Assembly: GCA_041671505.1 (NCBI GenBank)
Contig: JBAZBK010000001.1
Coordinates: 5,582-69,581, forward strand
Source: Thermoanaerobaculia bacterium
GTDB taxonomy: Bacteria > Acidobacteriota > Thermoanaerobaculia > Gp7-AA8
Length of the DNA stretch: 64,000 bases
Direction: 5' to 3'
In this document: positions 1 to 64,000 of the stretch, one piece after another
Position numbering within the stretch: position 1 is the stretch's first letter
Layout: the number at the start of each line of letters is the position of its first letter
Position numbers and translations under genes: made by a program
The notes under the pieces: model-generated
What the model saw: the letters and a program-made list of their open reading frames with translations, nothing else
The model's database searches: none
What the model was told of the DNA's origin: nothing

Positions 1-1
1 C

Positions 2-1198
2 CGCTCACTCCTCGTCGAGACGAAGGACAAGCCCCTCCCACTCGACGAGCACGAGGACGTCCATTCGTTCGTCGAATCGGCGCTCGCCGCGAAGGTCGGA
101 AAGCTCGCGAAGAAGCTCCACACCGGCCGGTCGCGCAACGACCAGGTCGCGACCGACCTCCGCCTCTGGCTCGCCGACGCGACGCTCGAGGCGACGTCGC
201 ACGTCGCGGCGCTCGCGAAGACGCTCGTCACGCTCGCGAAGAACGAGGCGGCCACGCCGATGCCCGGCTACACCCACCTCAAGCAGGCGGAGCCGGTGAC
301 CTTCGGCCACTGGTGCCTCGCCTACGTCGAGATGCTTTTCCGCGACGCCGACCGGCTCGTCGCGGCGTTCGCCCGCGGCGACGAGTGTCCGTTAGGCAGC
401 GGCGCGCTCGCCGGCTCCCCCGTCGACGTCGACCGCGACGCCCTCGCCGCCGCGCTCGGCTTTTCCAGGCCGACGGCGAACTCGCTCGACGCCGTCTCCG
501 ACCGGGACATGGCAGCCGACTACCTCTACGCCTCGACGCTGATGCTGACTCACCTGTCGCGGCTCTCCGAAGACCTGATCTTCTACTCGTCGGACGAGGT
601 CGGCTACGTCGAGCTTCCCGACGCGATGGCGACCGGCTCGTCGCGCATGCCGCAGAAGAAGAATCCCGACGTGCTCGAGCTCCTGCGCGGCCACGCCGGC
701 CGCGCGATCGGCGAGACGACCGGATTCCTCGCATTGCTCAAGGGGCTCCCGCTCGCGTACGACAAGGATCTGCAGCTCGACAAGGAGCCGCTCTTCCGGA
801 TGCGCGACACGATCGACGCCGCGCTCCCCGCGCTCGAGGCGCTCGTCGCCGGCCTCGCGCTGAACCGCGACCGGATGCGCGCCGCCGCGTCGAGCGACCT
901 TCTCCTCGCGACCGCGGTCGCCGACGCGCTCGCAGCGCGCGGCATCGCGTTCCGCGAGGCGCACGACATCGTCGGGAAACGGATCGCCGAGGCGATCGCG
1001 AAGAAGAAGACGCTGAAGGAGCTGGGACCGGGAGGCGGGATCACCGCCGACGATCTCAAGGCACTCGACCCGTCGCGCTCGGTCGCGGCGAAGAAGGCGA
1101 TCGGCGGCACCTCGCCGAAGCGAGTCCGCAGCGCGGCCGCAGCAGCCGCGAAGCGGGCAGACGCGCTCGCAAAGCTGGTCACGAAGGAGATCCACTGA
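2..1198 (+). CDS. argH: argininosuccinate lyase, 5'-partial (continues upstream of window)
   Basis: Frame-2 translation from base 2 contains the fumarate-lyase signature TGRSRNDQVATDLRLW, with GSSxMPQKKNPD downstream. The ORF listed from 260 is an internal Met only. The stop overlaps the argJ start (TGATG). Confidence 0.85.
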   Translation, partial: RSLLVETKDKPLPLDEHEDVHSFVESALAAKVGKLAKKLHTGRSRNDQVATDLRLWLADATLEATSHVAALAKTLVTLAKNEAATPMPGYTHLKQAEPVTFGHWCLAYVEMLFRDADRLVAAFARGDECPLGSGALAGSPVDVDRDALAAALGFSRPTANSLDAVSDRDMAADYLYASTLMLTHLSRLSEDLIFYSSDEVGYVELPDAMATGSSRMPQKKNPDVLELLRGHAGRAIGETTGFLALLKGLPLAYDKDLQLDKEPLFRMRDTIDAALPALEALVAGLALNRDRMRAAASSDLLLATAVADALAARGIAFREAHDIVGKRIAEAIAKKKTLKELGPGGGITADDLKALDPSRSVAAKKAIGGTSPKRVRSAAAAAAKRADALAKLVTKEIH

Positions 1199-2379
1199 TG
1201 AAACTGCCGAAGGGCTTCGCGGCCTCCGGGATCCGGTCGGGGATCCGGAAGAAGCGACCCGATCTCGCCCTGATCGTCGCGGAGACGGGGGCGAACGCGG
1301 CTGCGATCTTCACGACGAACCGCATCGTCGCGGCTCCCGTCACGATCTCGAAGGCGTCGCTCAAGGCGAGCGGAGGCCGCGTCAAAGCCGTCGTCGTCAA
1401 CGCAGGCTGCGCGAACGCCGTGACCGGCAAGGAAGGTCACGACGCCGCGAAGCGCGTTCAGGCAAGAGCCGCCGAGCTTCTCGGATGCCCGAAGGACGAG
1501 GTGCAGATCGCCTCGACGGGCGTCATCGGCGTGCTCCTCCCCGACGCGAAGGTGCGGACGTTCCTTCCCGACGCGATCGCCCGACTCTCCTCCGGCGGAA
1601 TCGACGCCGCGTCGCACGCGATCCTCACGACCGACGTCGGCCCGAAGGTCGCGCAGGCGAGCTTCGCCTGGAATGGCGGGCGCGCGCGCGTCGTCGGCAT
1701 CGCCAAGGGCGCAGGCATGATCCACCCGAACATGGCGACGATGCTCTCGTTCGTGATGACCGACGCACCGGCGACTCCGGCGTTCCTCAAGTCGGCGCTC
1801 GTCGAAGCGGCGTCGACATCGTTCAACGCGATCTCCGTCGACGGCGACACGTCGACCAACGACACTGTGCTCCTGATGGCGTCCGGCGCCGCCGGCGGCG
1901 CGGCGATGAAGGGTGGCGCCGAGAGCAAGGCGTTCGTCGACGCGCTCACCAAGGTCTGCCGCGATCTCGCCTGGATGATCGTCCGCGACGGCGAAGGCGC
2001 CACCCGCGTGATGGAGATCGAGGTAAGCGGGGCGAAGAGCGACAAGGACGCGAAGCTCGCCGCGCACGCGATCGCAACCTCGCCGCTGGTCAAGACCGCG
2101 CTGCACGGCGGCGACCCTAACTGGGGCCGCATTCTGGCCGCCGTCGGCCGGAGCGGAGCGCGCTTCAATCCAAAGCAGGTTTCGCTGAAGTTAGGCCCGA
2201 TCACGCTCGTGCAGGACGGTCAGCCTTGCGCCTACAAGGAAAGGGATGCCGCGAAGGTCGTCTCCCGCGAGCGGGTTCCGGTTCTCGTGTCACTCGGTTC
2301 GGGCCCCGGCAAGGCGATGATCATGTCGTCTGATCTCGGCCACGACTACGTCTCGCTGAATGCGGACTACAGGAGTTAG
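1198..2379 (+). CDS. argJ: bifunctional glutamate N-acetyltransferase / amino-acid acetyltransferase (ornithine acetyltransferase)
   Basis: MKLPKGF...VNAGCANAVTG...ATMLSFVMTDA...TSTND motifs are typical of ArgJ. The start overlaps the argH stop. The longer ORF 313..2379 is an N-terminal artefact in the argH frame region. Confidence 0.9.
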   Translation: MKLPKGFAASGIRSGIRKKRPDLALIVAETGANAAAIFTTNRIVAAPVTISKASLKASGGRVKAVVVNAGCANAVTGKEGHDAAKRVQARAAELLGCPKDEVQIASTGVIGVLLPDAKVRTFLPDAIARLSSGGIDAASHAILTTDVGPKVAQASFAWNGGRARVVGIAKGAGMIHPNMATMLSFVMTDAPATPAFLKSALVEAASTSFNAISVDGDTSTNDTVLLMASGAAGGAAMKGGAESKAFVDALTKVCRDLAWMIVRDGEGATRVMEIEVSGAKSDKDAKLAAHAIATSPLVKTALHGGDPNWGRILAAVGRSGARFNPKQVSLKLGPITLVQDGQPCAYKERDAAKVVSRERVPVLVSLGSGPGKAMIMSSDLGHDYVSLNADYRS

Positions 2380-2383
2380 GCGA

Positions 2384-2515
2384 AAGGCAGGCCAGAGGCC
2401 AAAGGCCAAAGCAGGCAATGATGTGGCGCAGACACTCCTGTCTGCGCGCGGCGCGAAGCGCCGCATGATTCTTAGCAACGGCCCTCGGCCGTTGCGCGAA
2501 GGCCGGAGGCCTTCG
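2384..2515. terminator. Cluster of four GC-rich hairpins in a convergent intergenic gap (argJ on +, GH3 gene on -)
   Basis: Successive perfect inverted repeats gcgcagaca/tgtctgcgc, gcggcgc/gcgccgc, gcaacggcc/ggccgttgc and cgaaggcc/ggccttcg, preceded by aggcc/aaagg repeats. Probably a bidirectional terminator or REP-like region. Confidence 0.4.
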
Positions 2516-4111
2516 CTACAGGAGCACCTCGCGCCAGCCGGTCTCTGGGCGCAGGCACGATGCTTTGACCGCTCCGAGGAGTTGTCCGCGGTGCGCGAGC
2601 TCGGCGACCACCGCACGGTGCGCACCCTCACCAACCTGCACCACCTCGACCGCAGCGAGCTGTCCCAGCTTCCGCGCCCAGTCGTAGTGCGGATTCGCCG
2701 AGAGCTCGCGCTCGAGACGCTGCGCGATTCCCTCCGGCAGCGATGCGCGCGCATCGACGAAAAGCACGTACCCCGCGGCCGCATCCGACCGCTCCGGCGC
2801 GAGCATCGCGAACTCAGGCATTCTCTCGTCGCCACCGAATGCGGCGGCGAGCGCCGACGCGACGAAGCCTTCGCTCAGCTTCTCGCCGCAGAGGTCAGAG
2901 ATCCGGTCCTCTTTCCCGACGAAGCGGATCGATGGGGTATTCGAGACGAATCCATCGACGCGCACCAGGTCGTGAAGGCGGTAGCGGTAGAGCCCACCCG
3001 AGGTCGTGACGACCACGGAGTAGGTCTCCCCTTCCCGCGCCTCCTCGACGCCACGTACTTCGCCTCCGGCGTCGACCATCTCGATGAAGTGGCTCCCGAT
3101 CGCGATCGGCCTCGCCCCTCCGAACGGCAGCGAGACGATCGCCTCCGTCGCGACGAGTCCCTTCGGCACGATCGGCGTCGCCGGAATGAGCCGACGCAGC
3201 GCCGCCACGGCGCCCGCCGCCTGCCCGTCCGCCCAGCAGCTGATGCAACCGAGCCTCGGCCACACGCTCTCCGGCCGCGCCGGATCGGCCGCCTCGAGAC
3301 TCCGCGCGAGCGCGCGATCACCGCGCATGACGATCGCCGCGTCGGCGCCCTCGAGACCCGGCACCCGCACGCCATCCGCAACTGCGCGTAGCAGATCGCC
3401 CCATCGCTCCGCCATGAAACTGCAGAGCAGCTCGAGGAACGACGGATGCCACACGGAAACGACGCGCAGCTCCCTCGCGCGGAGCAGGAAGAGGAGCGTT
3501 GCCATTCTGAAGTCGTCGACGTTTTCGACGTGACGCACCGACGATGGCACGGCGAGCGACGCCCTAACCAGTCTCCTCGACCAGAATCCGAGGTATGCGG
3601 AGTCGTCGTCGAAGCCGACCGGCACTGCGCCCGCTTCGTTCGACTCGGGGATCGCCGGAGAGATCGCCCAGTACGACGGGCCGCGCAGCAGGTCGCGGTT
3701 CCCGCGGAACATGTCGGAGATCCATGCGCCGATCGCACGCTGAAACTCGCGGCGGAGCGACGGCGTGAACGGGATCAGCTTCCGCGCCGCGGTGCTGCCC
3801 GAGCTCGGAACCAACCTCTCCACCGCGTCGGCAGTGAGCACCCGCTGTTCACCGGCCCGAATCCGCTCGACGTACGCGACGTAGTCGTCGTAGCTCGAAA
3901 GCGGCACGCGCTCGCGATAGTCGGACACCGAACGGATCCCGGCAAAACCCATTGCGCGCCCGAATGCCGTCCCTTCGTTGCGCCTCACGATTCGCTCTAG
4001 CAACGCGGCCTGCTCCCGCGCCGGATCGTCGAGGGCGCGGCGCAGCGCGCCAGCGTCTTTCCGGCACGACCGTTCCCACGCAAGGTTCGCGAGGAACGCG
4101 CTCGCCTTCAC
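2516..4111 (-). CDS. GH3-family acyl-acid amido synthetase (adenylate-forming, amino-acid conjugating)
   Basis: 531 aa. Contains the GH3 motif-I-like SSGSTAARKLIPFT plus further GH3-like blocks. Its start ATG overlaps the stop of the upstream acyltransferase gene. Confidence 0.8.
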   Translation of the reverse strand: MKASAFLANLAWERSCRKDAGALRRALDDPAREQAALLERIVRRNEGTAFGRAMGFAGIRSVSDYRERVPLSSYDDYVAYVERIRAGEQRVLTADAVERLVPSSGSTAARKLIPFTPSLRREFQRAIGAWISDMFRGNRDLLRGPSYWAISPAIPESNEAGAVPVGFDDDSAYLGFWSRRLVRASLAVPSSVRHVENVDDFRMATLLFLLRARELRVVSVWHPSFLELLCSFMAERWGDLLRAVADGVRVPGLEGADAAIVMRGDRALARSLEAADPARPESVWPRLGCISCWADGQAAGAVAALRRLIPATPIVPKGLVATEAIVSLPFGGARPIAIGSHFIEMVDAGGEVRGVEEAREGETYSVVVTTSGGLYRYRLHDLVRVDGFVSNTPSIRFVGKEDRISDLCGEKLSEGFVASALAAAFGGDERMPEFAMLAPERSDAAAGYVLFVDARASLPEGIAQRLERELSANPHYDWARKLGQLAAVEVVQVGEGAHRAVVAELAHRGQLLGAVKASCLRPETGWREVLL

Positions 4112-4848
4112 GCGCCTCTCCGCCCGGAGCCCGCCGTTTCAGGAGCGATCGCGCCGCTGACCATCCGCCAGCCGGCGCGCGTGAGGTTGGCGGCCGAGAT
4201 CTCCGTCAGACAGACGAGCTCGTCCCCATCGGCGTGCCCGGGATTGCGCTCGAGGAAGAAGGCGACGTGCGGGTCGTGCAGCCTACCGACGGCGAGCTCG
4301 CGAAGGTGCGGCCGCAGGCGCGCCGGCTCGCGGAACCTGACGATCCCCGCCGCGGAATCGTATTCGTCGCCTAACAACGGACCCGCGAGCGCGTCGATCC
4401 GTCTCGCCGTCTCCGGTGGCGTCTCCGCGTCGAAGCACGGATGGAAGGAGCGCCAGAAGAGCGGCAGGTATCGGTAGGTGCGAAATCCCGACGTCAGCAG
4501 CAGCCAGAAGATCCGCGACGTCGACGCGCCCGACTGCAGCTCGAGGATCGACGCGATCCAACTTCGTGCGAGCGCCGGACTGCCCCAGTGCGACGGATCG
4601 ACGATCGTGTCACCGGAGTAGACGATCGAGACCCGCTCGCCTTCGAGCTCCGTCACGTAGAAGAGAATCGTCGAGAAGCCCGCGAGCGTTCCGTCAGCGT
4701 CCCGGAGCAGGAGGACCCAGTTCTTCCCACCGAGGTCGAGCTCGAACCTCGCACGGGAGACGTTCTCGAAATGCGCGTCGATCAGCGCGTACATCTCGCC
4801 GACGACTTCGGGCGCGAGCGCGCTGCGTGCGGTGAGCGTTCCGATCAC
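4108..4848 (-). CDS. GNAT-fold N-acyltransferase, N-acyl amino acid synthase-like
   Basis: The conserved C-terminal 247 aa (VIGTLTARS...FYVTELEGERVSIVYSGDTIVDP...) lies behind a GTGA start/stop overlap with the upstream gene at 4845-4848. The 506-aa ORF listed (to 5628) has an Arg-rich N-terminal extension that overlaps the neighbouring gene and is judged artefactual. An alternative ATG start is at 4794. Confidence 0.55.
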   Translation of the reverse strand: MIGTLTARSALAPEVVGEMYALIDAHFENVSRARFELDLGGKNWVLLLRDADGTLAGFSTILFYVTELEGERVSIVYSGDTIVDPSHWGSPALARSWIASILELQSGASTSRIFWLLLTSGFRTYRYLPLFWRSFHPCFDAETPPETARRIDALAGPLLGDEYDSAAGIVRFREPARLRPHLRELAVGRLHDPHVAFFLERNPGHADGDELVCLTEISAANLTRAGWRMVSGAIAPETAGSGRRGA

Positions 4849-5951
4849 AGCGTCGCCACCTCCACGTGCAGCGGCCGGGCATCGAGCCCCGTCGATTCCT
4901 CTCCGTCGTAGAGCACTCCGTAGAGAATGCTCCCGAGGATGCGGGCGCGCAATCGGTTCCGCAGCGCCGGAACGAGCGGCCGGCTCTCCGCGAGGCCAAG
5001 AACGAGCAGCTCGAGCTTCCGCGCCACAGCCGTGTTTCTGATCCGGTCGATCAGCGCGATCGCGACGGCCGGATCGTCGTCGATCACCGCGAAGTGAGAG
5101 ATCGTGGCGATGCGCAGTCTCTCGCCGACCGCCGGCAGCCTCGGTTGGCCCGTCATCGAATACCAGGCGTTCGCGATGCCCCGCACGCGCCCTAACCATG
5201 GCGCATAGCCGCGCACGACGCTCTGCCGATATTCCGACTGGTCCCAAAGCGCCGCGCCGCCGACGATCACACCCTCGCGCATTGCGACGACGAAATCGTC
5301 GAGCGACAAATCGCGTGTGGCCTCGTTCGACAGCAGATCGCCCTCGGTCCAGACGGGCGCGAGCTGATACGCGCGGTATTGCGCTTGAAGAAACGACGCG
5401 ATCGGCGCGGCGCCCACTGCAGCACCTCGCTCGATTGTCAGACCGGAGGGCGCGCTCGAGGCGCGTCTCGAAGCGACCGGGACGAGCAGCGTCCGGAACC
5501 CGCCGAGCGGAACGTAACGCGGAAGGCCACGTACGCCTCGCTCGAGAAAGCGCCGCGCCGTCGCGTTGTCCGCCATGATGCTCGTGTAGTCGAAGGGGAG
5601 CTCGTCGTCGAGACGCGACGCGCGGCACGCTGCGAATCCCGCCTCGATCGTGTGTCTGATCGAAGCCGCCGCGCGCTCCGAGCGAAGCTGCCCGAGGTAA
5701 CCGACTCTCGCCAGACTGCCGTTCACCCAGACTCGGCGCACCGCTCTGCTGCAGAGCCCCGTCACCGCTCCATCGGCTTCTCGTGCGACGAAGACATGGT
5801 GCCGCTCACCCTCGACGGTCGCGGAGAGCGCCGCATCGGGCTCGCGCTCGAAGGTGAGTCGGATGTCACCTTCCATCGGCGTGCGGCGCAGCAGCGCGCG
5901 CACCGCCGCGTCGTCTTCGGGGGTCGCCCGCTCAAGCACCCGTCGCGGCAT
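4845..5951 (-). CDS. GNAT-domain protein with C-terminal domain of unknown function
   Basis: 368 aa. The N-terminal roughly 170 aa show GNAT features (TPEDDAAVRALL..., ...ADNATARRFLERG). It overlaps the downstream gene by 4 nt and the upstream radical SAM gene by 20 nt, so the genes are translationally coupled. Confidence 0.5.
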   Translation of the reverse strand: MPRRVLERATPEDDAAVRALLRRTPMEGDIRLTFEREPDAALSATVEGERHHVFVAREADGAVTGLCSRAVRRVWVNGSLARVGYLGQLRSERAAASIRHTIEAGFAACRASRLDDELPFDYTSIMADNATARRFLERGVRGLPRYVPLGGFRTLLVPVASRRASSAPSGLTIERGAAVGAAPIASFLQAQYRAYQLAPVWTEGDLLSNEATRDLSLDDFVVAMREGVIVGGAALWDQSEYRQSVVRGYAPWLGRVRGIANAWYSMTGQPRLPAVGERLRIATISHFAVIDDDPAVAIALIDRIRNTAVARKLELLVLGLAESRPLVPALRNRLRARILGSILYGVLYDGEESTGLDARPLHVEVATL

Positions 5952-7335
5952 GGGCCATCACGCTCCCCCGAGGCAGCAGCTCGCCGGGCCAGCTCTCGTC
6001 TCCCATCGGCAGGCCGTTGCGCCCCGAGACGTCGCGTTGATGCAGCGTGTTCGCGACGAGGAACGTCGCAAGCATCCGCGGATTGCGAAGATGCACCGGG
6101 TGCCGCATCCGCTGGACGATGCTCGGCCACGAGTAGAAGTCGCGCCGCGCTTCGAGGCAGAGCGCCGCGAGCTCCTTCGGCTCGAGCCGCTTCGGCAGGA
6201 ACGGCACGTCGTTGTACCTGTATCGCGCGTCGAGCCACCACGCGTCGTGCAGCAGCCTCCCCTCGGTCGCGAGCCTCGCGTAGAGCGGCGTCCCGGGAAA
6301 CGGCGTGATGTGATTGAACGCCGCGATGAAGAGCGCCTGGTCGCGCGCGAACCTGACCGTCTCCCGGATCGACTCCGGCGTGTCCTGGTCGTAGCCGAAG
6401 ACGAAGGTCCCGTAGGTCCGCAGGCCGAAGCGATGAAGATTCGCGATCGCCGCCGCCGCGCCGCCGCGCATCAGGTTGAACCCCTTGTTCATCGTGCGGA
6501 GCGTTTCGGGGTCGAGCGACTCGAGGCCGACGAGTACTCCCTGGCAGCCGCTCCGCCGCATCAGCTCGAGCGCTTCCTCGTCGTGCGCGACGTGGATCGC
6601 CGTCTGGCTGACCCATCGCACTTTGAGAGGAATCAACGCGCGCATGAACTCCTTCGCCGCGTCGAGCTCGCACGTCATGTTGTCGTCGACGAAGAAGATC
6701 ATCTTCCCCGACGCGCGCACTTCTTCGACCTGGGCTAGCACGCTGTCGAGCGAGTGGACCGCATGCGTCGCGTTGTGGAACGACTGCACCGCGCAGAACT
6801 CGCACTTGAACTTGCAGCCGCGCGCGAACTCGATGAGGTGGATAGGCAGGTAGTTCTTCCCGCGATAGATCGAGCGCAACGGCCTAACCGATCCCGCGAG
6901 CGATCCCGTCCCCGCGTATGCGTCTGCCGCGTTTCCGCGGCGGTAGTCGTCGATGACCTGGCGGAACGTCGTCTCTGCGTCGCCCGTCACGATCGTCTCG
7001 CAGTGCGCGCGGACCTCCGACGGGCAGAGCGTCGCGTGGTAGCCCCCCATCACCACGGGGACTCCCCGCTTCCTGTACTCGCTCGCGATCTGATAGGCGC
7101 GGCGCGCCGTGTAGGTCTCGACGCTGATCGCGACGAGGTCGGTCGGCGCGTCGAACGGGACCTTCTCCATCCGGTCGTCGTAGAAGCGCACATCGACATC
7201 GGGCGACGCGAGCGCGGCGAGATTCGCCGCGGGAAGCGGCTCCATCTGCCACGTACGGATGTAGCCGCGCATCCCCACCCTCCGGCCGACGCAGGGATGG
7301 ACGATCGTCAGCCGGAAGCGCTCACGCGATCTCAC
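5932..7335 (-). CDS. B12-binding radical SAM enzyme (class B), paralog 2
   Basis: 467 aa. Rossmann-like N-terminal cobalamin-binding region, a CKFKCEFC CxxxCxxC cluster motif, and end-to-end similarity to the upstream paralog. Overlaps the upstream gene by 14 nt. Confidence 0.85.
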   Translation of the reverse strand: MRSRERFRLTIVHPCVGRRVGMRGYIRTWQMEPLPAANLAALASPDVDVRFYDDRMEKVPFDAPTDLVAISVETYTARRAYQIASEYRKRGVPVVMGGYHATLCPSEVRAHCETIVTGDAETTFRQVIDDYRRGNAADAYAGTGSLAGSVRPLRSIYRGKNYLPIHLIEFARGCKFKCEFCAVQSFHNATHAVHSLDSVLAQVEEVRASGKMIFFVDDNMTCELDAAKEFMRALIPLKVRWVSQTAIHVAHDEEALELMRRSGCQGVLVGLESLDPETLRTMNKGFNLMRGGAAAAIANLHRFGLRTYGTFVFGYDQDTPESIRETVRFARDQALFIAAFNHITPFPGTPLYARLATEGRLLHDAWWLDARYRYNDVPFLPKRLEPKELAALCLEARRDFYSWPSIVQRMRHPVHLRNPRMLATFLVANTLHQRDVSGRNGLPMGDESWPGELLPRGSVMAHAATGA

Positions 7336-8680
7336 GCGCCGCCTCGTCGCTCCGCCCCAGCGGAGCCGGAATCATCGCGTCGCACGTGTACATGCGATCG
7401 AGGTGATAGGCGTAGTAGCGGTAGCCGAAGTTCGTGCCGAGTGCCGTCATCCAGGGCGCGGCGGTCCGTCGCAGGCGCGACCACATCCCCGGCAGGCTGT
7501 AGGCGTGCTTCCACGCGAGCTCGGTGCCGCGCTGCAGCTCCGCCGCGGTCATCAGCGCCGGGCGGAAGACGACGTGCTGCCCGTCGTAGAGGCTCCAGTC
7601 GCGCGTCGTGATGCGCCCCTGCGCGTCGAGGTCGCGATGCAGCGGCGTCGCCGGGAACGGCGTCACGATCGCAAAGCGCGGAAGATCGATGCCTGCGCTC
7701 ACCGCGAGCTTCGCGGTCTTCAGGAAGACGTCGGGGCCGTCGTCGTCCAACCCGAAGACAAAGCAGCCCTGCAGCGCGATGCGATGCCGGTGCAGTTTCT
7801 CGACGACCTCCGCGTAGTTGCCCGGAACGTTGAATCCCTTTCCCGTCTGCCGCAGCGACACCGGCGAGAGCGATTCGAGTCCCATGAGCAATCCCCGACA
7901 GCCGCTGCGCGCCGCGAGCGCGAGAAGTGGCGCGTCGTCGCAGAGGAGCGTCGTCGCCAGTCCGTACCATGCGATCCGCAGAGGGACGAGCGCCTCGAAC
8001 AATTCGGCCGCGTACTCCTTGTCGGCGATGATGTTGAGGTCGACGAAGATCGCGTGCTTCGCGCGGCGCCGGCGGATGTCTTCGACGATCGCCTCGACCG
8101 GCTTCTGGTAGGGCTTTCGTCCCCACGCCGTCGGCACGACGCAGAAGCTGCAGTTGTGGATGCAGCCGCGCGTCGCCTCGAAGACGTTCGCGGTGAGGTA
8201 GCGACCCTCGGGCAAAACCGAGCGATCGGGAAGCGGATAGCCGGTCAGTGTGAGATCCGGCCGCTGGTCGTAACGGCTCTTCATCGCCCCGGCCGCGAAG
8301 TCTCGCAGCAGCTGCGGCCAGCTCTCCTCCGCGTAGCCGACGACGATCGCGTCGGCGTTCGGCGCCGCGTCGTCGGGGACGAGCGTGACGTGAGGCCCCC
8401 CGAGGACGACGGGGATGCCGCGAGCGCGAAACTCCGCGGCGAGCTCGTAGGCGCGCATCGCGGTTCCGGTGATCACCGTCATCCCGACGAGATCGACGTC
8501 GATCGAGGTGTCGACGTCCTGAATCCCCTCGTCGAAGCAGACGACGCTCGCGTCGAGCTCGGGAGGGACCAGCGCAGTGAGCGTCGGGAGCGTCAGCGGC
8601 ATGTAGCGCAGCGACTTCCTGAAGATGCCCTTCCGATAGCGGTAGAGCGGTCCCTTGGGTGAGATTAGTGCGATTCGCAT
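7322..8680 (-). CDS. B12-binding radical SAM enzyme (class B), paralog 1
   Basis: 452 aa. MRIALISP... B12-binding N-terminus and an ATRGCIHNCSFC radical SAM motif. Confidence 0.85.
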   Translation of the reverse strand: MRIALISPKGPLYRYRKGIFRKSLRYMPLTLPTLTALVPPELDASVVCFDEGIQDVDTSIDVDLVGMTVITGTAMRAYELAAEFRARGIPVVLGGPHVTLVPDDAAPNADAIVVGYAEESWPQLLRDFAAGAMKSRYDQRPDLTLTGYPLPDRSVLPEGRYLTANVFEATRGCIHNCSFCVVPTAWGRKPYQKPVEAIVEDIRRRRAKHAIFVDLNIIADKEYAAELFEALVPLRIAWYGLATTLLCDDAPLLALAARSGCRGLLMGLESLSPVSLRQTGKGFNVPGNYAEVVEKLHRHRIALQGCFVFGLDDDGPDVFLKTAKLAVSAGIDLPRFAIVTPFPATPLHRDLDAQGRITTRDWSLYDGQHVVFRPALMTAAELQRGTELAWKHAYSLPGMWSRLRRTAAPWMTALGTNFGYRYYAYHLDRMYTCDAMIPAPLGRSDEAAREIA

Positions 8681-8782
8681 CGTGTGCGCTCTAGGTTTTC
8701 GCGGTGACTCGAGATTCGATGACCATCATAAGGCGCGGCGAGGGGACTCCCTTCCCGCGGCGCCGTAATGGTGACGAAGGTT

Positions 8783-10261
8783 TCACGCGTCCGCCCCCGC
8801 GACTGATCCGGGGCTGAAGCTTCCGTCATGGCTGCGCTGGCGTCGCGCGAAACTCACGATCGATGCGCGGAACGTCTCGAGAAGTCGCCGCGCGCGGGCG
8901 TCGTCGAGCGCTTCGATCTCGCGAGAGGCGCTCTCCAGCGCCCGTTCGGAGCGCGTGAGCTCTGCCGCCGACCATGCGCGGAACGCTTCGCTGCAGCGCA
9001 GCTCGCCCACCGAGACGTTCGACCAGGCTGAACGAGGCACGTTGACGAGCCCGTGCGCGAGGTCGTCGTCGAGATCGCGGAAGACCGAGCACCAGGCGAG
9101 CGCACCGAGCAGCGCCGGGACATCGCTCGCTCGCGCGCGACAGCCGGTGACGACGAGCATCAGGTCGACCGAGAGCTCGAAGGTACGGCGATGATGCGCG
9201 GCGAGCTGCCGTTCGTCCCAGACGGCTCGCGCGAGAACACGCTCACGATCGACGCGCATTTCGCACACGAGCGCGATGAATTCGGCCTGCGGGTCGGCCT
9301 CGTCCGAGCGAATGGCGTCGAGCTCCGCGAAGAGCGCTCCCGTCAGTCGGGAGAGTGGTTCCGACGTGAACCGCCGACGCGTCATCTGGTCGATGAGCTC
9401 GTCGACGACCTCGAGCGGTTCCCGCGCCGACGCACGGTCGCCATCGAGCAAGTCGTCGATCCACTGCGCCGTGCAGAAGGCGAAGCGCACGGCACGCCTC
9501 GCGCGCCAGCGAAGAAGCGAGGGAAGCCAGATCGCGAGAAAGATCACGAAGTAGCGGCGGTGCCTGATGGAGAATCGCGCGCACTGCTCGAGACAGCAGA
9601 GCTCGGCCCAGAGATTCGAGCGCGATTCCCGCCGCTCGAGAGGCCGGTAGACGAGCAGTATTCCCGCCGCCGCGAGCGCGGCTCCACCGACGAGATCGAC
9701 GAGATGATGCTCCTGGATCAGCAACGCAGACGCCGCCACCGCCGCGCTCCAGCCGATCCAGAGCGCGCGCCCCATCGCACCGGAGCGGCGCGCATAGGCC
9801 CACGCCGCCGTGCAGGCGAAGGCGACGTGAAGCGACGGGAACTGGTTGTACTCGAGGTTGATCGCGTCGGCGAGATTGAAGAAGCCGGCGGCCCAGCCGT
9901 GAACGACGGGGCGCGCGAAGGCGGTCGTCTGCGGGAATGCGAAGAAGAAAGCAGTGGCCACGAGCGTCTCGATGACGAGGGCTGCCCAGAGCGGTACGAG
10001 CTCTCCCGGACTGCGAAACACGAACGGCGCGAGCATCAGCGCAGGAGTGATCGTGAGGTAGACGATCGCGAGCGACGGCACGAACGGGAGGCTCGACTCG
10101 AACGGCAGATCCCAGGCAGAGAGGCCGATGAGGCGCGACGTCCACCACGACGCCCCTCCGTAACAAAGCGCAAAGAGAATCGCGAATGCCGCGCAGAGCG
10201 GGATCGTGCTCCGAAGCTCGCGTCCGGGCCAGGCGAGAAAGGCCTCTCGCGGCGCCGTCAT
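8783..10261 (-). CDS. Fusion protein: N-terminal PAP2_3 (Aur1/IPC-synthase-like phosphotransferase) membrane domain plus C-terminal squalene/phytoene synthase family domain
   Basis: Start set at the ATG at 10261, which overlaps the stop of the upstream desaturase gene (ATGA). The N-terminal half is multi-TM with PAP2 motifs FPSLHVA and HHLVD. The C-terminal half carries both Asp-rich SQS/PSY motifs: FAFCTAQWIDDLLDGD (compare YAFCRvADDviD) and FRDLDDDLAHGLVNVP (compare RDxxeDxxxGRxYLP). The 781-aa ORF listed (to 11128) has 289 Arg-rich N-terminal codons overlapping the desaturase gene and is rejected. Confidence 0.75.
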   Translation of the reverse strand: MTAPREAFLAWPGRELRSTIPLCAAFAILFALCYGGASWWTSRLIGLSAWDLPFESSLPFVPSLAIVYLTITPALMLAPFVFRSPGELVPLWAALVIETLVATAFFFAFPQTTAFARPVVHGWAAGFFNLADAINLEYNQFPSLHVAFACTAAWAYARRSGAMGRALWIGWSAAVAASALLIQEHHLVDLVGGAALAAAGILLVYRPLERRESRSNLWAELCCLEQCARFSIRHRRYFVIFLAIWLPSLLRWRARRAVRFAFCTAQWIDDLLDGDRASAREPLEVVDELIDQMTRRRFTSEPLSRLTGALFAELDAIRSDEADPQAEFIALVCEMRVDRERVLARAVWDERQLAAHHRRTFELSVDLMLVVTGCRARASDVPALLGALAWCSVFRDLDDDLAHGLVNVPRSAWSNVSVGELRCSEAFRAWSAAELTRSERALESASREIEALDDARARRLLETFRASIVSFARRQRSHDGSFSPGSVAGADA

Positions 10262-11265
10262 GATGCGAGCCTCTCCGCGTCCGGAATCTCGGCATTCGCG
10301 GGAAGCGGACGCGGACCGCGCCACATCTGCAGGTAGATCGTCCAGAACGAAGGCCGTTCTTCGCTTCGATCCACGAGCCCCCCGAGATGAATCCACGGAA
10401 CCTGGGGATGGCGGTGGTGCGCCAGGTGATGGTGGTAGTTGAGAAAGAGCCTTCGTGTGAGGCCGTTCACCCGCAGATTCCATGCGCCATCGCGTACGTC
10501 GAGCTTCGAGAAGGCGTGGTCGGTGTACTGCAGCGAGCTCCAGTTGAGCGCGAAAGCGGCGTAGCAGGCGAGCCATCCCGTCCAGCTGAGATCGAGCACC
10601 TGGAACATCGCCACCTGCACCGCGGCGCTGCAGAGCAGCTCGAGCCGGATCCTGACTCCCGATGCGTCGGCGAGACCCGCGAACATCGACGCCCCGCCCG
10701 TCTGCAGTGCGAGCTGCGAGTCGCGCGCCCCGAGGAACCTTGTCTGAAATGCCCGCGGAACGATGAAGTAGACGAGCCCGCCGAGCGGAACGAAGAGCCA
10801 GTAGAGCCCGGTGAGGATCGCGTACCACTGCGCGTACTTCAGGACGACGTTGTCGCCGGGATGAACATAGTCGAACTGCTCTGCCGCCGTCCGGTTGCGC
10901 GCGTGGTGCGCGAGGTGAAAGACGCGCTGTAGTGCGAGCCCGGTCGGAAAGAACGCCGCGGCGAGACGCCCGATCCACTCGTTCAGACCCCGATGCGCGT
11001 GAGCGATTCCGTGCACCGACTCGTGCAGCAGCGCGAACATCGTGTTGTTGAGGAAGGCGAAGGTGATCGCGGCGACGACGACGGTCCAGGTCGAGCCATG
11101 TGAAGCGAGACGCAGCAGGAAGGCGCAAGATGCGGCGACGGCGACGAGGAGCACGAGATTCCAGCTCCCCGGAATCGGGTAGTCACCGTTACGTGGAAGC
11201 CGCAAATCGCCGATGAGGATCATCCTTTGTCTCTTGTTCCCCTCAGACCGCCATCTCACTGACAT
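10258..11265 (-). CDS. membrane fatty-acid desaturase/hydroxylase superfamily protein (CrtW/DesA-like di-iron His-box enzyme)
   Basis: Three His boxes, HESVHG, HLAHHAR and HHHLAHHRHP, with several hydrophobic segments. An alternative start is at 11223. Confidence 0.8.
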   Translation of the reverse strand: MSVRWRSEGNKRQRMILIGDLRLPRNGDYPIPGSWNLVLLVAVAASCAFLLRLASHGSTWTVVVAAITFAFLNNTMFALLHESVHGIAHAHRGLNEWIGRLAAAFFPTGLALQRVFHLAHHARNRTAAEQFDYVHPGDNVVLKYAQWYAILTGLYWLFVPLGGLVYFIVPRAFQTRFLGARDSQLALQTGGASMFAGLADASGVRIRLELLCSAAVQVAMFQVLDLSWTGWLACYAAFALNWSSLQYTDHAFSKLDVRDGAWNLRVNGLTRRLFLNYHHHLAHHRHPQVPWIHLGGLVDRSEERPSFWTIYLQMWRGPRPLPANAEIPDAERLAS

Positions 11266-11287
11266 ACGAATCGCTGGTGAAAGCCGG

Positions 11288-11432
11288 TGTCATCCCGAGC
11301 GAAGCGAGGGATCTGCTTCAGACCCCACTGACCGCTTCCTCAACAAGAGTCACGGCCATTCGGGCCTGTTCTCGCTGAGGAGTCGGTCAATTCACCCTTC
11401 TTGCAGATTCCTCGCTGCGCTCGGAATGACAC
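11288..11432. repeat. MITE-like palindromic element (short variant of the TGTCATCCCGA-terminus family) inside the operon, between the desaturase and NTF2 genes
   Basis: Terminal inverted repeats TGTCATCCCGAGCGAAGCGAGG (11288-) and CCTCGCTGCGCTCGGAATGACA (-11432). The termini match those of the 160-bp elements at 27954, 47756 and 48522. Confidence 0.4.
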
Positions 11433-11472
11433 CTCGTCGAATCCCGCATTCTGCTCGAGTCGATTCTCCCCT

Positions 11473-12120
11473 TCAGGCCGCGGCTCCCATCCGCCCGGAG
11501 CGCTTCCCGATCACGAAGCCGACGAGGAGACCGAGCGGAAGAAGCACCATCGCCGTCCCGAAACCTAACTTCCTCACCTTCGCGAGAACCGGATTGTCGA
11601 AGACGTTCGCGGAGTAGTGAAAGCTCGCGATCAGCCAGCGATCGCCTTCGCGCACCATCGTGCAGCTCCACCGCCCCTTGATGTCGAACGTCTGCCCACC
11701 GACCAGCTCGTAGTGGTCGTTCGAGCTCCCGTAGGCGACGCCCGTGTCGCCCCCGTAGAGCGTCGTCAGGGCGTCCGCCTCGAACGCGACCTTCACGTCC
11801 TTCACGACGTGACCCGGCCCGTTGAGCATCTTGTCGAAGTAGGCGCGAATCGCGTCCTTCCCTTTGCAGACGTCGCCGTTCATCGTCGTGAATACGACGT
11901 CGGGCGTCACGTTCGCGACGATCGTCTCGAGGTCGCGCTCGTTGAGCGCCTTCGACATCGTCGCCTTCAGCTGGCGAAGCGCCTGATGCACGGCTTCGTC
12001 GTTTGCGGGCACCGGTGCGATGACCGGAGCCGGCGACGTCGCGGAAGCGGGCGCCGGCGCAGTCGCGCTCGGCGCGACGACCGCGATCAGCAGCAGGGTG
12101 GAAAGCAGTGAGCTCATCAT
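11473..12120 (-). CDS. NTF2/SnoaL-like fold protein with signal peptide and C-terminal TM anchor
   Basis: Start at the ATG at 12120 (MMSSLLSTLLLIAVVAPSATA..., GAGGAG Shine-Dalgarno 5 nt upstream). Its ATG overlaps the upstream Rieske gene stop (ATGA). The ORF listed to 12432 has an Arg-rich extension inside the Rieske gene and is rejected. Confidence 0.5.
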   Translation of the reverse strand: MMSSLLSTLLLIAVVAPSATAPAPASATSPAPVIAPVPANDEAVHQALRQLKATMSKALNERDLETIVANVTPDVVFTTMNGDVCKGKDAIRAYFDKMLNGPGHVVKDVKVAFEADALTTLYGGDTGVAYGSSNDHYELVGGQTFDIKGRWSCTMVREGDRWLIASFHYSANVFDNPVLAKVRKLGFGTAMVLLPLGLLVGFVIGKRSGRMGAAA

Positions 12121-13238
12121 GTCTCCTCTCGCTCGAATCGGGGAAGGTCGCAGAGATACTGATAGCAGGCGTCGAGTGTCGCATCGCGCTCGTCGTCGAA
12201 ACGCGGGTGGAACCTGATTCCCTGGAGAGCCCTCACGTCGCGCCTGAGAAACGCGATGAAGAGGAGCTTCGCAAGGTGCGCGTGGATGACGTGAAGCCCC
12301 GATGGACGCCTCGGCACGCCGACGAGCGGCAGCAGCGACACGCCGCCCGAAACCGGACGCAGGCTCACGATGAGGAAGCTGCGCCTCGTTCCCACGGTCG
12401 CTTCGACCACGACCATGCTCCCGCCGGCACAAGTGACGACGTTGCGGATGTCATCGCCCGACAGCGCGCGCATCGCCCGGTCGCTCCACCCATCCCCCGT
12501 AACCGACGTCGCGTATCGAATCCGGAACGTCATCGCGTCGGGCCGATCGATCTCCGGCTCGCAGTGGAGACGACGCCGATGCACGCTGCCGAGATGCGCC
12601 ATGTCGAATGCGTTGGCGACCGGCACGAACCAGGGGCAGTCGATGAACGCCGGCTTGCCCGATACGAAGAAGAGCGTCTCGGGATCGACGCCGGAGAACG
12701 AAGGGATCGGCAACGGAGGATTGGCGCCGAGGTAGACGAAGATCATCCCGAACTTCTCCGCAGCGCTGAACTGCCGGCGTCTCAACTCCGCGGGGACTTC
12801 GGCCCGTCCCGGAATCGATTCGCACGCGTCGCCGTAGAGCCAGTGGTGGAGCGGGCAGCGAAGGCGGTCGCCGACGACGTCGCCATGCGATAGATCGACA
12901 CCCTGGTGCGCGCAGTGCGCGGGAATCGCCCGGACGGTTCGCGACTCGCGGCCGCGGAACAGCACGATCTGCTCGCCGCCGACTTCGAACCGGCGCGCCT
13001 CGCCAGGACGCAGCGACGACGACGGCGCCAGCATGTACCACCACGGCACGAGCTGCGGCGGCACGCGCTCGGGAGGCGGTTCGTCGGAACGAACCTGCAG
13101 AAAGCGACCTTTCGAGGTCGCGATCAGCGGCCGGATGTGCGTCTCATGTTCAGGAATTCCGAAATTATAGGGCCGAAGCGCCACGCGCAGCACGTCGAGG
13201 TGGCCGCGGTCGCCGGGGAGCGCGAGGCCAGCGGGCAC
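12117..13238 (-). CDS. Rieske [2Fe-2S] domain non-heme iron oxygenase-like protein
   Basis: 373 aa. Rieske ligands CAHQG...(17 aa)...CPLHHW (CxH...CxxH) after a typical VPWWYMLAPSSSL...VLFRG lead-in, with a large C-terminal catalytic domain. Confidence 0.8.
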   Translation of the reverse strand: MPAGLALPGDRGHLDVLRVALRPYNFGIPEHETHIRPLIATSKGRFLQVRSDEPPPERVPPQLVPWWYMLAPSSSLRPGEARRFEVGGEQIVLFRGRESRTVRAIPAHCAHQGVDLSHGDVVGDRLRCPLHHWLYGDACESIPGRAEVPAELRRRQFSAAEKFGMIFVYLGANPPLPIPSFSGVDPETLFFVSGKPAFIDCPWFVPVANAFDMAHLGSVHRRRLHCEPEIDRPDAMTFRIRYATSVTGDGWSDRAMRALSGDDIRNVVTCAGGSMVVVEATVGTRRSFLIVSLRPVSGGVSLLPLVGVPRRPSGLHVIHAHLAKLLFIAFLRRDVRALQGIRFHPRFDDERDATLDACYQYLCDLPRFEREET

Positions 13239-13284
13239 GCCTCGACCCTGCCGTTCCGCACATCGCTCGAGCTCGAAGCTGAAT

Positions 13285-13326
13285 GGCTGCCCGCATAAAG
13301 AAAACTGCCCGGCGCGAATCGCTCGC
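13285..13326 (-). terminator. intrinsic terminator for the secreted-protein gene
   Basis: 12-bp perfect stem ctgcccggcgcg/cgcgccgggcag with a 7-nt loop, followed on the minus strand by TTTTCTTTATG. Confidence 0.5.
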
Positions 13327-13368
13327 GCCGGGCAGTGGAAACAACACCGCTGAAAGACTTGAAGACGC

Positions 13369-14175
13369 TTACTGCTGCTCGAGCGGCGTCTTCCCCGCCT
13401 TGTCTTCGATGCCGCGGACGAACACCTGGTCGCCCGACTTGTTGTCGACGACCGAGCCCCACGAGTAGATCGGCTGCGTCGACTCGAAGGTGACGAACCC
13501 GTCGTTGAACCACACCGTCCCGAAGAGCTCCGCCATCGACATCTGGCGCATGCTCTTCGGCGGGATCGTGATGACGAGCCCCTCGAGAAGCCTGACCCCG
13601 GGCGCGCCGTAGAGCACCGACTTGATCGTCGCAGGCTCGCTGCCCGGATTCATCACGCCGACGTTCGTACGGAATGACGTCGCTCCGGCGATGCCGGTGT
13701 CGAAGCTGTTCTTCAGGTGCAGCACCACCGTCTGCAGCTTCGCGTCGGAGAGCGACATCGCCGGCACGTACTGCCCGTAGGTTCCCTGTACAGCGGCGTT
13801 AGGCGAATCGGTGTAGATGCGCGAGTCGGCAACGAACTCGTAGCTCGCGTCGGTGTCGGAGTCGAGCCGGAGCGCGCCGATCGTGTTCGCCGTCTCCCCG
13901 AAGAAGTCTCCGACGATGTCGTTGAGCACGACCATCTGGCGCTTCGGCACCGTCACCAGCCGCCCGGGGATGTTCGTCCCCTCGACGCCCTGCGGCAGGT
14001 AGTGGATCGACACGCTGATGTCGTCCGTCGACGACGGGTTGAAGATCCGCACGTCGGTGCGGAAGAAGGTGTTGTTGCCACCGGCTACTTTCCCCGCGAC
14101 TGGGATGTACATGTTCTTCGCCGATGCGCCGAGAGCGAAGGTCGACAGGATCAACAGGTACAGGATGCGTTTCAT
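13369..14175 (-). CDS. secreted hypothetical protein
   Basis: Start at the ATG at 14175 (MKRILYLLILSTFALGASA signal peptide, AGGAGAT Shine-Dalgarno). The upstream part of the listed ORF has no Shine-Dalgarno and is not a signal peptide. Confidence 0.6.
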   Translation of the reverse strand: MKRILYLLILSTFALGASAKNMYIPVAGKVAGGNNTFFRTDVRIFNPSSTDDISVSIHYLPQGVEGTNIPGRLVTVPKRQMVVLNDIVGDFFGETANTIGALRLDSDTDASYEFVADSRIYTDSPNAAVQGTYGQYVPAMSLSDAKLQTVVLHLKNSFDTGIAGATSFRTNVGVMNPGSEPATIKSVLYGAPGVRLLEGLVITIPPKSMRQMSMAELFGTVWFNDGFVTFESTQPIYSWGSVVDNKSGDQVFVRGIEDKAGKTPLEQQ

Positions 14176-14394
14176 GGGCCGATCTCCTATGACGATTGTG
14201 AACACGGGGCCAGGACCTGGGGACCGCGAGAACGTCCGCGAAGCCCTTCGCGGACGAGTCACATGAATACGTTTCCTCGCGACATTCTGTTTCCGCCTTC
14301 CGGTTGCAAAATCGTTACGGGCGGGCGGGTCCTGCGGGCGGGAGGGCTCCCTAACAAACGAGGCCGTTTCCGGCCCGCTGCGAGGGAACGCGAG

Positions 14395-15276
14395 TTACTT
14401 CGGCCAGCGCACGAATTTTGAGGGCAGAGGCTGGAACTCCGAGGGGAGCGGCGCGGTGAAGAGCATCTTCCTGCCGGTCCGCGGGTGCAGGAATCCGAGA
14501 GTTCGCGCATGAAGGGCGAGGCGCCCGAACGGGTCGCTCGCCGCGCCGAAGCGCGCGTCGCCCGCGACGGGAAATCGCTGGTCCGCGAACTGCGCGCGGA
14601 TCTGGTTCCGTCGTCCCGTCTCCAGCGTCACCTCGAGCATCGAGTAGAGCTTTCCTCTCTCGACGACGCGATAGTGCGTGATCGCGAGCTTTCCACCGTC
14701 GCGCTCACCGACGACGCGCACCATCAGCGTGCGCGGTTCCTCACGGAGGTACGACCGGATGGCTCCCTCATCCGTAGGAGGGCCGCCCTCGACGATCGCG
14801 ACGTAGACGCGATCGATATCGTGCTCTTTGAACGTCTCCTTGAGCACGTCGCGCGCGAGGGGGCTCTTCGCCAAGAGCATCACCCCTGAGGTGTCGCGGT
14901 CGAGCCGGTGGACGATGTGGACCTTCTCGCGCTCACCGGCCCGCAGGTACTCATTCAGAAACGCCTCGGCCGTCTGCTCCGTCTCGTCCTTCGTCGCAAC
15001 GGAAAGCAGCCCCGACGCCTTCGCGACGACGATGACATCGTCGTCCTCGTGAAGGATCGACAGCGCGCCCGAGAGCCCCCGCAACTGCGAGCGGTTCGCG
15101 AGATCGATCTCGTCGCCCGGCACGACCCCGCGCCGCGCGTTCTTCTCGAGCACGCCATTGACGCTCACCCTCGACTGCTGAAGCATCTGCCGCAGCGTCG
15201 TCTTGCTCGACTCGGGAAAGCGGAGCGCGAGCGCGGAGAGGAGATCGGTCTTCGCATCGGCGACGAATTTCGGCAC
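14395..15276 (-). CDS. rluD: RluA-family 23S rRNA pseudouridine synthase (RluD-like, S4 + catalytic domain)
   Basis: N-terminal S4-like region and the HRLDRDTSGVMLLAK catalytic Asp motif. Confidence 0.85.
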   Translation of the reverse strand: MPKFVADAKTDLLSALALRFPESSKTTLRQMLQQSRVSVNGVLEKNARRGVVPGDEIDLANRSQLRGLSGALSILHEDDDVIVVAKASGLLSVATKDETEQTAEAFLNEYLRAGEREKVHIVHRLDRDTSGVMLLAKSPLARDVLKETFKEHDIDRVYVAIVEGGPPTDEGAIRSYLREEPRTLMVRVVGERDGGKLAITHYRVVERGKLYSMLEVTLETGRRNQIRAQFADQRFPVAGDARFGAASDPFGRLALHARTLGFLHPRTGRKMLFTAPLPSEFQPLPSKFVRWPK

Positions 15277-15478
15277 GAGAGGGATCTTAGCGCGATCACC
15301 GCCGATCTCGACTCGACATCCCGAAGGGATGTCAGAAGGTAGCCGGGGGTCGCCGCGCGAAGCGGGGCGACCCCCGGATGCAGCGAACGGGAAACCCGCA
15401 CCCCGGAAGCGGTGCCAGCGATTGACATTCCGACCATGGGAAGCTGCATCATTCGGCAGTCACCCGAAGGAGAACGCC

Positions 15479-15937
15479 ATGCGCAGAGCACCCCGACCCA
15501 CCCTCGAAATGAGCGACGCCCGGCAGCAGGGGCTCTTCAACATCGGCGAGGCCTCCGACGCCTCGGGTGTCAGCGCGAAGATGATCCGGCACTACGAGTC
15601 GATCGGGGTGATCCCGCCCGCAGACCGTACGTTCTCCAACTATCGCGTCTATTCGAGGAACGACGTCCACACCCTCCAGTTCGTCCGCCGTGCCCGCGAC
15701 CTCGGGTTTTCGATGAAACAGATTCAGGAGCTGTTAGGGCTCTGGCAGGGGCACAAGAGCAGCCGCGAGGTGCGCAAGGTCGCGCTTTCGCACGTCGCCG
15801 AGCTCGACGAGAAGATCCGTGAGATGGAGGCGATGAAGCGGACGCTCGAAACGCTCGCCTCGCACTGCCACGGCGACGACCGTCCCGAATGCCCGATCCT
15901 GGACGATCTGGCGGGAGAGGCAGGCGAGAGGCGATAG
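15479..15937 (+). CDS. cueR: MerR-family Cu(I)-responsive transcriptional regulator
   Basis: MerR HTH (GEASDASGVSAKMIRHYESIG) and a C-terminal CHGDDRPEC metal-binding loop as in CueR/HmrR. GAAGGAG Shine-Dalgarno 7 nt before the ATG at 15479. Confidence 0.85.
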   Translation: MRRAPRPTLEMSDARQQGLFNIGEASDASGVSAKMIRHYESIGVIPPADRTFSNYRVYSRNDVHTLQFVRRARDLGFSMKQIQELLGLWQGHKSSREVRKVALSHVAELDEKIREMEAMKRTLETLASHCHGDDRPECPILDDLAGEAGERR

Positions 15938-16095
15938 GCGAGAGGCGAAGAGCGGGCGTGTGGAGTGCGAAAGCGGAGCTTTCGCACTCCACATCACAAT
16001 GCCTCTCTGCCGGCTCTCGCCTCTCGCCTCTCGCCTCATCGCCTCATCGCCTCATCGCCTCATCGCCTCATCGCCTCATATCCTCACATTCCTCA
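15915..16095. repeat. GC-rich repeat region: CGCCTCT/CGCCTCAT heptamer-octamer tandem arrays flanking a perfect 14-bp-stem hairpin (15961-15991)
   Basis: tggagtgcgaaagc gga gctttcgcactcca, then (ctctcgc)x3 (ctcatcgc)x5. Lies between the convergent cueR and copA genes. Related copies occur at 26280-26580, 49717-50048 and as fragments elsewhere. Confidence 0.6.
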
Positions 16096-18853
16096 ACCTC
16101 AGCGCGTTCGTAATCACCGACACCGAGCTGAAGCTCATCGCCGCGGCCGCGATCATCGGGCTCATCACGACTCCGAAAAGCGGGTAGAGGACGCCCGCCG
16201 CGATCGGCACGCCGAGGGCGTTGTAGAAGAAGGCGAAGAAAAGGTTCTGCCGGATGTTCTTCATCGTCGCCTGGCTGAGGCGCCGCGCGCGCACGATGCC
16301 GCGCAGGTCGCCCTTCACGAGAGTCACTCCCGCGCTCTCCATCGCGACGTCGGCCCCCGTTCCCATCGCGATGCCGACCTCGGCCTGCGCGAGCGCCGGC
16401 GCGTCGTTGATGCCGTCGCCCGCCATCGCGACGATGCGTCCTTCACTCTGCAGCCGCTTGATCGCGTCAGCCTTCCCCGAAGGGAGCACTTCGGCGATGA
16501 CCTCGTCGATGCCGAGAGTTCTCGCGACCGCGGCAGCGGTCGTCCGGCTGTCGCCGGTCAGCATCACGATGCGGAGCCCCTCCGCGTGCAACTGCCTGAT
16601 CGCTTCGGCGGTCGTCTCCTTCACCGGGTCGGCGACGCCGACGAGTCCGACCGCCTTGCCGTCCGCGACGACGAACATCACCGTCTGTCCTTCGCCGCGC
16701 ATCGATTCCGCGCGCGACGCGAGCGCAGCCGCATCGATGCCGATCTCCGCGAGCATCGCTGCGTTACCGAGGGCGACGCTCACGCCATCGACCACGCCTC
16801 GCACTCCCTTGCCGGTGACCGAAGCGAAATCGTCGACCGGGCGGATGACCACGCCGCGCTCGAGCGCGCCGTCGATGATCGCGGCCGCGAGCGGATGCTC
16901 GCTCGCCGCCTCGACGCTCGCCGCGAGCCGGAGCAGCTCCTTCTCGTCCATACCCTCGGCTACGACCGTCGCGAGTCGCGGCTTCCCTAACGTCAACGTT
17001 CCCGTCTTGTCGACGACGAGGGTGTCGACCGTCCTCAGCACTTCGATCGCCTCGGCGTTGCGAAAGAGAACTCCCGCGGTCGCGCCTTTCCCCGTCGCGA
17101 CCATCACCGACATCGGCGTCGCGAGCCCGAGAGCGCAAGGGCAGGCGATGATGAGCACCGCGACGGCGTTCACGAGCGCGAACGCGAAGCGCGGCTCGGG
17201 ACCGACCGCGGCCCACACCGCGAAGGTGATCAGTGACGCGACCATCACCGCGGGCACGAACCACGAGGCGACGGTGTCGGCGAGTTTCTGGATCGGCGCG
17301 CGGCTCCGCTGCGCCTGCGCGACCATGTTGACGATCTGCGAGAGAAGCGTGTCGGCGCCGACTCGCTCGGCACGCATGAGCAGCGAGCCCGTGCCGTTCA
17401 CCGTCGCGCCGATCAGGCGGTCTCCCGCTCCCTTCTCGACCGGGAGCGCCTCCCCCGTCACCATCGACTCGTCGACGCTCGAAGAGCCGCTGAAGACCAC
17501 GCCGTCGACGGGGATCTTCTCGCCCGGACGGACGCGAAGGGTGTCGCCCGGCTGCACTTCACCGAGGGGCACGTCAGTCTCGACGCCGTCGCTGCCGAGA
17601 CGGCGTGCGGTCTTCGGTGCGAGGCCGAGCAGCGCGCGGATCGCGGCGCCTGTCCGGCTGCGCGCCCGGAGCTCCATCACCTGGCCTAACAGCACCAGCG
17701 CCACGATCGCGCCTGCCGCCTCGAAATAGACGCCGACGTGCCCCTGTGCGTCGCGGAACGCGGCGGGGAAGATGCCCGGCGCGAGCGTGGCGACGAGCGA
17801 GTAGAGATACGCCACCGAGACGCCGGTGCCGATCAGCGTGAACATGTTGAGGTGCCGGTTCACGAGCGACGCCCACCCGCGCTCCATCAGCGGCCATCCC
17901 GCCCAGAGCACCACCGGCGTCGCGAGCGCGAGCTCGATCCAGTTGCCCCACATCGTCAGCGTGTGGCCGAGCATCTCGTGCGAACCGGGCAGATGCCGGA
18001 GCATCGCGAACGCGACGAGCGGCACCGTGAACAGGAGACTCACCTTGAAGCGGCGCGTCATGTCATCGAGCTCCGGATTCGCCTCATCGAGCGTCACCGT
18101 CCGCGGCTCGAGCGCCATGCCGCATTTCGGGCAGGCGCCAGGCTCCTCTCTGACGACCTCGGGGTGCATCGGGCAGACCCATTCGGTCTTCGTCGCCGGC
18201 GCGGTGATCGTCTCCGGCTCGAGCGCCATGCCGCACTTCGGGCAGGCGCCGGGGCCTTCCTGCCGAACCTCGGGATCCATCGGGCAGGTGTGGATCGCCT
18301 GCGCGAGATCGCCCGCCGGCATCGCGAGCTTCTTCTCGCCGCGGAGGTACGGGCCGGGATCGGCGTCGAACCTCGTCTTGCAGCCCGTCATGCAGAAGTA
18401 GTAGGTCTTACCGTCGAGGACCGAGGTCGCCGCGGCCCTCGCCGGGTCGATCGTCATCCCGCAGACGAGGTCCTTGACTGTCTGGCCGCTCGTTTCAGGG
18501 GCCGCAGCGCCGTAGGCCGCAGGATCAACGTCGAACTTCTCCTTGCAGATCTTCGCGCAGAAGAAATGGTTCGTGCCGCCGACCATCGACGAGCCTGCGG
18601 CCTTCGCAGGGTCGATCGTCATGCCGCAAACCGGGTCCTTGACCCGTTCCACTTCCGGTGCGGTCGCGGCGAAACCGTACGCACCTGGATCGGCGTCAAA
18701 CTTCTCCTTGCAGCGCGGCGAGCAGAAGTAGACCGTCGTGTCGCCGGCGCGCGACGTTCCCGCCGCCTTCGACGGATCGATCTTCATGCCGCAGACCGGG
18801 TCGATGACGCGGTTGTCCGCATGTTCAAGGCCGTGATGTTCGTGGCTGTTCAT
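16076..18853 (-). CDS. copA: copper-translocating P1B-type ATPase with N-terminal 3x YHS domains and 2x CPMHPE/CPKCGM heavy-metal-binding domains
   Basis: 925 aa. Three DPVCGMxIDP...YYFC repeats (YHS), two CPM[DH]PEV...[12 protein letters not shown] repeats, a CPC transmembrane motif ([13 protein letters not shown]), DKTGTLT phosphorylation site and [10 protein letters not shown] hinge. Confidence 0.95.
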
Positions 18854-18888
18854 GACTCCTCCAATGATGGCTCAGCAGCGTGGCGACT

Positions 18889-19113
18889 TCATCCTCGCGA
18901 GTAACCGCCGCCTCCGCAGCACGACGAGGTCGCGGCCGGCGCTTCGACGAGCGATCCATGCCCCGTGTCGAACTCGCTCTTGCAGGAGATGGCGCAGAAG
19001 TAATAGGTCGTCCCGTCGTGATGCGAACTTCCCGCGGCGGTGGCAGGATCGATCAGCATCCCGCAGACGGGGTCGGTCACGAGGTTGTGTGGGGTCGTGT
19101 TCGTGCTGTTCAT
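18889..19113 (-). CDS. small YHS-domain metal-binding protein, first gene of the copA operon
   Basis: 74 aa from the ATG at 19113 (GAGGAG Shine-Dalgarno). Contains DPVCGMLIDP...YYFCAISCKSEF and a C-terminal CCGGGG. Confidence 0.6.
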   Translation of the reverse strand: MNSTNTTPHNLVTDPVCGMLIDPATAAGSSHHDGTTYYFCAISCKSEFDTGHGSLVEAPAATSSCCGGGGYSRG

Positions 19114-19163
19114 CGTCAGGCTCTCCTCATCATCTGTCGTCGACCGATCACCGGTCGAAACAC

Positions 19164-19194
19164 AACATAAGGCTTCCCACGATGGGAAGGTCAA
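19164..19194 (-). promoter_or_regulatory. MerR/CueR-type promoter: -35 TTGACC, 19-bp spacer containing the dyad CTTCCCA-TCG-TGGGAAG, -10 TATGTT
   Basis: Read on the minus strand: cccaTTGACCttcccatcgtgggaagcctTATGTTgtg. The 19-bp spacer and 7-3-7 CTTCC...GGAAG dyad are diagnostic of CueR operators. It sits about 50 nt upstream of the YHS/copA start. Confidence 0.65.
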
Positions 19195-19368
19195 TGGGCG
19201 GGTTTGTGCGGCGCAGCCACTCCGGCCCGCACGTCGCCGAAGGCGGCCGGTCAGCAGGAGCAGGACACGCCGTACGCCTGAACCTGCGTCGCGAACGTCA
19301 CGCCCGCGGCGCTACCTCCGGCTTCGGGGGCCCGCGAGAGTGTCTGCGCCACGAAATCGGGGCGACGG

Positions 19369-20289
19369 TCAGCGGCTGCCCTTCGTCCCGATCTCCACCC
19401 GTCTCATCCCCGTCCCCGCCGCGTCGACGACATGCGCCTCGATCGTCTTGATGCGGCCGTCGTCGTCGATCTCGTAGAGATTGAAGCCGGAGCGGATCAT
19501 CGGGTCGTCGTGGTCGAGCGCGCCGCCGCTCGACGAGACGATCTCGAGCGAGCCGGCCGCGGTGGCGAGTGCACGGCGTGTCCTGATGTGAAGGTGGCCG
19601 AAGAGAACGAGGCCGCGCGGGAGCGGCGAGAGCGATGCCCGGAGCGCAGCGCCGTCGACGAGCCCGTCGCGTCGCTGTTTCCGCATCGGCCGATCGTCGA
19701 CTGGCGGGTGGTGCAGCAGGATCACAGGAGTCCGCTTCGCCACCTCGGGGTGCGCGAGCACGCGATCGAGCGCGGCGAGCTGTCCGGCGCCGACCAGCCC
19801 CGCGGCGATGAACGGCGGGCGCGGCACCGCGCTGGAGAGCGCAACGATCGCGACGGGGCCGCGCAGCTTCACGCAGGGAAACGAGCCCGATGGCAGCTCG
19901 AGCGCCAGCTCCGGGAAATCGCTCTTGAGAAATGTGTCGAAGTGATACGGGAAGCGTCGCCTGTTATGGATCTTCCTGAGGTAGGTGTCGTGGTTGCCGG
20001 GAATGACCGTCACTTCGACGCGCTGCGCGATCTCGTCGAGCAACATGCGCGCCTCGAGGTATTCGCTCTCCAGCGAGAGATTCGTGATGTCGCCGGTCAC
20101 GACGACCTGGTCGGCGCTCGCCGCCGCCGCGGCGAGCGTGGTGCGAAGGTAGTCGAGCCGGTAGACCCGCTTCCGCTTCAGCGCCAGGTTCGCATAGCCG
20201 GTCAACCGCTTGTTGAACAGCATCTTCCGCCACTCGAACCCGAGCGGCGAGAGGACGTGGAGATCGGAGACATGGGCGATGCGAAACAT
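19369..20289 (-). CDS. calcineurin-like metallophosphoesterase
   Basis: Start at 20289 (MFRIAHVSDLHV). GDITN and GNHD motifs. The listed ORF's 48-aa extension lacks homology. Confidence 0.75.
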   Translation of the reverse strand: MFRIAHVSDLHVLSPLGFEWRKMLFNKRLTGYANLALKRKRVYRLDYLRTTLAAAAASADQVVVTGDITNLSLESEYLEARMLLDEIAQRVEVTVIPGNHDTYLRKIHNRRRFPYHFDTFLKSDFPELALELPSGSFPCVKLRGPVAIVALSSAVPRPPFIAAGLVGAGQLAALDRVLAHPEVAKRTPVILLHHPPVDDRPMRKQRRDGLVDGAALRASLSPLPRGLVLFGHLHIRTRRALATAAGSLEIVSSSGGALDHDDPMIRSGFNLYEIDDDGRIKTIEAHVVDAAGTGMRRVEIGTKGSR

Positions 20290-20360
20290 CGGGACGATGA
20301 GTTTACCGCGCCGGAGTTTGGCGGTCGGACTCCAATGGCATTGAGTTGAGCCCAAGAAAA

Positions 20361-20461
20361 GGCTGAAGTCAGAACGTAGAACGATGAATGTTGAACCCAG
20401 AAATGGATCCACGGCGCGTTTCTGGGTTCTCAATTCATCGTTCTACGTTCTAACTTCAGGC
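20361..20461. repeat. MITE-like 100-bp palindromic element, family A (GAAGTYAGAACG...)
   Basis: Arms gctgaagtcagaacgtagaacgatgaatgttgaacccagaaa and its near-perfect reverse complement around tggatccacggcgcg. A second copy is at 53743-53846. Confidence 0.6.
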
Positions 20462-20559
20462 TTTCATTGACGTCAATATGGGACCTTCGGTCCGTCCCAA
20501 ACTTCCGCCCCCCAACGAAAGCGGCCACCCTTTCGGGTGGCCGCGGATCGATCGAAAAC

Positions 20560-20635
20560 TGGAGCCGTTGACCGGACTCGAACCGGTGACCTGCTGATTA
20601 CGAATCAGCTGCTCTACCAACTGAGCTACAACGGC
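20560..20635 (-). tRNA. tRNA-Thr (anticodon CGT)
   Basis: Cloverleaf on the minus strand: GCCGTTG acceptor, anticodon loop TTCGTAA, T-loop GGTTCGAGTCC, CCA encoded. Confidence 0.9.
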
Positions 20636-20749
20636 TTGGGGCTGCTTGCCGGCCGGTCCGGAGCAGCGCGGATTATACCGATGCCCGCGCGGCTGTCCAG
20701 CCTTCCGAAGCGTGCGGGAGAACGCGGCTCACCCCGAGGGTATTTCGGA

Positions 20750-20900
20750 TCGCGAAATTCGGACTTGAGGAGCAGGCGAGAGGCGAAGGGCGATAGGCGA
20801 GAGCAAGCAGATTCGGATGTTCGACGGTACGCGGTGGCGGCGGCGAGATCGACAGCTGAGGGGGTGCTTATCGCCTCTCGCCCATCGCCTCTCGCCCGCC
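20750..20900. repeat. GGCGAGAGGCGA / TCGCCTCTCGCC degenerate heptamer arrays (fragments of the GC-rich repeat family)
   Basis: aggcgagaggcgaagggcgataggcgagag at 20760 and cgcctctcgcccatcgcctctcgccc at 20865. Both lie in a 440-bp non-coding stretch upstream of tRNA-Thr. Confidence 0.4.
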
Positions 20901-21076
20901 GTTGAACTCCCAACCTACACTGAGTACTTCTGCGAGGTGCGGGCCGCTGCGATAAAGCTGCGTAGGCTCGGGGGGGTGGGATCAGGTTGCGGAACAAACC
21001 AGCGGTTAACTGCGGTGATCGATACTGAATGGATCGCAGGCCGCCCGCACCTCGCTATTTCTCGATCCTTATTCGT

Positions 21077-21805
21077 CTAGATCGACACCATTTCTTCGAG
21101 GGCTGCGTGGTCGGTGACCATCACCGTCGAGCCCTTGATGTCGATGATCTTCTTCTTGCGCAGGTCGCTCAGAAGCCGCGTAATCGTCTCGCGCGTGGTG
21201 CCGAGCATCTGCGCGATCTCCTCGTGCGTGAGCACGACCTTCAGGCGGAACGAGCCGTTGGTCTTCGTCGTCTCGTCGCACCAGTCGAGCAGCAGCTTGG
21301 CGAGCTTCTCTCCCGTCGACGACGAGAGCCCCAGCGCGCGGATCTCGCGCTGCGCCATCTGGTACTTCTCCGAAAGCTGCTCGGCGGTGTGGAAGCAGGC
21401 CTCGGTGTGCTCGTTGAGGAACGCGAGGAACTCCGTCCGCTTGATGAAGTTGACCTGGCACGGCTCGATCGTCTCCGCTGAGACTTCGTACGGCTTGCCG
21501 AGGATCGCGGAGCTGAGGCCGAGAACTTCGCCCGGCTGCACGATCTTGAGGATCAGCTTTTTCCCTTCGCTCGAGGAGGTCGTCAGCTTCACCCTGCCGC
21601 TGCAGAGGATGAAGACGCCTCGCGGCTGCTCCTCCTCGACGAAGAGAAGGGCGCCTCTCGGGTAGACGCTGGTGAACTTGATCCGCTCCAGCCCTTCCAT
21701 CGTCTTCTTGGTGAGGTTGCAAAACGGCCGGTCGGTCCGGTCGAGGCAGTCCATGCAGCTGTAGTGGACGTCGATGTTGTACGGTGAAGGCATCGCTCGC
21801 TCCAT
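21077..21805 (-). CDS. Crp/Fnr-family transcriptional regulator with N-terminal Cys cluster (FNR-like candidate O2/redox sensor)
   Basis: cNMP-binding beta-roll and a C-terminal HTH (EEIAQMLGTTRETITRLL). N-terminal Cys at CMDC...C plus a central Cys resemble the FNR [4Fe-4S] ligands. Start is 21805 or 21793. Confidence 0.85.
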   Translation of the reverse strand: MERAMPSPYNIDVHYSCMDCLDRTDRPFCNLTKKTMEGLERIKFTSVYPRGALLFVEEEQPRGVFILCSGRVKLTTSSSEGKKLILKIVQPGEVLGLSSAILGKPYEVSAETIEPCQVNFIKRTEFLAFLNEHTEACFHTAEQLSEKYQMAQREIRALGLSSSTGEKLAKLLLDWCDETTKTNGSFRLKVVLTHEEIAQMLGTTRETITRLLSDLRKKKIIDIKGSTVMVTDHAALEEMVSI

Positions 21806-21993
21806 CTCCTTCGTCCGGGGGGCCGGCGTACCCGGGGCCGGCTCTCTTCGTTCCTGTCACTGAATCTAGGGAAGGAGCGCACTTCGGGCGAGCAGTACTG
21901 TCACGGAGTGATGTGACAAGTGTCACGAGCAGGCAAGGCCGCCGGTCGGCGCATCCTCGTGAATGCGTCACCCGCGGGCGTGCGGTTGCCTGA

Positions 21994-22440
21994 CTACGAC
22001 GCCTTCGACATCAGCGGGCCCGAGCTCCGGATAAGCTCGAGGCAGCGGTCGACGTCCTGGCTGAGAAGTCTCAGCACCGCGAGACGCCCTTCCGGGTGCT
22101 CGTCGAGGAATCGCAGGACGGCGTCCTTGCGGACGAAGCCGGCGCGCGTGGAGGCGATGACCTCGCCCGTCGCGCCCCAGGGCCTGTCGGCGAACAGGGG
22201 GCCGAGCCCGAGGATCTGCCCGCCGCGCGCGAGCCGTTCGGTGATCGGAACGCCCGCGGCGTTCCGGTAGGTGAGCTGAACCTTACCGCGCTGGATGAGG
22301 TAGATCCCGTCTGCCGGCTCGTTCGCGTTGAAGAGCCGGTCACCCGTCTTGAGAATCATCGGCTCGACGAACTCGCCGAGCGCGCGGAACAGCTCGACCG
22401 CGTTCATCGTGCGTGACTGCGTGGCGGCTGGTCGTGTCAT
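21994..22440 (-). CDS. cyclic-nucleotide-binding domain protein (no DNA-binding domain)
   Basis: cNMP-binding fold (ADGIYLIQRGKVQL...). Start is ambiguous, 22440 or 22407. Confidence 0.6.
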   Translation of the reverse strand: MTRPAATQSRTMNAVELFRALGEFVEPMILKTGDRLFNANEPADGIYLIQRGKVQLTYRNAAGVPITERLARGGQILGLGPLFADRPWGATGEVIASTRAGFVRKDAVLRFLDEHPEGRLAVLRLLSQDVDRCLELIRSSGPLMSKAS

Positions 22441-22718
22441 CGTCCTGTGCTGCCGGTGTTCCTCTCTGCCGATCATGCATGCAGAATAGAGAGCACCCAG
22501 AGACACTCATGTGACCAGTGCTACGCGTTTTTGTGACTCGCTGAACACGAGAGCGGGTCGCAGGTGCGAAGTGAGGCGGACTTGCGCGGTGAGGCGAACG
22601 AAACGTTGCAACGCGACGAAGTGCCACGATCGCCCCGTAAACAGGGGTCGATCGCAACCTTCGCCACGCCGCGCGCGCGCACCGAACAGCTTCGGGAGGC
22701 CTTGCTGCCTGAGCAGTC

Positions 22719-22732
22719 GTGACATCCATCAC
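22719..22732. promoter_or_regulatory. candidate Crp/Fnr-family operator GTGA-N6-TCAC upstream of the porin-nrfHA operon
   Basis: cGTGAcatccaTCACc lies about 75 nt upstream of the porin start. It matches the CRP-type half-sites TGTGA/TCACA except in flanking positions. Confidence 0.3.
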
Positions 22733-22802
22733 CCGCGTGACCTCGGTCATTCCGCGGCCACGGGAGCGATAGTCGAATACGCACCGACGAAAGGGAGAGG
22801 AC

Positions 22803-24254
22803 ATGAAGGGACCGGGAGTCAAATGTCTCGTGCTGCTGGCAACGTTGATCGTCGCACTGACACCTGCCGCGCTGGTCGCGGAGGAACCCGCGCCGGGGTC
22901 GGTTGACCTGAGCGGCAACTGGCGCGTGCGCGCGGAAGACTGGAGCTGGTTCGACACCAGTGCCGGCGATACCGACTATTCGTTCTTCGGTTCGCTGCTC
23001 ACCCTCAACGCAGGGCAGAAGCGCGAGACGGTCGACTGGCTCGTCGAAGGCGCCGTGCCGCTTCTCTGGAGCCTGCCCGAGCACGCCATCGCTCCCGCGC
23101 CGCAGGGGCTTCTCGGGCTCGGCGCGAACTACTACCAGGCGAACGGCGACGACAACTCCGAAGGGATCTTCCTGCGGCAGGCCTACCTCAACTTCAAGGG
23201 GCTTCCCAACGGACGCACCGTCAAGATCGGCCGCACCATCTTCAACGAAGGGCTCGAGCGCAAGTACGACGATCCGAACATGACGTGGCTCAAGCGCATG
23301 CGAATCTCGCAGCGACTGATCGGTGACTTCGGCTTCTCGCACGTCGGCCGCAGCTTCGACGGCGTGACCTACGCTCACGAAACCGGTAAGAGCAACTTCA
23401 CCCTGATGGCGGGCGTGCCGACCGAAGGCGTCTTCGACACCGACGGCAACGACGAGATCGACGACATGTTTCTCGCTTACGGCGCCTACACGCGCGAGAC
23501 GAGCGCGTCACCCGGCGAGTGGCGCCTCTTCGGCATCTACTACGTCGATGATCGCGGTCTCGTGAAGACCGACAACCGCCCGTCGGCCACGCGCAATCTC
23601 GACCGCGAAAAGATCGCGCTCTCCACGATCGGATTCAACTGGGTCCAGACCGTGCCGGTCGGAGAGAACGGCCTCGTCGACGTCCTCTTCTGGGGCGCGC
23701 TCCAGTACGGCGACTGGGGCACCCTCGACCAGTTTTCCAGCGCGTTCGCGTTCGAAGCGGGCTACCGCCTCACCGGCGTCCCGGGCAAGCCCTGGTTCCG
23801 CGTCGGAATGTTCGACGGAAGCGGCGACGACAACCCGACCGACGATCGTCACGAAACCTTTTTCCAGATCCTGCCGACACCGCGCCTTTACGCGCGCATG
23901 CCGATCTACAACCTGATGAACAGCAGCGACAAGTTCTTCCAGGTGTTCGCCGAGCCGGGAGAGAAGTGGACCGTCCGCTGCGACGTCCACGAAATCGCCC
24001 TGAGCGAGTCGTCAGACCTCTGGTACTCCGGAGGCGGCGCGTTCCGCTCCGACAACTTCGGCTACGCGGGCCGCCCGTCCGGCGGGAACGACGGCCTTCT
24101 CTCCGTCATCGACCTCTCCGTCGACTACAAGATCAACAAGAACTTCTCGACCACGCTCTACCTCTCGCATGCGCAGGGCGGAGCGGTGATCGACAACATC
24201 TACGACGGGGACACGGCGCAGTTCCTCTACCTCGAGATGACGGCAAAGTTCTAA
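22803..24254 (+). CDS. outer-membrane beta-barrel porin, alginate-export-like family
   Basis: Signal peptide, alternating amphipathic strands, a C-terminal ...LEMTAKF with terminal Phe, and GGGAGAGG Shine-Dalgarno. Confidence 0.7.
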   Translation: MKGPGVKCLVLLATLIVALTPAALVAEEPAPGSVDLSGNWRVRAEDWSWFDTSAGDTDYSFFGSLLTLNAGQKRETVDWLVEGAVPLLWSLPEHAIAPAPQGLLGLGANYYQANGDDNSEGIFLRQAYLNFKGLPNGRTVKIGRTIFNEGLERKYDDPNMTWLKRMRISQRLIGDFGFSHVGRSFDGVTYAHETGKSNFTLMAGVPTEGVFDTDGNDEIDDMFLAYGAYTRETSASPGEWRLFGIYYVDDRGLVKTDNRPSATRNLDREKIALSTIGFNWVQTVPVGENGLVDVLFWGALQYGDWGTLDQFSSAFAFEAGYRLTGVPGKPWFRVGMFDGSGDDNPTDDRHETFFQILPTPRLYARMPIYNLMNSSDKFFQVFAEPGEKWTVRCDVHEIALSESSDLWYSGGGAFRSDNFGYAGRPSGGNDGLLSVIDLSVDYKINKNFSTTLYLSHAQGGAVIDNIYDGDTAQFLYLEMTAKF

Positions 24255-24283
24255 GATCGAGCCGTCATTCAGGAACAGCACGC

Positions 24284-24736
24284 ATGAAACGAGCGCAAAT
24301 TCTCGCAATTGTCGTCGGGGCCGCAATCGGAATCGCCGTCGGCATCGGGGGCTACACCTTCGCGTACGCGAAGGGAGCCGCGTATCTGCACGACGATCCG
24401 GCCGTATGCGCGAACTGCCACATCATGACCGAGCAGCTCGACGGGTGGCGCCACGGAAGCCACCGCTCGGTCGCGACCTGCAACGATTGCCATACGCCTC
24501 CCGGTCTCGTGCCGAAGTACTACGTGAAGGCGAAGAACGGCTTCTGGCATTCGTTCTACTTCACGACCGGTCTCTTCCACGAGCCGATCCGCATCACCGC
24601 GTCGAACCGCGACGTCACCGAGCAGGCCTGCCGCAAGTGCCACGCCGCGATCGTCCAGGCGATCGATCCCGTGGCGGGCCATGACGAACAGACATCCTGC
24701 CTCCGCTGCCACCGCGACGTGGGCCACAGGCACTGA
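24284..24736 (+). CDS. nrfH: cytochrome c nitrite reductase small subunit, NapC/NirT-family tetraheme quinol dehydrogenase
   Basis: N-terminal TM helix and four CxxCH motifs (CANCH, CNDCH, CRKCH, CLRCH). Start at the ATG at 24284 with an AGGAACAG Shine-Dalgarno. Confidence 0.9.
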   Translation: MKRAQILAIVVGAAIGIAVGIGGYTFAYAKGAAYLHDDPAVCANCHIMTEQLDGWRHGSHRSVATCNDCHTPPGLVPKYYVKAKNGFWHSFYFTTGLFHEPIRITASNRDVTEQACRKCHAAIVQAIDPVAGHDEQTSCLRCHRDVGHRH

Positions 24737-24757
24737 GCAAACATTGAAGGTGAGACC

Positions 24758-26275
24758 ATGACCGAACAGAACGACACCGCAAAGACCCCGGGCATCCTCA
24801 AGCCTCTCCTCGTCACCGCGCTCGTCACGGCGGTGCTCGCGATCGGCGCGACGGCGCTGCTCGTCAACATCTTCGAGAAGAAGGAAGAGGCGAAGAATCC
24901 CTTCTTCCGCGTCGTCGAGCTCGACGACGAAACCGAGGATCCGGAGATCTGGGGCAAGAACTTCCCGATGCAGTACGACGGCTACAAGAAGACCGTCGAC
25001 CAGGTCCGCACCCGCTTCGGCGGCAGCGAGGCGGTTCCGCACACGCCGACCTCCGCCGACCCGCGCGCCGTCATCTCGCAGTCGAAGATCGAAGAGGATC
25101 CGCGCCTCAAGACGCTCTGGGCCGGCTATGCCTTCGCGAAGGATTTCCGCGAGGAGCGCGGCCACGCCTACATGCTCGAGGACCAGATCTTCACCGAGCG
25201 CCAGCAGGTCAAGCAGCCGGGAACCTGCCTCCACTGCCACGGGTCGATGTACCTCCCCTACAAGCACGCGGGGAACGGCGACCTGATCAAGGGCTTCGAG
25301 AAGATCAACCCGATGCCTTACATGGAAGCGAAGAACCTGGTGAAGCATCCGATCGCCTGCATCGACTGCCACGACCCGAAGACGATGGCGCTCCGCGTGA
25401 CCCGCCCAGGCTTCATCGAGGGAATCGCGGCGCTCAAGGAGTCGCAGGGAATCAAGGGCTACGACGTCAACAAGATGGCGACGCGCGCCGAGATGCGCTC
25501 CTACGTCTGCGGCCAGTGTCACGTCGAGTACTACTTCAAGGGGCCCGAAAAGCGCCTCACCTACCCCTGGGCCAACGGCATCAAGGCCGATCAGATCCTC
25601 GAGTACTACACGACCGGCAACGGCAAGGAGCACAAGGACTGGACGCACGCGGAGACCGGAGCTCCGACGCTCAAGGCGCAGCACCCCGAGTTCGAGATGT
25701 GGAACCAGGGCATCCACGCGCGGAGCGGCGTCGCCTGCGCCGACTGCCACATGCCCTACACCCGCGTCGGCGCCCTGAAGATCAGCGACCACCACGTGCA
25801 GAGCCCGCTGCTCAACACGAACAACGCCTGCCAGACCTGCCACAAGTGGTCCGAGGAAGAGATGAAGGCGCGCGTCGAGACGATCCAGGAGCGAACCTGG
25901 GAGATGCGCAACCGCTCGATGGACGCCCTCATGGAGCTGATCAACGACATCAAGGCGGCGCAGGCGGCAGGGGTCTCCGAAGCGCAGATCACGGAAGCGC
26001 AGATCGCGCAGAGGAAGGGGCAGTTCCTGCTCGACTTCGTCGAGGCGGAGAACTCGACCGGCTTCCACGCCCCGCAGGAGGCCGCCCGCATCCTCGACCT
26101 GTCACTCGACTACACCCGCAAGGGACAGCTCGCGTTGCGCGCGAAGTTCCCGCAGGTCGTCGTCGTCGGCCAGCCGCCGCTGCCGCCGCCTCCCGCGGCT
26201 GCGGCGCCCGACGCTCACGGCGCGGCACCCGCAGCAACTCCCGCCCCGGCACCCGCGGCAAAGTCGGGACGGTAG
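24758..26275 (+). CDS. nrfA: pentaheme cytochrome c nitrite reductase (ammonia-forming)
   Basis: Five CxxCH motifs (CLHCH, CIDCH, CGQCH, CADCH, CQTCH) and NrfA-like spacing, with a Pro/Ala-rich C-terminal tail. Confidence 0.9.
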   Translation: MTEQNDTAKTPGILKPLLVTALVTAVLAIGATALLVNIFEKKEEAKNPFFRVVELDDETEDPEIWGKNFPMQYDGYKKTVDQVRTRFGGSEAVPHTPTSADPRAVISQSKIEEDPRLKTLWAGYAFAKDFREERGHAYMLEDQIFTERQQVKQPGTCLHCHGSMYLPYKHAGNGDLIKGFEKINPMPYMEAKNLVKHPIACIDCHDPKTMALRVTRPGFIEGIAALKESQGIKGYDVNKMATRAEMRSYVCGQCHVEYYFKGPEKRLTYPWANGIKADQILEYYTTGNGKEHKDWTHAETGAPTLKAQHPEFEMWNQGIHARSGVACADCHMPYTRVGALKISDHHVQSPLLNTNNACQTCHKWSEEEMKARVETIQERTWEMRNRSMDALMELINDIKAAQAAGVSEAQITEAQIAQRKGQFLLDFVEAENSTGFHAPQEAARILDLSLDYTRKGQLALRAKFPQVVVVGQPPLPPPPAAAAPDAHGAAPAATPAPAPAAKSGR

Positions 26276-26279
26276 ACCT

Positions 26280-26580
26280 AACCTGATGCGGTCACTCGAA
26301 GGGCGCGGGCAACCGCGCCCTTCGCATGTGGAGTGCGCAAGCGAGAGCTTGCGCCCTTCCTCGGCGGAAGCGGCAGCTTCCGCTCCGTCGCCCGCGCAGC
26401 CGACCGCCGAAGCTGCATGTGGGGTACGAAAGCGAAGCTTTCGCGGCGGCGTGAAGCGCCGCAAAAACCGACAGGGGCACGTCGCCGTGCCCCTGCATAC
26501 TTCGCCGAAGCTCTCGCTTCGGCATGGAAGAGCGCAAGCTCTCGCTTGCGCACTCCACATCGCTACTTTGCGACCAACAC
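26280..26580. repeat. Array of about 8 consecutive GC-rich hairpins (REP/BIME-like) including two copies of the GTGGAGTGCGMAAGC motif
   Basis: Perfect inverted repeats at 26299-26324 (11-bp stem), 26333-26352, about 26380, 26415-26435, 26471-26490, 26499-26520 and 26531-26553. The last ends ...gcgcactccacat, as at 15961 and 49990. Confidence 0.6.
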
Positions 26581-27771
26581 GGTCGCCGCAACCGCCGCGA
26601 GCGCCTCTTCCAGATCCATCCGGATGTCGGCGAGATCCTCGCAACCGACCGCTAACCTAACCAGGCCGGGGGTGATCCCCTGGAGCCTCTGCTCCTCGAC
26701 GGGCACGCCCTTGTGCGTCATCGACGCAGGGTGCTCGATCAGCGACTCGACACCGCCGAGCGAAACCGCGAGCGTGATCATCTTCACCGCGTTCATCGCG
26801 ACGCGTCCCGCCTCGACGCCGCCGTGGAGCTCGAAGGCGATCACCGATCCGGGGCCCGACATCTGCTTCTTCGCCAGAGCGTACTGCGGATGCGACGGAA
26901 GTCCCGGATAGCGGACCCACGCAACTGCCTCGTGCTTCTCGAGCCACTCGGCGATCGCCATCGCGTTCTGCTGCGCGCGCTCCACCCGCATTCCGAGCGT
27001 CCGGATGCCGCGCAGGACGAGCCACGCCTGGTGAGGGTCCATCGTGCAGCCGAAAGCGATCGTCACGTCGCGGATCGCCTTGAGATGCTCGGGCTTGCTG
27101 GTGATGACGATGCCTGCGACGACATCCGCATGGCCGTTGAGCGACTTCGTCATCGAATGGAGGACGATGTCGGCGCCGAGCTCGAGCGGGCGCTGCAGGA
27201 TCGGGCCGGCGAAGGTGTTGTCGACGACGAGAGGAATCCCGGCACCGCGCGCCGCGGCCGCCGCGGCCTCGAGGTCGACGAGGTCGACCGTCGGGTTCGC
27301 AGGCGTCTCGACGAAGATCAGGCGCGTCTCCGCACGGATCGCCGAGGCGATCCCCGCTGCGTCGACCGACGCGACGTAGGTCGCCGTGATCCCGAAGCGG
27401 GAGAAATACTTGTCCATCAGACCGCGCGAGGGGCCGTAGACGGGGTGGGTCATCACGACGTGATCGCCCTGGCGAAGCAGCGCGAGGAGCACCGAGCTCA
27501 CCGCTGCCATGCCGGTCGAAGTCGCAACGGCGCCGCAGCCCCCTTCGAGGTCGGCGACACACGCCTCGAGCGCCTGCACTGTCGGGTTGCCGAGCCGCGT
27601 GTAGATCGGGCCGGACGACTCTCCAGCGAAGCGCGCCGCCCCTTCTTCCGCCGTCGGGAACGCGAACGTCGAGCTCTGGTAAATCGGAACCGAGACCGCG
27701 CCGCGGTGCTCGGACGGGTCGAGCCCGCCATGAATGATCGTCGTGTTGCGTCCCGCTGAACCCTTCTTCAT
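26563..27771 (-). CDS. PLP-dependent Cys/Met-metabolism enzyme (methionine gamma-lyase / cystathionine gamma-synthase family)
   Basis: 402 aa. Contains the SMTKSLNGH PLP-lysine motif of the family, with a GAGGGAG Shine-Dalgarno. Confidence 0.85.
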   Translation of the reverse strand: MKKGSAGRNTTIIHGGLDPSEHRGAVSVPIYQSSTFAFPTAEEGAARFAGESSGPIYTRLGNPTVQALEACVADLEGGCGAVATSTGMAAVSSVLLALLRQGDHVVMTHPVYGPSRGLMDKYFSRFGITATYVASVDAAGIASAIRAETRLIFVETPANPTVDLVDLEAAAAAARGAGIPLVVDNTFAGPILQRPLELGADIVLHSMTKSLNGHADVVAGIVITSKPEHLKAIRDVTIAFGCTMDPHQAWLVLRGIRTLGMRVERAQQNAMAIAEWLEKHEAVAWVRYPGLPSHPQYALAKKQMSGPGSVIAFELHGGVEAGRVAMNAVKMITLAVSLGGVESLIEHPASMTHKGVPVEEQRLQGITPGLVRLAVGCEDLADIRMDLEEALAAVAATVLVAK

Positions 27772-27953
27772 CTGGATGCTCCCTCTGGCTGAAATCGTTC
27801 GGTCGGTCCCGGCCGGAAGCGCCGGCGGAACGGCGCATTCTCCACCGGATCGCCCGGCGTTCCCTATGCTCCCTCAACCATCGCCTCGTGATCGGCGTCA
27901 CCGGAAGGTGAGCCGATTCGTCGGCGGTGGGGCCATCCGGAGCGCGCACGACC

Positions 27954-28118
27954 TGTCATCCCGACGACCGATCCCGCGCAGCGGGAGCGGAAGGAGGGAC
28001 CTCGCAGGCTGGTACATATGGTGTACTTCTCCACCGCCGTCGCCCGTGGCACGTCAGTACCAGCCTGCGAGGTCCCTCCTCCTTCCCCCGCTTCGCGTGG
28101 TCAGTCGTCGGGACGACA
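27954..28118. repeat. MITE-like 165-bp palindromic element, family C (TGTCATCCCGACGA ... GCAGGCTGGTACA ...)
   Basis: Left arm ctgtcatcccgacgaccgatcccgcgcagcgggagcggaaggagggacctcgcaggctggtac; right arm gtaccagcctgcgaggtccctcctccttcccccgcttcgcgtggtcagtcgtcgggacgaca. Highly similar copies are at 47756 and 48522. Confidence 0.6.
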
Positions 28119-28392
28119 ATTCGCTCGGAGGTTGCCAGATATAGCCAGCTTCCTGGAAACGACACGCTGAAGGCCCTCTCTCCGCCCGCACGTCCGCCTT
28201 CCAGCTCTCTCGCACCCCTTTCTCTCCCCGCGTTCACCGAATCTCGACACCGTTCGAAATCCCGGCGCGGGGGACGCTGTTCGAAACCTCGGAATCCGAA
28301 TCGAGTCTCATCGGATGACGGGGGTGCGCGGCGCGCGGCGACGCGTGTGCGCGGTGCTCCCGGGGAATTCGCAGTGGAAGGAAGCCGATCGA

Positions 28393-29121
28393 ATGTTCGA
28401 CCGTAAGTTCTTCGCCGAGGGTGCCGCGATCGTCGTTCTCGCGGTGCTCTGCGCAGCTGTCTCCAATTTCGCCGCCGCGAGAGAGCGTAAAGTCGCGCTC
28501 GTTGGAAGCTACCCGCGCGCACTTCAGGTACCCGCGACGGTGACCGACCCCGCGCCCGAGGCGGCGACGACGGCGGTTGCCGTGACGGACACGGCTTCGG
28601 CGACGACGACGGAAACCACGACGGCGACGGAGTCCGCCACGACAACGACGACGCCGACCGCGACGGCGACGGAAACGATGACGCCGCCATCAACGACGAC
28701 ACACGCACCGACCGCTCAAGTGAAACTCCCGGCCGGCGTTCCGGTGCCACCGAAACCGCGAAAAGTCTTCCTCCCCCATCCCGACAAGGCGTTCGTCGAG
28801 ATCAGCAGCGAAGACGCCATGCAGCTCTGGCACGAGAAGGCGATCTTCATCGACGCCCGCCGCACCGACGTCTTCGCACAGGGGCACATCGCAGGCTCAC
28901 GCTCGATGCCGGTATGGGAAGCCGACATCGACGACCGCATCCGCGCCTTCTTCGACGAAGTCACCAACCAGCAGCAGCCGATCATCGTCTACTGCTCCGG
29001 AGGCAACTGCGAAGACTCGCACATGCTCGCCGACAAGCTCTGGGGCGTCGGCTACGAAAACGTTCTCGTCTACGCCGACGGCTTCCCCGCGTGGCAGAAG
29101 ATGGGGGGAGCTGTCGAGTAG
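28393..29121 (+). CDS. membrane-anchored rhodanese-domain sulfurtransferase with Thr/Ala-rich linker
   Basis: Start at 28393 (MFDRKFFAEGAAIVVLAVL is a TM anchor) with a GGAAGGAAG Shine-Dalgarno. Contains a low-complexity T/A linker and a rhodanese domain with active-site YCSGGNCEDS. Confidence 0.75.
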   Translation: MFDRKFFAEGAAIVVLAVLCAAVSNFAAARERKVALVGSYPRALQVPATVTDPAPEAATTAVAVTDTASATTTETTTATESATTTTTPTATATETMTPPSTTTHAPTAQVKLPAGVPVPPKPRKVFLPHPDKAFVEISSEDAMQLWHEKAIFIDARRTDVFAQGHIAGSRSMPVWEADIDDRIRAFFDEVTNQQQPIIVYCSGGNCEDSHMLADKLWGVGYENVLVYADGFPAWQKMGGAVE

Positions 29122-29348
29122 GCAATGCGGAATTCGGAATGCGGAGTGCGGAATGAAGGCTCGATTTCCGCCGCTGCGCCGACACCGCAATGAAGAATGG
29201 AGAATGTCGAATGAAGAATGAAGAAGCAAGAACCGCGCAAGGGTGCGGCGAGTCCACGACTCGGGCCGTTTCTCAATTCTTCATTCCTCATTCTTCATTC
29301 GACATTTCGGTTTGCCATTCCGCAATCCGCATTCCGCAATCCGCATTG
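29122..29348. repeat. MITE-like nested palindrome, family B (arms built from GAATG / AAGAATG tandem repeats)
   Basis: Outer arms gcaatgcggaattcggaatgcggagtgcggaatgaagg and its reverse complement; inner arms caatgaagaatggagaatgtcgaatgaagaatgaagaag and cttcattcctcattcttcattcgacatttcg. A second copy is at 58051. Confidence 0.6.
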
Positions 29349-29356
29349 ACGAAATC

Positions 29357-29851
29357 ATGACGAACCTTCGCACCTTTCTCACCTCCGACTGGCTGACGGT
29401 TCGCGTGCAGATCGCGCTCGGCGCGATCTTCGTCGCGGCGTCGCTGCCGAAGCTGCTCGACCCGCCGAGCTTCGCCCACATGATCTACAACTACCGGCTC
29501 GTGCCCGGCTTCGCGATCAACGCGATCGCCCTCGTCATGCCGTGGCTCGAGATCCTCTGCGGCGTCGCGCTGATCCTCGGGATCTGGCGTCGCCCCGCCG
29601 CGGCGATCATCGGGGCGATGCTCGTCGTCTTCATCATCGCGATCTCGATCAACCTCGGCCGCGACAACGCCGTCAACTGCGGTTGCTTCGACATCACCTC
29701 GGCGAACAAGTCGCACGACGAGCTCGTCGGCGAGATGTGGTGGGTCATCACACGCGACATCGGAATGCTGCTCATGGTCGCCCAGATCCTCCGGGCCTCG
29801 GGCCAGCGGCCCGCGAGCCTGCAGGACGATGCCGTCGCCGTGGTCGACTGA
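29357..29851 (+). CDS. MauE/DoxX-family membrane protein
   Basis: Four hydrophobic helices and the MauE-type NCGCF motif. Confidence 0.65.
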   Translation: MTNLRTFLTSDWLTVRVQIALGAIFVAASLPKLLDPPSFAHMIYNYRLVPGFAINAIALVMPWLEILCGVALILGIWRRPAAAIIGAMLVVFIIAISINLGRDNAVNCGCFDITSANKSHDELVGEMWWVITRDIGMLLMVAQILRASGQRPASLQDDAVAVVD

Positions 29852-29908
29852 AGGAATAGCGGACGGCACCCGAGACATACGCTGCCCAAACACGAGGCAA
29901 CTCACACG

Positions 29909-30535
29909 ATGAAGAACCAGAAACGATTCCGGGCAATGCTCGCGGTGACCGCGGTGGTCGCGCTCGCGACGGCCTGCTCGAAGAGCGAACCCGCGACCTC
30001 CGTCGCGAGCCAGCCCTCCGCTCCGCCCACCATGACGACCGACGTTCCGGCACAGCCCCCCGCGGGCGAGCTTCAGCCGACGCCCGGCGCGCCGGTCGCA
30101 ACCTTCACGCCGTCGACCGACACCGCGGCGCCGATGCTTCCGGTGCTCGGATCGACTCCGATCCAGACGCCGTCCGACGAGCACACACAGTCGCCCGCGA
30201 AAACGGGAGTCCGGCGCATCGCTCCCGAAGAGGCGGCGGTGCTCGTGCAGAGCGGTGACGCGATCCTCGTCGACGTCCGGTCGCAGGAGGCGTTCGTGGC
30301 GGACCACATCCGCGGCGCGAAGCACATCCCCTACGGGGAGATCGAATTGCGGGCGCGACAGGAGCTTCCGCCGACCCGCTGGATCATCCCCTACTGCACG
30401 TGACCCGCTGAGGAATCAAGCGCCGGTGCGGCGCTCAAGCTCGAGGCTCTCGGATACAAGAACGTCGCCGCCCTGCTCGGCGGTCTGCACGCCTGGGAAG
30501 ATCGCGGATACCCGATGGCAACCGGCGCGAACTGA
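29909..30535 (+). CDS. lipoprotein rhodanese-domain sulfurtransferase with in-frame TGA (30401-30403) at the catalytic position: probable selenocysteine-containing rhodanese
   Basis: Lipoprotein signal peptide (LATAC) and a Pro-rich linker, then the rhodanese domain. The listed ORF stops at TGA after IIPYCT, but the same frame continues for 44 codons (PAEESSAGAALKLEALGYKNVAALLGGLHAWEDRGYPMATGAN) that align with the C-terminal half of single-domain rhodaneses such as GlpE (C-YHGNSSKGAAQYLLQQGY...GGFEAW). The TGA falls exactly on the catalytic Cys column. A 7-bp-stem hairpin AGCGCCG-GUG-CGGCGCU begins 16 nt after the UGA. Confidence 0.55.
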
Positions 30536-30544
30536 GTCGCAACT

Positions 30545-30625
30545 TCGGGGACTTCGGGGTCACACCTGGAAACCTGGACTTCCCGGCGCCGGAAGTCCAG
30601 GTTTCCAGGTGTGACCCCGAAGTTG
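30545..30625. other. very long near-perfect hairpin (about 36-bp arms) immediately downstream of the Sec-rhodanese gene
   Basis: gcaacttcgggg(acttcgggg)tcacacctggaaacctggacttcc cggcgccgg ggaagtccaggtttccaggtgtgaccccgaagttgc. The arms are perfect apart from a 9-bp duplication in the left arm. Confidence 0.6.
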
Positions 30626-30708
30626 CGGAGCTCCCTGATCCCCACCCATCACCGACGCCCCCGCCACAGCCGTGATAGAACTTTCTCTCCAACAACAGGA
30701 GGGAATGC

Positions 30709-32391
30709 ATGGACGCTCGCATCTGGCACAAGTGGTACGAGGATGGGATTCCGGCGAGCCTCGACTACCGCGACCTCCCGATCGCGCAGAACCTCTTCGA
30801 GGCGGCCCGCGTCTTCCCTAACCGCAGGGCGGTCGTCTTCGAGAACTGCGTCCTCACCTATGGCGAGCTCGACGACAAGGTCCGCCGATTCGCCTCAGGT
30901 CTCTCGGCCCTCGGCGTAAAGCCGGGGTCGCGCGTCGCGATTCAGCTCCCCAACCTCCCGCAGACCGTCATCGCCTACTACGCGACGCTCGCGCTCGGCG
31001 CGCAGGTCGTCATGACGAACCCGCTCTACGTGCCGCGCGAGATCATCCACCAGTGGAACGACGCCGCCGTCGAGGTCGCCATCGTCGGCGACTGGCTCTT
31101 CCAGCAGCGAGTCTCCGCGATCCGCGACGAGCTGCCGGCGAGGCACTACGTCACCACCGGCATCGCCGACCTGCTCGGGGCCCCGCTCCGCTGGCTCGCG
31201 CGGATCAAGCTCACGAAAGACGGGATGGCGGCGAAGGTTCCGCCACAACCCTCCGTGCACGCGTTCACCGACCTCGTCGCGACGCATCCACCGAAGACCG
31301 ACCTGCCGAAGATCGACCTCGACTCGGTCGCGGTGCTGCAGTACACCGGCGGAACGACCGGCCTCTCGAAGGGAGCGATGCTCACGCACCGCAACCTCAC
31401 CGCCAACGTGCAGCAGACCATCGCTTGGTTCCCCTCCCTCATCCCGGGACACGAAGTCTGGCTCACCTGCCTCCCCCTCTTTCACATCTTCGGTATGACG
31501 ATCGCCATGAACTGGCCGGTCGCGTTAGGCGGCACGATGGTGCTGATGCCGAACCCGCGCGACATCCCGAAGATGATCACGCTGATCGGAAAGCACCGGG
31601 TGAGCGTCTACCCCGCGCTTCCCGCCCTTTTCACGGCAGTCATCAACCACCCCGACTCGAAGAAGACCGACCTCACCTCGGTCAAGGGATGCTTCTCCGG
31701 CTCCGCGCCGCTCCCCGTCGCCATCCTCGAAGATTTCGAGGCGATGACCGGGGGAACGATCGTCGAGGGTTTCGGCATGACGGAGACCTCGCCCGTCACC
31801 CACTGCAATCCAGTCAAGGGAACGAGGAAAGTCGGCAGCATCGGCATCCCGATCTCCGACACCGACGCGCGCATCGTCGACATCGAGACGGGAACGACCG
31901 ATGTCCCCCTCGGGCACGAAGGCGAGCTCCTTCTCAAAGGCCCGCAGGTCATGCCCGGCTACCTCAACCGCCCCGACGAGACCGCCAGCGCTCTGCGCGA
32001 CGGCTGGATGCACACCGGCGACCTCGCGCGCATGGACGAGGACGGCTACTTCTGGATCTGCGGCCGCAAGAAGGACATGATTCTGACGAGCGGCTACAAC
32101 GTCTTCCCCGACGAGATCGACCGCATCCTCGCGAGCTGTCCAGCCGTCCTCGAGGCGGCGACCATCGGCATCCCCGACGCGAAGCGCGGCGAAGCAGTGA
32201 AGTCGTTCATCGTCCTCAAGCCGGGCATGCAGGCCACCGAAGAGGAGATCGTCGCCTTCTGCCGCGAGCAGCTCGCCGCGTACAAGGTCCCGCGCTTCGT
32301 CGAGTTCCGCGCGGAGCTTCCGAAGAGCGCCGTGCAGAAGATCCTCCGCCGCGAGCTCGTCGAAGAGGAAAAGCGAAAGGCGGCGCACTGA
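30709..32391 (+). CDS. fadD: long-chain fatty-acid--CoA ligase (AMP-dependent synthetase)
   Basis: LQYTGGTTGLSKGAMLTHRNL AMP-binding motif, GYGMTET-like and C-terminal motifs; 560 aa. Confidence 0.9.
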   Translation: MDARIWHKWYEDGIPASLDYRDLPIAQNLFEAARVFPNRRAVVFENCVLTYGELDDKVRRFASGLSALGVKPGSRVAIQLPNLPQTVIAYYATLALGAQVVMTNPLYVPREIIHQWNDAAVEVAIVGDWLFQQRVSAIRDELPARHYVTTGIADLLGAPLRWLARIKLTKDGMAAKVPPQPSVHAFTDLVATHPPKTDLPKIDLDSVAVLQYTGGTTGLSKGAMLTHRNLTANVQQTIAWFPSLIPGHEVWLTCLPLFHIFGMTIAMNWPVALGGTMVLMPNPRDIPKMITLIGKHRVSVYPALPALFTAVINHPDSKKTDLTSVKGCFSGSAPLPVAILEDFEAMTGGTIVEGFGMTETSPVTHCNPVKGTRKVGSIGIPISDTDARIVDIETGTTDVPLGHEGELLLKGPQVMPGYLNRPDETASALRDGWMHTGDLARMDEDGYFWICGRKKDMILTSGYNVFPDEIDRILASCPAVLEAATIGIPDAKRGEAVKSFIVLKPGMQATEEEIVAFCREQLAAYKVPRFVEFRAELPKSAVQKILRRELVEEEKRKAAH

Positions 32392-32504
32392 GAACGCCGG
32401 CCACCTGCGGATAGCTGCAACACTGCAAGCTATACTCGTCCTGTCCAGACAGTTGAATTCGAATCGGGCGACGATCGTCACTCGCGCCTGATGCGGCCGC
32501 GCGC

Positions 32505-35234
32505 ATGGTTGACCTCAACGCACCCGATCAGCCCTCGGCAACACGCAAGAGCGCAGTCGCAATCGCTCTCGGCCTCGCGTGCGTTGCTGGAACGTTCCGC
32601 ACCATCAGCGCCTCGTTCCCGCCTCACGAAGTGACGATCGTCTGGAGCCTCTTTCTCCCGATGCTCGTCGCTCTCGCCTGGGGCTGGCGCTATGGACTCG
32701 TCGCCGCCACCGTTGGAGGCGCGGCGCTCTCTCCACTCCTGCTCTGGCCCTCCAACGGTTACGCGAACATCGGAGCGTTCCTCCTGTACGGCGGCTGGCT
32801 CGTCTGGCATGGAGTCTTCTCCGACTGCCGCCGCCGCTGGCCTTCGCCCTGGAACAACCTCTACGTGGCACAGCTCGTCTACACGCCGCTCATCTTCGGG
32901 ATCCTGCTCGGAACCTATCCGATGCTGTTCCGGCTGAATCCTCCCTTCTGGGCGCCGGCTGCCGCGACGTCGATGTCCGGCCAGGTGCTGCAGACGATCG
33001 CGATCAAGGACAGCTTCGTCCTCGCGTTCCACATCCTCCTCTGTGACGCGCTGCTGACCATCGGCCCGGTGAGGCGAGCATTCTCACTTCCCCTCTCCTC
33101 GGCCGCACGTCTCAACTTCCGGATCATCGCGGGCGCGCTCCTGACCGGTGCGGTCATCCTCGGCGGATACATCGCGCTCGACGCGACGATGCAGGGACGT
33201 CCGGCCCTCGCCGAGCTCGCGGAAGGGATGTCGGACGAGCACGAGAAGCTGCTGCTCTTCGCGTCGCTGCTCAGCCTCGTCGCGGGGGTCCAACTGGCGA
33301 AGTACGTCGAGCGCCGGCTCGAAGTCGAAGAAGCGCTCCGCGCGAGCGAGGCGAACGCCCGGACGATCTTCGACTCCGTGAACGATGCGATCTTCATTCA
33401 CGACGGCGAGAGCGGCGCGATCCTCGACGTGAACAGCCGCGCGTGCGAGATGTACGGCTACGAGGCGGACGAGTTCCGGAGCCTCGACATCGGAGAAATC
33501 AGCCTCGGAGAGTCCCCGTACTCGCAAGCGGATGCGCTTCAGCTGATCGTCGACGCGATGCGCGGCGAGCCGCGCCTCGTCGAGTGGAGAACGAAACGGC
33601 GCGACGGCACGCTTTTCTGGTCGGAGGTGAACCTTCGCCGCGCGACGATCGGCGGCCATGAGCGCGTGCTCGTTGTCGTCCGGGACATCACGGAGCGGGT
33701 TCGAGCGATCGAAGGGCTCCAGGAGAGCGAGCGGCGCTACCGGACGCTCTTCGAGTCGGCCACCGACGCCGTGCTCGTGGTGAAGGACGATCGCTTCGTC
33801 GATTGCAATCTGCGCACGCTCGACGTCTTCGGATGCAGTCGCGAGGCGATCATCGGATCGGGCCCCGAGCGCTTCTCCCCGCCTCTCCAACCCGACGGGC
33901 GCGACTCGGGTGCGGCGGCGGCCGCGAGGATCGAGGCGGCGCTGGCAGGAGACTCGCAGAGTTTCGAATGGATGCACGTCCGCGCGGACGGAAGCCCGTT
34001 CGACGCCGAAGTCAGCCTGACGAGAGTCGACCTGCTCAGCGGCACCTACATCGTCGCCACCGTGCGCGACGTGAGCGAGAGGAAGAAGCTCGAGTCACAG
34101 CTGCGCCAGTCGCAGAAGATGGAGGCGATCGGCCAGCTCGCCGGTGGCGTCGCGCATGACTTCAACAACCTGCTCACCGTGATCACCGGCTACGCCGGAA
34201 TCCTCGCGATGGAGCTCCAGGGCAACGCCGACCAGAGCGAGCTCGTCGAGCAGATCCTCAAGGCCGCCGACAAGTCGGCGAAACTGACGAGTCAGCTCCT
34301 CGCCTTCAGCAGGAAGCAGGCGATCGCCCCGAAGCCCGCCGACCTGAACGAGCTCGTGAAGGGAGTCGAGAAGCTGCTGCTCCGCGTGATCGGCGAGAAC
34401 ATCGAAGTGCGCACGAGTCTCGCTCCGGGCAGGTTACTGGCGATGGTCGATCCCGTCCAGATCGAGCAGGTCATGATGAACCTCGCGACCAACGCCCGCG
34501 ACGCCATGCCCGCGGGCGGCACCTTCTCGATCACGACCGAGCGGATCGATGTCGAGGAGACGTTTGCGCGGCTCCACGGCCTCGCGGGCGCGGGTCCCTA
34601 CTGCCTCGTCATCGTCTCCGACACCGGCACGGGCATGGACGACGAGCAGCGGCAACGGATCTTCGATCCGTTCTACACGACCAAGGGCGTCGGGAAGGGA
34701 ACCGGCCTCGGCCTGTCGATCGTCTACGGCATCGTGAGGCAGCACAAGGGCGGCATCAGCGTCTACAGCGAGCCAGGCAACGGGACGATCTTCCGGATCT
34801 TCCTCCCGCTCACTCCCGATGCCGAGGTCTGGCCCGAAGAGCGAAGCGACCCCGCGCCGCAGGGGCATGGCGAGACGATCCTCGTCGCCGAGGACAGCGA
34901 AGAGGTCAGGCTCTTCGTGACCAGGCTGCTCAGGAAATCAGGTTACGAAGTCATCGAAAGCGCGAACGGCGAAGAAGCCGTCTCGGCGTTCGGCGCAAAC
35001 GCGGAGCACATCGCGCTCGTGCTGCTCGACGTGATCATGCCGAAGAAGAGCGGCAGGGAAGCGTGGGAAGAGATCCGCGCGATGAAGCCGTCGGTCAGGG
35101 CGCTCTTCTTCAGCGGCTACACGGCCGACATCATCGAGCGGAATGGCCTCCTCGACGAGGGCCTCGAGCTGCTCTCGAAACCGGTCGCGCCCGCGGAACT
35201 GCTCACGAGAGTCCGCACGATCCTCGACCGGTAG
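32505..35234 (+). CDS. hybrid sensor histidine kinase (polytopic N-terminal sensor, 2 PAS, HisKA, HATPase_c, receiver)
   Basis: Multi-TM N-terminal region, PAS repeats, H-box AHDFNNLL, G-boxes and a C-terminal receiver ([11 protein letters not shown]...VLLDVIMP). Confidence 0.9.
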
Positions 35235-35252
35235 CGGTGGGCTCACGGCCGG

Positions 35253-35867
35253 CTAACGGGCTACGCCGCGATAGTTGAAGCTCGCTGGCCTGAAGCCCCT
35301 CTGGTAGGCGCTCTCGTGAAGCTCGACTTCGAATCCACCGTCTCTGAGCCGGGCCGGCACGTCGATGTCGAGACTGCATCCTCCGCTGAAGATTTTCCAC
35401 AGGGGATTGAGTCGCTCCTGCCATCTGCGGACGGCGATGTCCGGCGCGACGCCGTGCTCGCAGAAGAGGAGCTTCCCGTCCGGTACGAGGACGCGATGCA
35501 TCTCCGAGGTCGCGGCGGCGAGATCGGGAATCGTGCAGAGCGACCAGGTGACGACGATCGTGTCGATCGAGCCCGACTCCAGCGGGATCGACTCGGCGCA
35601 TGCCTCGATGAGCTCCACATCGACCGGTGCCGCGGACGCCCGGCTCGCGGCAAGCGTGAGCATCTCGGCCGACCGGTCCAGGCCGAAGACTCTCTCCACA
35701 CTCGCGGGGTCGTAGAACGACAGGTTCAGTCCCGACCCGACGCCGATCTCGAGCACGCGTCCGGAGGCGTGCGGCACGACTTCCGCCCGCTGGCGCATCA
35801 TCCGGCTGCCGCCACAGACGTGGTGAACGATCCTGGGCAAGAGGTATCGGGAGTAGAACCCCATCAA
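35253..35867 (-). CDS. class I SAM-dependent methyltransferase (Methyltransf_11-like)
   Basis: VLEIGVGSGLN motif I and DTIV motif. Confidence 0.8.
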   Translation of the reverse strand: MMGFYSRYLLPRIVHHVCGGSRMMRQRAEVVPHASGRVLEIGVGSGLNLSFYDPASVERVFGLDRSAEMLTLAASRASAAPVDVELIEACAESIPLESGSIDTIVVTWSLCTIPDLAAATSEMHRVLVPDGKLLFCEHGVAPDIAVRRWQERLNPLWKIFSGGCSLDIDVPARLRDGGFEVELHESAYQRGFRPASFNYRGVAR

Positions 35868-36101
35868 GCCATCATACCGGCGCGAGCCGGATCAGCACTC
35901 GAGCGGCGGCAGACATTCGGCTGAACGCCTGCTTTACTGCCTTCTCAATTCAACGCTCTAGCTTTCAGCTTCAGCTTCTCCTCCGTCAGTTCGAGGCCAT
36001 TCGGTGTGACCCCAGCCCCGCTCGTCACTCCCGCACGGGGCGAACGTCACTCACATCGCCCTTCCTGCGGGACTACCGTTGATGACCTCAGGGAGGATCC
36101 G

Positions 36102-36578
36102 ATGGCGAAAAATATCCGGTTCCGACTCAATGGAAGACCGACAACCCTCCCGCCGAACCCGGAGCGAACGCTGCTGCGCGCGCTTCGCACCGACCTCGGC
36201 CTGACCGGCACTCATTACGGCTGCGGCATCGGCGAGTGCGGGTCGTGCACCGTCGTGGTCGACGGCAAGGCGGTCCGCTCCTGCGTCACGACCCTCGCCG
36301 ACATCGAGGGCAAGGACGTGGTCACCATCGAGGGGCTCGCAAAGGGCGACAAGCTCCATCCGCTGCAGAGCGCATTCATCGAGCACGGCGCGTTCCAGTG
36401 CGGTTACTGCACCTCGGGGATGCTGATGAACGCCTATGCGCTGACGAAGGAGAAGAAAACACTCTCCCGGGCGGAGATCATCGACGGGATGGAGGGAAAC
36501 CTCTGCCGCTGCGGCGCGCACACGAGGATCATCGCCGCGATCGAAGAGGTCACGGGCGCGAAAGGAGGCCGGTCATGA
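36102..36578 (+). CDS. [2Fe-2S]-binding small subunit of a xanthine dehydrogenase-family molybdo-hydroxylase (IorA/CoxS-like)
   Basis: CGIGECGSC and QCGYCTSGM...CRCGAH cluster motifs, GGGAGG Shine-Dalgarno, and stop overlapping the next start (ATGA). Confidence 0.85.
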   Translation: MAKNIRFRLNGRPTTLPPNPERTLLRALRTDLGLTGTHYGCGIGECGSCTVVVDGKAVRSCVTTLADIEGKDVVTIEGLAKGDKLHPLQSAFIEHGAFQCGYCTSGMLMNAYALTKEKKTLSRAEIIDGMEGNLCRCGAHTRIIAAIEEVTGAKGGRS

Positions 36579-38704
36579 CCGCTTCGACCGAGCTCGACCG
36601 CCGTGAATTCGTGAAGCTGATCGGCGGCGGCATCGTCGTCCTCGTCACCATGAGCCCCTCGGAGCTTTTCGCACAGCAGCGTCAGTACCCGACCGACGTC
36701 AACGCATACCTCCACATCGCCGGCGACGGCCGCATCACGGTCTTCTCCGGGAAGATCGAAATGGGCCAGGGGGTGATGACGTCGCAGGCGCAGATGGCCG
36801 CGGAGGAGTTAGGCGTATCGCTCTCGCGGATCGAGATGATCCTGGGCGATACCGACAAGTGCCCGTGGGACATGGGGACCTTCGGCTCGCTGACCACGCG
36901 CATGTTCGGGCCGGCGCTTCGCGCGGCATGCGCCGAGGCGCGGTCGGCGCTCGTGCAGCTCGCGTCCGAGCGGTTAGGCGTGCCGAAGGAGCAGCTCGTC
37001 GTCGACGACGGCGTCGTCTCGGTCGCCGCCGATCGCTCGAAGAAGGTGACCTACGGCCAGCTCGCGAACGGCAAGGCGATCACCCGCACGCTCGACGAGA
37101 AGGCGGTGCTCCGCTCGGTCGCCGAGTTCAAGGTGATGGGACGCTCGCCGAAGCGGGTCGACGGCGTCGAGAAGGTGACGGGCCGCGCGAAGTACGCGGC
37201 CGACCTCACGCTTCCCGGGATGCTGTCGGCGCGAATGGTCCGCCCGCCGGCACACGGCGCGAAGCTCGTCAGTGTCGACACGACGAGAGCCGGGAAAGTC
37301 GAAGGCCTTACCGTGGTGAACCAGGACGGGCTCGTCGCGGTGCTTCACGCGGATCCCGAAATCGCCGCGCAGGCGGTAAAGACGATCGTCGCGAACTGGC
37401 AGGTGCGCAAGGTCGCCGTCGACACCGATTCGATCTTCGACTACCTCGTGAGCAAGGCTCCTGAGCCGGAGGCGCGCGAGGCCCGCGGCGACGTCGCGGC
37501 GGCACGCAAGCGCGAGAAGACGCTCATCGAGATGACGTGGCGCACCGGCTACCGCGCGCACGCGCCGATGGAGCCGCACAGCGCACTCGCCGAGGTGAAG
37601 GACGGCAAGGCGACGGTCTGGGCATCGACGCAGACACCGTTCCCGACGCGCGATGCCGTCGCGAAGGCAATCGGCTTCGATCCCGCGAACGTAAGGCTCA
37701 TCACTCCCTACGTCGGCGGTGGCTTCGGCGGAAAGTCGTCCGCGGGGCAGGCGGTCGAAGCGGCGCTCCTGGCGAAGATCGTCGGCAAGCCTGTGCAGCT
37801 CGAGTGGACGCGCGAGGAGGAGTTCTTCTTCGACGCCTTCGATCCCTCCTCGGTCGTGAAGATCGCCTCGGCGATGACCGCCGAGGGAAAGATCACGATG
37901 TGGGAGTACGACGTTTACTGTGCGGGCTCGCGATCGACCGAGATCTTCTACGACGTGCCCGACAGCGTCGTCCGCATCCACGGGAGCTGGCGCGGGGCGG
38001 GCGCAGACACCCATCTGTTCGCGGTCGGGCCATGGCGCGCGCCGGGAGCGAACACGAACGTCTTCGCGCGCGAGTCGCACGTCGACGTCATGGCCGCGGC
38101 CGCGCGGATCGACCCGCTCGAATTCCGCCTGAAGAACACCAAGGACGAGCGGATGCGCCGCGTGCTCGAGGCCGCCGCGAAGGCAGCGGACTGGAAGGCG
38201 GCTCCGGGACCGAGCGGCCAGGGACGCGCCATCGCGTGCGGCATCGACGCGGGCACGTACGTCGCGCTCGTCGCCTTCGTGAAGGTCGACGAGAAGACGG
38301 GACGCGTAAGAGTCGAGCGCGTCGTCTGCGCGCAGGACATGGGAATCGTCGTCAATCCCGACGGCGCGACGATGCAGGTCGAGGGCTGCGTCACGATGGG
38401 GCTCGGCTACGCGTTCACCGAAGAGCTCCGCTTCGACGGCGGAAAGATCCTCGACACCAACTTCGATAGCTACACGATTCCGCGCTTCTCATGGGTGCCG
38501 AAGATCGAGACGGTGCTCGTGAAGAACGACGAGCTCGCGCCGCAGGGTGGCGGCGAGCCGGCGATCGTCCCGATGGGCGCTGTGATCGCGAACGCGATCT
38601 TCGACGCGTGCGGCGCGCGGCTCGAGCGCCTGCCGATGACGCCCGAGCGGGTGCTCGCGGCGCTCGCGAGGACGAAGACGAAGGACTCGGGCGCGGCGGG
38701 ATGA
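36575..38704 (+). CDS. molybdopterin-binding large subunit of an aldehyde/isoquinoline oxidoreductase-type enzyme with Tat signal
   Basis: Start at the ATG at 36575 (MTASTELDRREFVKLIGGGIVVL is a twin-Arg signal). 709 aa with Mo-hydroxylase large-subunit architecture. The listed 822-aa ORF extension overlaps the small subunit and is rejected. Confidence 0.85.
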   Translation: MTASTELDRREFVKLIGGGIVVLVTMSPSELFAQQRQYPTDVNAYLHIAGDGRITVFSGKIEMGQGVMTSQAQMAAEELGVSLSRIEMILGDTDKCPWDMGTFGSLTTRMFGPALRAACAEARSALVQLASERLGVPKEQLVVDDGVVSVAADRSKKVTYGQLANGKAITRTLDEKAVLRSVAEFKVMGRSPKRVDGVEKVTGRAKYAADLTLPGMLSARMVRPPAHGAKLVSVDTTRAGKVEGLTVVNQDGLVAVLHADPEIAAQAVKTIVANWQVRKVAVDTDSIFDYLVSKAPEPEAREARGDVAAARKREKTLIEMTWRTGYRAHAPMEPHSALAEVKDGKATVWASTQTPFPTRDAVAKAIGFDPANVRLITPYVGGGFGGKSSAGQAVEAALLAKIVGKPVQLEWTREEEFFFDAFDPSSVVKIASAMTAEGKITMWEYDVYCAGSRSTEIFYDVPDSVVRIHGSWRGAGADTHLFAVGPWRAPGANTNVFARESHVDVMAAAARIDPLEFRLKNTKDERMRRVLEAAAKAADWKAAPGPSGQGRAIACGIDAGTYVALVAFVKVDEKTGRVRVERVVCAQDMGIVVNPDGATMQVEGCVTMGLGYAFTEELRFDGGKILDTNFDSYTIPRFSWVPKIETVLVKNDELAPQGGGEPAIVPMGAVIANAIFDACGARLERLPMTPERVLAALARTKTKDSGAAG

Positions 38705-38736
38705 GCTTGGTGGTGGGGTGAGACACCACCACTCAC

Positions 38737-39783
38737 TCAATACCCTTCGCCTTCGGCCGCCGCGTGGGCCTTGCCGCGGTGGTGGCGGAAGATCAGCGTC
38801 GTATAGCAGACGGCCAGCACGAGCCCGAACGGCCACCAGAGGAGGCCGGCGCGCAGCGACTCGGGAGCCGCCGCTGCGTTCGCTGCAGTCAGCGACCAGG
38901 CGGGGTCGATGGTCGAGCGCAGCCAGACGGGATAGAGCGATGCCGCTGTGGCGGCGAGCAGCCCGAGAACGAACGCCGATGATCCGAGGAACGCGGCGAG
39001 ATCGCCTCCGCGACGGCGGGCGAGGACGCTCGTGGCAAGCCCGACGCACGCCGCGAGCGTGGCCGCAATAGCGAGCGGGCGCTTCGCGACGGCGCCCATG
39101 ACGTGCGGCGCGACGTAGACCGTTCCCGCCGTCGCAACGAGCCAGAGCACGACTACGACGGGGAAGAGCCGCGCCGCCAGTGCGCGGCTGCGGCTCGACA
39201 CGTCGCCGTCGGTCTTCCAGGTCAGGAAGAGCGCGCCGTGATGGGCGAGCACGGCGAGCGCCGTGACGCCCGAGAGAACCGTGTACCAGTCGAGAATCCC
39301 CAACGCGCCGCCCGGCGAGAACGAATCGAAGAGCGGAAGCGCGAACCAGCCATCCGCAGAGAGCGGCACGCCGCGCACGACGTTTCCCAACGCCGCACCA
39401 AGCAATACCGGCGCGAGTACCGATGCCAGCGAAAAAGTGGCGTCCCAGAACGCGCGCCACATCCCGTCGGAAACGTGCGAACGGAACTCGATCGCGATGC
39501 CGCGCAGAATCAGCACCCAGAGCAGCATGAAAACGGCGAGATAGAGTCCCGACAGGCCCGAGGCGAGCACCTTTGGAAAGGCGAGGAAGAGCACGCCGCC
39601 GCCGGCGAGGAGCCACACCTCGTTGCCGTCCCAGAAGGGGCCGATCGCCGCGAGCACCTGCCGTCGCTCTCCGTCGCTTCGCGCGACCAGGAGGTGCAGC
39701 GCGCCTGCGCCGAAGTCGAAGCCGTCGAGGACGACGTAGACGGCGAACACCATCACGGCAATGGCAAACCAGAGCGCTTCCAT
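38737..39783 (-). CDS. cydB: cytochrome bd ubiquinol oxidase subunit II
   Basis: MEALWFAIAVMVFAVYVVLDGFDFGAGAL... is the canonical CydB N-terminus; about 8 TM helices. Confidence 0.9.
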   Translation of the reverse strand: MEALWFAIAVMVFAVYVVLDGFDFGAGALHLLVARSDGERRQVLAAIGPFWDGNEVWLLAGGGVLFLAFPKVLASGLSGLYLAVFMLLWVLILRGIAIEFRSHVSDGMWRAFWDATFSLASVLAPVLLGAALGNVVRGVPLSADGWFALPLFDSFSPGGALGILDWYTVLSGVTALAVLAHHGALFLTWKTDGDVSSRSRALAARLFPVVVVLWLVATAGTVYVAPHVMGAVAKRPLAIAATLAACVGLATSVLARRRGGDLAAFLGSSAFVLGLLAATAASLYPVWLRSTIDPAWSLTAANAAAAPESLRAGLLWWPFGLVLAVCYTTLIFRHHRGKAHAAAEGEGY

Positions 39784-39796
39784 CGAGTTTCTCCGA

Positions 39797-41194
39797 TCAG
39801 TCGTGGTCAGGCGAGCCTAACGGACGAGGGCCGTGCTCGACCTCGCGTGCGACGAGCATCAGGAACAGCATCCCGAGCACGAGGTAGAGCCCCGCGAACC
39901 CGAGCGTCGTGAAGAGTGTCGAGCCGCCGTGCACGGTCGGCGAGCCCCCTTCCGCGGTGCGCATGATTCCGTAGATCAGCCAGGGCTGGCGACCGAGCTC
40001 GGCGCTCAGCCATCCGGCGGTGTTCGCGATGAAGGGAAACGGGAACGCGAGCGCGATGCTCCAGAGCAGCCAGCGGCTCGTCGCGAGCCAGCCGCGCCAG
40101 AGCCAGAGCGTCGCGATCCCCATCAACCCGATGAAGAGCGTGCCTAACCCGACCATGATGTGGAACGAGAAGTAGAGAAGCTCGATGTTCGTCGGCCATT
40201 CGCTCTCCGGAAAATCCTCGAGCCCCTGCACGTTGGCGGAAAAGTCGCCGTACGCGATGTAGGAGAGGACCGCGGGGAGCTCGATCGGATTGTCGAGCTT
40301 GCGTCCGGCGACGTCGGGCTGGCCGATCACCGCGAGCGGCGCCTTGGGCCCGCTCTTGAAGTGCCCCTCCATCGCAGCGAGCGTGATCGGCTGATGCGCG
40401 GCGACCATCCTCCCCTGCTCGTGACCGGTCGGCATCGCGGAGAGCATCGCAGCGATCAGGCCGGCGACGACGCCGGTGTTGAGCGAGACGCGCGCCGCCG
40501 CGGCATGCTCGCCGCGCAGCGACCAGTAGGCCCCGACCGCCGCCATCGCGAACGCCCCGGTCACCGCGGCCCCGCACATCGTGTGCGCGTACTCCAGCAG
40601 GCCCCAGGGATTCGCGAGGTAGGCGCCGAGGTCGGCGATCGACAGCACGCCGTTCGCGTCGCGCGTGTAGCCAACCGGATGCTGCATGAACGCATTGGTC
40701 GTGACGATGAAGTAACCGGAGGCCCAGCTTCCGACGAAGAGCGCGACCGCCGCGAGGAAGTGCTTGCGCGGCCCCAGCTTCCTCTCGCCCCAGACGAGGA
40801 GGGCGAGGAAGCTCGACTCGAGGAAGAAGGCGAAGATCCCCTCCATCGCGAGCGTCTGCCCGATGACCCCGCCCGCCTTCGCGGAGAAGCCCGCCCAGTT
40901 CGTGCCGAACTGAAACTCCATCGGGATTCCGGTGACGACGCCCATCGCGAACGAGAGGCCGAAAATCCTGATCCAGAAGCGCGCCGCGTCGTCGAATTCC
41001 GGACGGCCGGTGCGAAGACCGATTCCCTTCAGCACGACGATGAGCAGCGCGAGCCCCATCGTGAGCTGCGGGAAGAGATAGTGATACGTGATCGTGAAAC
41101 CGAACTGCAGGCGGTGCCAGAAAAGCGGATCGCTCAACGCGAGCCTCCTTACGACGAGAAGAAATGCGTCCGGAGAGACGATGATGTCACGCAA
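39797..41194 (-). CDS. cydA: cytochrome bd ubiquinol oxidase subunit I
   Basis: LQFGFTITYHYLFPQLTMGLALLIV... heme b558 region, Q-loop, 465 aa. The exact start is uncertain. Confidence 0.9.
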   Translation of the reverse strand: MRDIIVSPDAFLLVVRRLALSDPLFWHRLQFGFTITYHYLFPQLTMGLALLIVVLKGIGLRTGRPEFDDAARFWIRIFGLSFAMGVVTGIPMEFQFGTNWAGFSAKAGGVIGQTLAMEGIFAFFLESSFLALLVWGERKLGPRKHFLAAVALFVGSWASGYFIVTTNAFMQHPVGYTRDANGVLSIADLGAYLANPWGLLEYAHTMCGAAVTGAFAMAAVGAYWSLRGEHAAAARVSLNTGVVAGLIAAMLSAMPTGHEQGRMVAAHQPITLAAMEGHFKSGPKAPLAVIGQPDVAGRKLDNPIELPAVLSYIAYGDFSANVQGLEDFPESEWPTNIELLYFSFHIMVGLGTLFIGLMGIATLWLWRGWLATSRWLLWSIALAFPFPFIANTAGWLSAELGRQPWLIYGIMRTAEGGSPTVHGGSTLFTTLGFAGLYLVLGMLFLMLVAREVEHGPRPLGSPDHD

Positions 41195-41234
41195 TCGCCA
41201 TGATTGAAACCGGGCGGCTCGATCGAGGTGCGCC

Positions 41235-41543
41235 TTACAGCTCGATCGACTGCCACCCCATGAACTGCGGGTGCCCGATCATCAGCCCCTCCGGCATCCT
41301 CGCCGCGCCGTGCGCCTTGCGGAAGGCTTCGCTGCGAGTCCAGGCGGTAAAGCTCTCCTCCGACTCCCATATGACATGGCTCGCGTAGCGATGCGAGCCG
41401 TCTTCGTGATCCTGCCCTCGCACGAGATGAAACTGGACGAATCCCGGCACATCGCCGAGGTGGCTTTCACGCTCTCTCCAGCGCGCCTCGAACTCCCCGC
41501 CCCTGCCTGCTGCGATCCTGAAGTGGTTCATTGCGACGTACAT
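41235..41543 (-). CDS. ABM-family (antibiotic biosynthesis monooxygenase / IsdG-like) small protein immediately upstream of cydAB
   Basis: Start at the ATG at 41543 (MYVAMNHFRIAAGRGGEFEARWRERESHL...), an ABM ferredoxin-like fold signature. The N-terminal 54 codons of the listed ORF are judged an artefact. Confidence 0.6.
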   Translation of the reverse strand: MYVAMNHFRIAAGRGGEFEARWRERESHLGDVPGFVQFHLVRGQDHEDGSHRYASHVIWESEESFTAWTRSEAFRKAHGAARMPEGLMIGHPQFMGWQSIEL

Positions 41544-41938
41544 GAGTCGATGTTGTATCAGATCGACGCGGTGACACGTAGCAGTAACAACTCCAATCCG
41601 ACCGCTTTCGCCACGCGAATTCGACCCGCGTGGCCCCGAAACGAGGGCCACGCCTAACCGTCGCGGGAACATTCCGGCATCCGGGGCGGTTACCCCGATC
41701 GACAATGAGCACCCTCTTCTCCCTCCCCCGATTCTCCTTCCGCACCCGTGTCACGCCCGGGTGTGCGGGTCGCGTCGCGCCTTCGCGATGAGACTCGCCT
41801 GAGTCCCCGACAATTCTGATTCGCAGCCCGTCCGGCGCTTCGCGTCGGTCGAATGCATACGCGCAGGTCCCCGCTCCGGTCCGGGCGGAGCCTGTTCACG
41901 AGCGCGGGACGAAACGCGCCACCAAAAGGAAACTTCAA

Positions 41939-42352
41939 ATGTTCGAAGGAACGATCTGCGTCACGGCACAGGACAAACTACGGCTCACGAGACTGCTGAG
42001 CGAAACCGATACCACGGGAGAAGATCGCGAGCATCTCGACGATCTGCGCCACGAGCTCTCGCGCGCGAGCGTCATCCCGGCAGTCGACATCGCGCCCGAC
42101 GTCGTCACGATGAAGTCGCGCGTTCGCGTGCTCGACCTCGACGACATCTGCGAGCTCGAGTACACGATCGTCTACCCCCACGAAGCCGACTACGCGACCG
42201 GCCGCATCTCGGTCCTCGCGCCGATCGGCACCGCGCTGCTCGGCTACCGCGAAGGCGACACGGTCGAATGGCAGGTACCCGGAGGAAGGCGCCGCCTGAA
42301 GATCGACGCGGTCCTATATCAGCCGGAAGCGGCGGGCAACTTCGCGCTCTGA
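41939..42352 (+). CDS. rnk: GreA/GreB-family protein, regulator of nucleoside diphosphate kinase (Rnk-like)
   Basis: 137 aa with a C-terminal GreA/B FKBP-like domain (TVEWQVPGGRRRLKIDAVLYQPE). Confidence 0.8.
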   Translation: MFEGTICVTAQDKLRLTRLLSETDTTGEDREHLDDLRHELSRASVIPAVDIAPDVVTMKSRVRVLDLDDICELEYTIVYPHEADYATGRISVLAPIGTALLGYREGDTVEWQVPGGRRRLKIDAVLYQPEAAGNFAL

Positions 42353-42490
42353 GGCCGGCGCGAGGGGTCGGAGCCGCAGTTTGAAGTATGGAACACGCCT
42401 ACACGTCAAACTGCAGCTCCGACCCATCATCTGACCCGCCGCCCTCGGCATTGCGGCGCTCCCCACCCTGCAATACACTCGTGCCGTTGC

Positions 42491-42567
42491 GCGCCCGTAG
42501 CTCAATTGGATAGAGCATCAGACTTCGGATCTGAGGGTTGGGGGTTCGAGCCCCTCCGGGCGCGCCA
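42491..42567 (+). tRNA. tRNA-Arg (anticodon TCG)
   Basis: GCGCCCG acceptor, anticodon loop CTTCGGA, T-loop GGTTCGAGCC, CCA encoded. Confidence 0.9.
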
Positions 42568-42610
42568 GAGTTCGAGCCGTCTTCTCTTTACACCTCGCGA
42601 GGCCTGAACC

Positions 42611-43180
42611 ATGTCAACACTCCTCCTCCGCTTCGTCCTCTCCGCAGTGCTCGCGCTTCCTGCTCTAACTCTTTCGCGCCCGCTGCTCGCCGAAGAGAAG
42701 GGTCCTGACGGGATGTTCGACGCGGTCGCGGAGGTGAAGGGACCGCAGGGGACGCGGTCGATGCCGGTGACGATCGAAGTGCGCAATCCGATGACGCTCG
42801 CCGAGGCACAGGGGCTGCGCGATGTCCTCGAGAAGGGCGGGCAGCAGGCGCTCGCGAACGCGATCCGCGGGGCGAACCGCGGCAGCCTCATGCTCGGCGC
42901 GGTCTCGTACCCTCTCGATATCGTGGTCGCCGAGCCGGAGGGCGACAGGTGGAAGTACGCGATCGTCACGGTGCGCAATTTCCACTGGAACGAGGAGGCG
43001 CTCGGCGAAGAATCGCTCGACTTTCCCTTCACCGTCGTCACGTTCGAAGCGCCCGGCTTCGGTCGCGGCGAGGGTAAGGTCATGCCGCGCGCCGCGCTGT
43101 CGATCGGCGCGGACGGCCGCCTCGCCGTCGAGAAGTACCAGGGAACCGACGGGCGGATGAAGGACGTGAAGCGGCGTTAG
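42611..43180 (+). CDS. secreted hypothetical protein
   Basis: Signal peptide MSTLLLRFVLSAVLALPALTLS; no recognisable motifs. Confidence 0.5.
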   Translation: MSTLLLRFVLSAVLALPALTLSRPLLAEEKGPDGMFDAVAEVKGPQGTRSMPVTIEVRNPMTLAEAQGLRDVLEKGGQQALANAIRGANRGSLMLGAVSYPLDIVVAEPEGDRWKYAIVTVRNFHWNEEALGEESLDFPFTVVTFEAPGFGRGEGKVMPRAALSIGADGRLAVEKYQGTDGRMKDVKRR

Positions 43181-43412
43181 GACGGGGAAACAAGCACAGA
43201 CGCGCCGCGCTCACGCGCGACGCATCAGACGGCGCCGCTGCCGCGGCGCGTTCAAATTTCTCGTGACGCAACCCCGCGCTTACGGGCGGGGCTAATTAAA
43301 AACGGCCGCTGCCGCGGCCGAAAGATGGCAGCCAACGCGGGACGCCCGCGCCCATCTCCACATTTTCCGTCCTGCAGCGCCTTCCTCCACCCCTGCCGTT
43401 TACAATCCCCCC

Positions 43413-44744
43413 ATGCACCGCCGAGTCCCATGCATCACCATTCTCCTCGTCGCTCTCACGTTCGCGGCGCCTTCCTCCGCGGAGGTCAGGGCGTCCGACC
43501 TGGAAGGGCACTGGCTGTCGTCCCGGTACATCGACGCTCTCGACCAGACACGCTCCCTCACGAACGCAGCAGAGATCGCGATTCCTCTCGAGGTCGCGAT
43601 CGAGCCGTTCGGCGCCGGTTACCGGCTCTTCGTCTCGAGTTTCCACGAGGCGACCTGGAGCGCGATCGTGCGCGTCGATCAGGGCGAAGGCGATCGCTGC
43701 ACTCTCGCCCTCGGTCCCTACGAGACCGTCCCCGTCCCATCGAGCGCACTGACGAAGGTCGCCGCGACGCTCGTGCGCGACCGCTACGGCCGCGTCGAGA
43801 AAATGCAAATGGCCATATGGGGCGAGGAGAACGTCGAGTTCCGCCGCATCGAGATGCCCGCCGAGCAGTTCGTGAACACGATGCTTCTCGCCGGCGCGTG
43901 GCGCGATCTCGACGGCGGCCACTGGTCGTTCGACCCGAAGGGAACCCTCACGCGCCCCGACGGCAAGGTCGTCTCGTACTCTCCGTCGATCGACACCTCG
44001 GAGGCGTGCTGCGATTACCTCACGATCGACGGGACGCGAACCGGCTTCGCGCTGCGCGACGATACGCTCTGGATGTACCGCGAGTTCGAGGACCCGGAGG
44101 GATGCCCGATCTCGTGCGACAAGACGAAGCCTCTGCACATCCTCATCCGCGAAGTCGCAGGTGACGCGAAAAGCCCCGTCGCCCTCACACGAGTGAAGCT
44201 CGCTCCGCTCTCGAAAGACGGCGCGACCTGGGGAGCGAGCGGCCGTCAGGTCGCCGTCTCGCTCAACAACGCCGACGGCAAGGCGGATCCCGAGATCTTC
44301 ACCGAGCCGCCGTTCGTCGTCACCGACCGAAGGAGCGGCGCGCACTGCGAGATCGACGGCGGCATCTGGGAGCGCAACGCGATATGGCTCAGCGCCGACG
44401 AATCGCTCCTCGCGACGGTGACATTCAGTGGCTCGAACTCGACGCTCTCGGTCTACCGCACACGCGACTGCAAGGAGACCGCGTCGGCGCCGGTCGACGA
44501 ATCGACGTTACGCGTCGACGCCGACCGGCTCGAGCACACCGGGATCTGCGAGCCTTACGGCGAGGATTCGTGGGACTGTTTTCCGGCGGCGATCTGGCGC
44601 CTCGGTCGCGACGGGAGCCTCGACCTTCTCGCCGAGGAGTCGGCGCGCCTCACCAGCGGCGTGTTCGGCGTCGCGTTCACCGGCAGGAGCGACATCGAGC
44701 ACGCCCGGACCGATCGCGCCACACTGAAACCGGCCTCGCGTTGA
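43413..44744 (+). CDS. secreted hypothetical Cys-rich protein
   Basis: Signal peptide, 443 aa, several Cys pairs; no recognisable motifs. Confidence 0.5.
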   Translation: MHRRVPCITILLVALTFAAPSSAEVRASDLEGHWLSSRYIDALDQTRSLTNAAEIAIPLEVAIEPFGAGYRLFVSSFHEATWSAIVRVDQGEGDRCTLALGPYETVPVPSSALTKVAATLVRDRYGRVEKMQMAIWGEENVEFRRIEMPAEQFVNTMLLAGAWRDLDGGHWSFDPKGTLTRPDGKVVSYSPSIDTSEACCDYLTIDGTRTGFALRDDTLWMYREFEDPEGCPISCDKTKPLHILIREVAGDAKSPVALTRVKLAPLSKDGATWGASGRQVAVSLNNADGKADPEIFTEPPFVVTDRRSGAHCEIDGGIWERNAIWLSADESLLATVTFSGSNSTLSVYRTRDCKETASAPVDESTLRVDADRLEHTGICEPYGEDSWDCFPAAIWRLGRDGSLDLLAEESARLTSGVFGVAFTGRSDIEHARTDRATLKPASR

Positions 44745-44813
44745 CTCGACTTCGTTCCGCGTCCACGTCTCCCGGCGAGAGTCGCGTGAAAATGATGCGC
44801 GGAACCACTAGAC

Positions 44814-47747
44814 TTGCAGACTGAGATGATGAGGTCGTCAATTCATGCAGGCTGGATGGCGGTCGTCGCATTCGCGGCGCTCGCCGCGATCATTTCGCCG
44901 GCCGCGCTCGCGTTTTCTCTCGCCGACTACCACCTCGAGGTCATCCAGAGCGAGCTGCCGCAGAACACGGTCCACTCGATCCTCCAGTCCCGCGACGGCT
45001 ACCTCTGGATCTCCACGTACGAGGGAGTCGTCCGCACCGACGGCGTCACCTACACGATTCTCGACCGGCAGTCGACCGGCGGCGGTCTCAGCGCGAGCGG
45101 CGTGCTCGACATGCACGAGGGACGCGACGGCTCCCTCTGGTTCGGCACGTTCCTCGGCGGGGTGAGCCGCTTCAGACAGGGCACGTGGTCGCACTGGGGC
45201 GAACCGGAGGGTCTCGAAGGCCAGTTCGCGCGTTCCGTTTGCGAAGCGGGCGACGGCACGATCTGGGTCGGCACGAACTCGGGGCTGTTCACGATCAAGG
45301 CGGACCGCGTCGCCCGCGTCACGGACCCGAAGCTTGCCGGCGCCGTACGTCGCATCGAGACGACCCCCGAGGGGGACGTCGTGATCGGTTATGACGACGG
45401 CCGCCTCCTGCGCGTCACGGCGAGCGGCGGGGTGAGCGATCTCTCGTCGCTGCTGTCGGGCGCAGGAGTCTTCGCGCTCGCGGTCGATGCGAAGGGGACG
45501 ATCTGGGCGGGCACCGACGGCGACGGCCTGTTCAGGATCGCCGGGGGTCAGGTCTCGAAGTTCGGGACCGCGGAAGGTTTGACGAGCAAGAAAGTACGGG
45601 CGCTCATGGTCGACACCGACGGCGCCGTCTGGATCGGAACCGAGGGCGGCGGGCTCGACATGCTCGCCGGAGGAAGAGTCGAGTCGCTGCGGGCGGCCAA
45701 CGGGCTGCCGACCGACATCGTACGGGCGATCACCCGCGATCGCGAGGGAACGATCTGGCTCGGGACGAACGGCGGCGGTCTCGTCGCGCTGAAGCGCAAG
45801 AAGTTCTCGCTCTACACGACGCGGCGCGGAATGTCGTCGGATGCGGTGCGCGTGATCCTCGAATCGCGCGATGGCACGATCTGGATCGGCACCGACGGCG
45901 GCGGCGTGAACCTGGTGCGGAACGGATCGATCTCGGTGATCGGCAAGGCGCAGGGACTGCCGAGCGAATTCGCACGCTCGCTGCTCGAGACCCGCGACGG
46001 GACGATCTGGATCGGCACGGTCGGCGGAGGGCTCGCCTCGTACCGTGGCGGAGTCGTGCGCCGCTTCGAAGGGACGCTGCCGAGCGACACGATTCTCTCG
46101 CTCGCCGAGGCGCCCGACGGCGCGGTCTGGGCCGGAACGAACCGCGGGCTCGTGGAGATCCGCAACGGCAAGGTCTCGCGACTGCTCGACGGCACTTCGG
46201 AGTTGCAGGACAACGCCGCGAACGCGCTCCAGGTCGATTCGCGCGGACGAGTCTGGGCAGGAACGGCGTCGGGGCTCTACATCATCGACGGCGAGCGGAT
46301 CGAGACGGTGCCGATCGAAGGCGCGCTCGACCGCTCGATCTTCTGCATCAAGCTCGAGAACGACGGTTCGGCGTGGATCGGCTCGAACGGCGGCCTCGCG
46401 CTGCTGCGCGACGGCCGCTTCTTCAATTTCCATGGCTCGCACGGCGTGCCCGAGGATGGCGTCTTCCAAATCCTCGAAGACCGCGTCGGGTTCTTCTGGC
46501 TCAGCGGGAACCGCGGCATCACGAAGCTCTCGCGCTCGGCGCTCGAGAAGGTCGCGCGCGACGGCGGCGGACGCGCGGAGGCGGAGCACTTCGGCCGCGC
46601 CGACGGGATGCACACGAACCAGTGCAACGGTGCGTCGCAGCCGGCTGGATGGGCGGCGCGCGACGGCGCGCTCTGGTTCCCGACGCCGTGGGGCGCGGTC
46701 AGGGCCGACCTGCTTCACATGCCGGTCAACACGTTCCCTCCTCCCGTGCTCGTCGAACGAATCCGGGTCGATGGCAACGTGGTGACTTCCGGCCCGCAGG
46801 GGCTCGAGCTGAAGGCGGGACGCCACCGGATCGAAGTCGACTACGCCGCGATGAGCTTCATCGCCCCCGAGGCCGTGCGGTTCAGGACGAGGCTCGAAGG
46901 CCTCGACGAGCAGTGGGTCGACCGAGGCGCGCGGCGGACCGAGATCTACACGAACATCGGGCCGGGCGAATACGCCTTCCAGGTGATCGCCGCGAACAAC
47001 GACGGCGTCTGGAACGAGAAGGGAACGGGGTTCAACGTCGCCGTGAAGCCCTTCTTCTGGCAGGCGCCCGTATTCATGGTGCTGGTGGCGATCGCGCTCG
47101 GCATCGTGCTCTGGGGAATCCTCCTGATGCGGACGCGCCACCTGATCGAGCACCGGCGCGAATTGCAGGAGCTGGTCGAACAGCGCACGTCGGAGCTGGA
47201 GACGCTGAACGAGCAGCTGACGCACCTCTCGGCGACCGACTCGCTGACCGGGACGGCGAACCGGCGGCGCTTCGACGAGGCGCTCGACCACGAGTGGAAC
47301 AGGACGATCCGGAACGTGCAGACGCTCTCGATCCTGATGATCGATGTCGACCACTTCAAGGAGTACAACGACGACCACGGGCACCAGCAGGGCGACCTCT
47401 GCCTCAAGCAGATCGCCGACGCGCTGGTCAAGGGCGCGCGGCGGGGAGGCGACCTGGTCGCGCGCTACGGTGGCGACGAGTTCGCCGTCATCCTCGCGGC
47501 GACCGGCGCCGAGAACGCCGCGCAGATCGCCGAGACGCTGCGCCGCGACGTCGAGAAGCTCGACATACGCTGCCAGTCGTCGGTGAGGGTGACGGTCAGC
47601 ATCGGCGTGGCGACGGCGCAGCCGGTCACCGGCTCCTCGCACAAGGCGCTCGTCGCCGCCGCCGACGTCGCGCTCTACCAGGCGAAGCACGACGGGCGGA
47701 ACCGCGTGGCGCTGAGCATCGTGCCGGACGACGTCCCGGCGTCGTGA
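44814..47747 (+). CDS. two-component-regulator-propeller (Reg_prop) / Y_Y_Y sensor fused to a TM helix and GGDEF diguanylate cyclase
   Basis: Many Reg_prop repeats (GLxxxxVxxIxxDxxGxIWIGT), a TM segment, and a C-terminal GGDEF domain with RYGGDEF. Confidence 0.85.
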   Translation: MQTEMMRSSIHAGWMAVVAFAALAAIISPAALAFSLADYHLEVIQSELPQNTVHSILQSRDGYLWISTYEGVVRTDGVTYTILDRQSTGGGLSASGVLDMHEGRDGSLWFGTFLGGVSRFRQGTWSHWGEPEGLEGQFARSVCEAGDGTIWVGTNSGLFTIKADRVARVTDPKLAGAVRRIETTPEGDVVIGYDDGRLLRVTASGGVSDLSSLLSGAGVFALAVDAKGTIWAGTDGDGLFRIAGGQVSKFGTAEGLTSKKVRALMVDTDGAVWIGTEGGGLDMLAGGRVESLRAANGLPTDIVRAITRDREGTIWLGTNGGGLVALKRKKFSLYTTRRGMSSDAVRVILESRDGTIWIGTDGGGVNLVRNGSISVIGKAQGLPSEFARSLLETRDGTIWIGTVGGGLASYRGGVVRRFEGTLPSDTILSLAEAPDGAVWAGTNRGLVEIRNGKVSRLLDGTSELQDNAANALQVDSRGRVWAGTASGLYIIDGERIETVPIEGALDRSIFCIKLENDGSAWIGSNGGLALLRDGRFFNFHGSHGVPEDGVFQILEDRVGFFWLSGNRGITKLSRSALEKVARDGGGRAEAEHFGRADGMHTNQCNGASQPAGWAARDGALWFPTPWGAVRADLLHMPVNTFPPPVLVERIRVDGNVVTSGPQGLELKAGRHRIEVDYAAMSFIAPEAVRFRTRLEGLDEQWVDRGARRTEIYTNIGPGEYAFQVIAANNDGVWNEKGTGFNVAVKPFFWQAPVFMVLVAIALGIVLWGILLMRTRHLIEHRRELQELVEQRTSELETLNEQLTHLSATDSLTGTANRRRFDEALDHEWNRTIRNVQTLSILMIDVDHFKEYNDDHGHQQGDLCLKQIADALVKGARRGGDLVARYGGDEFAVILAATGAENAAQIAETLRRDVEKLDIRCQSSVRVTVSIGVATAQPVTGSSHKALVAAADVALYQAKHDGRNRVALSIVPDDVPAS

Positions 47748-47755
47748 GGACGCCT

Positions 47756-47915
47756 TGTCATCCCGACGATCCCACGTAGCGGGAGAGGAGGGACCTTGCA
47801 GGCTGGTACAGATGAGATCTCCTGCCGGATCATTCCGCGCCCGTGGCACGTCTGTACCAGCCTGAGAGATCCCTCGTCGCGCCCCCGCTTCGCAGGGTCG
47901 CTTCTCGGGATGACA
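47756..47915. repeat. MITE-like palindromic element, family C copy 2
   Basis: cttgtcatcccgacgatcccacgtagcgggagaggagggaccttgcaggctggtacagatg...gtaccagcctgagagatccctcgtcgcgcccccgcttcgcagggtcgcttctcgggatgaca. It fills the convergent gap between the GGDEF gene and the L,D-transpeptidase gene. Confidence 0.6.
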
Positions 47916-47922
47916 CTACGCG

Positions 47923-48441
47923 TCACGGCCTGATCTCGATCGCGGTGCCGTCGCCGACGGCGCGCCAGATCTCCTCGATTTCCTCGTTGGTCACCGCGAT
48001 GCAGCCGAGCGTCCAATCGCTGGCGACGTGCTCTGCGCCGAGCCAGCCCATCCCGTTAGGCAGCCCGTGGATCATGATCGCGCCGCCCGGGTCGACGCCG
48101 CGCCGCGCCGCCTCCCGACGGTCGCGCGCGCTCGGGTAGGAGACGTGGAGCGAGCGGTGGTAGGAGCTCTTCGCGTTCCTCCAGTCGATCACGTAGCGCC
48201 CTTCGGGAGTCTTCCCGTCCCCTGCCTGCCGCTTGTGCCCGTCGGGATCGGGGCCGAGCGCGACGCGGTAGGCGCGAAGCTCCCGTCCTCGCCGGAAGAG
48301 CGTGAGGCGGCGCTCGCTCTTGTCGACGACGACGACGTCAGCGCGCGTCCCGGCGGGAAGAGGGGCGCGCGGAGCGTCCCCGAGGGCGCCGAGTGCGAGG
48401 AGCAAATGCAGCGGCAAAGTGAGCACGAGGGAAGTGCGCAT
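47923..48441 (-). CDS. L,D-transpeptidase (YkuD domain) with signal peptide
   Basis: Start at 48441 (MRTSLVLTLPLHLLLALGALG) and catalytic HGxxxxxxxG...SDWTLGCIAV motif. The upstream part of the listed ORF is a translation of the family-C repeat. Confidence 0.8.
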   Translation of the reverse strand: MRTSLVLTLPLHLLLALGALGDAPRAPLPAGTRADVVVVDKSERRLTLFRRGRELRAYRVALGPDPDGHKRQAGDGKTPEGRYVIDWRNAKSSYHRSLHVSYPSARDRREAARRGVDPGGAIMIHGLPNGMGWLGAEHVASDWTLGCIAVTNEEIEEIWRAVGDGTAIEIRP

Positions 48442-48521
48442 GAAAATTGGACGCGGGAACGGGGTGGAAGGAAACTGCGGGGTAGCGCCGATCAGCAGTT
48501 CCCGCGAACGCCCGTACGAGC

Positions 48522-48680
48522 TGTCATCCCGACGATCCGGCGCAGCCGGTGAGGAGGGATCTCGCAGGCTGGTACATATGAAGTCTTCCGCCCGAAAGCT
48601 CGCGACCGTTGCACGTCTGTACCAGCCTGCGAGGTCCCTCCTTCCTCCCCCGCTTCGCGGGGTCGGTCGTCGGGACGACA
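48522..48680. repeat. MITE-like palindromic element, family C copy 3
   Basis: ctgtcatcccgacgatccggcgcagccggtgaggagggatctcgcaggctggtacatatg...gtaccagcctgcgaggtccctccttcctcccccgcttcgcggggtcggtcgtcgggacgaca. It lies in the divergent region between the L,D-transpeptidase gene and the fur-like gene. Confidence 0.6.
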
Positions 48681-48743
48681 AGACCTGCGGGCCGCCCTCT
48701 CCACCGGAATACATCTCACATTAGAACCGTTCCAAATCGAGAC

Positions 48744-49154
48744 ATGGCACAGAAGCTCATGGCGCTGCTTTCCGGACACGGCGTTCAGCCGTCGGCGCAG
48801 CGTGCCGCGGTGGCGAAGTACGTTCTCGCCACCGACGAGCATCCGACGGCCGACCGCGTCTTCAGCGTGGTGCGCGAATCGTTCCCATGGATCTCGCGGG
48901 CGACCGTCTACAACACGCTCAACCTGTTCGTCGAGAAGGGGCTGCTGCGCCAGCAGGCGCTGACGCAGGGAAGCGTCGTCTACGATCCGAACACGGCGAG
49001 GCACCATCACTTCATCGACGAGACGACCGGCGCGATCCACGATGTCCCGTGGGAAAGCGTCGAGGTCTGCAACATCGAGGCGCTCGAAGGGTTCGACGTC
49101 ACTGACTACCAGGTCGTGATGCGCGGCAGGAAGCGCCGTCGCCGCCGCTCATGA
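48744..49154 (+). CDS. Fur-family transcriptional regulator (Fur/PerR-like)
   Basis: Start at 48744 (MAQKLMALL). Contains the Fur winged-helix and HHHF motifs, and CNIEALEGF. Confidence 0.85.
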
Positions 49155-49218
49155 CCTCCCGCCGCGCTCGGCTCCGGGACGCGCGGCAGGATTTCCGATC
49201 CGGAGACAGGAGACGAAC

Positions 49219-49716
49219 ATGGCAACCAAAGCGAAAGGAATCACCGCGATGCCGATCGACATCGGCATCTCCCAGGCCAACCGCAAGGCGATCGCGAAGG
49301 GGCTCTCCCACCTCCTCGCCGACACCTACACGCTTTACCTGAAGACGCACAACTTCCACTGGAACGTCACGGGGCCGATGTTCAACACGCTCCACCTGAT
49401 GTTCGAGGCGCAGTACAACGAGCTCGCTCTCGCGGTCGACTTGATCGCCGAGCGGATCCGGGCGCTCGGTTTCCCCGCGCCGGGAACCTACAAGGAGTAC
49501 GCGCGCCTCTCGTCAATCAAGGAAGACGACGGCGTGCCGTCCGCGGACGAGATGATCCGCAAGCTCATCGAGGGACAGGAAGCGGTCGTCCGCACCGCGC
49601 GCTCGATCTTCCCCGTCGTGAACGACGCCAACGACCAGGCGACCGCCGACCTGCTGACGCAGCGGATGAACATTCACGAGAAGACGGGCTGGATGCTGCG
49701 AAGTCTGCTGGGGTAA
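49219..49716 (+). CDS. dps: Dps (DNA-binding ferritin-like protein)
   Basis: Ferroxidase-centre residues in [12 protein letters not shown]...[11 protein letters not shown]. Confidence 0.9.
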
Positions 49717-50048
49717 GGCAGGCGAAAGGCGAGAGGCGATAGCAGGCAAAGGCCAGAGGCCAAAGCAGGCAGCAGTTCGCTGTGGACCGAACGGTTCCCA
49801 CGCGATGCCAGGAATCGTCAAGGGGCGCGGTGTACCGCGCCCCTTTTGTCTTGCCTGCGATTCCTGATTGAACGCAAACACGGCCGATCGCAGTCGCGCA
49901 CTGCACAGCGCTAATGAAGCGCGCCACGCATCACGTCACACCGCGGCAGCACGATGCGGCGCTTTGCGCCGCCGCGAAAGCTCCGCTTTCGCACTCCACA
50001 CGCTACCCTGCCTGCTCCTCGCCTCTCGCCTCTCGCCTTTCGCCTGCC
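49717..50048. repeat. GC-rich repeat region (GGCGAGAGGCGA-type heptamer arrays plus a GCGAAAGC...GCTTTCGCACTCCACA hairpin)
   Basis: aggcaggcgaaaggcgagaggcgatagcaggcaaaggccagaggccaaagcaggcagc at 49720; ...gcgaaagctccgctttcgcactccacacgc at 49975; cctcgcctctcgcctctcgcctttcgcctgcc at 50010. Confidence 0.5.
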
Positions 50049-50477
50049 CTAACTCGTGATGTAGTGCTCGAGCTGCGCGATCAGGAACTGCTGCTCTTCG
50101 ATCATCGCCTTGACGAGATCACCGATCGAGATGACGCCGACGACGCGGCTGCCGTCCGCGACGGGGAGGTGGCGGATCCGCTTGTCGGTCATGATGGCCA
50201 TCGCCTCGTCGATCTTCAGGTCGGGGCGGCCGCAGACGACGCGCGCGGTCATGATCTCGCGCACCGGCATCGTCGAGGCGTCTTTCCCGCCGAGGATCAC
50301 CTTGCGCGCGACGTCGCGCTCGGAGACGATCCCTTCGAGGTGCGTCCCTTCCATCACCAGGAGCGCGCCCACCCTCTTCGCGTCCATCGTCCCTACCGCG
50401 TCGAGCACCGAGGCGCCGGGACCGATCGAGTACACCTCGGAACCCTTCGCCGAAATGAGGTTCATGAGCGTCTTCAT
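50049..50477 (-). CDS. CBS-domain pair protein
   Basis: Two CBS motifs (GIVSERDVARKV and VISIGDLVKAMI). Confidence 0.8.
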   Translation of the reverse strand: MKTLMNLISAKGSEVYSIGPGASVLDAVGTMDAKRVGALLVMEGTHLEGIVSERDVARKVILGGKDASTMPVREIMTARVVCGRPDLKIDEAMAIMTDKRIRHLPVADGSRVVGVISIGDLVKAMIEEQQFLIAQLEHYITS

Positions 50478-50536
50478 GCGGCACCTCCAGCAGCCTTCAC
50501 TGAGTGAATGAAATTGATAATACGTCCGCGAAGGCT

Positions 50537-50655
50537 GAATTGAGAATTGAGAATTGAGAATTGAGAGATGGCGGGAATCTTGGTTGTGAAACGGGGCACA
50601 AGAGAGGGTGCTACCCGATCACCATCTCTCAATTCTCAATTCTTAATTCTCAATG
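50537..50655. repeat. palindromic element with arms made of (GAATTGA)n / (TCAATTC)n tandem heptamers
   Basis: gaattgagaattgagaattgagaattgagagatgg - 48-bp GC-rich core - ccatctctcaattctcaattcttaattctcaat. Confidence 0.5.
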
Positions 50656-50665
50656 TGCTTCACCA

Positions 50666-51967
50666 CTACCAGCGGATTCTGAAGTAGACGACCAACTTCG
50701 TCTCCATCGGCGTCGGGACGCCTCCGCGCGTGCCCGGCTTCCAGTGCGACGCGAGCGCTGCTGTCCGCGCCGCTTCGTCGAAGCCGAGTCCCTTGGGAGG
50801 GCCGATCGGCGTGGCACTGATGACGCGGCCCGTCTCGTCGACGAGAAGATTGAATTCGACCGCCGACTCGACGCGCCGCTCGCGCGCCATCTCCGGGTAC
50901 TTCGGAATGACCTGCGCGAGCAGCCGCGGCGGGGTGCTCGCGGCGGGCACCGTCTCGCGCGGCGCCGTCGATGGCGGCGCCGGCGGCGCGGGGCGCGGGT
51001 CGGCATCAGCGGCGGGCAGCTCGACCGCGGCGTGCTCGGTCGGCGTCCGGATCGCATCCGCGGCCGCGGGCTGACCATTCGCCGGCCTCGATTCGAGCCG
51101 TTCGTTCAGCTCGCGCACTTTCGACTGAAGGCCAGCGATCATTTCGCTGCTCTTCTTCGCGTCGGGCGTCCGCTGCTCTTTTTGCGCCGCGGTCAGGCGA
51201 TCGATCTCCTGCTGCAGCTCGGTGATGCGCGCGAGGAGCAATTTCTCCTCGTTGATGGCATCGGGCGAGACGGCGGGAACGGCGGGGCCGGCGGCGGGCG
51301 GCGGAACGACCGGCGCCGGAGTGCGGCTGGAGAAGAAGACGACGACCGCGATCGCAATCACGGCGAGCACCGCCAACGCGCCGCCCGAAACGGCGAACCG
51401 GCGGCGCGCCACTTTGCGCTTGAGCGCCTGCTTCTCCTCGTAGAGCCGTTCGTCGGCATAGGCGAGCACCGCCTTCCCACTCTCGCCATCGGCCGGCCAC
51501 GCTGCGACCCCGATTGAGAAGCTCACCGGGATCTCGATCCGCTGCTCCTCCTCGGGAGCGAAGAACTCCGCCTCGAGCATCGCCGCGCGCGCCCGCTCTC
51601 CGAGCATCGTCGCCTCCGCGGCTTCGGCGAGCGGAAGAAGGACGACGAACTCGTCACCGCCGTAGCGGAAGATGAAGTCTCCCGCCCGGAACGTCCGGTT
51701 GAGAATCCTCCCCGTCTCGCGCAGTACTTCGTCTCCCGACAGATGCCCGTAGCGGTCGTTCACGTCCTTGAAAAGATCGAGGTCGAGCATCACGATCGCG
51801 AAACGATCGACGAGCGCGACCAGCTCGTCCCAGCGCTCCCCGAGGATCTGCTCGAGAAGGCGGTAGTTGTAGAGCCCCGTCATCCCGTCGCGAAACGCGA
51901 GCTCCGTGTCGCGCGGGCGCAGTGGCTCCAGCACGCTACGGGAGGCGTCGTCCGGTCGGTTCGTCAT
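50666..51967 (-). CDS. GGDEF diguanylate cyclase fused via a TM helix and Pro-rich coiled-coil linker to a C-terminal TonB_C domain
   Basis: Start at 51967 (MTNRPDD). The N-terminal GGDEF domain has RYGGDEF, then a TM helix (ALAVLAVIAIAVVVFF), a Pro/Ala-rich spacer, and a C-terminal ...YPEMARERRVESAVEFNLLVDETGRV...KLVVYFRI TonB C-terminal fold. Confidence 0.7.
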   Translation of the reverse strand: MTNRPDDASRSVLEPLRPRDTELAFRDGMTGLYNYRLLEQILGERWDELVALVDRFAIVMLDLDLFKDVNDRYGHLSGDEVLRETGRILNRTFRAGDFIFRYGGDEFVVLLPLAEAAEATMLGERARAAMLEAEFFAPEEEQRIEIPVSFSIGVAAWPADGESGKAVLAYADERLYEEKQALKRKVARRRFAVSGGALAVLAVIAIAVVVFFSSRTPAPVVPPPAAGPAVPAVSPDAINEEKLLLARITELQQEIDRLTAAQKEQRTPDAKKSSEMIAGLQSKVRELNERLESRPANGQPAAADAIRTPTEHAAVELPAADADPRPAPPAPPSTAPRETVPAASTPPRLLAQVIPKYPEMARERRVESAVEFNLLVDETGRVISATPIGPPKGLGFDEAARTAALASHWKPGTRGGVPTPMETKLVVYFRIRW

Positions 51968-52094
51968 GGCAGATTGCCGCATCAGGCTACACCGATAATG
52001 ATGCTGCGGCCAGAGGCCGCAGGCTGTCAGCTGTACTACGACGGAACGGGCCCGGGGGTTCGCAGCGGATGTTTCAAGACTGTATATTCGCCGG

Positions 52095-52856
52095 GTGAGC
52101 CCAGCTCGACGCCCAGCTCCCGGCAACCGTCCGCTCAAGACGCTCGAGCGCGTCATCTCGAAGGCGGGGCTCGGCTCGCGGACGAGCGCGCGGCGATGGA
52201 TCTCGGAAGGGCAGTTCAGCGTCAACGGACGCGTCGTGCGCGATCCCGACCATTGGGTCGACCTCGAGCGCGATCTCGTCGAGCGGGACGGGCGCCCGGT
52301 CGACGTCGCCGAGCGCGAATATCATCTCCTGTACAAGCCGACCGGTTACATCACCACGCACCACGACCCGCAGGGACGGCCGACGGTCTGGGACCTTCTC
52401 CCCGATCGCGAGCGTTACCTCTTCTCCGTCGGCAGGCTCGATCTCGACACGAGCGGGCTCCTGCTCCTGACGAACGACGCCGACTTCGCCGAGCGGATGA
52501 CGAACCCCGACTACAAAGTGCCGAAGACCTACGTGGTTAAGGCCTCGGAGCACCTCCGCGAGGAGCAACTCGACCGGCTGCGCCTGGGCATCGAGTTGAA
52601 GGACGGGCCGACGAAGCCGGCGACGGTGATGCGCCTCCGCGAGCCGGGAGGGATGACGGTCTTCGAGATCACGATCGAGGAAGGGCGCAACCGCCAGGTC
52701 CGGCGGATGGTCGAGGCGTTAGGCGCGAAGGTGATCAGCCTCGCGCGGATCTCGATCGGCCCGCTGGCGATCGGCGACCTCGAGCCGGGGCAGCATCGCG
52801 CGCTGACGCGCGAGGAGGTGTCGGAGTTGTTCGGCGCCGCGGGGCGGCGGGGGTAG
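52095..52856 (+). CDS. RsuA/RluB-family rRNA pseudouridine synthase (S4 + catalytic domain)
   Basis: S4 region (RLERVISKAGLGSRTSARRWI) and catalytic GRLDLDTSGLLLLTND; GTG start. Confidence 0.8.
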   Translation: MSPARRPAPGNRPLKTLERVISKAGLGSRTSARRWISEGQFSVNGRVVRDPDHWVDLERDLVERDGRPVDVAEREYHLLYKPTGYITTHHDPQGRPTVWDLLPDRERYLFSVGRLDLDTSGLLLLTNDADFAERMTNPDYKVPKTYVVKASEHLREEQLDRLRLGIELKDGPTKPATVMRLREPGGMTVFEITIEEGRNRQVRRMVEALGAKVISLARISIGPLAIGDLEPGQHRALTREEVSELFGAAGRRG

Positions 52857-53035
52857 TTGTTAGTTGTTAGTTGTTAGTTAGAAAAGTCAGTCAAGGAGAA
52901 AAACCAGAGAAGAGTGAAGAGTTGGGGAGGAGATCCATGCAACTCTTCTCTCTTCATTTTTCTCTCTTCTCTCTTCTCTCTTCACTCTTCTCTCTTCCCT
53001 CGCCTCATCGCCTCTCGCCTCTCGCCTCATCGCCT
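52851..53035. repeat. composite low-complexity element: (GTTAGTT)x3, an AGAGAAG/CTTCTCT-armed palindrome, then CGCCTCAT/CGCCTCT heptamers
   Basis: gttgttagttgttagttgttagttag ... agagaagagtgaagagttg gggaggagatccatg caactcttctctcttcatttttctctcttctctcttctctcttcactcttctctcttccctcgcctcatcgcctctcgcctctcgcctcatcgcctc. Confidence 0.45.
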
Positions 53036-53072
53036 CAAGGGCGTAGAATCCTCGAAACACGGAGATCCACGA

Positions 53073-53699
53073 ATGCTCAAGCGAACCGCGATTCTGCGTC
53101 CCGCATCCGAAGACCGGCTCGAGAGCCTCATCGCGATGCGGCTCAAGCCGGGCGCCGACAAGGCGCTGATCGACCAGCGCATCTGGGACCTCTTCGGCGA
53201 GAACTGGTGCATCATGTTCACCGACCTCGCCGGTTTCTCGCGCAACGTCGCGCAGTTCGGGATCATCCACTTCCTTCAGACGATCTACGAGTCGGAGCGC
53301 GTCTGCGTGCCGGTGATCGAGGACCACGACGGGATCCTGCTCAAGTCCGAGGGTGACAGCCTGCTCGTGATCTTCCGCAACGTGCAGAAGGCGATCCGCG
53401 CCGCGGTCGAGATGCAGCGAAGGCTTCACGACTACAACGCCGACAAGGACGACGAGGAGAAGGTCCTGCTCTGCGTCGGCCTCGGTTTCGGCCGCGTGCT
53501 CAGGATCGGCGACACCGACGTCTTCGGCGCCGAGGTCAACGCATCGAGCAAGCTCGGCGAAGACACGGCGAAGGCGGCCGAGATCCTCGTGACCGAGGCG
53601 GTGAAGGAGGCGGCGACCGACCTCGCAGGCATCTCGTTCGAGCCGATCCCCGAGATTCCCCCCGGCGCCGGCGCGGCATACCGTCTGCTCTATAACTGA
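53073..53699 (+). CDS. class III adenylate/guanylate cyclase catalytic-domain protein (stand-alone CHD)
   Basis: Start at 53073. FTDLAGFS metal-binding motif and cyclase fold; 208 aa. Confidence 0.75.
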   Translation: MLKRTAILRPASEDRLESLIAMRLKPGADKALIDQRIWDLFGENWCIMFTDLAGFSRNVAQFGIIHFLQTIYESERVCVPVIEDHDGILLKSEGDSLLVIFRNVQKAIRAAVEMQRRLHDYNADKDDEEKVLLCVGLGFGRVLRIGDTDVFGAEVNASSKLGEDTAKAAEILVTEAVKEAATDLAGISFEPIPEIPPGAGAAYRLLYN

Positions 53700-53742
53700 G
53701 CACGCCGAGCGCCCCATTACCGCGGGACCGCGCCATTCACTT

Positions 53743-53846
53743 GAAGTTAGAACGGTGAACGATGAATTGAGAATCCAGAAGCAAGACGTTTTCGCCGTTT
53801 CTTCTTTCCAGGTTCTCACTTCATCGTTCAACGTTCTAACTTCGAA
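53743..53846. repeat. MITE-like 100-bp palindromic element, family A copy 2
   Basis: gaagttagaacggtgaacgatgaattgagaatccagaag ... cttctttccaggttctcacttcatcgttcaacgttctaacttcg. The arms are about 85% identical to the copy at 20361. Confidence 0.6.
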
Positions 53847-53944
53847 CGACTCGCGCGAAGCCACCGATCGCCTCATACGCGCGCGCGTAACCCCCGCCAG
53901 AATCCATAACCCCATCGCCTTCCGTCGATTACAATCGTTGCCTA

Positions 53945-56900
53945 ATGGGCAACCGGGCGAGACGCGGGGGCCGGATCACGAGGAAACTGTCTCGTGTTCG
54001 CGCTAGCTTCGCGTTCGCCGCGCTCATCTTCGGCGCGTTTATTTCCAGCTCTTCGTCCGCGCAACAGCTTCCCGCCATCAACTACGGCGCCGACGAGGGG
54101 CTGTCGCACTCTCAGGTCTGGTCGATGTTTCAGGACTCGCGCGGTTACCTCTGGGTCGGAACCTCGGATGGGCTGAACCGCTTCGATGCCGTCTCGTTCT
54201 CGGTGTTCCGCACGCGCGACGGGCTGCGCAATCCGACGATCCGGACGATCGCGGAGGACGGGAGCGGAAAGCTCTGGTTCGGAACCGACGACGGAGTCTC
54301 GACGTTCGACGGACGTCGCTTCACGTCGTTTTCCACGGCCGACGGCCTGGGAAAGGGCATCGTCTGGGGGAGCGCGACCGACAAGTTCGGCCGCCTCTGG
54401 TTCGCGACGCAGTACGGCGGCGTGAGCCTGCTCGAGAAGGGCCGCTTCCGCTCGTTCAGCACGAAGGAGGGGCTCGGGAGCGAGTACGGCTACTCGCTTC
54501 TCTCCGATTCGAAAGGCTACCTCTGGATCGGGCACCGCGGCGCAGGCGTCACGCGCTGCGTCCCCGACCGGGAGAAGGGGTTGTCGGAATGTCGCCGCTT
54601 CACGAAGGCGGACGGGCTCGCGCACGACGACGTTCACGCGATCACCGAGACGCGCGACGGTGCGATCCTGTTTGGCACACGCGGTGGCGGCATATCGAAG
54701 TGGGACGGCTCGCGCTTCACCACCTACACGAAGGCGAACGGCATCGCCGACGACGACGTCTACGCGCTTCTCGTGAACGTCCGCGGCGACCTGGTGGTCG
54801 GCACGGTCAACGCCGGCCTCAGCATCTGCGACGCCTCCTTCTCCTCCTGCCACTCCTACAGCACGGCGAACGGCCTCCCCGACAGCAGCGTGCTCGGTCT
54901 CTACGAAGGGCGCGACCACGCGCTCTGGGTCGGCTTCCAGGGCGGCCTGACGCGCATCGCGAGCGACCGAATGGCGAGCTACTCGCTCGGCAGCGGCCTG
55001 CCTAACAGGACGGTGTACGCGATCGAGCCCGACAAGGACGGAACGGTCTGGATCGGCACGCTCGGAGGCCTCGTCCGCGTGCGGAACGGGCCGGCGCCCG
55101 GGGCCGCGGCGCGAATCGACACCTGGATCGACGAGTTCCCCAGCAAACAGATATGGGACCTGCATCGCGACGCGCGCGGCCGGTTATGGGTCGCGTCGCA
55201 GACGGGCCTCTGCCTCTTCGAGGCGACGCGCGGCTGCGTCGACGTGATCGACAAGAACGACGGCCTGGCGAGCAGCGAGCTCATCTCGCTCGCGGAGACG
55301 CGTGACGGAGCTCTCCTCGTGACCGGCACCGAGGGTCTCTCGATCCTCCGTTACGAGGGCAAGGGAATCAAGCCGAAGATCCGCAACTACACCGTCAAGG
55401 AAGGTCTCGCGGGAAGCTACGCGATCGCGATCGCCGAGGATGCCGCCGGGCGCATCTGGGTCGGAAGCGACCAGGGGCTCTCGATGATCGACGGCGACCT
55501 CGTGCGCCAGTTCACGACGCAGGACGGGCTGCCGATCAACGAGATCAATGCGATCTACATCGCTCCCGACGACACCGGCTGGGTCGGGACGAACGGCGGC
55601 GGGCTCGTGCGGTTCAACCCGCCGACTCCCGGCTCGCCTCAGAAGCCGCGCTTCACCGCCTTCGGGCGCGACGTAAACGTCCCCGACGCGGTGGCGGCGA
55701 TCGAGCCCGATGGCAAAGGGAAGCTCTGGATCGGCGCGACCGACGGGCTCTTCCTCTTCGACCCGGCGCAGGCCGGGATGCGCGATCCGATCGTCCTCAA
55801 GGTCGACAAGCAGGCGGGGCTGATCGCGAACGAGGTCAACGCCTTCGCCACCGATGCGCAGGGAGGGCTCTGGATCGCCACCGCCGGCGGCGCCACGCGC
55901 TACGACGGCGCCCTCGCGCAGGACGCTCCCGCGCCTCCTCCCGTGACGATCGAGTCGCTCCGGATTCCGGGGCGCTTCTGGCGCGCCCCATTCACGCAGA
56001 TCGTCGAGGGACAGAAAGTCGACGGTTGGCTCGGCGACGAGTCACTCAAGCTTCCGCCGCGGCTGACGAGCTTCCGCGTCGACTTCCGGGGCCTCTCGTT
56101 CCGCGAGACGAGCCGGCTCCGTTACCAGGTCAGGCTCGAAGGGTTCGATTCCGACTGGTCGGAGCCGACGGCGGAGTCGTTCAAGGAGTACACGAATCTC
56201 GACCCGAAGAGCTACACCTTCTCCGTCCGGGCCTCGACCCGGCCTAACGCCTGGGGCGAGCCGACGCGGATCGCGTTCGAGATCGAGCCGGCATGGTGGC
56301 AGACGAAGACGTTCCTCGCCGGCGCCGTCGCCGGCTTCGCGCTGCTGCTCTTCGTCGGCTACCGCGCGCGGCTCTACCAGATGAGGCGGCGCAACCAGCA
56401 GCTCGCGGAGGCGGTCGATGAGAGAACCGACGACCTCCGCCGCTACGCCCGTGCCCTCGAGGAGCACTCTCGCGCGCTCGACCGGGCGAACGCGCGCATC
56501 CGCGAGGCCGACAGGGTCAAGAGCGAGTTCCTCGCCAATATGAGCCACGAGCTCCGCACGCCGCTCAACTCCATCATCGGCTTCTCCGACGTCCTCGTCC
56601 CGTCGCTCGAGCCGAAGATCGGCGGGCGCGAGTTCCGCTTCCTCTCGAACATCCAGACGAGCGGCCGCTACCTGCTCCTGCTCATCAACAACCTGCTCGA
56701 CCTCTCGAAGATCGAGGCCGGGCGCGCGGAAGTCTTCCCCGAAAAGACCAACATCGGCGACTTCGTCGCGAGCACCTGCGAGATCGTCCAGGGCTACTCG
56801 CGCGACCGAGACATCGAGGTCGTCGCGCGCATCCCCGACAATCTGCCCGAGGTGACGGTCGACATCCCGAAGTTCAAGCAGATCCTCCTCAACCTGCTGT

Positions 56901-58048
56901 CGAACGCGGTGAAGTTCTCGAAGTCGGGCGATGTCGTCGAAGTCGCCGTCACGACGATCTCCGCGGCCGAGTCACCGATTCGGGTCGACTCCTTCGAGCT
57001 CGCCGTCAGCGATCAGGGGCCCGGCATTCGCGACGAGGACCGCGAGCTCATCTTCGAGGAGTTCCGCCAGGTGGGCGGGGGCGCGGCGCATCCCGGCGGG
57101 ACGGGACTCGGCCTTGCGCTGGTGCGTCGCTTCGTCCTCCTGATGGGCGGACGGATCGACCTCGCTTCGACGCCGGGGAGCGGAAGCACGTTTCGCGTGA
57201 CACTGCCGATCGCCGTGCGCGAATCGACCGAGCATGCGCGACATCTCGTCAGCCGCGACGGCATCCAGCCGCGCATCGTCCTCATCGGCCTCGAGCGCGC
57301 GCATTTCGCCTCGCTCCCCGCAGCTCTGGAGAACGAGGGCTTCGCGCCGGTGCGCGGCGCCGACCTCGACGCGGCGGCGCGCGTCGCGCGCGAGGTCGAC
57401 CCGGTCGCGGCGATCGTGAGCGTCGGGCTGAATCCGAGCGACGGCTGGAGCCTCTTCGCCTCGCTCCTCGACGAGTATTCGCTCAAGGACCTGACCCTCG
57501 GGGTCTGCGTCATCGCCGAAGGAAAGATTGCGGTCGCGGTGGGACTCGACCACCTCGAGACGCTGCCAGTGAAGGCCGAGGATCTCGCGCGCGAGGTCGC
57601 GAGCCTGACCGGTCTCGGCGTGGCCGATCGCGGTCCGGTGCTCATCGTCGACGACGACGCGGGGCGGGCCAGGGCGCTCGAGCGCGCGCTATCGGTCTAC
57701 GGCCTTTCGGCGCGCTTCGCATACTCCGCCGCGGAAGCGCTCGATCTCGCGGTGGCCGAGGAGCCGAGCGCGCTCGTCGTCAACCTGGTGATGAAGGGAT
57801 GCGTCGGACTCGACGCGATCCGCAGGCTGCAGCACGAGCGGCGGACGCGGCACACGCCGGTGATCGCCCTCGTGTCGGACCAGGGTCCCGGGGGCGAGGC
57901 GTGCGCCGAGATGGCGCGGGCCTCAGGATCGGAAGAGCAGGCCTCCTTCGCCGAGCTCGCGCTCACGATGCACGAGCTCCTCCGCCGCCGCAGCGCCCGC
58001 GCCGTCCGCATCGCGGCGCAGAGCCTGTCGTATCCGAACAACGGTTGA
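53945..58048 (+). CDS. very large hybrid sensor kinase: signal peptide, about 14 Reg_prop beta-propeller repeats, Y_Y_Y, TM, HisKA, HATPase_c, two receiver domains
   Basis: 1367 aa. H-box MSHELRTPLNSI, N/G-boxes, and two D-containing receiver domains (LIVDDDAGRA...). Confidence 0.9.
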   Translation: MGNRARRGGRITRKLSRVRASFAFAALIFGAFISSSSSAQQLPAINYGADEGLSHSQVWSMFQDSRGYLWVGTSDGLNRFDAVSFSVFRTRDGLRNPTIRTIAEDGSGKLWFGTDDGVSTFDGRRFTSFSTADGLGKGIVWGSATDKFGRLWFATQYGGVSLLEKGRFRSFSTKEGLGSEYGYSLLSDSKGYLWIGHRGAGVTRCVPDREKGLSECRRFTKADGLAHDDVHAITETRDGAILFGTRGGGISKWDGSRFTTYTKANGIADDDVYALLVNVRGDLVVGTVNAGLSICDASFSSCHSYSTANGLPDSSVLGLYEGRDHALWVGFQGGLTRIASDRMASYSLGSGLPNRTVYAIEPDKDGTVWIGTLGGLVRVRNGPAPGAAARIDTWIDEFPSKQIWDLHRDARGRLWVASQTGLCLFEATRGCVDVIDKNDGLASSELISLAETRDGALLVTGTEGLSILRYEGKGIKPKIRNYTVKEGLAGSYAIAIAEDAAGRIWVGSDQGLSMIDGDLVRQFTTQDGLPINEINAIYIAPDDTGWVGTNGGGLVRFNPPTPGSPQKPRFTAFGRDVNVPDAVAAIEPDGKGKLWIGATDGLFLFDPAQAGMRDPIVLKVDKQAGLIANEVNAFATDAQGGLWIATAGGATRYDGALAQDAPAPPPVTIESLRIPGRFWRAPFTQIVEGQKVDGWLGDESLKLPPRLTSFRVDFRGLSFRETSRLRYQVRLEGFDSDWSEPTAESFKEYTNLDPKSYTFSVRASTRPNAWGEPTRIAFEIEPAWWQTKTFLAGAVAGFALLLFVGYRARLYQMRRRNQQLAEAVDERTDDLRRYARALEEHSRALDRANARIREADRVKSEFLANMSHELRTPLNSIIGFSDVLVPSLEPKIGGREFRFLSNIQTSGRYLLLLINNLLDLSKIEAGRAEVFPEKTNIGDFVASTCEIVQGYSRDRDIEVVARIPDNLPEVTVDIPKFKQILLNLLSNAVKFSKSGDVVEVAVTTISAAESPIRVDSFELAVSDQGPGIRDEDRELIFEEFRQVGGGAAHPGGTGLGLALVRRFVLLMGGRIDLASTPGSGSTFRVTLPIAVRESTEHARHLVSRDGIQPRIVLIGLERAHFASLPAALENEGFAPVRGADLDAAARVAREVDPVAAIVSVGLNPSDGWSLFASLLDEYSLKDLTLGVCVIAEGKIAVAVGLDHLETLPVKAEDLAREVASLTGLGVADRGPVLIVDDDAGRARALERALSVYGLSARFAYSAAEALDLAVAEEPSALVVNLVMKGCVGLDAIRRLQHERRTRHTPVIALVSDQGPGGEACAEMARASGSEEQASFAELALTMHELLRRRSARAVRIAAQSLSYPNNG

Positions 58049-58050
58049 AG

Positions 58051-58195
58051 CATTTCGGATTGCGGATTTCGGAATGAAAGGCAAGCGGCAAAACCGAAAT
58101 GAAGAATGTCGAATGGAGAATGATGAATGTAGAAGAGGACAAGGCCCTGTTTCAATTCTCCATTCTTCATTCCTCATTCGACATTCTTCATTTCG
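58051..58195. repeat. MITE-like element, family B copy 2 (GAATGAAGAATG arms)
   Basis: gcatttcggattgcggatttcggaatgaaagg ... gaaatgaagaatgtcgaatggagaatgatgaatg ... caattctccattcttcattcctcattcgacattcttcatttcg. Shares 30-40-bp blocks with the element at 29122. Confidence 0.55.
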
Positions 58196-58271
58196 AAGTC
58201 CGATCGGCGACGCACCTCACGAATCGTCGCTCCTGGAACTAGATCCTCCTTCCTGATCGTTTCCCCTCCCG

Positions 58272-59213
58272 ATGCCTCCCACCGGACGCTTCGCCCCCTC
58301 GCCCACCGGGCCGCTGCACCTCGGCAGTCTCGTCGCCGCGGTCGGGTCATGGCTGTTTGCACGGAAAGAGGGAGGGCGATGGCTCGTGCGCGTCGAAGAC
58401 ATCGACACCCCGCGCGTCGTCCCCGGATCGGAAGACGAGATCCTCGCCGCGCTCGTTCGCTATGGCCTCGAGTGGGACGGCGAGGTCGTTCGCCAATCGG
58501 AGCGCACCCCGCTTTACGAGGCTGCGCTTGCAGTCCTCCGCGAGCGGGGTCAGGTCTTCGACTGTTCATGTTCGCGCGCCGAGCTCCAGCGTGCGGCCTC
58601 GGCTCCGGCGGCAAACGATCCGCAGGAGGCCGACGGGCCGGTCTATCCCGGCACCTGTCGCGCAGGGCTTCCCGCCGGCCGTGCCGCGCGGGCCGTGCGC
58701 TTCCGGGTCCCCGAGGGCATCGTCGCCTTCGACGATCTCGTCCATGGCGTGGTCGGAGAGGACGTCGCGCTGCGCACGGGCGACTTCGTCGTGAAGCGCG
58801 CCGACGGCCTCTTCGCCTATCAGCTCGCCGTCGTCGTGGACGACGCGGAGCAGGGAGTGACGCAGGTCGTTCGCGGCGGTGACCTGCTCTCGTCGACCGC
58901 GCGGCAGATTGCGTTGCAGCGTGCACTCGGCGTCGCGACGCCGTCATATGCGCATCTCCCGCTCGTCACGACGCGCGAGGGTGCGAAACTCGGCAAGCGT
59001 GACGGCGCGCTCCTGCTGCCGTCGCTCGACTCGCGCCGCGTGGGTGACACGCTATCGCTCGCCCTCGCGATCCTCGGAATCGCGGGAGTCGACCCGCGCG
59101 ACCCGCGCGCGATGCTCGACGAGGCGCTCGCGCGATTCGAGGCGGGCGCGGTCCCGGGTGCCGTAGTGGCGATCGACGATTCTTCAGCTGTCGACGGCCC
59201 CACCCTCCCGTGA
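58272..59213 (+). CDS. gluQ: glutamyl-Q tRNA(Asp) synthetase (truncated GluRS paralog, YadB)
   Basis: Class I HIGH-like region (SPTGPLHLGSL) and a GluRS catalytic-domain-only length of 313 aa. Confidence 0.85.
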   Translation: MPPTGRFAPSPTGPLHLGSLVAAVGSWLFARKEGGRWLVRVEDIDTPRVVPGSEDEILAALVRYGLEWDGEVVRQSERTPLYEAALAVLRERGQVFDCSCSRAELQRAASAPAANDPQEADGPVYPGTCRAGLPAGRAARAVRFRVPEGIVAFDDLVHGVVGEDVALRTGDFVVKRADGLFAYQLAVVVDDAEQGVTQVVRGGDLLSSTARQIALQRALGVATPSYAHLPLVTTREGAKLGKRDGALLLPSLDSRRVGDTLSLALAILGIAGVDPRDPRAMLDEALARFEAGAVPGAVVAIDDSSAVDGPTLP

Positions 59214-59397
59214 ACGGGCCCGCTCCCGCGCTCGAGCCCGGCGCCCCGCCTGCTTTGACCTCTGACCTTTGACCTCTGACCTGCTTCTCGCCCCTTGCCC
59301 CCCCGCGCCTACCTCCCTATAATCCCCCTCCTCCGGGAGGCCCGGAGGCTGGAATAAGGCTCTGCCGATCCGGCTTTAGAAATTTTCGCAACGGTGT

Positions 59398-59473
59398 GGG
59401 GCTGTAGCTCAGTTGGGAGAGCGCCTGAATCGCACTCAGGAGGTCATCGGTTCGATCCCGTTCAGCTCCACCA
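59398..59473 (+). tRNA. tRNA-Ala (anticodon CGC)
   Basis: GGGGCTG acceptor with G3:U70, anticodon loop ATCGCAC, T-loop GGTTCGATCC, CCA encoded, followed by TTTTTTCCC. Confidence 0.9.
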
Positions 59474-59645
59474 TTTTTTCCCTCCTCAAAACAAAAGACT
59501 TTCCCCGGGTCCCCGGACCCGGGCGACCCTCCCCAATCGGCGGAGGTGTCTACCCGGGTGTCTACCGCGGCATTGCGCGAGATTGCACCGGTTCCGGCAG
59601 CTGAGCAGCCGTCGAATTCCACATTGATGTCCATGGGGGTGAACC

Positions 59646-59837
59646 ATGGATCTGCACGAGCTCGTGAGCCGAACCGAGATCGCCGAGAGGCTCGGCGTCC
59701 GTCCCGCGACCATCGGGAAGTGGACCCGGCTCAAACTGTTCCCCGAGCCGGTCGAACGGATCAGCAACCGGGTGCTCCTCTACGAAAAGCGCGCCGTGGA
59801 GAGAGCGATCGCGGCGATGACGGCACGCACGACGTAG
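59646..59837 (+). CDS. AlpA/excisionase-like HTH DNA-binding protein
   Basis: 63 aa. MDLHELVSRTEIAERLGVRPATIGKWTRL matches AlpA/Xis-type HTHs (MerR superfamily). Confidence 0.6.
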   Translation: MDLHELVSRTEIAERLGVRPATIGKWTRLKLFPEPVERISNRVLLYEKRAVERAIAAMTARTT

Positions 59838-59839
59838 CG

Positions 59840-61054
59840 GTCGCAAAGAAACCGTCCAGCCGCTACCCGGGCCTCAAGTACGACGAGGCGACGCGGACGG
59901 CAACGTTCGACGTCTACCGACCGGGCTCCGCCGGAAAGTTTCGTCGACGACGCACCATCCACCACACGACGCTGGCGGATGCGAAGGTCCTGTGGCGCGC
60001 ATTCCTCGATGAAGTGGCGGCCGAGGTACTCCCGAAGGACCAGGCGCCGACCCTCGCGCAGTTCTACTCGACCAAGTTCGACGAACTGATCGCGCCCTCC
60101 GTCGCTCCATCGACGGCGAGGGAGTACGGATACGTATTCGAACGGCACATCCTGCCGGCGCTCGGGAATCTCCGGATCACGTCGCTCACGACTGGCGCGG
60201 TGAATCAGTTCTCCGCATCGCTCCTCGCAGCGGGATACTCGCCCTGGACCGCGAACGCCTACGTCAACGTGCTCTCGGCCGTCCTCTCGTACGCCGTGCT
60301 CTTCGGCGTGGTCAGTGAGCCACCGCTGAAGACGCGTCCGAAGAAATACAAGACCGAGAAACCGTGCAACGAGCTCTCCGACGAGGAGGAGTCGCGCCTG
60401 CTGGCCGCGTTCGATGACGAGGCCGGCTTCCGGGTGTACCTCGCGCAGCACATGCCGAAGGGCAGACCGTCTGAAGCACCTGGCAACCACTTCGGGGGGC
60501 GTCGCGCCCACGGTGCGGGCCTGCGATCCGACGGCGAAGCAGCGGGCGACTACTTCCGCCGGTATCGACGAGCGAAGGCGATCATCCTGCTCGCCGTCGA
60601 CCTCGGGCTCCGGCTCGGGGACCTTCTCGGGTTGCAGTGGTCGAGCGTCGACCTCACCGAGGCCCTCGTCTCCGTCGTCATGAAGAAGACGAAGCGAAAG
60701 GTGGTGGTGCCGATCAGCACGCGCTGCCTGGCGGTGCTCGCCGCCTTCCGCGCCGAGAGCCCAAAAGCGAAGTTCGTCCTCATCGACGAACAGGGGCGAC
60801 GGTACGGCGTCCAGCGCGTGCGGCGGTACTTCACCATCGCGAAGACCCTCGCCGGCTTCCCGGAGGACCGTCGCATTCGGCTACACGACCTTCGTCATAC
60901 GTATGGGACAAAACTCGCCCGTCGATCCACGCCGCTGCTCGACATCAGCAAAATGCTCGGGCACAGCTCGATCGCGGTCACCCAAAGGTACGCTCGCGTC
61001 GACGAGACCGCCATACGCACCGTGCGAGCCGCGGTCAATCGCAATCCCGAGTGA
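59840..61054 (+). CDS. tyrosine-type site-specific integrase (start codon uncertain)
   Basis: Catalytic boxes LAVDLGLRLGDLLGLQW (Arg), HDLRHTYGT (H-x-x-R) and LGHSSIAVTQRYARV (Tyr), with a SAM-like core-binding N-domain. The frame is open from 59546 but overlaps the alpA-like gene, and no ATG/GTG/TTG lies in frame between 59700 and 60010. The true start may be non-canonical or at the GTG near 60013. Confidence 0.8.
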   Translation, partial: VAKKPSSRYPGLKYDEATRTATFDVYRPGSAGKFRRRRTIHHTTLADAKVLWRAFLDEVAAEVLPKDQAPTLAQFYSTKFDELIAPSVAPSTAREYGYVFERHILPALGNLRITSLTTGAVNQFSASLLAAGYSPWTANAYVNVLSAVLSYAVLFGVVSEPPLKTRPKKYKTEKPCNELSDEEESRLLAAFDDEAGFRVYLAQHMPKGRPSEAPGNHFGGRRAHGAGLRSDGEAAGDYFRRYRRAKAIILLAVDLGLRLGDLLGLQWSSVDLTEALVSVVMKKTKRKVVVPISTRCLAVLAAFRAESPKAKFVLIDEQGRRYGVQRVRRYFTIAKTLAGFPEDRRIRLHDLRHTYGTKLARRSTPLLDISKMLGHSSIAVTQRYARVDETAIRTVRAAVNRNPE

Positions 61055-61130
61055 AGGACAGCCTAACCCCTCCTGCCGTAACACCAAATCGGTCACGGCA
61101 CCTGGTGGCCCGTCGAAGGTGGAGTAGCTC

Positions 61131-61589
61131 TCATCGCCTCGCGATGCTCCGTGCGAGCATCCGGAAGGTATCCGCCTCTTCCCGATTAGCCTCCCGTAGG
61201 GCTTCGGGCGAACACCGATGAACCGTCCGGAATGCATGCTGGATTCGGCACGCGCTGCACTGCACGTCACCTTCCGCGTGAAACGCCGCGCGAACTGCCA
61301 CGACTTCGGGACGGTCCCCGGGGTATTCGTCGAGCGCGCGGAGGATCTCGTCGGAATCGCAGTCACCCAGCAGGTAGCGATACGAACTCGCCAGCGCGAA
61401 AGTCGGTTCCCATCCATGGGCGAGTTCGCGCGCGGCGTGATTGATCAACTCCGCGATGTCCCACCGGTTAATTCCACGGCGTCGACTCGGTAGCCAGTGA
61501 CTTGCGTAGATCGGGTAGCTCTCGACCACCGTCACCTCTCGAGGCTTCCACGCGCTCGGCTCTCGCAATTTCAGCTTGCCCTTCTTCAT
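61131..61589 (-). CDS. hypothetical protein (island cargo)
   Basis: Start at 61589 (MKKGKLKLREPSAWKPREV...), which overlaps the stop of the upstream gene (ATGA). No recognisable domain. Confidence 0.45.
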   Translation of the reverse strand: MKKGKLKLREPSAWKPREVTVVESYPIYASHWLPSRRRGINRWDIAELINHAARELAHGWEPTFALASSYRYLLGDCDSDEILRALDEYPGDRPEVVAVRAAFHAEGDVQCSACRIQHAFRTVHRCSPEALREANREEADTFRMLARSIARR

Positions 61590-62185
61590 GGTCTCGCTGC
61601 CTCGCCGATTCTCGGGGCGAAGGGCTCGGAGCTGTGGTTCCAGCACACGCCCAGGAGCCGGACCCGGAGTCGCGGCCCCGGACGTCTGAACATCTCCTTG
61701 ATCCCGTACCGGACACGAATCCCGTGGCCACGGTGTGGGACGTCGGCGGTGCCGCTGAGATCACTCCAGTCGTCCGCGCGGTAGACGAGGTACCTATTCC
61801 GTTCCAACCAGCTCTGCGATGCGCCCACGAGGGCACGGGTCTGCTCGGCATAGGCGAACCGGATCGGACGGTTCGGCTCGCCGACCGGGAGGTGAACACC
61901 GTCGATGAGCTGGAAGGAGAAGACCCGCCACTCGAGCGTCTCGTAGTCGGGAAGGGCGACGCGAATGAGTCCGGGCGACACGGGTCGATCGAAGCCGACT
62001 GGCATCGCTTCTGGCAGCCCTATGCAGCAGCTGTGCAGTCGTCGCTCGATGTCGTATCGACGCCGCTTCGCACACCGCGTAGTCCCACGGATGAGGTACG
62101 GCGCTCCCGAGATCTCACGGCCACGCTCGAGCTTCTGCAGGATCCAGTTGCTCTCTCGAATGATCTGGTCACGCTGGTCGTTCAT
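61586..62185 (-). CDS. hypothetical protein (island cargo)
   Basis: 199 aa, translationally coupled to the downstream gene; no recognisable domain. Confidence 0.45.
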   Translation of the reverse strand: MNDQRDQIIRESNWILQKLERGREISGAPYLIRGTTRCAKRRRYDIERRLHSCCIGLPEAMPVGFDRPVSPGLIRVALPDYETLEWRVFSFQLIDGVHLPVGEPNRPIRFAYAEQTRALVGASQSWLERNRYLVYRADDWSDLSGTADVPHRGHGIRVRYGIKEMFRRPGPRLRVRLLGVCWNHSSEPFAPRIGEAARP

Positions 62186-62748
62186 TCTCCTCCGGGAAGT
62201 CGCCTAGCTGCCGGGGCGGCGACTTGCGTTCGGCGCTCCGGTTAGGCTTTCCTAATCCCAAGGTACGGCGCCTCTCGAAAAAGGGCACCTTTCGTGCCCT
62301 CTCGCCGGGGGGCTCACTCTAGGACCGCGCGCGCCTTGCGGCGGCCGTACAGCCGTAGATCTGCGCGGGTTGGCGATGCGACGTAGATTTCACGGAGAGC
62401 CACTCAGGTCTCTGGAGGAGCGCGACTTATCGTGGACTTCACCGTAGTGCTGCCGGTAGTAGCCACGCGGCTCGGGCGGGCCGTTGAAGAAAGGCCAGCG
62501 GGTGGCTTACCGGTGTTTCTTCTGGACTACACCATCTCGCCTCAGCGTAGTCCTTGTTGAGTGACTCCGGATTGACGGCAAACGTAATCCCTGTTGGGCG
62601 ACTCGCGTAGCCTGTCCCGGTCGAGGTCGCATAGTCGGGCAACGGCATTGGCTAGGTCAAGGAAGCGGCCATCAACCTATGACCGAACGTGGAGGAAACT
62701 CGCAGCAACAACCACAACCTTTACCCGCCCGTCGACCGGGGGCGACGC

Positions 62749-64000
62749 TTACGCTTCGTTCACAATGGCCGCGAGCATGATCGCCGCTTCGGAGCGCGTC
62801 AGGGATCGGTAGGGTTCGAATCGGCCGTTGTTCCCCGAGGCCACACCTGCCTTAACGATGGCGGCGACAAGCTGCCGCTCGGTCGGATCCGTCACGTCGC
62901 TGAAGTCGATGTTGCCACCCGAAGGCAGACCTGCGGCTTGAACAATCATGCGCGCCGCTTCGATGCGCGTGACGTATCGATCCGGCCCGAAGAACCCACC
63001 TTGTCCCGACGCCCACCCGCGCTTAGCGATGGCTGCGATGTACCCGGCGAGCGACGAGCGCGGAGAGACGTCGCTGAATGGGGCAGCTCCAGCTTCGGGA
63101 GAGACCCCTCGGACTCCCGCGAGCATCTTGGCAAACTCGCCGCGCGTCACGAGACCATTCGGGTCGAACGTGCCGTTTCCGCGCCCCTGCACGATGCTGC
63201 GCTCGCGCAGCAGGGCGATCGCTGCGGAGGCATTGCTGCTCGAGAGGACATCGGAGAACCCGGAGTCTCGGGCGAGCGTGACACGCGGGGCGTCATCGAG
63301 GTCCGACTCGTTGCCTACTGCGTCCTCCGCCGTGACCGCGAACGTCCCTATCCCCGTGACGGTCGCGCTGAGTGTGCGCGTCGTGGTCAATTCGACGCCG
63401 GTCTTCCCGGACATCCGGTACACGTGGTACTTCTCGACGTCATCGTCGCTCGGGCTCTTCCACGTGAGCTTCGCTCCGTTGCCAGTGGCCTCAATGCGGA
63501 GGTTCTTCACCGCTCCGGGGGCTTCGACATCGCGTGTGATCGTGATGCTCGCCACGCTCGATGTGCTGCGGTCACTGCTGTACCCGCGAATGGTGAACGA
63601 GTTGTCTCCGTCATCGAGGCTGGCGCGGTACCGCCATTCGTGGCTGACAGAATCGAGTGTCGCAGCCGTCCCGTTCACCTCGACGATCGCGACATCGACT
63701 CCGCTCGTGCCGCGGAGGTCAATCGAAGACGAGTCAGTCGTGAGGTCCTCATCGTCCTTGTTCTTCGGTGAGGTGATTGTGATCGCGACATCGGCAGTGC
63801 CGCTCAGGAATGTGGGAGTGCATGACCGAATGACGTCGGGACTGCCACCGGTGCAGTACGCCGGGAGCGCGCTCGCCACGTTGCGAGTCTTGAGTCCGTT
63901 CGAGCAGGTTCCCCAGTCGCTGTAGGTGAAGGTCGAACACGTCGGCGGGACGAATCGGCAGCTCGACGGGAGCGGACTTGGAATCCCCTCTGCGATGATC
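62749..64000 (-). CDS. S-layer-homology (SLH) domain surface protein, 5'-partial (continues past window end)
   Basis: Three C-terminal SLH repeats (FSDV...G...FxP...VTRxEAAxML) preceded by Ig/Fn3-like beta-rich repeats. The frame stays open upstream of the listed GTG at 63879 through base 64000. Confidence 0.75.
   Translation of the reverse strand, partial: IIAEGIPSPLPSSCRFVPPTCSTFTYSDWGTCSNGLKTRNVASALPAYCTGGSPDVIRSCTPTFLSGTADVAITITSPKNKDDEDLTTDSSSIDLRGTSGVDVAIVEVNGTAATLDSVSHEWRYRASLDDGDNSFTIRGYSSDRSTSSVASITITRDVEAPGAVKNLRIEATGNGAKLTWKSPSDDDVEKYHVYRMSGKTGVELTTTRTLSATVTGIGTFAVTAEDAVGNESDLDDAPRVTLARDSGFSDVLSSSNASAAIALLRERSIVQGRGNGTFDPNGLVTRGEFAKMLAGVRGVSPEAGAAPFSDVSPRSSLAGYIAAIAKRGWASGQGGFFGPDRYVTRIEAARMIVQAAGLPSGGNIDFSDVTDPTERQLVAAIVKAGVASGNNGRFEPYRSLTRSEAAIMLAAIVNEA

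What the first reader, a model, noticed from the sequence alone, without database searches (positions are those of the whole stretch)
2516..5951. GH3 acyl-acid amido synthetase coupled to two GNAT-type acyltransferases at the distal end of the operon
GH3 enzymes, defined by the plant jasmonate- and auxin-amino-acid conjugating enzymes, are uncommon and uncharacterised in bacteria. Here the SSGSTAARKLIPFT motif and a 531-aa length are present. The gene is translationally coupled (ATGA overlap) to a 247-aa GNAT-fold protein resembling N-acyl amino acid synthases, and to a 368-aa GNAT two-domain protein. Together they imply amide-bond formation between a carboxylic acid and an amino compound, plus N-acylation. 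This fits tailoring of the lipid made by the upstream genes.
Basis: partly seen in the sequence, partly recalled or inferred. Interest (0 to 1): 0.6.

Follow-up and report, generated by a model that had tools for sequence, protein, structure and literature searches.

The report
GH3 ligase with two GNAT acyltransferases
Three overlapping genes for an ATP-dependent amide-forming enzyme and two acyltransferases are real and form the conserved core of an undescribed biosynthetic gene cluster found in hundreds of bacterial species; its product, probably an acylated amino-lipid-like compound, is still unknown.

Summary
Window 2516-5951 (minus strand) carries three overlapping genes. One is a 531-aa GH3 acyl-acid amido synthetase: all three Pfam GH3 domains pass and the nucleotide motifs are intact. 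The others are a 246-aa single GNAT and a 368-aa tandem GNAT. Neither matches Pfam on its own sequence, but both are GNAT by confident AlphaFold models and Foldseek, and by Pfam hits in their homologues. Corrections: both junctions are GTGA, not ATGA; the middle protein has 246 aa; there is no N-acyl-amino-acid-synthase (PF13444) signal; no SQS gene lies in the operon.

The interpretation needs inverting. In 59 non-cyanobacterial genomes from at least five phyla, the order B12-rSAM, B12-rSAM, tandem GNAT, GNAT, GH3 is essentially invariant. The desaturase, PAP2, Rieske and di-iron genes vary. The trio GNAT + GH3 + tandem GNAT recurs without rSAMs in Burkholderia. In Acinetobacter baumannii it sits inside a tripartite efflux operon. 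The three genes are therefore the scaffold-forming kernel, not late tailoring.

GH3 enzymes are no longer uncharacterised in bacteria (OlsH, 2025), but this clade is not OlsH (50 bits against a 620-bit cut-off; no OlsI). I found no paper on this cluster. The most likely product is a multiply N-acylated, amide-linked, C-methylated lipoamino compound. The acid and amine are unknown.

The parts
2516..4111 (-). GH3-family acyl-acid amido synthetase, 531 aa, GTG start. An ATP-dependent adenylating amide ligase.
   Evidence: Pfam GH3 N, M and C domains all exceed their cut-offs. Motifs SSGSTAARK (103-111), ATE (321-323) and YRYRLHD (375-381) are present; their key residues (G105, K111, T322, E323, R376, Y377, D381) are invariant, and S104 and S106 nearly so, across 20 homologues including a cyanobacterial one. 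Matches plant GH3.8 and JAR1 at E 1e-15 and 1e-14. Identical to a public protein named as GH3 family.
4108..4848 (-). 246-aa single-domain GNAT-fold acyltransferase ('G246') with a roughly 100-residue C-terminal portion outside the aligned GNAT core. The most conserved of the three genes of the finding (48-63% identity across phyla).
   Evidence: No Pfam hit on its own sequence. 29 of 46 homologues hit PF13527. Model pLDDT is 91.6. Foldseek matches GNAT domains at E about 3e-6. GTGA overlaps at both ends. More than 2678 homologues, with relatives in 578 of 599 pattern-matched stretches of the species-level genome set.
4845..5951 (-). 368-aa tandem (two-domain) GNAT-fold acyltransferase ('G368').
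   Evidence: No Pfam hit on its own sequence. 12 of 52 homologues hit PF00583. Model pLDDT is 95.3. Full-length Foldseek matches to tandem GNATs, N-myristoyltransferases and glucosamine N-acetyltransferase. The exhaustive search gives 2641 representatives at E<=1e-3 and 667 at E<=1e-30.
5932..7335 (-). B12-binding radical SAM enzyme 'rSAM_B'. The longest ORF has 467 aa; a public gene call starts at 7272, giving 446 aa.
   Evidence: PF02310 and PF04055 match. The CxxxCxxC motif is at residue 182. No NCBIfam equivalog is reached; the best are PhpK and HpnJ at 97 bits. Always adjacent to the tandem GNAT in type A loci.
7322..8680 (-). B12-binding radical SAM enzyme 'rSAM_A', 452 aa. A paralogue of rSAM_B (35% identity).
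   Evidence: Pfam match. CxxxCxxC motif at residue 181. Paralogy shown. 63-80% identical across phyla.
8783..10261 (-). Integral-membrane PAP2-family phosphatase, 492 aa. The PAP2 domain is N-terminal, and the C-terminal ~290 aa match no family.
   Evidence: PF14378 and PF01569 match. Hydrophobic TM-like segments are present. PAP2 is present in 21 of 25 fully flanked type A loci.
10258..11265 (-). Membrane fatty-acid-desaturase-family di-iron enzyme. It overlaps the PAP2 start by 4 nt.
   Evidence: PF00487 at E 3.8e-21. Three His boxes. TM segments. Present in 21 of 25 fully flanked type A loci.
11473..12432 (-). SnoaL-like / DUF4440 (NTF2-fold) protein. The domain lies in the C-terminal half of the ORF, so the true start is probably later.
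   Evidence: Pfam match. Homologous to the Chthoniobacter cluster's SnoaL protein.
12117..13238 (-). Rieske [2Fe-2S] oxygenase-like protein. First gene of the putative operon.
   Evidence: PF00355 at E 2e-16. CxH...CxxH motif. Homologous to the Chthoniobacter cluster's Rieske protein.
13304..13336 (-). Terminator-like hairpin (15-bp stem followed by a T-rich tail) that ends the preceding gene. It marks the upstream boundary of the operon.
2380..2515 (.). Array of four G+C-rich hairpins in the convergent spacer between GH3 and argJ. It marks the downstream boundary of the operon.
   Evidence: Fold energy -77.1 kcal/mol with z = -4.6 against shuffles. Sequence.

Best explanation
The three genes are a genuine, co-transcribed and phylogenetically conserved enzymatic kernel of a biosynthetic pathway for which I found no published description. 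They are not late tailoring enzymes. The kernel is a single GNAT (G246), a GH3 amide ligase and a tandem GNAT (G368).

Proposed mechanism:
- The soluble GH3 enzyme adenylates a carboxylate with ATP and couples it to an amine. This is the GH3 mechanism established in plants and for OlsH.
- The two soluble GNAT-fold enzymes each transfer an acyl group from a thioester donor (acyl-CoA or acyl-ACP) to an amine of the same scaffold.
- The most economical order is as follows. G246 makes an N-acyl amino compound. GH3, its translationally coupled neighbour, activates that compound's free carboxylate, or a fatty acid, and adds a second amine. G368 adds a further acyl cap.
- In this window and in most non-cyanobacterial lineages, two paralogous B12-dependent radical SAM enzymes act on unactivated carbons of the scaffold, most likely by C-methylation.
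- Membrane-bound accessory enzymes then modify a hydrophobic, transiently phosphorylated intermediate. These are the fatty acid desaturase-like di-iron enzyme, the PAP2 phosphatase, and the Rieske and SnoaL proteins.

The product is most likely a cell-envelope lipoamino (aminolipid-type) compound.

Shown: gene structure, family and fold assignments, intact catalytic motifs, synteny, and which proteins are membrane or soluble.

Inferred: the order of steps, the acyl donor, methylation as the rSAM chemistry, and the lipid nature of the product. The identities of the acid and the amine cannot be read from sequence.
For: Gene structure:
- 4-nt GTGA overlaps at both junctions and a 20-nt overlap with the upstream rSAM gene.

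GH3 and GNAT assignments:
- All three GH3 domains pass, and the key motif residues (G105, K111, T322, E323, R376, Y377, D381) are invariant across 20 homologues.
- GNAT folds come from high-confidence models and from Pfam hits at family level.

Synteny across 59 type A genome loci (Acidobacteriota, Verrucomicrobiota, Planctomycetota, Gemmatimonadota, a Limnocylindria MAG and a Proteobacteria MAG):
- GH3 lies directly downstream of G246 in 54 of 55 loci.
- G368 lies directly upstream in 56 of 56.
- Both rSAMs are present in 50 of 50.
- Each accessory gene occurs in only 6 to 21 of 25 fully flanked loci.

The kernel recurs in other architectures:
- Chthoniobacter flavus.
- A Citrobacter IncF plasmid, with five rSAMs plus PAP2 and a desaturase.
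- Burkholderia arboris, without rSAMs.
- A. baumannii, between MFP/MFS and OMF efflux genes, with a SurE phosphatase.

Lipid and membrane context:
- The five core proteins have no hydrophobic segments.
- PAP2, the desaturase, the SnoaL-like proteins and the hexapeptide transferase have TM-like segments.
- The best, sub-threshold NCBIfam names for accessory proteins are lipid enzymes: OlsE, SdmA and CrtW.
- The only characterised bacterial GH3, OlsH, makes an N-acyl amino acid lipid precursor from free fatty acid and ATP (PMC12493201).

No conserved transporter, regulator or small ORF accompanies the type A clusters.
Against: - No substrate is identified, and nothing biochemical was tested.
- The cluster encodes no fatty-acid-activating enzyme, no ACP and no O-acyltransferase of the OlsA or OlsI type. 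The lipid nature rests only on the accessory membrane enzymes and on analogy.
- The closest solved folds for both GNATs are acetyltransferases of small polar substrates (aminoglycosides, glucosamine, protein N-termini), as well as N-myristoyltransferases.
- In A. baumannii the trio sits in a tripartite efflux operon with no desaturase or PAP2. That fits a secreted small molecule at least as well as a membrane lipid.
- In cyanobacteria G368 and the rSAMs are absent and the GH3 is only 25-34% identical. The 'kernel' is therefore not universal.
- B12-rSAM enzymes also catalyse ring contractions, cyclisations and P-methylation. The best partial matches are PhpK, HpnJ and BchE.
Confidence: 0.55

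Rival explanations
1. A secreted, polar small molecule is made instead of a lipid. Candidates are an antimetabolite, a siderophore-like compound or a signal. GH3 would work as a peptide- or amide-bond ligase on an amino-acid-derived acid. The B12-rSAMs would methylate the amino-acid skeleton, as in phosphinothricin or aminoglycoside pathways. One or both GNATs would N-acetylate an intermediate, either as a required protecting step or for self-resistance.
For: - In A. baumannii the trio is interleaved with an MFP-MFS-OMF tripartite efflux system, with no desaturase or PAP2.
- The top fold matches for G246 include AAC(2') resistance acetyltransferases, and those for G368 include glucosamine N-acetyltransferase.
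- The best partial NCBIfam hit for rSAM_B is the PhpK P-methyltransferase family, whose known substrate is an N-acetylated amino acid (the substrate is from my own knowledge).
Against: - Type A clusters in 59 genomes carry no transporter.
- They almost always carry membrane-embedded desaturase and PAP2 genes, in 21 of 25 fully flanked loci, even on the Citrobacter plasmid.
- There is no PEP mutase, NRPS or other hallmark of known antimetabolite pathways.
- The cluster's broad, phylum-wide, vertical-looking distribution in cyanobacteria and Verrucomicrobiota is atypical for a sporadic antibiotic.
Confidence: 0.2
2. This is an OlsH-type ornithine-lipid pathway. GH3 would N-acylate ornithine with a free fatty acid to give lyso-ornithine lipid, and the neighbouring genes would only modify it.
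For: - The only NCBIfam hit of the GH3 protein is the OlsH model.
- OlsH is the one characterised bacterial GH3.
- A cyanobacterial cluster member is closest, below threshold, to the ornithine lipid hydroxylase OlsE.
Against: - The OlsH score is 50 bits against a 620-bit cut-off, and the best-scoring stretch covers only residues 8-114.
- No alpha/beta-hydrolase OlsI is present in or near any of the loci examined. The OlsH paper reports that olsH and olsI share an operon in the planctomycete homologues that cluster with OlsH.
- The two GNATs would have no role.
Confidence: 0.07
3. One reading: the upstream genes (radical SAM, 'SQS', desaturase) build an isoprenoid or fatty lipid, and the GH3 and GNAT genes only decorate its end.
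For: The genes lie at the 3' end of the operon. Lipid-type membrane enzymes lie upstream.
Against: - No SQS/PSY-family gene is in the operon or among the large ORFs elsewhere in the window.
- None of the upstream genes is a chain-building enzyme.
- The upstream oxidoreductases are the variable part, and the three genes are the invariant part.
- The trio exists without them.
Confidence: 0.08
4. This is a ribosomal peptide (RiPP) maturation system. B12-rSAM C-methyltransferases and GNAT lipidating enzymes would act on a precursor peptide, with GH3 as a ligase.
For: B12-rSAM C-methyltransferases and GNAT acyltransferases occur in lipopeptide RiPP pathways (own knowledge). There are weak NCBIfam hits to RiPP rSAM models.
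Against: No conserved small ORF was found upstream of rSAM_A or downstream of GH3 in the type A loci. The only recurrent short ORFs are alternative frames of a desaturase gene. No protease or RiPP recognition element protein is present.
Confidence: 0.03

Closest known systems
OlsH/OlsI ornithine-lipid pathway of Singulisphaera acidiphila (PMC12493201)
   Same: A bacterial GH3-family enzyme that forms an amide bond with ATP, in a lipid-related gene context. The three nucleotide-binding motifs are conserved.
   Different: The score is 50 bits against the 620-bit cut-off of the OlsH equivalog model. There is no OlsI alpha/beta-hydrolase partner. Here the GH3 gene is fused by overlap to two GNAT genes and linked to two B12-radical SAM genes, none of which belong to the OlsHI pathway.
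Plant GH3 acyl-acid amido synthetases (OsGH3.8, JAR1, AtGH3.15, GH3.12/PBS3)
   Same: The same Pfam three-domain architecture and motifs (SSGT/S..K, the YRxxD hinge region). phmmer E values are 1e-15 to 1e-11 against solved structures.
   Different: Similarity is confined to two short stretches. The gene is bacterial and sits in an operon with acyltransferases. The substrates are unknown and unlikely to be phytohormones.
OlsB / GlsB / FeeM-type N-acyl amino acid synthases (Pfam PF13444)
   Same: A GNAT-related fold that N-acylates an amino compound. This is the role I propose for G246.
   Different: Neither G246 nor any of its 46 aligned homologues hits PF13444; they hit PF13527 instead. FeeM and LuxI-type structures are not among the 50 fold matches shown.
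Tandem-repeat GNATs (MAB_4324, Eis-like proteins, glucosamine N-acetyltransferase, N-myristoyltransferase)
   Same: G368 superposes over its full length with two GNAT domains (E 3e-13 to 1e-9, TM 0.55-0.65).
   Different: Sequence identity is 8-15%. It belongs to no curated family, and its genomic partners differ.
Class B (cobalamin-dependent) radical SAM enzymes of lipid and natural-product pathways (HpnR/HpnJ, BchE, PhpK, 'ladderane' TIGR04072)
   Same: A B12-binding domain plus a radical SAM core with CxxxCxxC.
   Different: All NCBIfam scores (<=97 bits) fall far below every equivalog cut-off. The pair forms its own clade, highly conserved at 56-80% identity across phyla.

Membership tests
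GH3 acyl-acid amido synthetase family (Pfam PF03321 / PF23571 / PF23572) | All three domain models match above their gathering scores | tested here: met
   148.3, 55.1 and 33.3 bits against 23.6.
GH3 acyl-acid amido synthetase family | Three conserved nucleotide-binding motifs | tested here: met
   SSGSTAARK at 103-111, ATE at 321-323 and YRYRLHD at 375-381. G105, K111, T322, E323, R376, Y377 and D381 are invariant in 20 homologues, and S104 and S106 nearly so.
GH3 acyl-acid amido synthetase family | ATP-dependent adenylation of a carboxylate followed by amide formation with an amine | not testable with these tools
   Requires an enzyme assay.
OlsH lyso-ornithine lipid synthetase (NCBIfam NF052613 equivalog) | Score at or above the curated cut-off of 620 bits | tested here: not met
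   50.1 bits; the best-scoring stretch covers only residues 8-114.
OlsH lyso-ornithine lipid synthetase | Operon partner OlsI (alpha/beta-hydrolase O-acyltransferase) | tested here: not met
   No such gene is in the window operon or in the related loci mapped.
GNAT superfamily, for the 246-aa protein | Match to a GNAT profile | tested here: inconclusive
   The window protein matches nothing at E<=10. However, 29 of 46 homologues hit PF13527, best E 9.6e-7.
GNAT superfamily, for the 246-aa protein | GNAT fold | tested here: met
   The model has pLDDT 91.6. 157 PDB matches have E<=1e-3, and all 50 shown are GNAT-type acetyltransferases or GNAT-fold toxins, aligned over about 130-160 columns. The C-terminal ~100 residues fall outside the aligned core.
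GNAT superfamily, tandem type, for the 368-aa protein | Two GNAT domains in one chain | tested here: met
   The model has pLDDT 95.3. Full-length matches to tandem GNATs include 7q3a at E 3e-13. 12 of 52 homologues hit PF00583. The window protein itself has no Pfam hit.
N-acyl amino acid synthase / OlsB family (PF13444) | Profile match | tested here: not met
   No hit for the window protein. Across 46 homologues only PF13527 and one stray family matched.
Squalene/phytoene synthase (SQS_PSY, PF00494) in the operon | Profile match in any upstream ORF | tested here: not met
   No such hit in the operon ORFs or in ten large ORFs elsewhere in the window.
Cobalamin-dependent radical SAM enzymes, for the two upstream genes | B12-binding domain, radical SAM domain and the CxxxCxxC motif | tested here: met
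   PF02310 and PF04055 match both proteins. Motifs are at residues 181 and 182.
RiPP biosynthetic cluster | Conserved precursor-peptide ORF next to the modifying enzymes | tested here: not met
   No conserved ORF of 18-90 aa flanks the core in the type A loci.

The most novel reading that the evidence does not exclude
The GNAT-GH3-tandem GNAT kernel defines a previously unrecognised, very widespread family of bacterial amide-linked lipoamino compounds. It is extended by B12-radical SAM enzymes in most phyla and by Rieske and di-iron oxygenases in cyanobacteria. The compounds would be a new class of envelope lipid or surface-active metabolite. They would be made by at least ~570 species across seven or more phyla, including cyanobacteria, soil Verrucomicrobiota and Acidobacteriota, and the pathogen Acinetobacter baumannii. 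In this reading GH3 acts as a headgroup-extending ligase, not as the first N-acyltransferase as in OlsH.
Probability: 0.3. Interest if true: 0.75.

Novelty: new variant of a known kind. Interest (0 to 1): 0.55.

Why it matters
Only one bacterial GH3 enzyme, OlsH, has a known function, although thousands exist. This finding defines a second, distinct and much more elaborate genomic setting for the family: a syntenic five-gene core, conserved across phyla, that has no literature.

The core occurs in culturable and genetically tractable organisms. These include Chthoniobacter flavus Ellin428, Chlorogloeopsis fritschii PCC 6912, Nostoc, Burkholderia arboris and A. baumannii. The product can therefore be identified directly by knockout lipidomics or metabolomics.

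If the product is an envelope lipid, it would add a new branch to bacterial aminolipid biosynthesis. It could also explain 'unidentified aminolipids' in these phyla. The pair of exceptionally conserved B12-radical SAM enzymes would then be a new lipid-modifying chemistry of possible biomarker interest. If the product is instead a secreted metabolite, the A. baumannii efflux-linked version becomes interesting for pathogen biology.

Tried and rejected
- **Direct HMM confirmation of the two GNATs.** Pfam and NCBIfam searches, with Pfam relaxed to E<=10, gave nothing. Profile searches of both family alignments against PDB sequences gave only non-significant hits, E 0.14-0.6. I therefore relied on structure prediction and on Pfam hits in homologues.
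- **Literature.** Six searches combined GH3, radical SAM, B12, Rieske, desaturase, GNAT, cyanobacteria, Acinetobacter and 'GH3 auxin-responsive promoter'. None found a paper on this cluster. Only the OlsH paper and a review turned up.
- **SQS.** No such gene is in the operon or among ten other large ORFs of the window.
- **RiPP hypothesis.** No conserved small ORF was found.
- **Riboswitch or other RNA regulator.** Rfam found only three tRNAs.
- **PAP2 fusion idea.** I tested whether the long PAP2 protein is a fusion with the 330-aa unknown protein of Chthoniobacter. It shows no similarity.
- **G246 as a duplicated half of G368.** hhalign gave only a weak match, probability 18%, E 1.3e-3.
- **Spread of the Citrobacter plasmid cluster.** It was absent from 5,426 E. 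coli genomes, and its own plasmid was the only PLSDB record matched.
- **Azospirillum homologue.** The Azospirillum brasilense Sp7 G246 homologue I examined stands alone, with none of the partner genes within 10 kb. I did not use these homologues for inference.

Full report
**1. What is in the sequence.**

The window is 63-70% G+C. It comes from a Thermoanaerobaculia (Acidobacteriota) metagenome-assembled genome: the 368-aa and 531-aa proteins are 100% identical to public proteins from a 413-kb contig.

- 4845-5951: 368 aa, ATG start.
- 4108-4848: 246 aa, GTG start.
- 2516-4111: 531 aa, GTG start.

Both internal junctions are 4-nt GTGA overlaps, not ATGA. The 368-aa gene overlaps the stop of the upstream gene by 20 nt. 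The motif SSGSTAARKLIPFT is at residues 103-116.

The transcription unit probably runs from a Rieske gene (12117-13238) down to GH3. It is bounded upstream by a strong terminator-like hairpin at 13336-13304. Downstream, four G+C-rich hairpins fill the convergent spacer to argJ (z = -4.6).

**2. Family assignments.**

The 531-aa protein is a GH3 acyl-acid amido synthetase.
- All three Pfam domains exceed their cut-offs (148, 55 and 33 bits against 23.6).
- It matches solved plant GH3.8 and JAR1 at E 1e-15 and 1e-14.
- Key residues of the three nucleotide-binding motifs (G105, K111, T322, E323, R376, Y377, D381) are invariant across 20 homologues, including a cyanobacterial protein only 29% identical.

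The two smaller proteins match nothing in Pfam or NCBIfam, with Pfam tried up to E<=10. Profile searches against PDB sequences are not significant either.
- 29 of 46 homologues of the 246-aa protein hit PF13527.
- 12 of 52 homologues of the 368-aa protein hit PF00583.
- AlphaFold models are confident, with pLDDT 91.6 and 95.3.
- The 368-aa model aligns over its full length to tandem-repeat GNATs: MAB_4324 at E 3e-13, glucosamine N-acetyltransferase, Eis-like proteins and N-myristoyltransferases.
- The 246-aa model aligns over about 130-160 columns to single GNAT domains: an Eis-like N-terminal domain, NatD and AAC(2'). Its C-terminal ~100 residues fall outside the aligned core.

The suggested kinship with N-acyl amino acid synthases (PF13444) is not supported.

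**3. The neighbours.**

Upstream on the same strand lie:
- Two paralogous B12-binding radical SAM enzymes, 35% identical and both carrying CxxxCxxC.
- A 492-aa membrane PAP2 phosphatase.
- A membrane fatty-acid-desaturase-family protein with three His boxes.
- A SnoaL/DUF4440 protein.
- A Rieske protein.

No squalene/phytoene synthase family gene is present in the operon or among ten other large ORFs of the window. The rest of the window holds unrelated housekeeping, sensor and transport genes.

**4. Comparative context, the decisive evidence.**

Of these, 578 encode a relative, and the 80 best loci were fetched with 10-kb flanks. I mapped the window's proteins and those of two reference clusters onto them and counted.

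Type A comprises 59 loci from Acidobacteriota, Verrucomicrobiota, Planctomycetota, Gemmatimonadota, a Limnocylindria MAG and a Proteobacteria MAG. They share the order rSAM_A, rSAM_B, tandem GNAT, GNAT, GH3.
- GH3 lies directly downstream in 54 of 55 informative loci.
- The tandem GNAT lies directly upstream in 56 of 56.
- Both rSAMs are present in 50 of 50.

Median identities to the window proteins are 66% (rSAM_A), 60% (rSAM_B), 54% (GNAT), 45% (GH3) and 38% (tandem GNAT).

The accessory genes vary, by contrast. Among 25 loci with full flanks:
- The desaturase and PAP2 each occur in 21.
- SnoaL occurs in 15, Rieske in 13, an AurF-like di-iron protein in 13, and a 330-aa unknown protein in 12.
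- A membrane-anchored hexapeptide transferase occurs in 9.

The cultured Chthoniobacter flavus Ellin428 carries a complete version.

Type B comprises 21 cyanobacterial loci, including Chlorogloeopsis fritschii PCC 6912, Nostoc and Calothrix.
- They keep the 246-aa GNAT at about 50% identity.
- In 9 of 14 informative loci they also keep a distant GH3 (25-34% identity).
- They lack the rSAMs and the tandem GNAT.
- In their place are three Rieske oxygenases, a 2Fe-2S ferredoxin, two soluble di-iron proteins, a fatty acid hydroxylase-family protein and a hexapeptide transferase.

A tblastn search of annotated plasmid and chromid records added three more architectures.
- A Citrobacter portucalensis IncF plasmid carries GNAT, GH3, rSAM, rSAM, tandem GNAT, rSAM, rSAM, PAP2 and a SnoaL-like gene, plus a divergent rSAM and desaturase.
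- Burkholderia arboris carries GNAT, tandem GNAT, desaturase, GH3 and Rieske, with no rSAM.
- Acinetobacter baumannii carries MFP, MFS, GNAT, GH3, an outer-membrane factor, tandem GNAT and SurE.

The A. baumannii proteins hit 85, 70 and 60 of the 85 loci held when that search was run. The homology is therefore real despite 21-29% identity.

The three genes of the finding are thus a recurrent functional kernel.

**5. Mechanism.**

What the families establish:
- GH3 enzymes adenylate a carboxylate and transfer it to an amine. This is shown for the plant enzymes and for bacterial OlsH, which makes N-acyl ornithine from free fatty acid, ATP and Mg2+ (PMC12493201).
- GNATs transfer an acyl group from a thioester to an amine.
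- Class B radical SAM enzymes act on unactivated carbon or phosphorus centres, most often by methylation.

My inference is that the kernel builds a scaffold holding up to three amide bonds. Tight coupling of the single GNAT to GH3 is seen in type A, Citrobacter, A. baumannii and one cyanobacterium (L027). It suggests consecutive steps: N-acylation of an amino compound, then GH3-dependent ligation of a carboxylate to a second amine.

A precedent for this need exists. Dipeptide-headgroup aminolipids and the ATP-dependent taurine addition to ornithine lipid have no assigned enzymes (PMC12971839). This is an analogy, not evidence.

A lipid-like, membrane-resident substrate is suggested by several points:
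- The five core proteins are soluble, while PAP2, the desaturase, the SnoaL-like proteins and the hexapeptide transferase carry hydrophobic segments.
- The accessory proteins' nearest, sub-threshold names are OlsE, SdmA and CrtW.
- Type A clusters lack any transporter.

A phosphatase recurs, as PAP2 or as SurE in A. baumannii. This hints at a phosphorylated intermediate. The amine could be an amino acid, a polyamine or an amino sugar. Nothing here discriminates between them.

**6. Rivals.**

- A secreted polar metabolite with GNAT capping or resistance is the strongest rival, because of the A. baumannii efflux context and the acetyltransferase-like fold matches.
- An OlsH-type ornithine-lipid pathway fails its membership tests: 50 bits against 620, and no OlsI.
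- A RiPP system fails for lack of any conserved small ORF.

**7. Novelty and score.**

Every enzyme belongs to a known superfamily, and the GH3 gene is already named as such in the public record. The annotation itself is therefore not new. The statement that bacterial GH3s are uncharacterised is out of date.

What is new, as far as six full-text searches could show, is the conserved kernel and its five-gene form with two highly conserved B12-radical SAM enzymes. It is spread over many phyla and onto an enterobacterial plasmid.

I rate it a new variant of a known kind, with interest 0.55. It is a well-defined and widespread orphan pathway with tractable hosts, but its product and physiological role remain inferred.

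Noticed in passing
window 2380-2515: The 136-bp convergent spacer between GH3 and argJ holds four consecutive G+C-rich hairpins (7-9 bp stems). The fold energy is -77.1 kcal/mol, z = -4.6 against shuffles. They may be bidirectional terminators or a REP-like element.
   Followed up: partly
L069 9947-19312 (Calothrix); also L055 (Chlorogloeopsis fritschii PCC 6912), L020, L032, L035, L080, L085: A cyanobacterial variant cluster runs G246 homologue, Rieske, ferritin-like, AurF-like, Rieske, 2Fe-2S ferredoxin, Rieske (VanA_C), fatty acid hydroxylase (closest to OlsE, below threshold), hexapeptide transferase and a distant GH3. It has no radical SAM and no tandem GNAT. O2-dependent enzymes may replace the rSAM chemistry.
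   Followed up: partly
L089 1418-13513 (Citrobacter portucalensis IncFIB/IncFII plasmid NZ_CP134684): A version of the cluster with five B12-type radical SAM genes plus PAP2, SnoaL-like and desaturase genes sits on a mobilizable enterobacterial plasmid. It is absent from 5,426 E. coli genomes, and its own plasmid was the only PLSDB record matched.
   Followed up: partly
L087 5150-14583 (Acinetobacter baumannii chromosome NZ_CP064203, filed as a plasmid in PLSDB): The GNAT-GH3-tandem GNAT trio (21-29% identical to the window's) is interleaved with HlyD-type MFP, MFS and outer-membrane-factor genes. A SurE-like phosphatase and a 214-aa unknown protein follow, and an amidase gene lies upstream. 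No literature on it was found.
   Followed up: partly
window 7322-8680 and related loci: rSAM_A is unusually conserved for a biosynthetic enzyme: 63-80% identity between Acidobacteriota, Verrucomicrobiota, Planctomycetota and Gemmatimonadota. That exceeds every other gene of the cluster. Some loci (L034, L008, Citrobacter) carry extra paralogues.
   Followed up: partly
window 8783-10261: The PAP2 protein has 492 aa here against about 224 aa in Chthoniobacter. Its C-terminal ~290 residues match no family and are not the 330-aa unknown protein of other clusters.
   Followed up: partly
L051 9618-11258; also L030, L033: In three Acidobacteriota loci a sulfatase-family gene lies between GH3 and the desaturase gene.
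   Followed up: no
window 15203-18853: A MerR-family regulator gene lies divergent from a 925-aa P-type ATPase carrying three YHS domains and two HMBD heavy-metal-binding domains. This is probably a copper or heavy-metal efflux unit, unrelated to the finding.
   Followed up: no
L090 (Azospirillum brasilense Sp7 p1) and seven other Azospirillum replicons: More distant G246 homologues (27-30% identity) occur on Azospirillum replicons. The one examined, L090, stands alone with no GH3, tandem GNAT or rSAM within 10 kb. The GNAT family is therefore broader than the cluster.
   Followed up: no
L058 (Holophagales MAG): This is the single type A locus without a GH3 gene after the GNAT. Two M16 peptidase genes lie a few kb downstream instead.
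   Followed up: no

What the first reader, a model, noticed from the sequence alone, without database searches (positions are those of the whole stretch)
8783..10261. Single ORF fusing a PAP2_3 (IPC-synthase/Aur1-like) membrane phosphotransferase domain to a squalene/phytoene-synthase domain
The frame is continuous with no internal stop. The N-terminal half carries FPSLH and HHxxD PAP2 motifs within hydrophobic helices. The C-terminal half carries both canonical Asp-rich SQS/PSY motifs (FAFCxxxxDDLLDGD and RDLDDDLAHGLVNVP). I know of no characterised enzyme with this architecture. It would couple prenyl-diphosphate condensation or ionisation chemistry with a phosphoryl or phospho-headgroup transfer. 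The reaction could be dephosphorylation of a presqualene-diphosphate-like intermediate, or transfer of a polar head group onto an isoprenoid alcohol.
Basis: seen in the sequence. Interest (0 to 1): 0.75.

Follow-up and report, generated by a model that had tools for sequence, protein, structure and literature searches.

The report
Membrane PAP2 enzyme fused to squalene-synthase-like domain
A real, conserved bacterial gene joins a membrane lipid-phosphate enzyme (PAP2, Aur1/sphingomyelin-synthase type) to a divergent squalene/phytoene-synthase-like domain and always sits beside two oxygenases, which marks an uncharacterised lipid pathway found in several phyla, including culturable myxobacteria.

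Summary
Window 8783..10261 (minus strand) is one 492-aa gene. It is translationally coupled to an upstream fatty-acid-desaturase-like gene.

- **N-terminal half:** a six-helix PAP2_3 domain above the Pfam cutoff. It keeps PSLH and HHxxD but lacks the KxxxxxxRP motif, as in Aur1 and SMS.
- **Not an artefact:** more than 150 homologues share the fusion, including complete Corallococcus and Archangium genomes.
- **Component variants:** elsewhere the same parts occur as separate genes, as desaturase+SQS-like fusions, or as desaturase+PAP2+SQS-like triple fusions.
- **Conserved neighbours:** a Rieske oxygenase and an exported, tail-anchored NTF2-like protein are almost always adjacent. Two B12-radical-SAM genes, two unknown genes and a GH3 gene are often adjacent.
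- **Topology:** predicted topology puts the PAP2 site on the periplasmic face and the SQS-like domain in the cytoplasm, so direct channelling is unlikely.

Best guess, at low-to-moderate confidence: the SQS-like domain builds or attaches an isoprenoid. The oxygenases then oxidise it, and the PAP2 domain transfers a phospho-head group to it, or dephosphorylates it, in the outer leaflet. I found no characterised equivalent.

The parts
8783..10261 (-). Fusion gene, 492 aa plus stop: PAP2_3 membrane domain followed by an SQS/PSY-like domain
   Evidence: Continuous frame. GC3 is 0.82. 100% identical to an NCBI protein named 'MAG: phosphatase PAP2 family protein [Thermoanaerobaculia bacterium]'.
9635..10219 (-). 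PAP2 six-helix membrane domain, aa 15-209
9827..9838 (-). PAP2 motif C2, PSLH (aa 142-145)
   Evidence: P142, L144 and H145 are invariant and S143 is at least 90% conserved in 25 homologues. Aligns to FPSLH of AUR1. Coordinates verified.
9695..9709 (-). PAP2 motif C3, HHLVD (aa 185-189)
   Evidence: H185 and D189 are invariant. Aligns to HHYFVD of AUR1. Coordinates verified.
8822..9631 (-). SQS/PSY-like all-helical domain, aa 211-480
9437..9457 (-). First Asp-rich motif, DDLLDGD (aa 269-275)
   Evidence: D269, D270, D273 and D275 are invariant in both the close and the broad family alignments. Aligns to VDDLGD of HpnC.
9035..9079 (-). Second Asp-rich motif, RDLDDDLAHGLVNVP (aa 395-409)
   Evidence: R395, D396, D400, N407 and P409 are invariant. 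Aligns to QDIDRDLALGRIYVP of HpnC.
10258..11265 (-). Membrane di-iron fatty-acid-desaturase-like gene. Its stop overlaps the fusion's start codon. In other genomes it is fused to the SQS-like domain or to PAP2 plus the SQS-like domain.
   Evidence: PF00487 76.4 bits. The only NCBIfam hit is a weak one to CrtW. Fusion forms seen.
11473..12120 (-). SnoaL/DUF4440 (NTF2-like) protein with an N-terminal signal peptide and a C-terminal membrane anchor
   Evidence: Pfam DUF4440 and SnoaL_2/3/4. The signal peptide and the tail anchor are conserved in seven orthologues.
12117..13238 (-). Rieske non-haem-iron oxygenase, first gene of the operon
   Evidence: Pfam Rieske. PDB hits to SxtDIOX, SxtT, KshA and NdmA that extend into the catalytic domain. 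Adjacent to the fusion in nearly all loci.
13304..13336 (-). Strong terminator-like hairpin just upstream of the Rieske gene. It probably marks the 5' boundary of the operon.
   Evidence: 15-bp stem with 11 G-C pairs and a T-rich tail.
2516..8680 (-). Downstream genes on the same strand: two B12-binding radical-SAM genes (7322..8680 and 5932..7272), two unknown genes (4845..5951 and 4108..4848) and a GH3 adenylating enzyme (2516..4111)
   Evidence: Pfam and NCBIfam. Gene calls. No terminator was found in the 102-nt gap after the fusion. The set co-localises with the core in Thermoanaerobaculia, Woeseiaceae, Steroidobacteraceae and other proteobacterial MAGs.

Best explanation
**Shown**
- The gene encodes one polypeptide with two intact-looking active sites.
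- The first is a six-helix PAP2 domain with the His/His/Asp triad. It lacks the C1 Lys/Arg motif and the C3 Arg that lipid-monophosphate phosphatases use. This is the Aur1/sphingomyelin-synthase pattern.
- The second is a divergent member of the squalene/phytoene-synthase fold that keeps both Mg2+-binding Asp-rich motifs.
- It belongs to a conserved gene set: Rieske oxygenase, exported NTF2-like protein, membrane di-iron desaturase/hydroxylase, PAP2 and the SQS-like domain. In different genomes the last three are separate, fused in pairs, or fused all together.

**Inferred topology**
- The SQS-like domain, the di-iron centre and the Rieske oxygenase face the cytoplasm.
- The PAP2 triad and the NTF2-like protein face the periplasm.

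**Proposed mechanism (inference)**
1. At the inner leaflet, the SQS-like domain binds a common prenyl diphosphate (FPP or GGPP class) through Mg2+ and ionises it. The product is a membrane-embedded isoprenoid: either a condensation product or alcohol of the HpnC/HpnD type, or a prenylated lipid.
2. The fused or adjacent di-iron enzyme and the Rieske oxygenase hydroxylate or desaturate it.
3. The neutral lipid alcohol reaches the outer leaflet.
4. There the PAP2 domain uses its histidine nucleophile to transfer a phospho-head group from a glycerophospholipid onto it, releasing diacylglycerol as Aur1 and SMS do.
5. The NTF2-like protein acts on or carries the product.

The end product would be an unusual polar isoprenoid membrane lipid.
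For: **Domains and motifs:**

**Asp motifs retained across the family:** they stay invariant at 23-41% identity.

**A small family distinct from ordinary SQS/PSY:** 281 of 1.84e9 representatives. Its nearest curated models are HpnD and HpnC.

**Fusion patterns that link the components**
- Among the top 150 representatives: 53 PAP2+SQS-like, 7 desaturase+SQS-like and 3 triple fusions.
- One SQS-like+P450 fusion.
- Separate PAP2, SQS-like, desaturase and Rieske genes sit side by side in Bacteriovoracaceae and Bacteroidota.

**Operon conservation:** about 50 loci from Acidobacteriota, Myxococcota, Gamma- and Betaproteobacteria and Gemmatimonadota.

**Minimal system:** in Corallococcus and Archangium the system is only Rieske, desaturase, PAP2/SQS-like and the NTF2-like protein. 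The SQS-like domain is then the only candidate scaffold-forming enzyme.

**Periplasmic side:** the NTF2-like protein has a signal peptide and a tail anchor. Loop charges are 11 K/R on the predicted cytoplasmic side against 2 on the periplasmic side.

**Transferase-type PAP2:** the best structural match is SMSr, and the motifs match AUR1.
Against: - No substrate or product is known. Every chemical step is inference.
- The canonical Tyr and Arg residues of head-to-head synthases are replaced, so the SQS-like reaction may not be a condensation.
- The family profile does not hit HpnC in PDB at E<=1, and the SQS-like-only profile gives only weak hits: phytoene synthase E 0.009 and CrtM-like E 0.046.
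- LpxE, a true phosphatase, matches the PAP2 domain about as well as AUR1.
- Related PAP2 genes occur in similar clusters with no SQS-like domain within 9 kb (loci L064-L079). The PAP2 step therefore does not always need an isoprenoid partner.
- No polyprenyl synthase or other isoprenoid gene lies in the conserved neighbourhood.
- Topology rests on the positive-inside rule only.
Confidence: 0.35

Rival explanations
1. Synthase plus phosphatase. The SQS-like domain makes a lipid diphosphate, either presqualene-diphosphate-like (HpnD-type) or an unreacted prenyl diphosphate. The PAP2 domain simply dephosphorylates it to the monophosphate or the alcohol. Mammalian PLPP6 does this with presqualene diphosphate, and BcrC and PgpB do it with undecaprenyl diphosphate. 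The oxygenases then act on the alcohol.
For: - Fusions usually join consecutive steps.
- 8 of 13 broad-family members give weak hits to the HpnD (presqualene diphosphate synthase) model.
- From general knowledge: periplasm-facing PAP2 enzymes already dephosphorylate cytoplasmically made undecaprenyl diphosphate.
Against: - The C1 KxxxxxxRP motif and the C3 arginine are missing or not conserved. Monoester and diphosphate phosphatases use these residues to hold the dianionic phosphate.
- The charged diphosphate would have to cross the membrane to reach the PAP2 site, and the product would have to return to the cytoplasmic oxygenases (topology).
- The Tyr implicated in presqualene diphosphate formation aligns to His.
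Confidence: 0.25
2. Prenyl transfer, not head-to-head condensation. The SQS-like domain works like the SQS-fold prenyltransferases (CqsB4/NzsG type). It attaches a prenyl group to a lipid or amino-lipid made or oxidised by the neighbouring enzymes (GH3, the unknown proteins, the desaturase-like enzyme and the Rieske oxygenase). The PAP2 domain modifies the same lipid at the outer leaflet.
For: - The canonical condensation residues are replaced.
- The SQS-like domain is optional in otherwise similar clusters.
- The GH3 module is linked across phyla, and bacterial GH3 enzymes make N-acyl amino acids (PMC12493201).
- A Streptomyces triterpene cluster combines a terpene-synthase-like prenyltransferase, a PAP2 protein and three Rieske proteins (PMC12105684).
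Against: - Myxobacterial loci lack the GH3 and radical-SAM genes but keep the fusion.
- The many invariant arginines (R233, R236, R256, R259, R276, R339, R341, R377, R395) would suit two diphosphate groups.
- No acceptor has been identified.
Confidence: 0.2
3. The SQS-like domain is not an isoprenoid enzyme in this context. It could be a regulatory or scaffolding cytoplasmic domain, or it could bind another diphosphate-containing ligand. The PAP2 domain would then carry the only catalytic function.
For: - It scores below the Pfam and NCBIfam cutoffs.
- The family profile misses canonical SQS structures at E<=1.
- Several canonical residues are lost.
Against: - Both Asp-rich motifs and nine arginines are invariant at 23-41% identity.
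- Stand-alone forms and forms fused to oxygenases exist without any PAP2 domain.
Confidence: 0.08
4. The fusion is an assembly or frameshift artefact that joins two separate genes.
For: The window comes from a metagenome-assembled genome.
Against: - The same architecture is seen in more than 150 independent sequences.
- It is also present in complete genomes of cultured Corallococcus, Archangium and Myxococcus.
- GC3 is uniform across the junction.
- Helices 187-209 and 211-233 across the junction are predicted with high confidence.
Confidence: 0.01

Closest known systems
HpnC / HpnD / CrtM-type bacterial squalene/phytoene-synthase family enzymes (PF00494; PDB 4hd1, 2zco)
   Same: - Similar size, with no NADPH-binding extension.
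- Both Asp-rich motifs are in the equivalent helices.
- The weak curated-model hits are to HpnD and HpnC.
   Different: - Scores below the Pfam cutoff (20.7 against 26 bits).
- Forms a separate small clade (281 representatives).
- 'CR', 'DYCRY' and 'GRxYxP' are replaced by 'C-x-A-Q-W', 'HH' and 'GLxNxP'.
- Tethered to a membrane enzyme or fused to oxygenases.
- Not located next to hpn or crt genes.
Aur1 inositol-phosphorylceramide synthase and sphingomyelin synthase / SMSr (PAP2-type phospho-head-group transferases; PDB 9vj3/9ivc, 8ijq)
   Same: - Pfam PAP2_3.
- FPSLH and HHxxD motifs align residue for residue with AUR1.
- No C1 motif and no C3 arginine.
   Different: - The sequence match to AUR1 covers only about 65 residues, at E 0.03.
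- It is bacterial, and no Kei1-like partner was seen.
- No sphingolipid genes are in the neighbourhood.
- It carries a C-terminal isoprenoid-synthase-like domain.
PAP2 lipid phosphatases (LpxE, PgpB/BcrC, mammalian presqualene diphosphate phosphatase PLPP6)
   Same: - Same superfamily and predicted topology.
- LpxE is the best sequence-profile hit in PDB (E 0.006).
- From general knowledge: PLPP6 acts on the product of the first squalene-synthase half-reaction.
   Different: - The C1 KxxxxxxRP motif is absent or not conserved, and the C3 arginine is absent.
- None of these enzymes is fused to a synthase.
Bifunctional terpene cyclase-phosphatase drimenol synthase (HAD phosphatase + class II cyclase; PMC12232559)
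   Same: One polypeptide joins a terpenoid-fold domain to a phosphate-ester-handling domain.
   Different: - Different folds on both sides: HAD rather than PAP2, and a class II cyclase rather than the SQS fold.
- It is soluble, with both sites in one compartment.
Gromomycin triterpene gene cluster of Streptomyces (PMC12105684)
   Same: It combines Rieske oxygenases, a PAP2 protein and a terpene-synthase-like prenyltransferase in one isoprenoid pathway.
   Different: - The genes are separate.
- A polyprenyl synthase and a P450 are present.
- Homology of GroG and GroH to the two halves of this protein was not tested here.

Membership tests
PAP2 superfamily, PAP2_3 (PF14378) | Score above the Pfam gathering threshold | tested here: met
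   39.6 bits against a cutoff of 27; PF01569 29.8 bits against 27.2. All 25 aligned homologues match.
PAP2 superfamily, PAP2_3 (PF14378) | Catalytic His of motif C2 and His...Asp of motif C3 | tested here: met
   H145, H185 and D189 are invariant and align to AUR1 and LpxE.
PAP2 superfamily, PAP2_3 (PF14378) | Six-helix PAP2 membrane fold | tested here: met
   [not shown]
PAP2 lipid mono-/diphosphate phosphatases (LpxE, PgpB, BcrC, PLPP6) | Motif C1 KxxxxxxRP and the arginine of C3 (SRxxxxxHxxxD) | tested here: not met
   No conserved Lys. R116-P117 are present in this protein but lost in P0045, P0056 and P0114-P0120. Position 179 is A, T or S, never R.
Aur1/SMS-type phospho-head-group transferases | His/His/Asp triad without C1, with PSLH and HHxxD spacing | tested here: met
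   Alignment to AUR1 9vj3/9ivc. Motif conservation.
Aur1/SMS-type phospho-head-group transferases | Transfer of a phospho-head group from a glycerophospholipid to a lipid alcohol | not testable with these tools
   Needs an enzyme assay or lipidomics.
Aur1/SMS-type phospho-head-group transferases | Significant full-length sequence relationship to Aur1 or SMS | tested here: inconclusive
   The AUR1 hit is E 0.03 over about 65 residues only.
Squalene/phytoene synthase family (PF00494) | Score above the Pfam gathering threshold | tested here: not met
   The full-length protein gives no hit at E<0.1. The domain alone gives 20.7 bits against a cutoff of 26. Some relatives pass: P0157 at 37 bits, and the best member E-value is 7.2e-12.
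Squalene/phytoene synthase family (PF00494) | SQS-type all-helical fold | tested here: met
   [not shown]
Squalene/phytoene synthase family (PF00494) | Two Asp-rich Mg2+/diphosphate-binding motifs | tested here: met
   D269, D270, D273 and D396, D400 are invariant and align to the HpnC motifs.
Squalene/phytoene synthase family (PF00494) | Conserved Tyr (CrtM Y129 / SQS Y171 position), the 'CR' arginine and 'GRxYxP' | tested here: not met
   In the HMMER alignment to HpnC these positions are H356, T264, and L405 and N407. The roles of these residues are taken from general knowledge of CrtM and SQS.
Squalene/phytoene synthase family (PF00494) | Head-to-head (1'-1) condensation of two prenyl diphosphates | not testable with these tools
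   Needs an assay with FPP, GGPP or PSPP.
HpnC / HpnD equivalogs (TIGR03464 / TIGR03465) | Score above the NCBIfam cutoff | tested here: not met
   HpnC 13-15 bits against a cutoff of 250. For HpnD the best member reaches E 2e-5, far below the cutoff.

The most novel reading that the evidence does not exclude
The fusion is the core of an undescribed pathway for a new class of bacterial membrane lipid: an oxidised isoprenoid alcohol carrying a phospho-head group. An Aur1/SMS-like transferase would install the head group at the outer leaflet. The scaffold would come from a new clade of squalene-synthase-like enzymes that work with a membrane di-iron oxygenase and a Rieske oxygenase. The pathway would be widespread in soil Acidobacteriota, myxobacteria, Bacteroidota and Proteobacteria.
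Probability: 0.15. Interest if true: 0.85.

Novelty: new variant of a known kind. Interest (0 to 1): 0.62.

Why it matters
**Why the combination is informative**
- Both halves belong to well-known enzyme superfamilies, but I found no described example of the two together.
- The SQS-like clade itself is annotated only as 'PAP2 phosphatase', 'fatty acid desaturase' or 'hypothetical protein'.
- The fusion patterns (PAP2+SQS-like, desaturase+SQS-like, triple fusions, SQS-like+P450) tie an isoprenoid-diphosphate enzyme to membrane oxygenases and to a phospho-transfer enzyme.

**What it points to**
- It marks a conserved, multi-phylum lipid or terpenoid pathway with an unknown product.
- Abundant but poorly cultured soil Acidobacteriota (Thermoanaerobaculia) carry it, and their membrane lipids are of geochemical interest.

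**Why it can be tested now**
- The same system exists in culturable Corallococcus, Archangium, Pyxidicoccus and Roseateles, where knock-out and lipidomics experiments may be possible.

Tried and rejected
- **Frameshift or misassembly:** rejected. The architecture recurs in more than 150 sequences and in complete genomes, and codon bias is uniform.
- **The longer 781-aa ORF from the TTG at 11128:** rejected. The extension has GC3 of 0.46 and overlaps the desaturase gene.
- **Canonical squalene, phytoene or dehydrosqualene synthase (HpnC, HpnD, CrtB, CrtM orthologue):** rejected. Scores are far below the curated cutoffs. Key residues are replaced. No hpn or crt neighbours are present.
- **Sphingolipid (ceramide) head-group synthase:** considered because myxobacteria and Bacteriovoracaceae both carry the system and Aur1 is the motif match. 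It is not supported: no sphingolipid genes are nearby, the SQS-like domain has no role in that pathway, and a literature search found nothing.
- **Ornithine-lipid pathway via the GH3 neighbour:** the GH3 gene scores only 50 bits against the OlsH cutoff of 620, and the myxobacterial loci lack it.
- **Profile searches of PDB:** the family alignments gave only weak SQS-family hits.
- a broad-alignment scan of genome contigs failed for lack of conserved stretches. The afdb50 fold library was unavailable.
- **The two unknown downstream proteins:** no Pfam or PDB sequence matches.
- **Literature:** five full-text searches for the fusion or the cluster found nothing relevant. A search for PDB entry 8is6 found no relevant paper.
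Full report
**1. Observation**

The minus strand of the window carries an open frame from 10261 down to 8783, which is 492 codons plus a stop. The mechanical ORF continues upstream to a TTG at 11128. That extension has GC3 of 0.46, whereas both halves of the gene have 0.82, and it overlaps the upstream desaturase-like gene in a different frame. The real start is the ATG at 10261. It lies 9 nt downstream of GGAGAG and overlaps the stop codon of the upstream gene (ATGA).

**2. The fusion is real and conserved**

- A search of 5.8 billion proteins returned 152 relatives. Most are 430-510 aa, cover more than 90% of the query, and are 42-78% identical.
- One is an identical NCBI entry called 'MAG: phosphatase PAP2 family protein [Thermoanaerobaculia bacterium]'.
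- A scan of one genome per species found the full-length fusion in Thermoanaerobaculia and other Acidobacteriota MAGs.
- It also found the fusion in Woeseiaceae, Steroidobacteraceae and Gemmatimonas MAGs, and in cultured bacteria. These are many Corallococcus species (complete genomes of C. coralloides and C. exercitus), Pyxidicoccus, Archangium violaceum and A. gephyra, Myxococcus spp., 'Comamonas sp. KCTC 72670' and Roseateles sp. NT4.
- A sequencing frameshift or misassembly is excluded.

**3. N-terminal domain**

- Pfam PAP2_3 scores 39.6 bits (cutoff 27) and PAP2 scores 29.8 bits (cutoff 27.2). All 25 aligned homologues match PAP2_3.
- In the alignment, P142, L144 and H145 (motif C2) and H185 and D189 (motif C3) are invariant.
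- No conserved Lys or Arg-Pro corresponds to motif C1. The residue after the conserved Ser178 of C3 is A, T or S, never Arg.
- A family profile hits LpxE (E 0.006) and yeast AUR1 (E 0.03) in PDB. FPSLH and HHxxD align residue for residue to AUR1.
- From established knowledge of PAP2 enzymes, the triad without the C1 and C3 basic residues marks the phosphodiester-transferring branch (Aur1, SMS). The monoester phosphatases keep those residues.

**4. C-terminal domain**

Sequence evidence:
- The whole protein gives no PF00494 hit at E<0.1. The domain alone gives 20.7 bits, E 3.8e-4, over profile positions 13-244 of 263, which is below the cutoff of 26.
- 7 of 25 close relatives and 6 of 13 distant relatives match PF00494 at E<=0.01 (best 7.2e-12). 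One desaturase-fused relative passes the cutoff at 37 bits.
- phmmer finds HpnC (PDB 4hd1) at E 2.6e-5 over aa 224-475.

Structural evidence:
- Foldseek ranks HpnC first (E 7.6e-4).

Conservation:
- D269, D270, D273, D275 and R395, D396, D400, N407, P409 are invariant even among relatives at 23-41% identity.

How far it is from canonical enzymes:
- A HMMER scan of 1.84 billion representatives with this domain found only 281 proteins at E<=0.001, so ordinary SQS/PSY enzymes are not reached.
- The family profiles hit canonical structures only weakly or not at all.
- Curated HpnC and HpnD models score far below their cutoffs.
- In the HMMER alignment to HpnC, the 'CR' arginine, the Tyr of 'DYCRY' and the R and Y of 'GRIYVP' correspond to T264, H356, L405 and N407.

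The domain is therefore a distinct, divergent clade of the SQS/PSY fold. It has very probably kept Mg2+-dependent diphosphate chemistry, but head-to-head condensation is not assured.

**5. Context**

Window operon (all on the minus strand):

| Gene | Coordinates |
|---|---|
| Rieske non-haem oxygenase | 12117..13238 |
| SnoaL/DUF4440 protein | 11473..12120 |
| Fatty-acid-desaturase-like protein | 10258..11265 |
| PAP2/SQS-like fusion | 8783..10261 |
| B12-binding radical-SAM protein | 7322..8680 |
| B12-binding radical-SAM protein | 5932..7272 |
| Unknown protein | 4845..5951 |
| Unknown protein | 4108..4848 |
| GH3 adenylating enzyme | 2516..4111 |

- The Rieske protein matches SxtT, SxtDIOX, KshA and NdmA.
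- A strong terminator-like hairpin precedes the Rieske gene. None separates the fusion from the radical-SAM genes.
- The NTF2-like protein has a cleavable signal peptide and a C-terminal membrane anchor in every orthologue examined.

Across loci:
- A tblastn survey of 87 fetched loci shows Rieske, NTF2-like, desaturase-like, PAP2 and SQS-like together in essentially every locus that has the fusion.
- The radical-SAM/unknown/GH3 set co-localises in Thermoanaerobaculia, Woeseiaceae, Steroidobacteraceae and other proteobacterial MAGs. It is absent from the myxobacterial loci.

Alternative arrangements of the same components:
- Desaturase+PAP2+SQS-like triple fusions occur, for example in Roseateles and in P0027.
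- Desaturase+SQS-like fusions without PAP2 occur.
- One SQS-like+P450 fusion was seen.
- All genes are separate but adjacent in Bacteriovoracaceae and Bacteroidota.
- Among the top 150 representatives of the SQS-like clade there are 53 PAP2+SQS-like, 7 desaturase+SQS-like, 3 triple fusions and 87 SQS-like-only sequences. Some of the last group are fragments.
- PAP2 homologues without any SQS-like domain within 9 kb sit in similar clusters in other Acidobacteriota, Holophagales, Udaeobacter and Bdellovibrionales.

**6. Topology (inference)**

- With the six helices of the model, the predicted cytoplasmic segments carry 11 Lys/Arg and the predicted periplasmic loops carry 2.
- This is the usual PAP2 orientation. 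Motifs C2 and C3 lie at the outer face, and the C-terminus, and so the SQS-like domain, lies in the cytoplasm.
- The triple fusions are consistent with this if the desaturase-like domain has both termini in the cytoplasm, as is typical for that family (general knowledge).
- The two active sites therefore lie on opposite sides of the membrane.

**7. Mechanism**

What is shown is two conserved catalytic motif sets in one protein, plus obligatory genetic coupling to two oxygenases and an exported NTF2-like protein. The proposed order of events is inference:

1. The cytoplasmic SQS-like domain ionises a common prenyl diphosphate. It produces either an HpnC/HpnD-like condensation product or alcohol, or a prenylated lipid.
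2. The di-iron and Rieske oxygenases oxidise it at the inner leaflet.
3. The neutral product reaches the outer leaflet.
4. The Aur1/SMS-like PAP2 domain transfers a phospho-head group onto its hydroxyl.
5. The NTF2-like protein handles the product.

Rivals and how they compare:
- The main rival is that the PAP2 domain dephosphorylates a lipid diphosphate made by the SQS-like domain. It is favoured by the weak HpnD similarity and the LpxE match. It is disfavoured by the missing basic motif residues and by the extra membrane crossings it needs.
- A second rival is non-head-to-head prenyl transfer, as in CqsB4.
- A non-catalytic SQS-like domain is unlikely given the invariant Asp motifs.

**8. 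Comparison with known systems and novelty**

- The protein is a member of the PAP2 superfamily (PAP2_3). It is a divergent relative of the SQS/PSY family, not a demonstrable member by curated thresholds.
- I found no characterised enzyme with this architecture.
- The nearest analogues in concept are two. One is the bifunctional terpene cyclase-phosphatase drimenol synthase (PMC12232559). The other is the gromomycin cluster, which combines Rieske proteins, a PAP2 protein and a terpene-synthase-like prenyltransferase as separate genes (PMC12105684).
- The GH3 neighbour is only distantly related to the N-acyl-ornithine synthetase OlsH (PMC12493201).
- I rate this a new variant of known kinds: a new architecture and a new SQS-like clade inside an uncharacterised, multi-phylum lipid or terpenoid gene cluster.
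- Interest is moderate to high because the product is unknown and the system is present in culturable bacteria.

Noticed in passing
window 2516..8680 (-): A five-gene set travels with the Rieske/desaturase/PAP2 core in several phyla but is absent from the myxobacterial loci. It comprises two B12-binding radical-SAM genes, two proteins with no Pfam or PDB sequence match (368 and 246 aa) and a GH3 adenylating enzyme. The GH3 protein is only weakly similar to the N-acyl-ornithine synthetase OlsH.
   Followed up: partly
window 11473..12120 (-); also L002 8557-9138, L003 6525-7112, L043 10494-11120: The SnoaL/DUF4440 protein of the operon has a signal peptide and a C-terminal membrane anchor. It is the most conserved component, at 63-80% identity among Thermoanaerobaculia. 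It looks like a periplasmic, tail-anchored NTF2-like enzyme or lipid carrier.
   Followed up: partly
L043 4351-7101; L088 10424-13186: A protein of about 920 aa combines an NQR2/RnfD-like membrane region with FG-GAP and ASPIC/UnbV repeats. It lies next to the system in both Roseateles (Betaproteobacteria) and a Bacteroidota contig.
   Followed up: no
L070 7967-9642; L078 8042-9612: Related clusters in other Acidobacteriota carry a PAP2 protein that ends right after the sixth helix, with no SQS-like domain. A gene of 317-333 aa precedes it, and by eye it looks like an alpha/beta-hydrolase (motif 'SLSKGG'). The neighbouring desaturase-like and Rieske genes are only about 30% identical to the window's in some of these loci.
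   Followed up: partly
protein P0206 (675 aa, metagenomic): One relative has the SQS-like domain at the N-terminus, fused to a cytochrome P450 domain.
   Followed up: no
L088 7085-16843: A Bacteroidota operon holds two desaturase-like/Rieske pairs. One pair flanks the stand-alone SQS-like gene and the other follows a stand-alone PAP2 gene, then an unknown 243-aa protein and a GH3 gene. This suggests two sub-modules that are merged in the window's organism.
   Followed up: no
window 13304..13336 (-): A terminator-like hairpin with a 15-bp stem, 11 G-C pairs and a T-rich tail lies between the preceding gene (13369..14262) and the Rieske gene.
   Followed up: no
window 16076..18853 (-): A 925-aa P-type ATPase carries three YHS domains and two HMBD heavy-metal-binding domains at its N-terminus. 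A pseudouridine synthase lies at 14395..15276. Neither appears related to the finding.
   Followed up: no

Follow-up and report, generated by a model that had tools for sequence, protein, structure and literature searches.

Dispersed palindromic repeats in a Thermoanaerobaculia bacterium and their likeness to REPINs

Repeats of the REP/REPIN kind are little described in Acidobacteriota. Here we report a family of palindromic elements of about 160 nt, Family C, from a stretch of 64,000 nt (66% G+C; hereafter the window) of a Thermoanaerobaculia bacterium (Acidobacteriota). From its architecture, Family C is probably a non-autonomous dispersed palindromic repeat that is built like a REPIN and copied in trans by a putative enzyme. 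The copies are insertions relative to orthologous loci and lack target-site duplications. The family would extend REP/REPIN-type repeats to Thermoanaerobaculia with an unusual unit that combines mini-hairpins of the GCGAAGC type with tandem G.A pairs and a TGTC tag. Loci outside the window are given L numbers below.

Copies in the window and anatomy of the element

The window contains three long copies of Family C and one short relative. Their coordinates, which had been given correctly in a preliminary description of the window and were verified by inspection of the sequence, are listed here together with one example each of an arm-local stem-loop and of the inner inverted repeat.

27954..28118, plus strand: copy 1, 165 nt (left arm 27954-28015, core 28016-28056, right arm 28057-28118)
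47756..47915, plus strand: copy 2, 160 nt (left arm 47756-47809, core 47810-47853, right arm 47854-47915)
48522..48680, plus strand: copy 3, 159 nt (left arm 48522-48575, core 48576-48618, right arm 48619-48680)
11288..11431, strand not assigned: short relative, 144 nt, of a sister family of Family C
27958..28002, plus strand: arm-local stem-loop in the left arm of copy 1 (RTCCY, GACGA, CCGA foot, mini-hairpin, GA-rich return strand, RGGAY)
48565..48575, plus strand: inner inverted repeat CAGGCTGGTAC, with its partner GTACCAGCCTG at 48619-48629

The three long copies can be aligned end to end with a mean column identity of 84%. They are similar rather than near-identical, as they had been called, and copies that are merely this alike do not demonstrate recent activity of the family. 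The common termini and the internal inverted pair of the preliminary description were both recovered: the terminal inverted repeats are TGTCATCCCGACGA / TCGTCGGGAYGACA and the inner pair is GCAGGCTGGTAC / GTACCAGCCTG, with the exception of the right end of the copy at 47756, which deviates (TTCTCGGGATGACA). When up to 2 mismatches were allowed, the 14-mer terminus occurred six times in the window, and all six occurrences were at the ends of the three copies.

The placement between genes, with two copies flanking the L,D-transpeptidase gene and one upstream of the rhodanese gene, was likewise as first described. Copy 1 is situated between a divergent methionine-gamma-lyase-like gene (start 27771, minus strand) and the rhodanese gene (28315-29121, plus strand), copy 2 between the convergent Reg_prop/GGDEF gene (stop 47747) and L,D-transpeptidase (YkuD) gene (stop 47923), and copy 3 between the divergent L,D-transpeptidase gene (start 48441) and fur gene (start 48744). 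All 13 copies that were located, here and elsewhere, are intergenic, and none of the 15 elements of Family C or the sister type lies within a high-GC3 open reading frame (ORF).

Each element consists of two inverted REP-like stem-loop arms, an inner inverted repeat and a core of 41-45 nt with a defined orientation. From its outer end inwards, the arm comprises an unpaired TGTC, RTCCY, GA-C-GA, an optional CC-GA layer, a mini-hairpin, a return strand, RGGAY and the tail CTCKCAGGCTGGTAC. RTCCY and RGGAY form a closing stem of 5 bp, and the return strand carries GA-GG and GA-G-GA, which gives tandem G.A mismatches where GA-C-GA faces GA-G-GA. Of the tags, 27 read TGTC and 2 read CGTC, and none reads GTAG. 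Within the foot C[CT]GA, positions C8, G10 and A11 are invariant across arms. The mini-hairpins are interchangeable (GCGAAGC, GAGCGAAGCGAG, TCCCGCGNAGCGGGA, CCCCGCGAAGCGGGG) and have loops mostly of 3 nt (GAA, GCA); the one in the left arm of copy 1 (27958..28002) reads TCCCGC-GCA-GCGGGA. The two arms of one element often differ in their mini-hairpin (e.g. in L002, L016 and L021), and copies that have a common flank (L016, L020 and L021) bear different combinations.

The conserved arm tails CTCKCAGGCTGGTAC together make up the inner inverted repeat around the core. This repeat is nearly invariant on every arm, and its single changes are mostly uncompensated; a sub-family copy (L004:6472-6597) has three two-sided changes in it (CAGGGTTCTAC / GTAGAACCCGG). 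The core had been described as a variable segment of 35-45 bp. It is indeed poorly conserved, with a mean pairwise identity of about 53% against about 90% for the arms, but all copies share a homologous core (consensus AGATGAAGTCTTCAGCCCGAGGATCGGGCGCCCGTTGCACGTGA), whose orientation is fixed with respect to the asymmetric arms. Copies oriented by their core keep this asymmetric arm plan at unrelated loci.

The short relative at 11288-11431 has 29-nt inverted termini (TGTCATYCCGAGCGMAGCGAGGRATCTGC), and only these outer 29 nt are common with the long copies. The termini are themselves TGTC-tagged stem-loops (TGTC ATCCC GA GCGAAGC GA GGGAT CTGC), whereas the inner inverted repeat (ACTGACCG.TCCTCA...) and the core differ from those of Family C.

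Reading through the elements produces spurious ORFs, as had been proposed. ORFs 27927..28406, 47923..48714 and 48609..49154 are present in the window and extend past the true gene starts, which are set by the orthologues (172 aa and 136 aa). False Arg/Pro-rich N-terminal extensions are thereby added to the gene calls for the L,D-transpeptidase and for fur. Short-read assemblies are also broken by the elements: the Logan short-read contig L030, which carries the identical gene, terminates within copy 1, as is expected of a repeat. The practical weight of the family lies chiefly in gene calling, annotation and assembly, and masking of the elements is advisable when Acidobacteriota metagenome-assembled genomes (MAGs) are annotated.

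Folding and covariation of the arms

Folded as RNA, copies 1, 2 and 3 reached -116.6, -96.9 and -99.3 kcal/mol (z of -12.5, -8.3 and -9.2), and none of 200 dinucleotide shuffles folded as well as the copies. The relative at 11288-11431 is a nested palindrome too (-80 kcal/mol, z -8.1).

The pairing was compared over 29 arms. In the arm-local closing stem (columns 5-9 with 45-49, and column 12 with 42), 97.4% of the cells were paired, a result reached by 0 of 500 shuffles; slid controls were paired to at most 61%. Compensatory changes were found in four of the six pairs. Pair 5-49 is A-T in 17 and G-C in 7 of the 26 distinct arms, the second pair is T-A in 24 of the 26, and pairs 7-47 and 9-45 switch from C-G to T-A. 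Local pairing (126/130) exceeded pairing between the arms (120/130), with all differences at variable positions, where the arm-to-arm pairing was broken or wobble (A.C or G.T) in 5 of 13 elements. Copy 3 contains a compensated TCCGGC/GCCGGT mini-hairpin that is missing from the partner arm, and its minimum-energy fold favours local hairpins. Since local arm pairing is kept where arm-to-arm pairing fails, the covariation indicates that constraint acts on the single arm as a REP-like stem-loop, and not on one half of a simple terminal inverted repeat; the 160-nt hairpin would then be a consequence of two arm units standing inverted.

With DNA parameters, single arms folded only weakly, at -2 to -13 kcal/mol and with non-significant z-scores. 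Nearest-neighbour models underestimate the stability of G.A pairs and of the GCGAAGC hairpin. Some of the covariation could stem from linkage within arm 'haplotypes', which accounts for some of the signal in that four of the seven G5/C49 arms have the same long mini-hairpin type, or from hairpin-templated correction, and not from selection; palindromes are able to gain two-sided changes through hairpin-templated repair.

Insertion sites and further members

The order fur, L,D-transpeptidase, GGDEF is kept in the relatives L005, L007-L009 and L011-L012, whose L,D-transpeptidases are 77% (L005), 72% (L007-L009) and 90% (L011-L012) identical to that of the window. Between the L,D-transpeptidase and GGDEF genes there are 10 nt in L005, 12 nt in L007 and 16 nt in L011, compared with 175 nt in the window, where the spacer is composed of 8 nt, the 160-nt element (copy 2) and 7 nt. 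The empty site of L011 reads TGA-gggcgcgtctcgcgcg-TCA and the filled site of the window TGA-ggacgcct[element]ctacgcg-TCA. As the flanks total 15 nt and the empty spacer 16 nt, the gain corresponds to the element alone, with no target-site duplication. The conserved spacer length suggests that the flanks of copy 2 are target sequence. The empty L011 site forms a small hairpin, GCGCG-TCT-CGCGC, and copy 2 is positioned in its loop.

At copy 3, the spacer between fur and the L,D-transpeptidase gene measures 302 nt in the window versus 107-108 nt in L005 and L007. The promoter-proximal sequences beside both start codons are conserved and remain intact around the copy. The corresponding spacer of L011 is 443 nt long and filled by a cluster of other short hairpin repeats. 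For copy 1, no empty counterpart was recovered, because in the relatives L027 and L028 the gene order upstream of the methionine-gamma-lyase gene is different.

Target-site duplications, which the preliminary description had named as something to look for, are absent both at copy 2 when compared with its empty orthologue and at the junctions of 13 copies, where the longest direct repeat was 0-2 nt. The flanks do carry a weak consensus, nCGnACGAGT followed across the junction by TGTC when read from outside to inside, which is found on both sides in inverted orientation; G occupies position -4 in 22 and C position -5 in 17 of the 26 ends. Complementarity between the flanks (58/140) was above that of random sites in the window (mean 38), with 1 in 5000 as high. 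A separate target hairpin for each copy was ruled out, since permuted partners paired about as well (57); the consensus is common to the flanks and does not reflect individual target hairpins. The degenerate ends of the element may reach a few bases further out into the flanks.

Twelve additional copies were found in other Acidobacteriota MAGs and metagenomes, all on unrelated contigs. The 15 elements of Family C or the sister type are 124-165 nt long, with inverted termini of at least 14 nt. A search of 185,579 species genomes (representatives that do not include the source genome) with the inner-repeat pattern returned four loci, of which two belong to an Acidobacteria groundwater MAG, one to a Thermoanaerobaculia MAG and one to a 'delta proteobacterium' MAG (L003). 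In the last, the inner repeat is carried by an unrelated-looking palindrome, and the match could be due to chance, because about two matches to a 22-base gapped pattern are expected per 596 Gb. In JGI metagenomes, the single-arm pattern yielded 11 loci, comprising eight true members and three (L015, L017 and L022) that were rejected as chance matches in coding sequence. A profile of the frame that is most often open through the element recovered one further copy among 5.8 billion proteins, on a 391-kb contig. Regular-expression scans of related loci brought to light another copy in L004, at 6472-6597, and, at L001:1442-1584, an element homologous to the 11288-type relative. Plasmid and phage collections gave no match in a BLASTN search with one copy, and the inner repeat had no match in viral contigs. 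Three viral contigs carry single TGTC-tagged stem-loops (monomers), all on one strand; in bacterial loci, 15 inverted dimers of the units were seen.

These empty orthologous sites in three relatives and the 12 further copies bear out the initial view of a dispersed, non-coding, mobile and non-autonomous family. The estimate of hundreds of copies genome-wide, by comparison, is without support: it had been extrapolated from three copies, two of which flank the same gene, and the family is rare in public data (four genome loci, eight JGI members and one match in the protein database).

Mode of spread and relation to known repeats

If Family C is copied in the manner of a REPIN, the putative enzyme would act in trans, recognise the tagged stem-loops and leave no duplication. 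The likeliest enzyme would be a single-strand-DNA HuH-Y1 transposase of the RAYT/TnpA(REP) type, with whose chemistry the absence of a duplication fits by analogy. A candidate is the class-3 HuH-Y1 group of Acidobacteria and Planctomycetes, since weak hairpins with a CnGA foot flank its genes. A cognate transposase with matching terminal inverted repeats, also on the list of the preliminary description, was found neither in the window nor in 202 kb of related loci, which likewise contain no ORF with an HuH...Y signature (regular-expression search). A phmmer search for RAYT/TnpA (with E. coli RayT from NC_000913.3 and an approximate IS608 TnpA sequence) gave nothing better than E=2, and a Pfam scan of 53 window ORFs produced no transposase among the 25 of 72 families listed.

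The elements could instead be classical MITEs, that is, deletion derivatives of a DDE-type IS that are moved by cut-and-paste by a parent transposase binding the TGTCATCCCGACGA termini, but we consider this improbable. They are small, non-coding and present in several dispersed copies, they show presence/absence polymorphism at orthologous sites, and they have long inverted termini with TG at the start and CA at the end; TG...CA ends are typical of IS3/IS21/Mu-like elements. The symmetric flank consensus also suggests a palindromic double-strand target, which it fits better than the one-sided target of IS200/IS605 elements, and in this it counts against the REPIN-like reading. A parent IS with TGTCATCCCGA termini would be expected, yet no IS with such ends was present in the window, the 202 kb of loci or the collections of plasmids and phages, and a duplication is missing from the one usable pair of empty and filled sites (15 vs 16 nt) as well as from the 13 junctions. 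Moreover, the termini vary independently of each other yet covary with the interior of their own arm, which is unlike a plain transposase-binding inverted repeat. The label 'MITE', which had been applied at first, was given up on these grounds: neither a target-site duplication nor, in the sequences searched, a parent IS or transposase was found, and each arm is a self-contained stem-loop. Under the other initial suggestion, a structured RNA, the element would either encode a small RNA or act in cis within a 5' or 3' UTR, for example to stabilise or terminate the mRNA, and its conservation would reflect this RNA function. In favour, the hairpins are predicted to be very stable, compensatory changes occur in the stems of the arms and in the inner stem of one copy, the TGTC-tagged stem-loops of the three viral contigs are all on one strand, and copy 2 lies exactly between convergent genes, where a hairpin could terminate both transcripts. 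We nevertheless regard an RNA function as very unlikely. The orthologous loci of the relatives do without the element, and its least conserved part is the core, which alone is strand-specific. Relative to the neighbouring genes, the core is in sense orientation in L004 and for the GGDEF gene, but antisense in L001, L014, L019, L023 and L025, and G.T mismatches between the arms (10 forward and 12 reverse) show no strand bias. No Rfam family was matched: at the gathering score the window yielded three tRNAs and nothing else, at permissive thresholds the best matches of the elements were plant and animal miRNA hairpin models (34 bits, compared with a gathering score of 137), and the viral stem-loop units gave nothing. 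Scans around the copies detected neither a consensus promoter nor a terminator (hairpin with T-run).

BIMEs or NIMEs bind IHF, gyrase or recombinases, and Family C might similarly be a host-maintained structural or protein-binding site in DNA that is spread and homogenised through gene conversion or recombination and not through transposition. The arms form modular mosaics, their mini-hairpins vary among copies sharing a flank (L016, L020 and L021), the inner repeat is kept on each arm at the sequence level while most of its single changes are uncompensated, and the spacer filled by copy 3 in the window is filled by a different repeat cluster in L011, as at BIME/NIME hot spots. A dedicated transposase is, in addition, reportedly lacking for CGTC-type repeats (PMC3733652). 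We hold such an origin to be unlikely, however, in view of the clean gain of 160 nt with an otherwise unchanged spacer length. Copies from different MAGs and metagenomes, at loci that are unrelated, also keep one oriented asymmetry of their arms and core, which suggests that the whole unit was copied; a binding protein, moreover, is not known.

A bolder form of the preferred REPIN-like reading is that TGTC-tagged, CnGA-footed, G.A-rich stem-loops are the single-stranded DNA substrates of class-3 HuH-Y1 enzymes and that Family C is their REPIN analogue. Its three-module palindrome would then have grown as stem-loops inserted nested into hairpin tips. Such growth would account for the S -> M -> C -> CC series of arm types, for the position of copy 2 in the loop of the GCGCG-TCT-CGCGC hairpin and for the reuse of the inner repeat in the unrelated palindrome of the deltaproteobacterial MAG (L003). 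We advance this only as a speculative and rather unlikely extension.

Within the host, the copies are probably passengers, and there is no sign of a new cellular function in these elements. An incidental effect is conceivable at the 3' end of read-through transcripts of the convergent GGDEF and L,D-transpeptidase genes, which would carry a large RNA hairpin.

When the terminal sequence was looked for as text in the literature, nothing relevant emerged. MITEs have target-site duplications and termini common to their parent IS. Family C resembles the MITEs Correia/NEMIS, RUP and Nezha in its size range (100-200 nt), its terminal inverted repeats on a short, multi-copy, non-coding element, its intergenic position and its spurious ORFs, but it differs in that junctions of 13 copies show 0-2 nt of direct repeat and that no parent IS was seen in the sequences searched.

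The resemblance to REPINs is closer. RAYTs cut at GTAG. REPINs consist of two REPs inverted around a spacer, and are non-autonomous elements (PMC3337134) mobilised by RAYT/TnpA(REP) HuH-Y1 transposases (PMC3337134, PMC3116915). Family C shares with them two short imperfect palindromes that are inverted around a spacer, conserved above it and together foldable as a hairpin, and it is likewise extragenic, non-coding, dispersed and without target-site duplication. Every complete copy has two inverted TGTC-tagged units around the inner repeat and core, and each unit is an imperfect palindrome of its own (97.4% paired), with weak thermodynamic support. In contrast to REPINs, the tag at the foot is TGTC instead of 5' GT[AG]G, the units are 40-60 nt long with tandem G.A mismatches and nested mini-hairpins, a conserved inner inverted repeat and an oriented core are added, and no RAYT was found in the window or the 202 kb of related loci; the host, Thermoanaerobaculia (Acidobacteriota), lies beyond the described host range.

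Weak hairpins with a 5' CnGA foot flank the class-3 HuH-Y1 genes of Planctomycetes, Acidobacteria and Proteobacteria, and hairpins of this type number about 600 copies in S. usitatus (PMC6006769). In the published examples, CCGA GCCGC GA CT GTCA AG GA GCGGT and CCGAGCCGCGACTGTCAAGGAGCGGTTG, Watson-Crick blocks alternate with G.A pairs (PMC6006769). The arms of Family C have the invariant foot C[CT]GA, weak folding energies, 'atypical' structures in which G.A and Watson-Crick pairs alternate, and a host phylum in common with these hairpins. Stem and loop sequences differ, and the published units are single hairpins of 25-28 nt and not 160-nt composite palindromes. The resemblance through the C[CT]GA foot is, by analogy, a lead, and the family supplies a concrete DNA candidate to try against the uncharacterised class-3 HuH-Y1 proteins.

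The units of Family C are best read, on present comparison, as closest kin of the CGTC/TGTC-tagged REPs. In that super-family, which includes dRS3/NIME of Neisseria and RPE-4/RPE-6 of Rickettsia and has no known transposase, the unpaired tag is often TGTC and can also be CCTC, the stems of 8-9 bp start with A-T and then T-A, the loops are of 4-5 nt, the tail is CCA, and the repeats form inverted (head-to-head) dimers (PMC3733652). The comparison was made with the consensus sequences as described in the text of that paper. The unpaired TGTC/CGTC tag, stems that mostly open with A-T followed by T-A, and the arrangement of the units mainly as inverted head-to-head dimers (15 in bacterial loci) recur in Family C, which differs in having a 5-bp stem with G.A mismatches, a variable inner hairpin with loops mostly of 3 nt and a CTC tail, and which occurs in Acidobacteria, where the super-family is unreported. 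The 11288-type relative resembles a NIME unit, which consists of a 90-nt segment between inverted dRS3-like repeats of about 25 nt.

Palindromes built from heptamer arrays in the window

The window carries two further sets of palindromes whose arms are heptamer arrays. The AT-rich set is a repeat family distinct from Family C, with tandem 7-nt arms, (GAATGNA)n opposite (TNCATTC)n, and a GC-rich centre between them. Its members are intergenic, and one pair flanks a region adjoining a tRNA gene. The second family is laid out as (GGCGAGA)n ... central hairpin ... (TCTCGCC)n(TCATCGCC)n, as exemplified by the palindrome at 15915-16075, which lies around GTGTGGAGTGCGAAAGCGGAGCTTTCGCACTCCACA.

Heptamer-array palindromes (positions in the window)
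29111-29347, 58050-58200, 20364-20459, 53742-53849; also 35931-35974 and 50620-50662: AT-rich family
15915-16075, 20767-20900, 49713-50048, 52986-53037, 2382-2415: second family

Arm and inner repeat outside Family C

TGTC-tagged stem-loops were found singly in IMG/VR contigs, several per predicted viral contig (e.g. TGTCATTCTGAGGGCC...GGCCCGAAGAATCTC); the arm unit therefore also occurs as a monomer outside Family C. Relative to the terminase and portal-like genes, every one of these stem-loops is on the opposite strand, and none had a match in Rfam.

Lone TGTC-tagged stem-loops (positions in three viral contigs)
L031: 3479-3535, 4454
L032: 5913, 6157, 6239, 8861
L033: 7892, 8853

The inner repeat was met in a different palindrome, at positions 5812-5990 of CAVVFZ010000019.1, a contig of the MAG 'uncultured delta proteobacterium'. 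The inner pair of this locus (CAGGCTGGTAC/GTACCAGCCTG) is identical to that of Family C and the start of its core is partly similar (GAGGTCGTT..AGCCCAG), whereas the outer palindrome (GTCACAGGGTCTTTTTTGCTGCCGCATCT) is quite unlike that of Family C. The shared pair may be fortuitous (596 Gb would be expected to yield about 2 matches); alternatively, it may represent an inner module that moves from palindrome to palindrome.

Element copies on other contigs and their neighbourhoods

Three copies in metagenome contigs (L016, L020 and L021) have approximately 40 nt of one flank in common (GTTTCTTTCCTCGGGCGCAGCACCCGTGCTGTGGGCGGC) but not the other flank, and their arms bear differing mini-hairpin modules, a pattern that points either to a composite repeat of larger size or to arms that are rapidly remodelled in place. 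In another locus (L014:1-70 and 215-260), the element is adjoined by part of a further arm (ATCCCGACGACCGAGCGAATCGAGGAGT) and part of a second inner repeat and core. Either clustered units or an assembly artefact caused by repeats at the end of the contig may account for them. In L025, an isochorismatase-like gene (9729-10013) stops 15 nt short of the element copy and appears internally truncated (ca. 95 aa rather than ca. 180 aa); the gene may be a pseudogene, and its truncation is not due to the element.

Intergenic spacers in the window and in relatives

Upstream of the methionine-gamma-lyase-like gene, approximately 110 nt are conserved between the window (27772-27900) and a relative (L027:1100-1277), reading ggtgacgc..gatcacga.gcgatggttg.... 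The stretch is a possible leader or regulatory element; an Rfam scan of the window assigned it to no family at gathering score.

In one relative, the empty spacer between fur and the L,D-transpeptidase gene contains ggccggCAGGCTGGTtccgg (L005:3930-3960), of which 9 nt are identical to the Family C inner repeat, probably by coincidence. In the closest relative (JGI 3300044712, L011:1440-1800; L,D-transpeptidase identity 90%), the same spacer is occupied by clustered short hairpins (GGACCCGTSAGGGTCC, GCCGCGTGAGCGGC, GGCCCTCACGGGCC) in place of copy 3, and it looks like a hot spot of repeat insertion. The short-hairpin family is absent from the window; its members resemble the Solibacter usitatus hairpins listed for class-3 HuH-Y1 transposase genes (PMC6006769).
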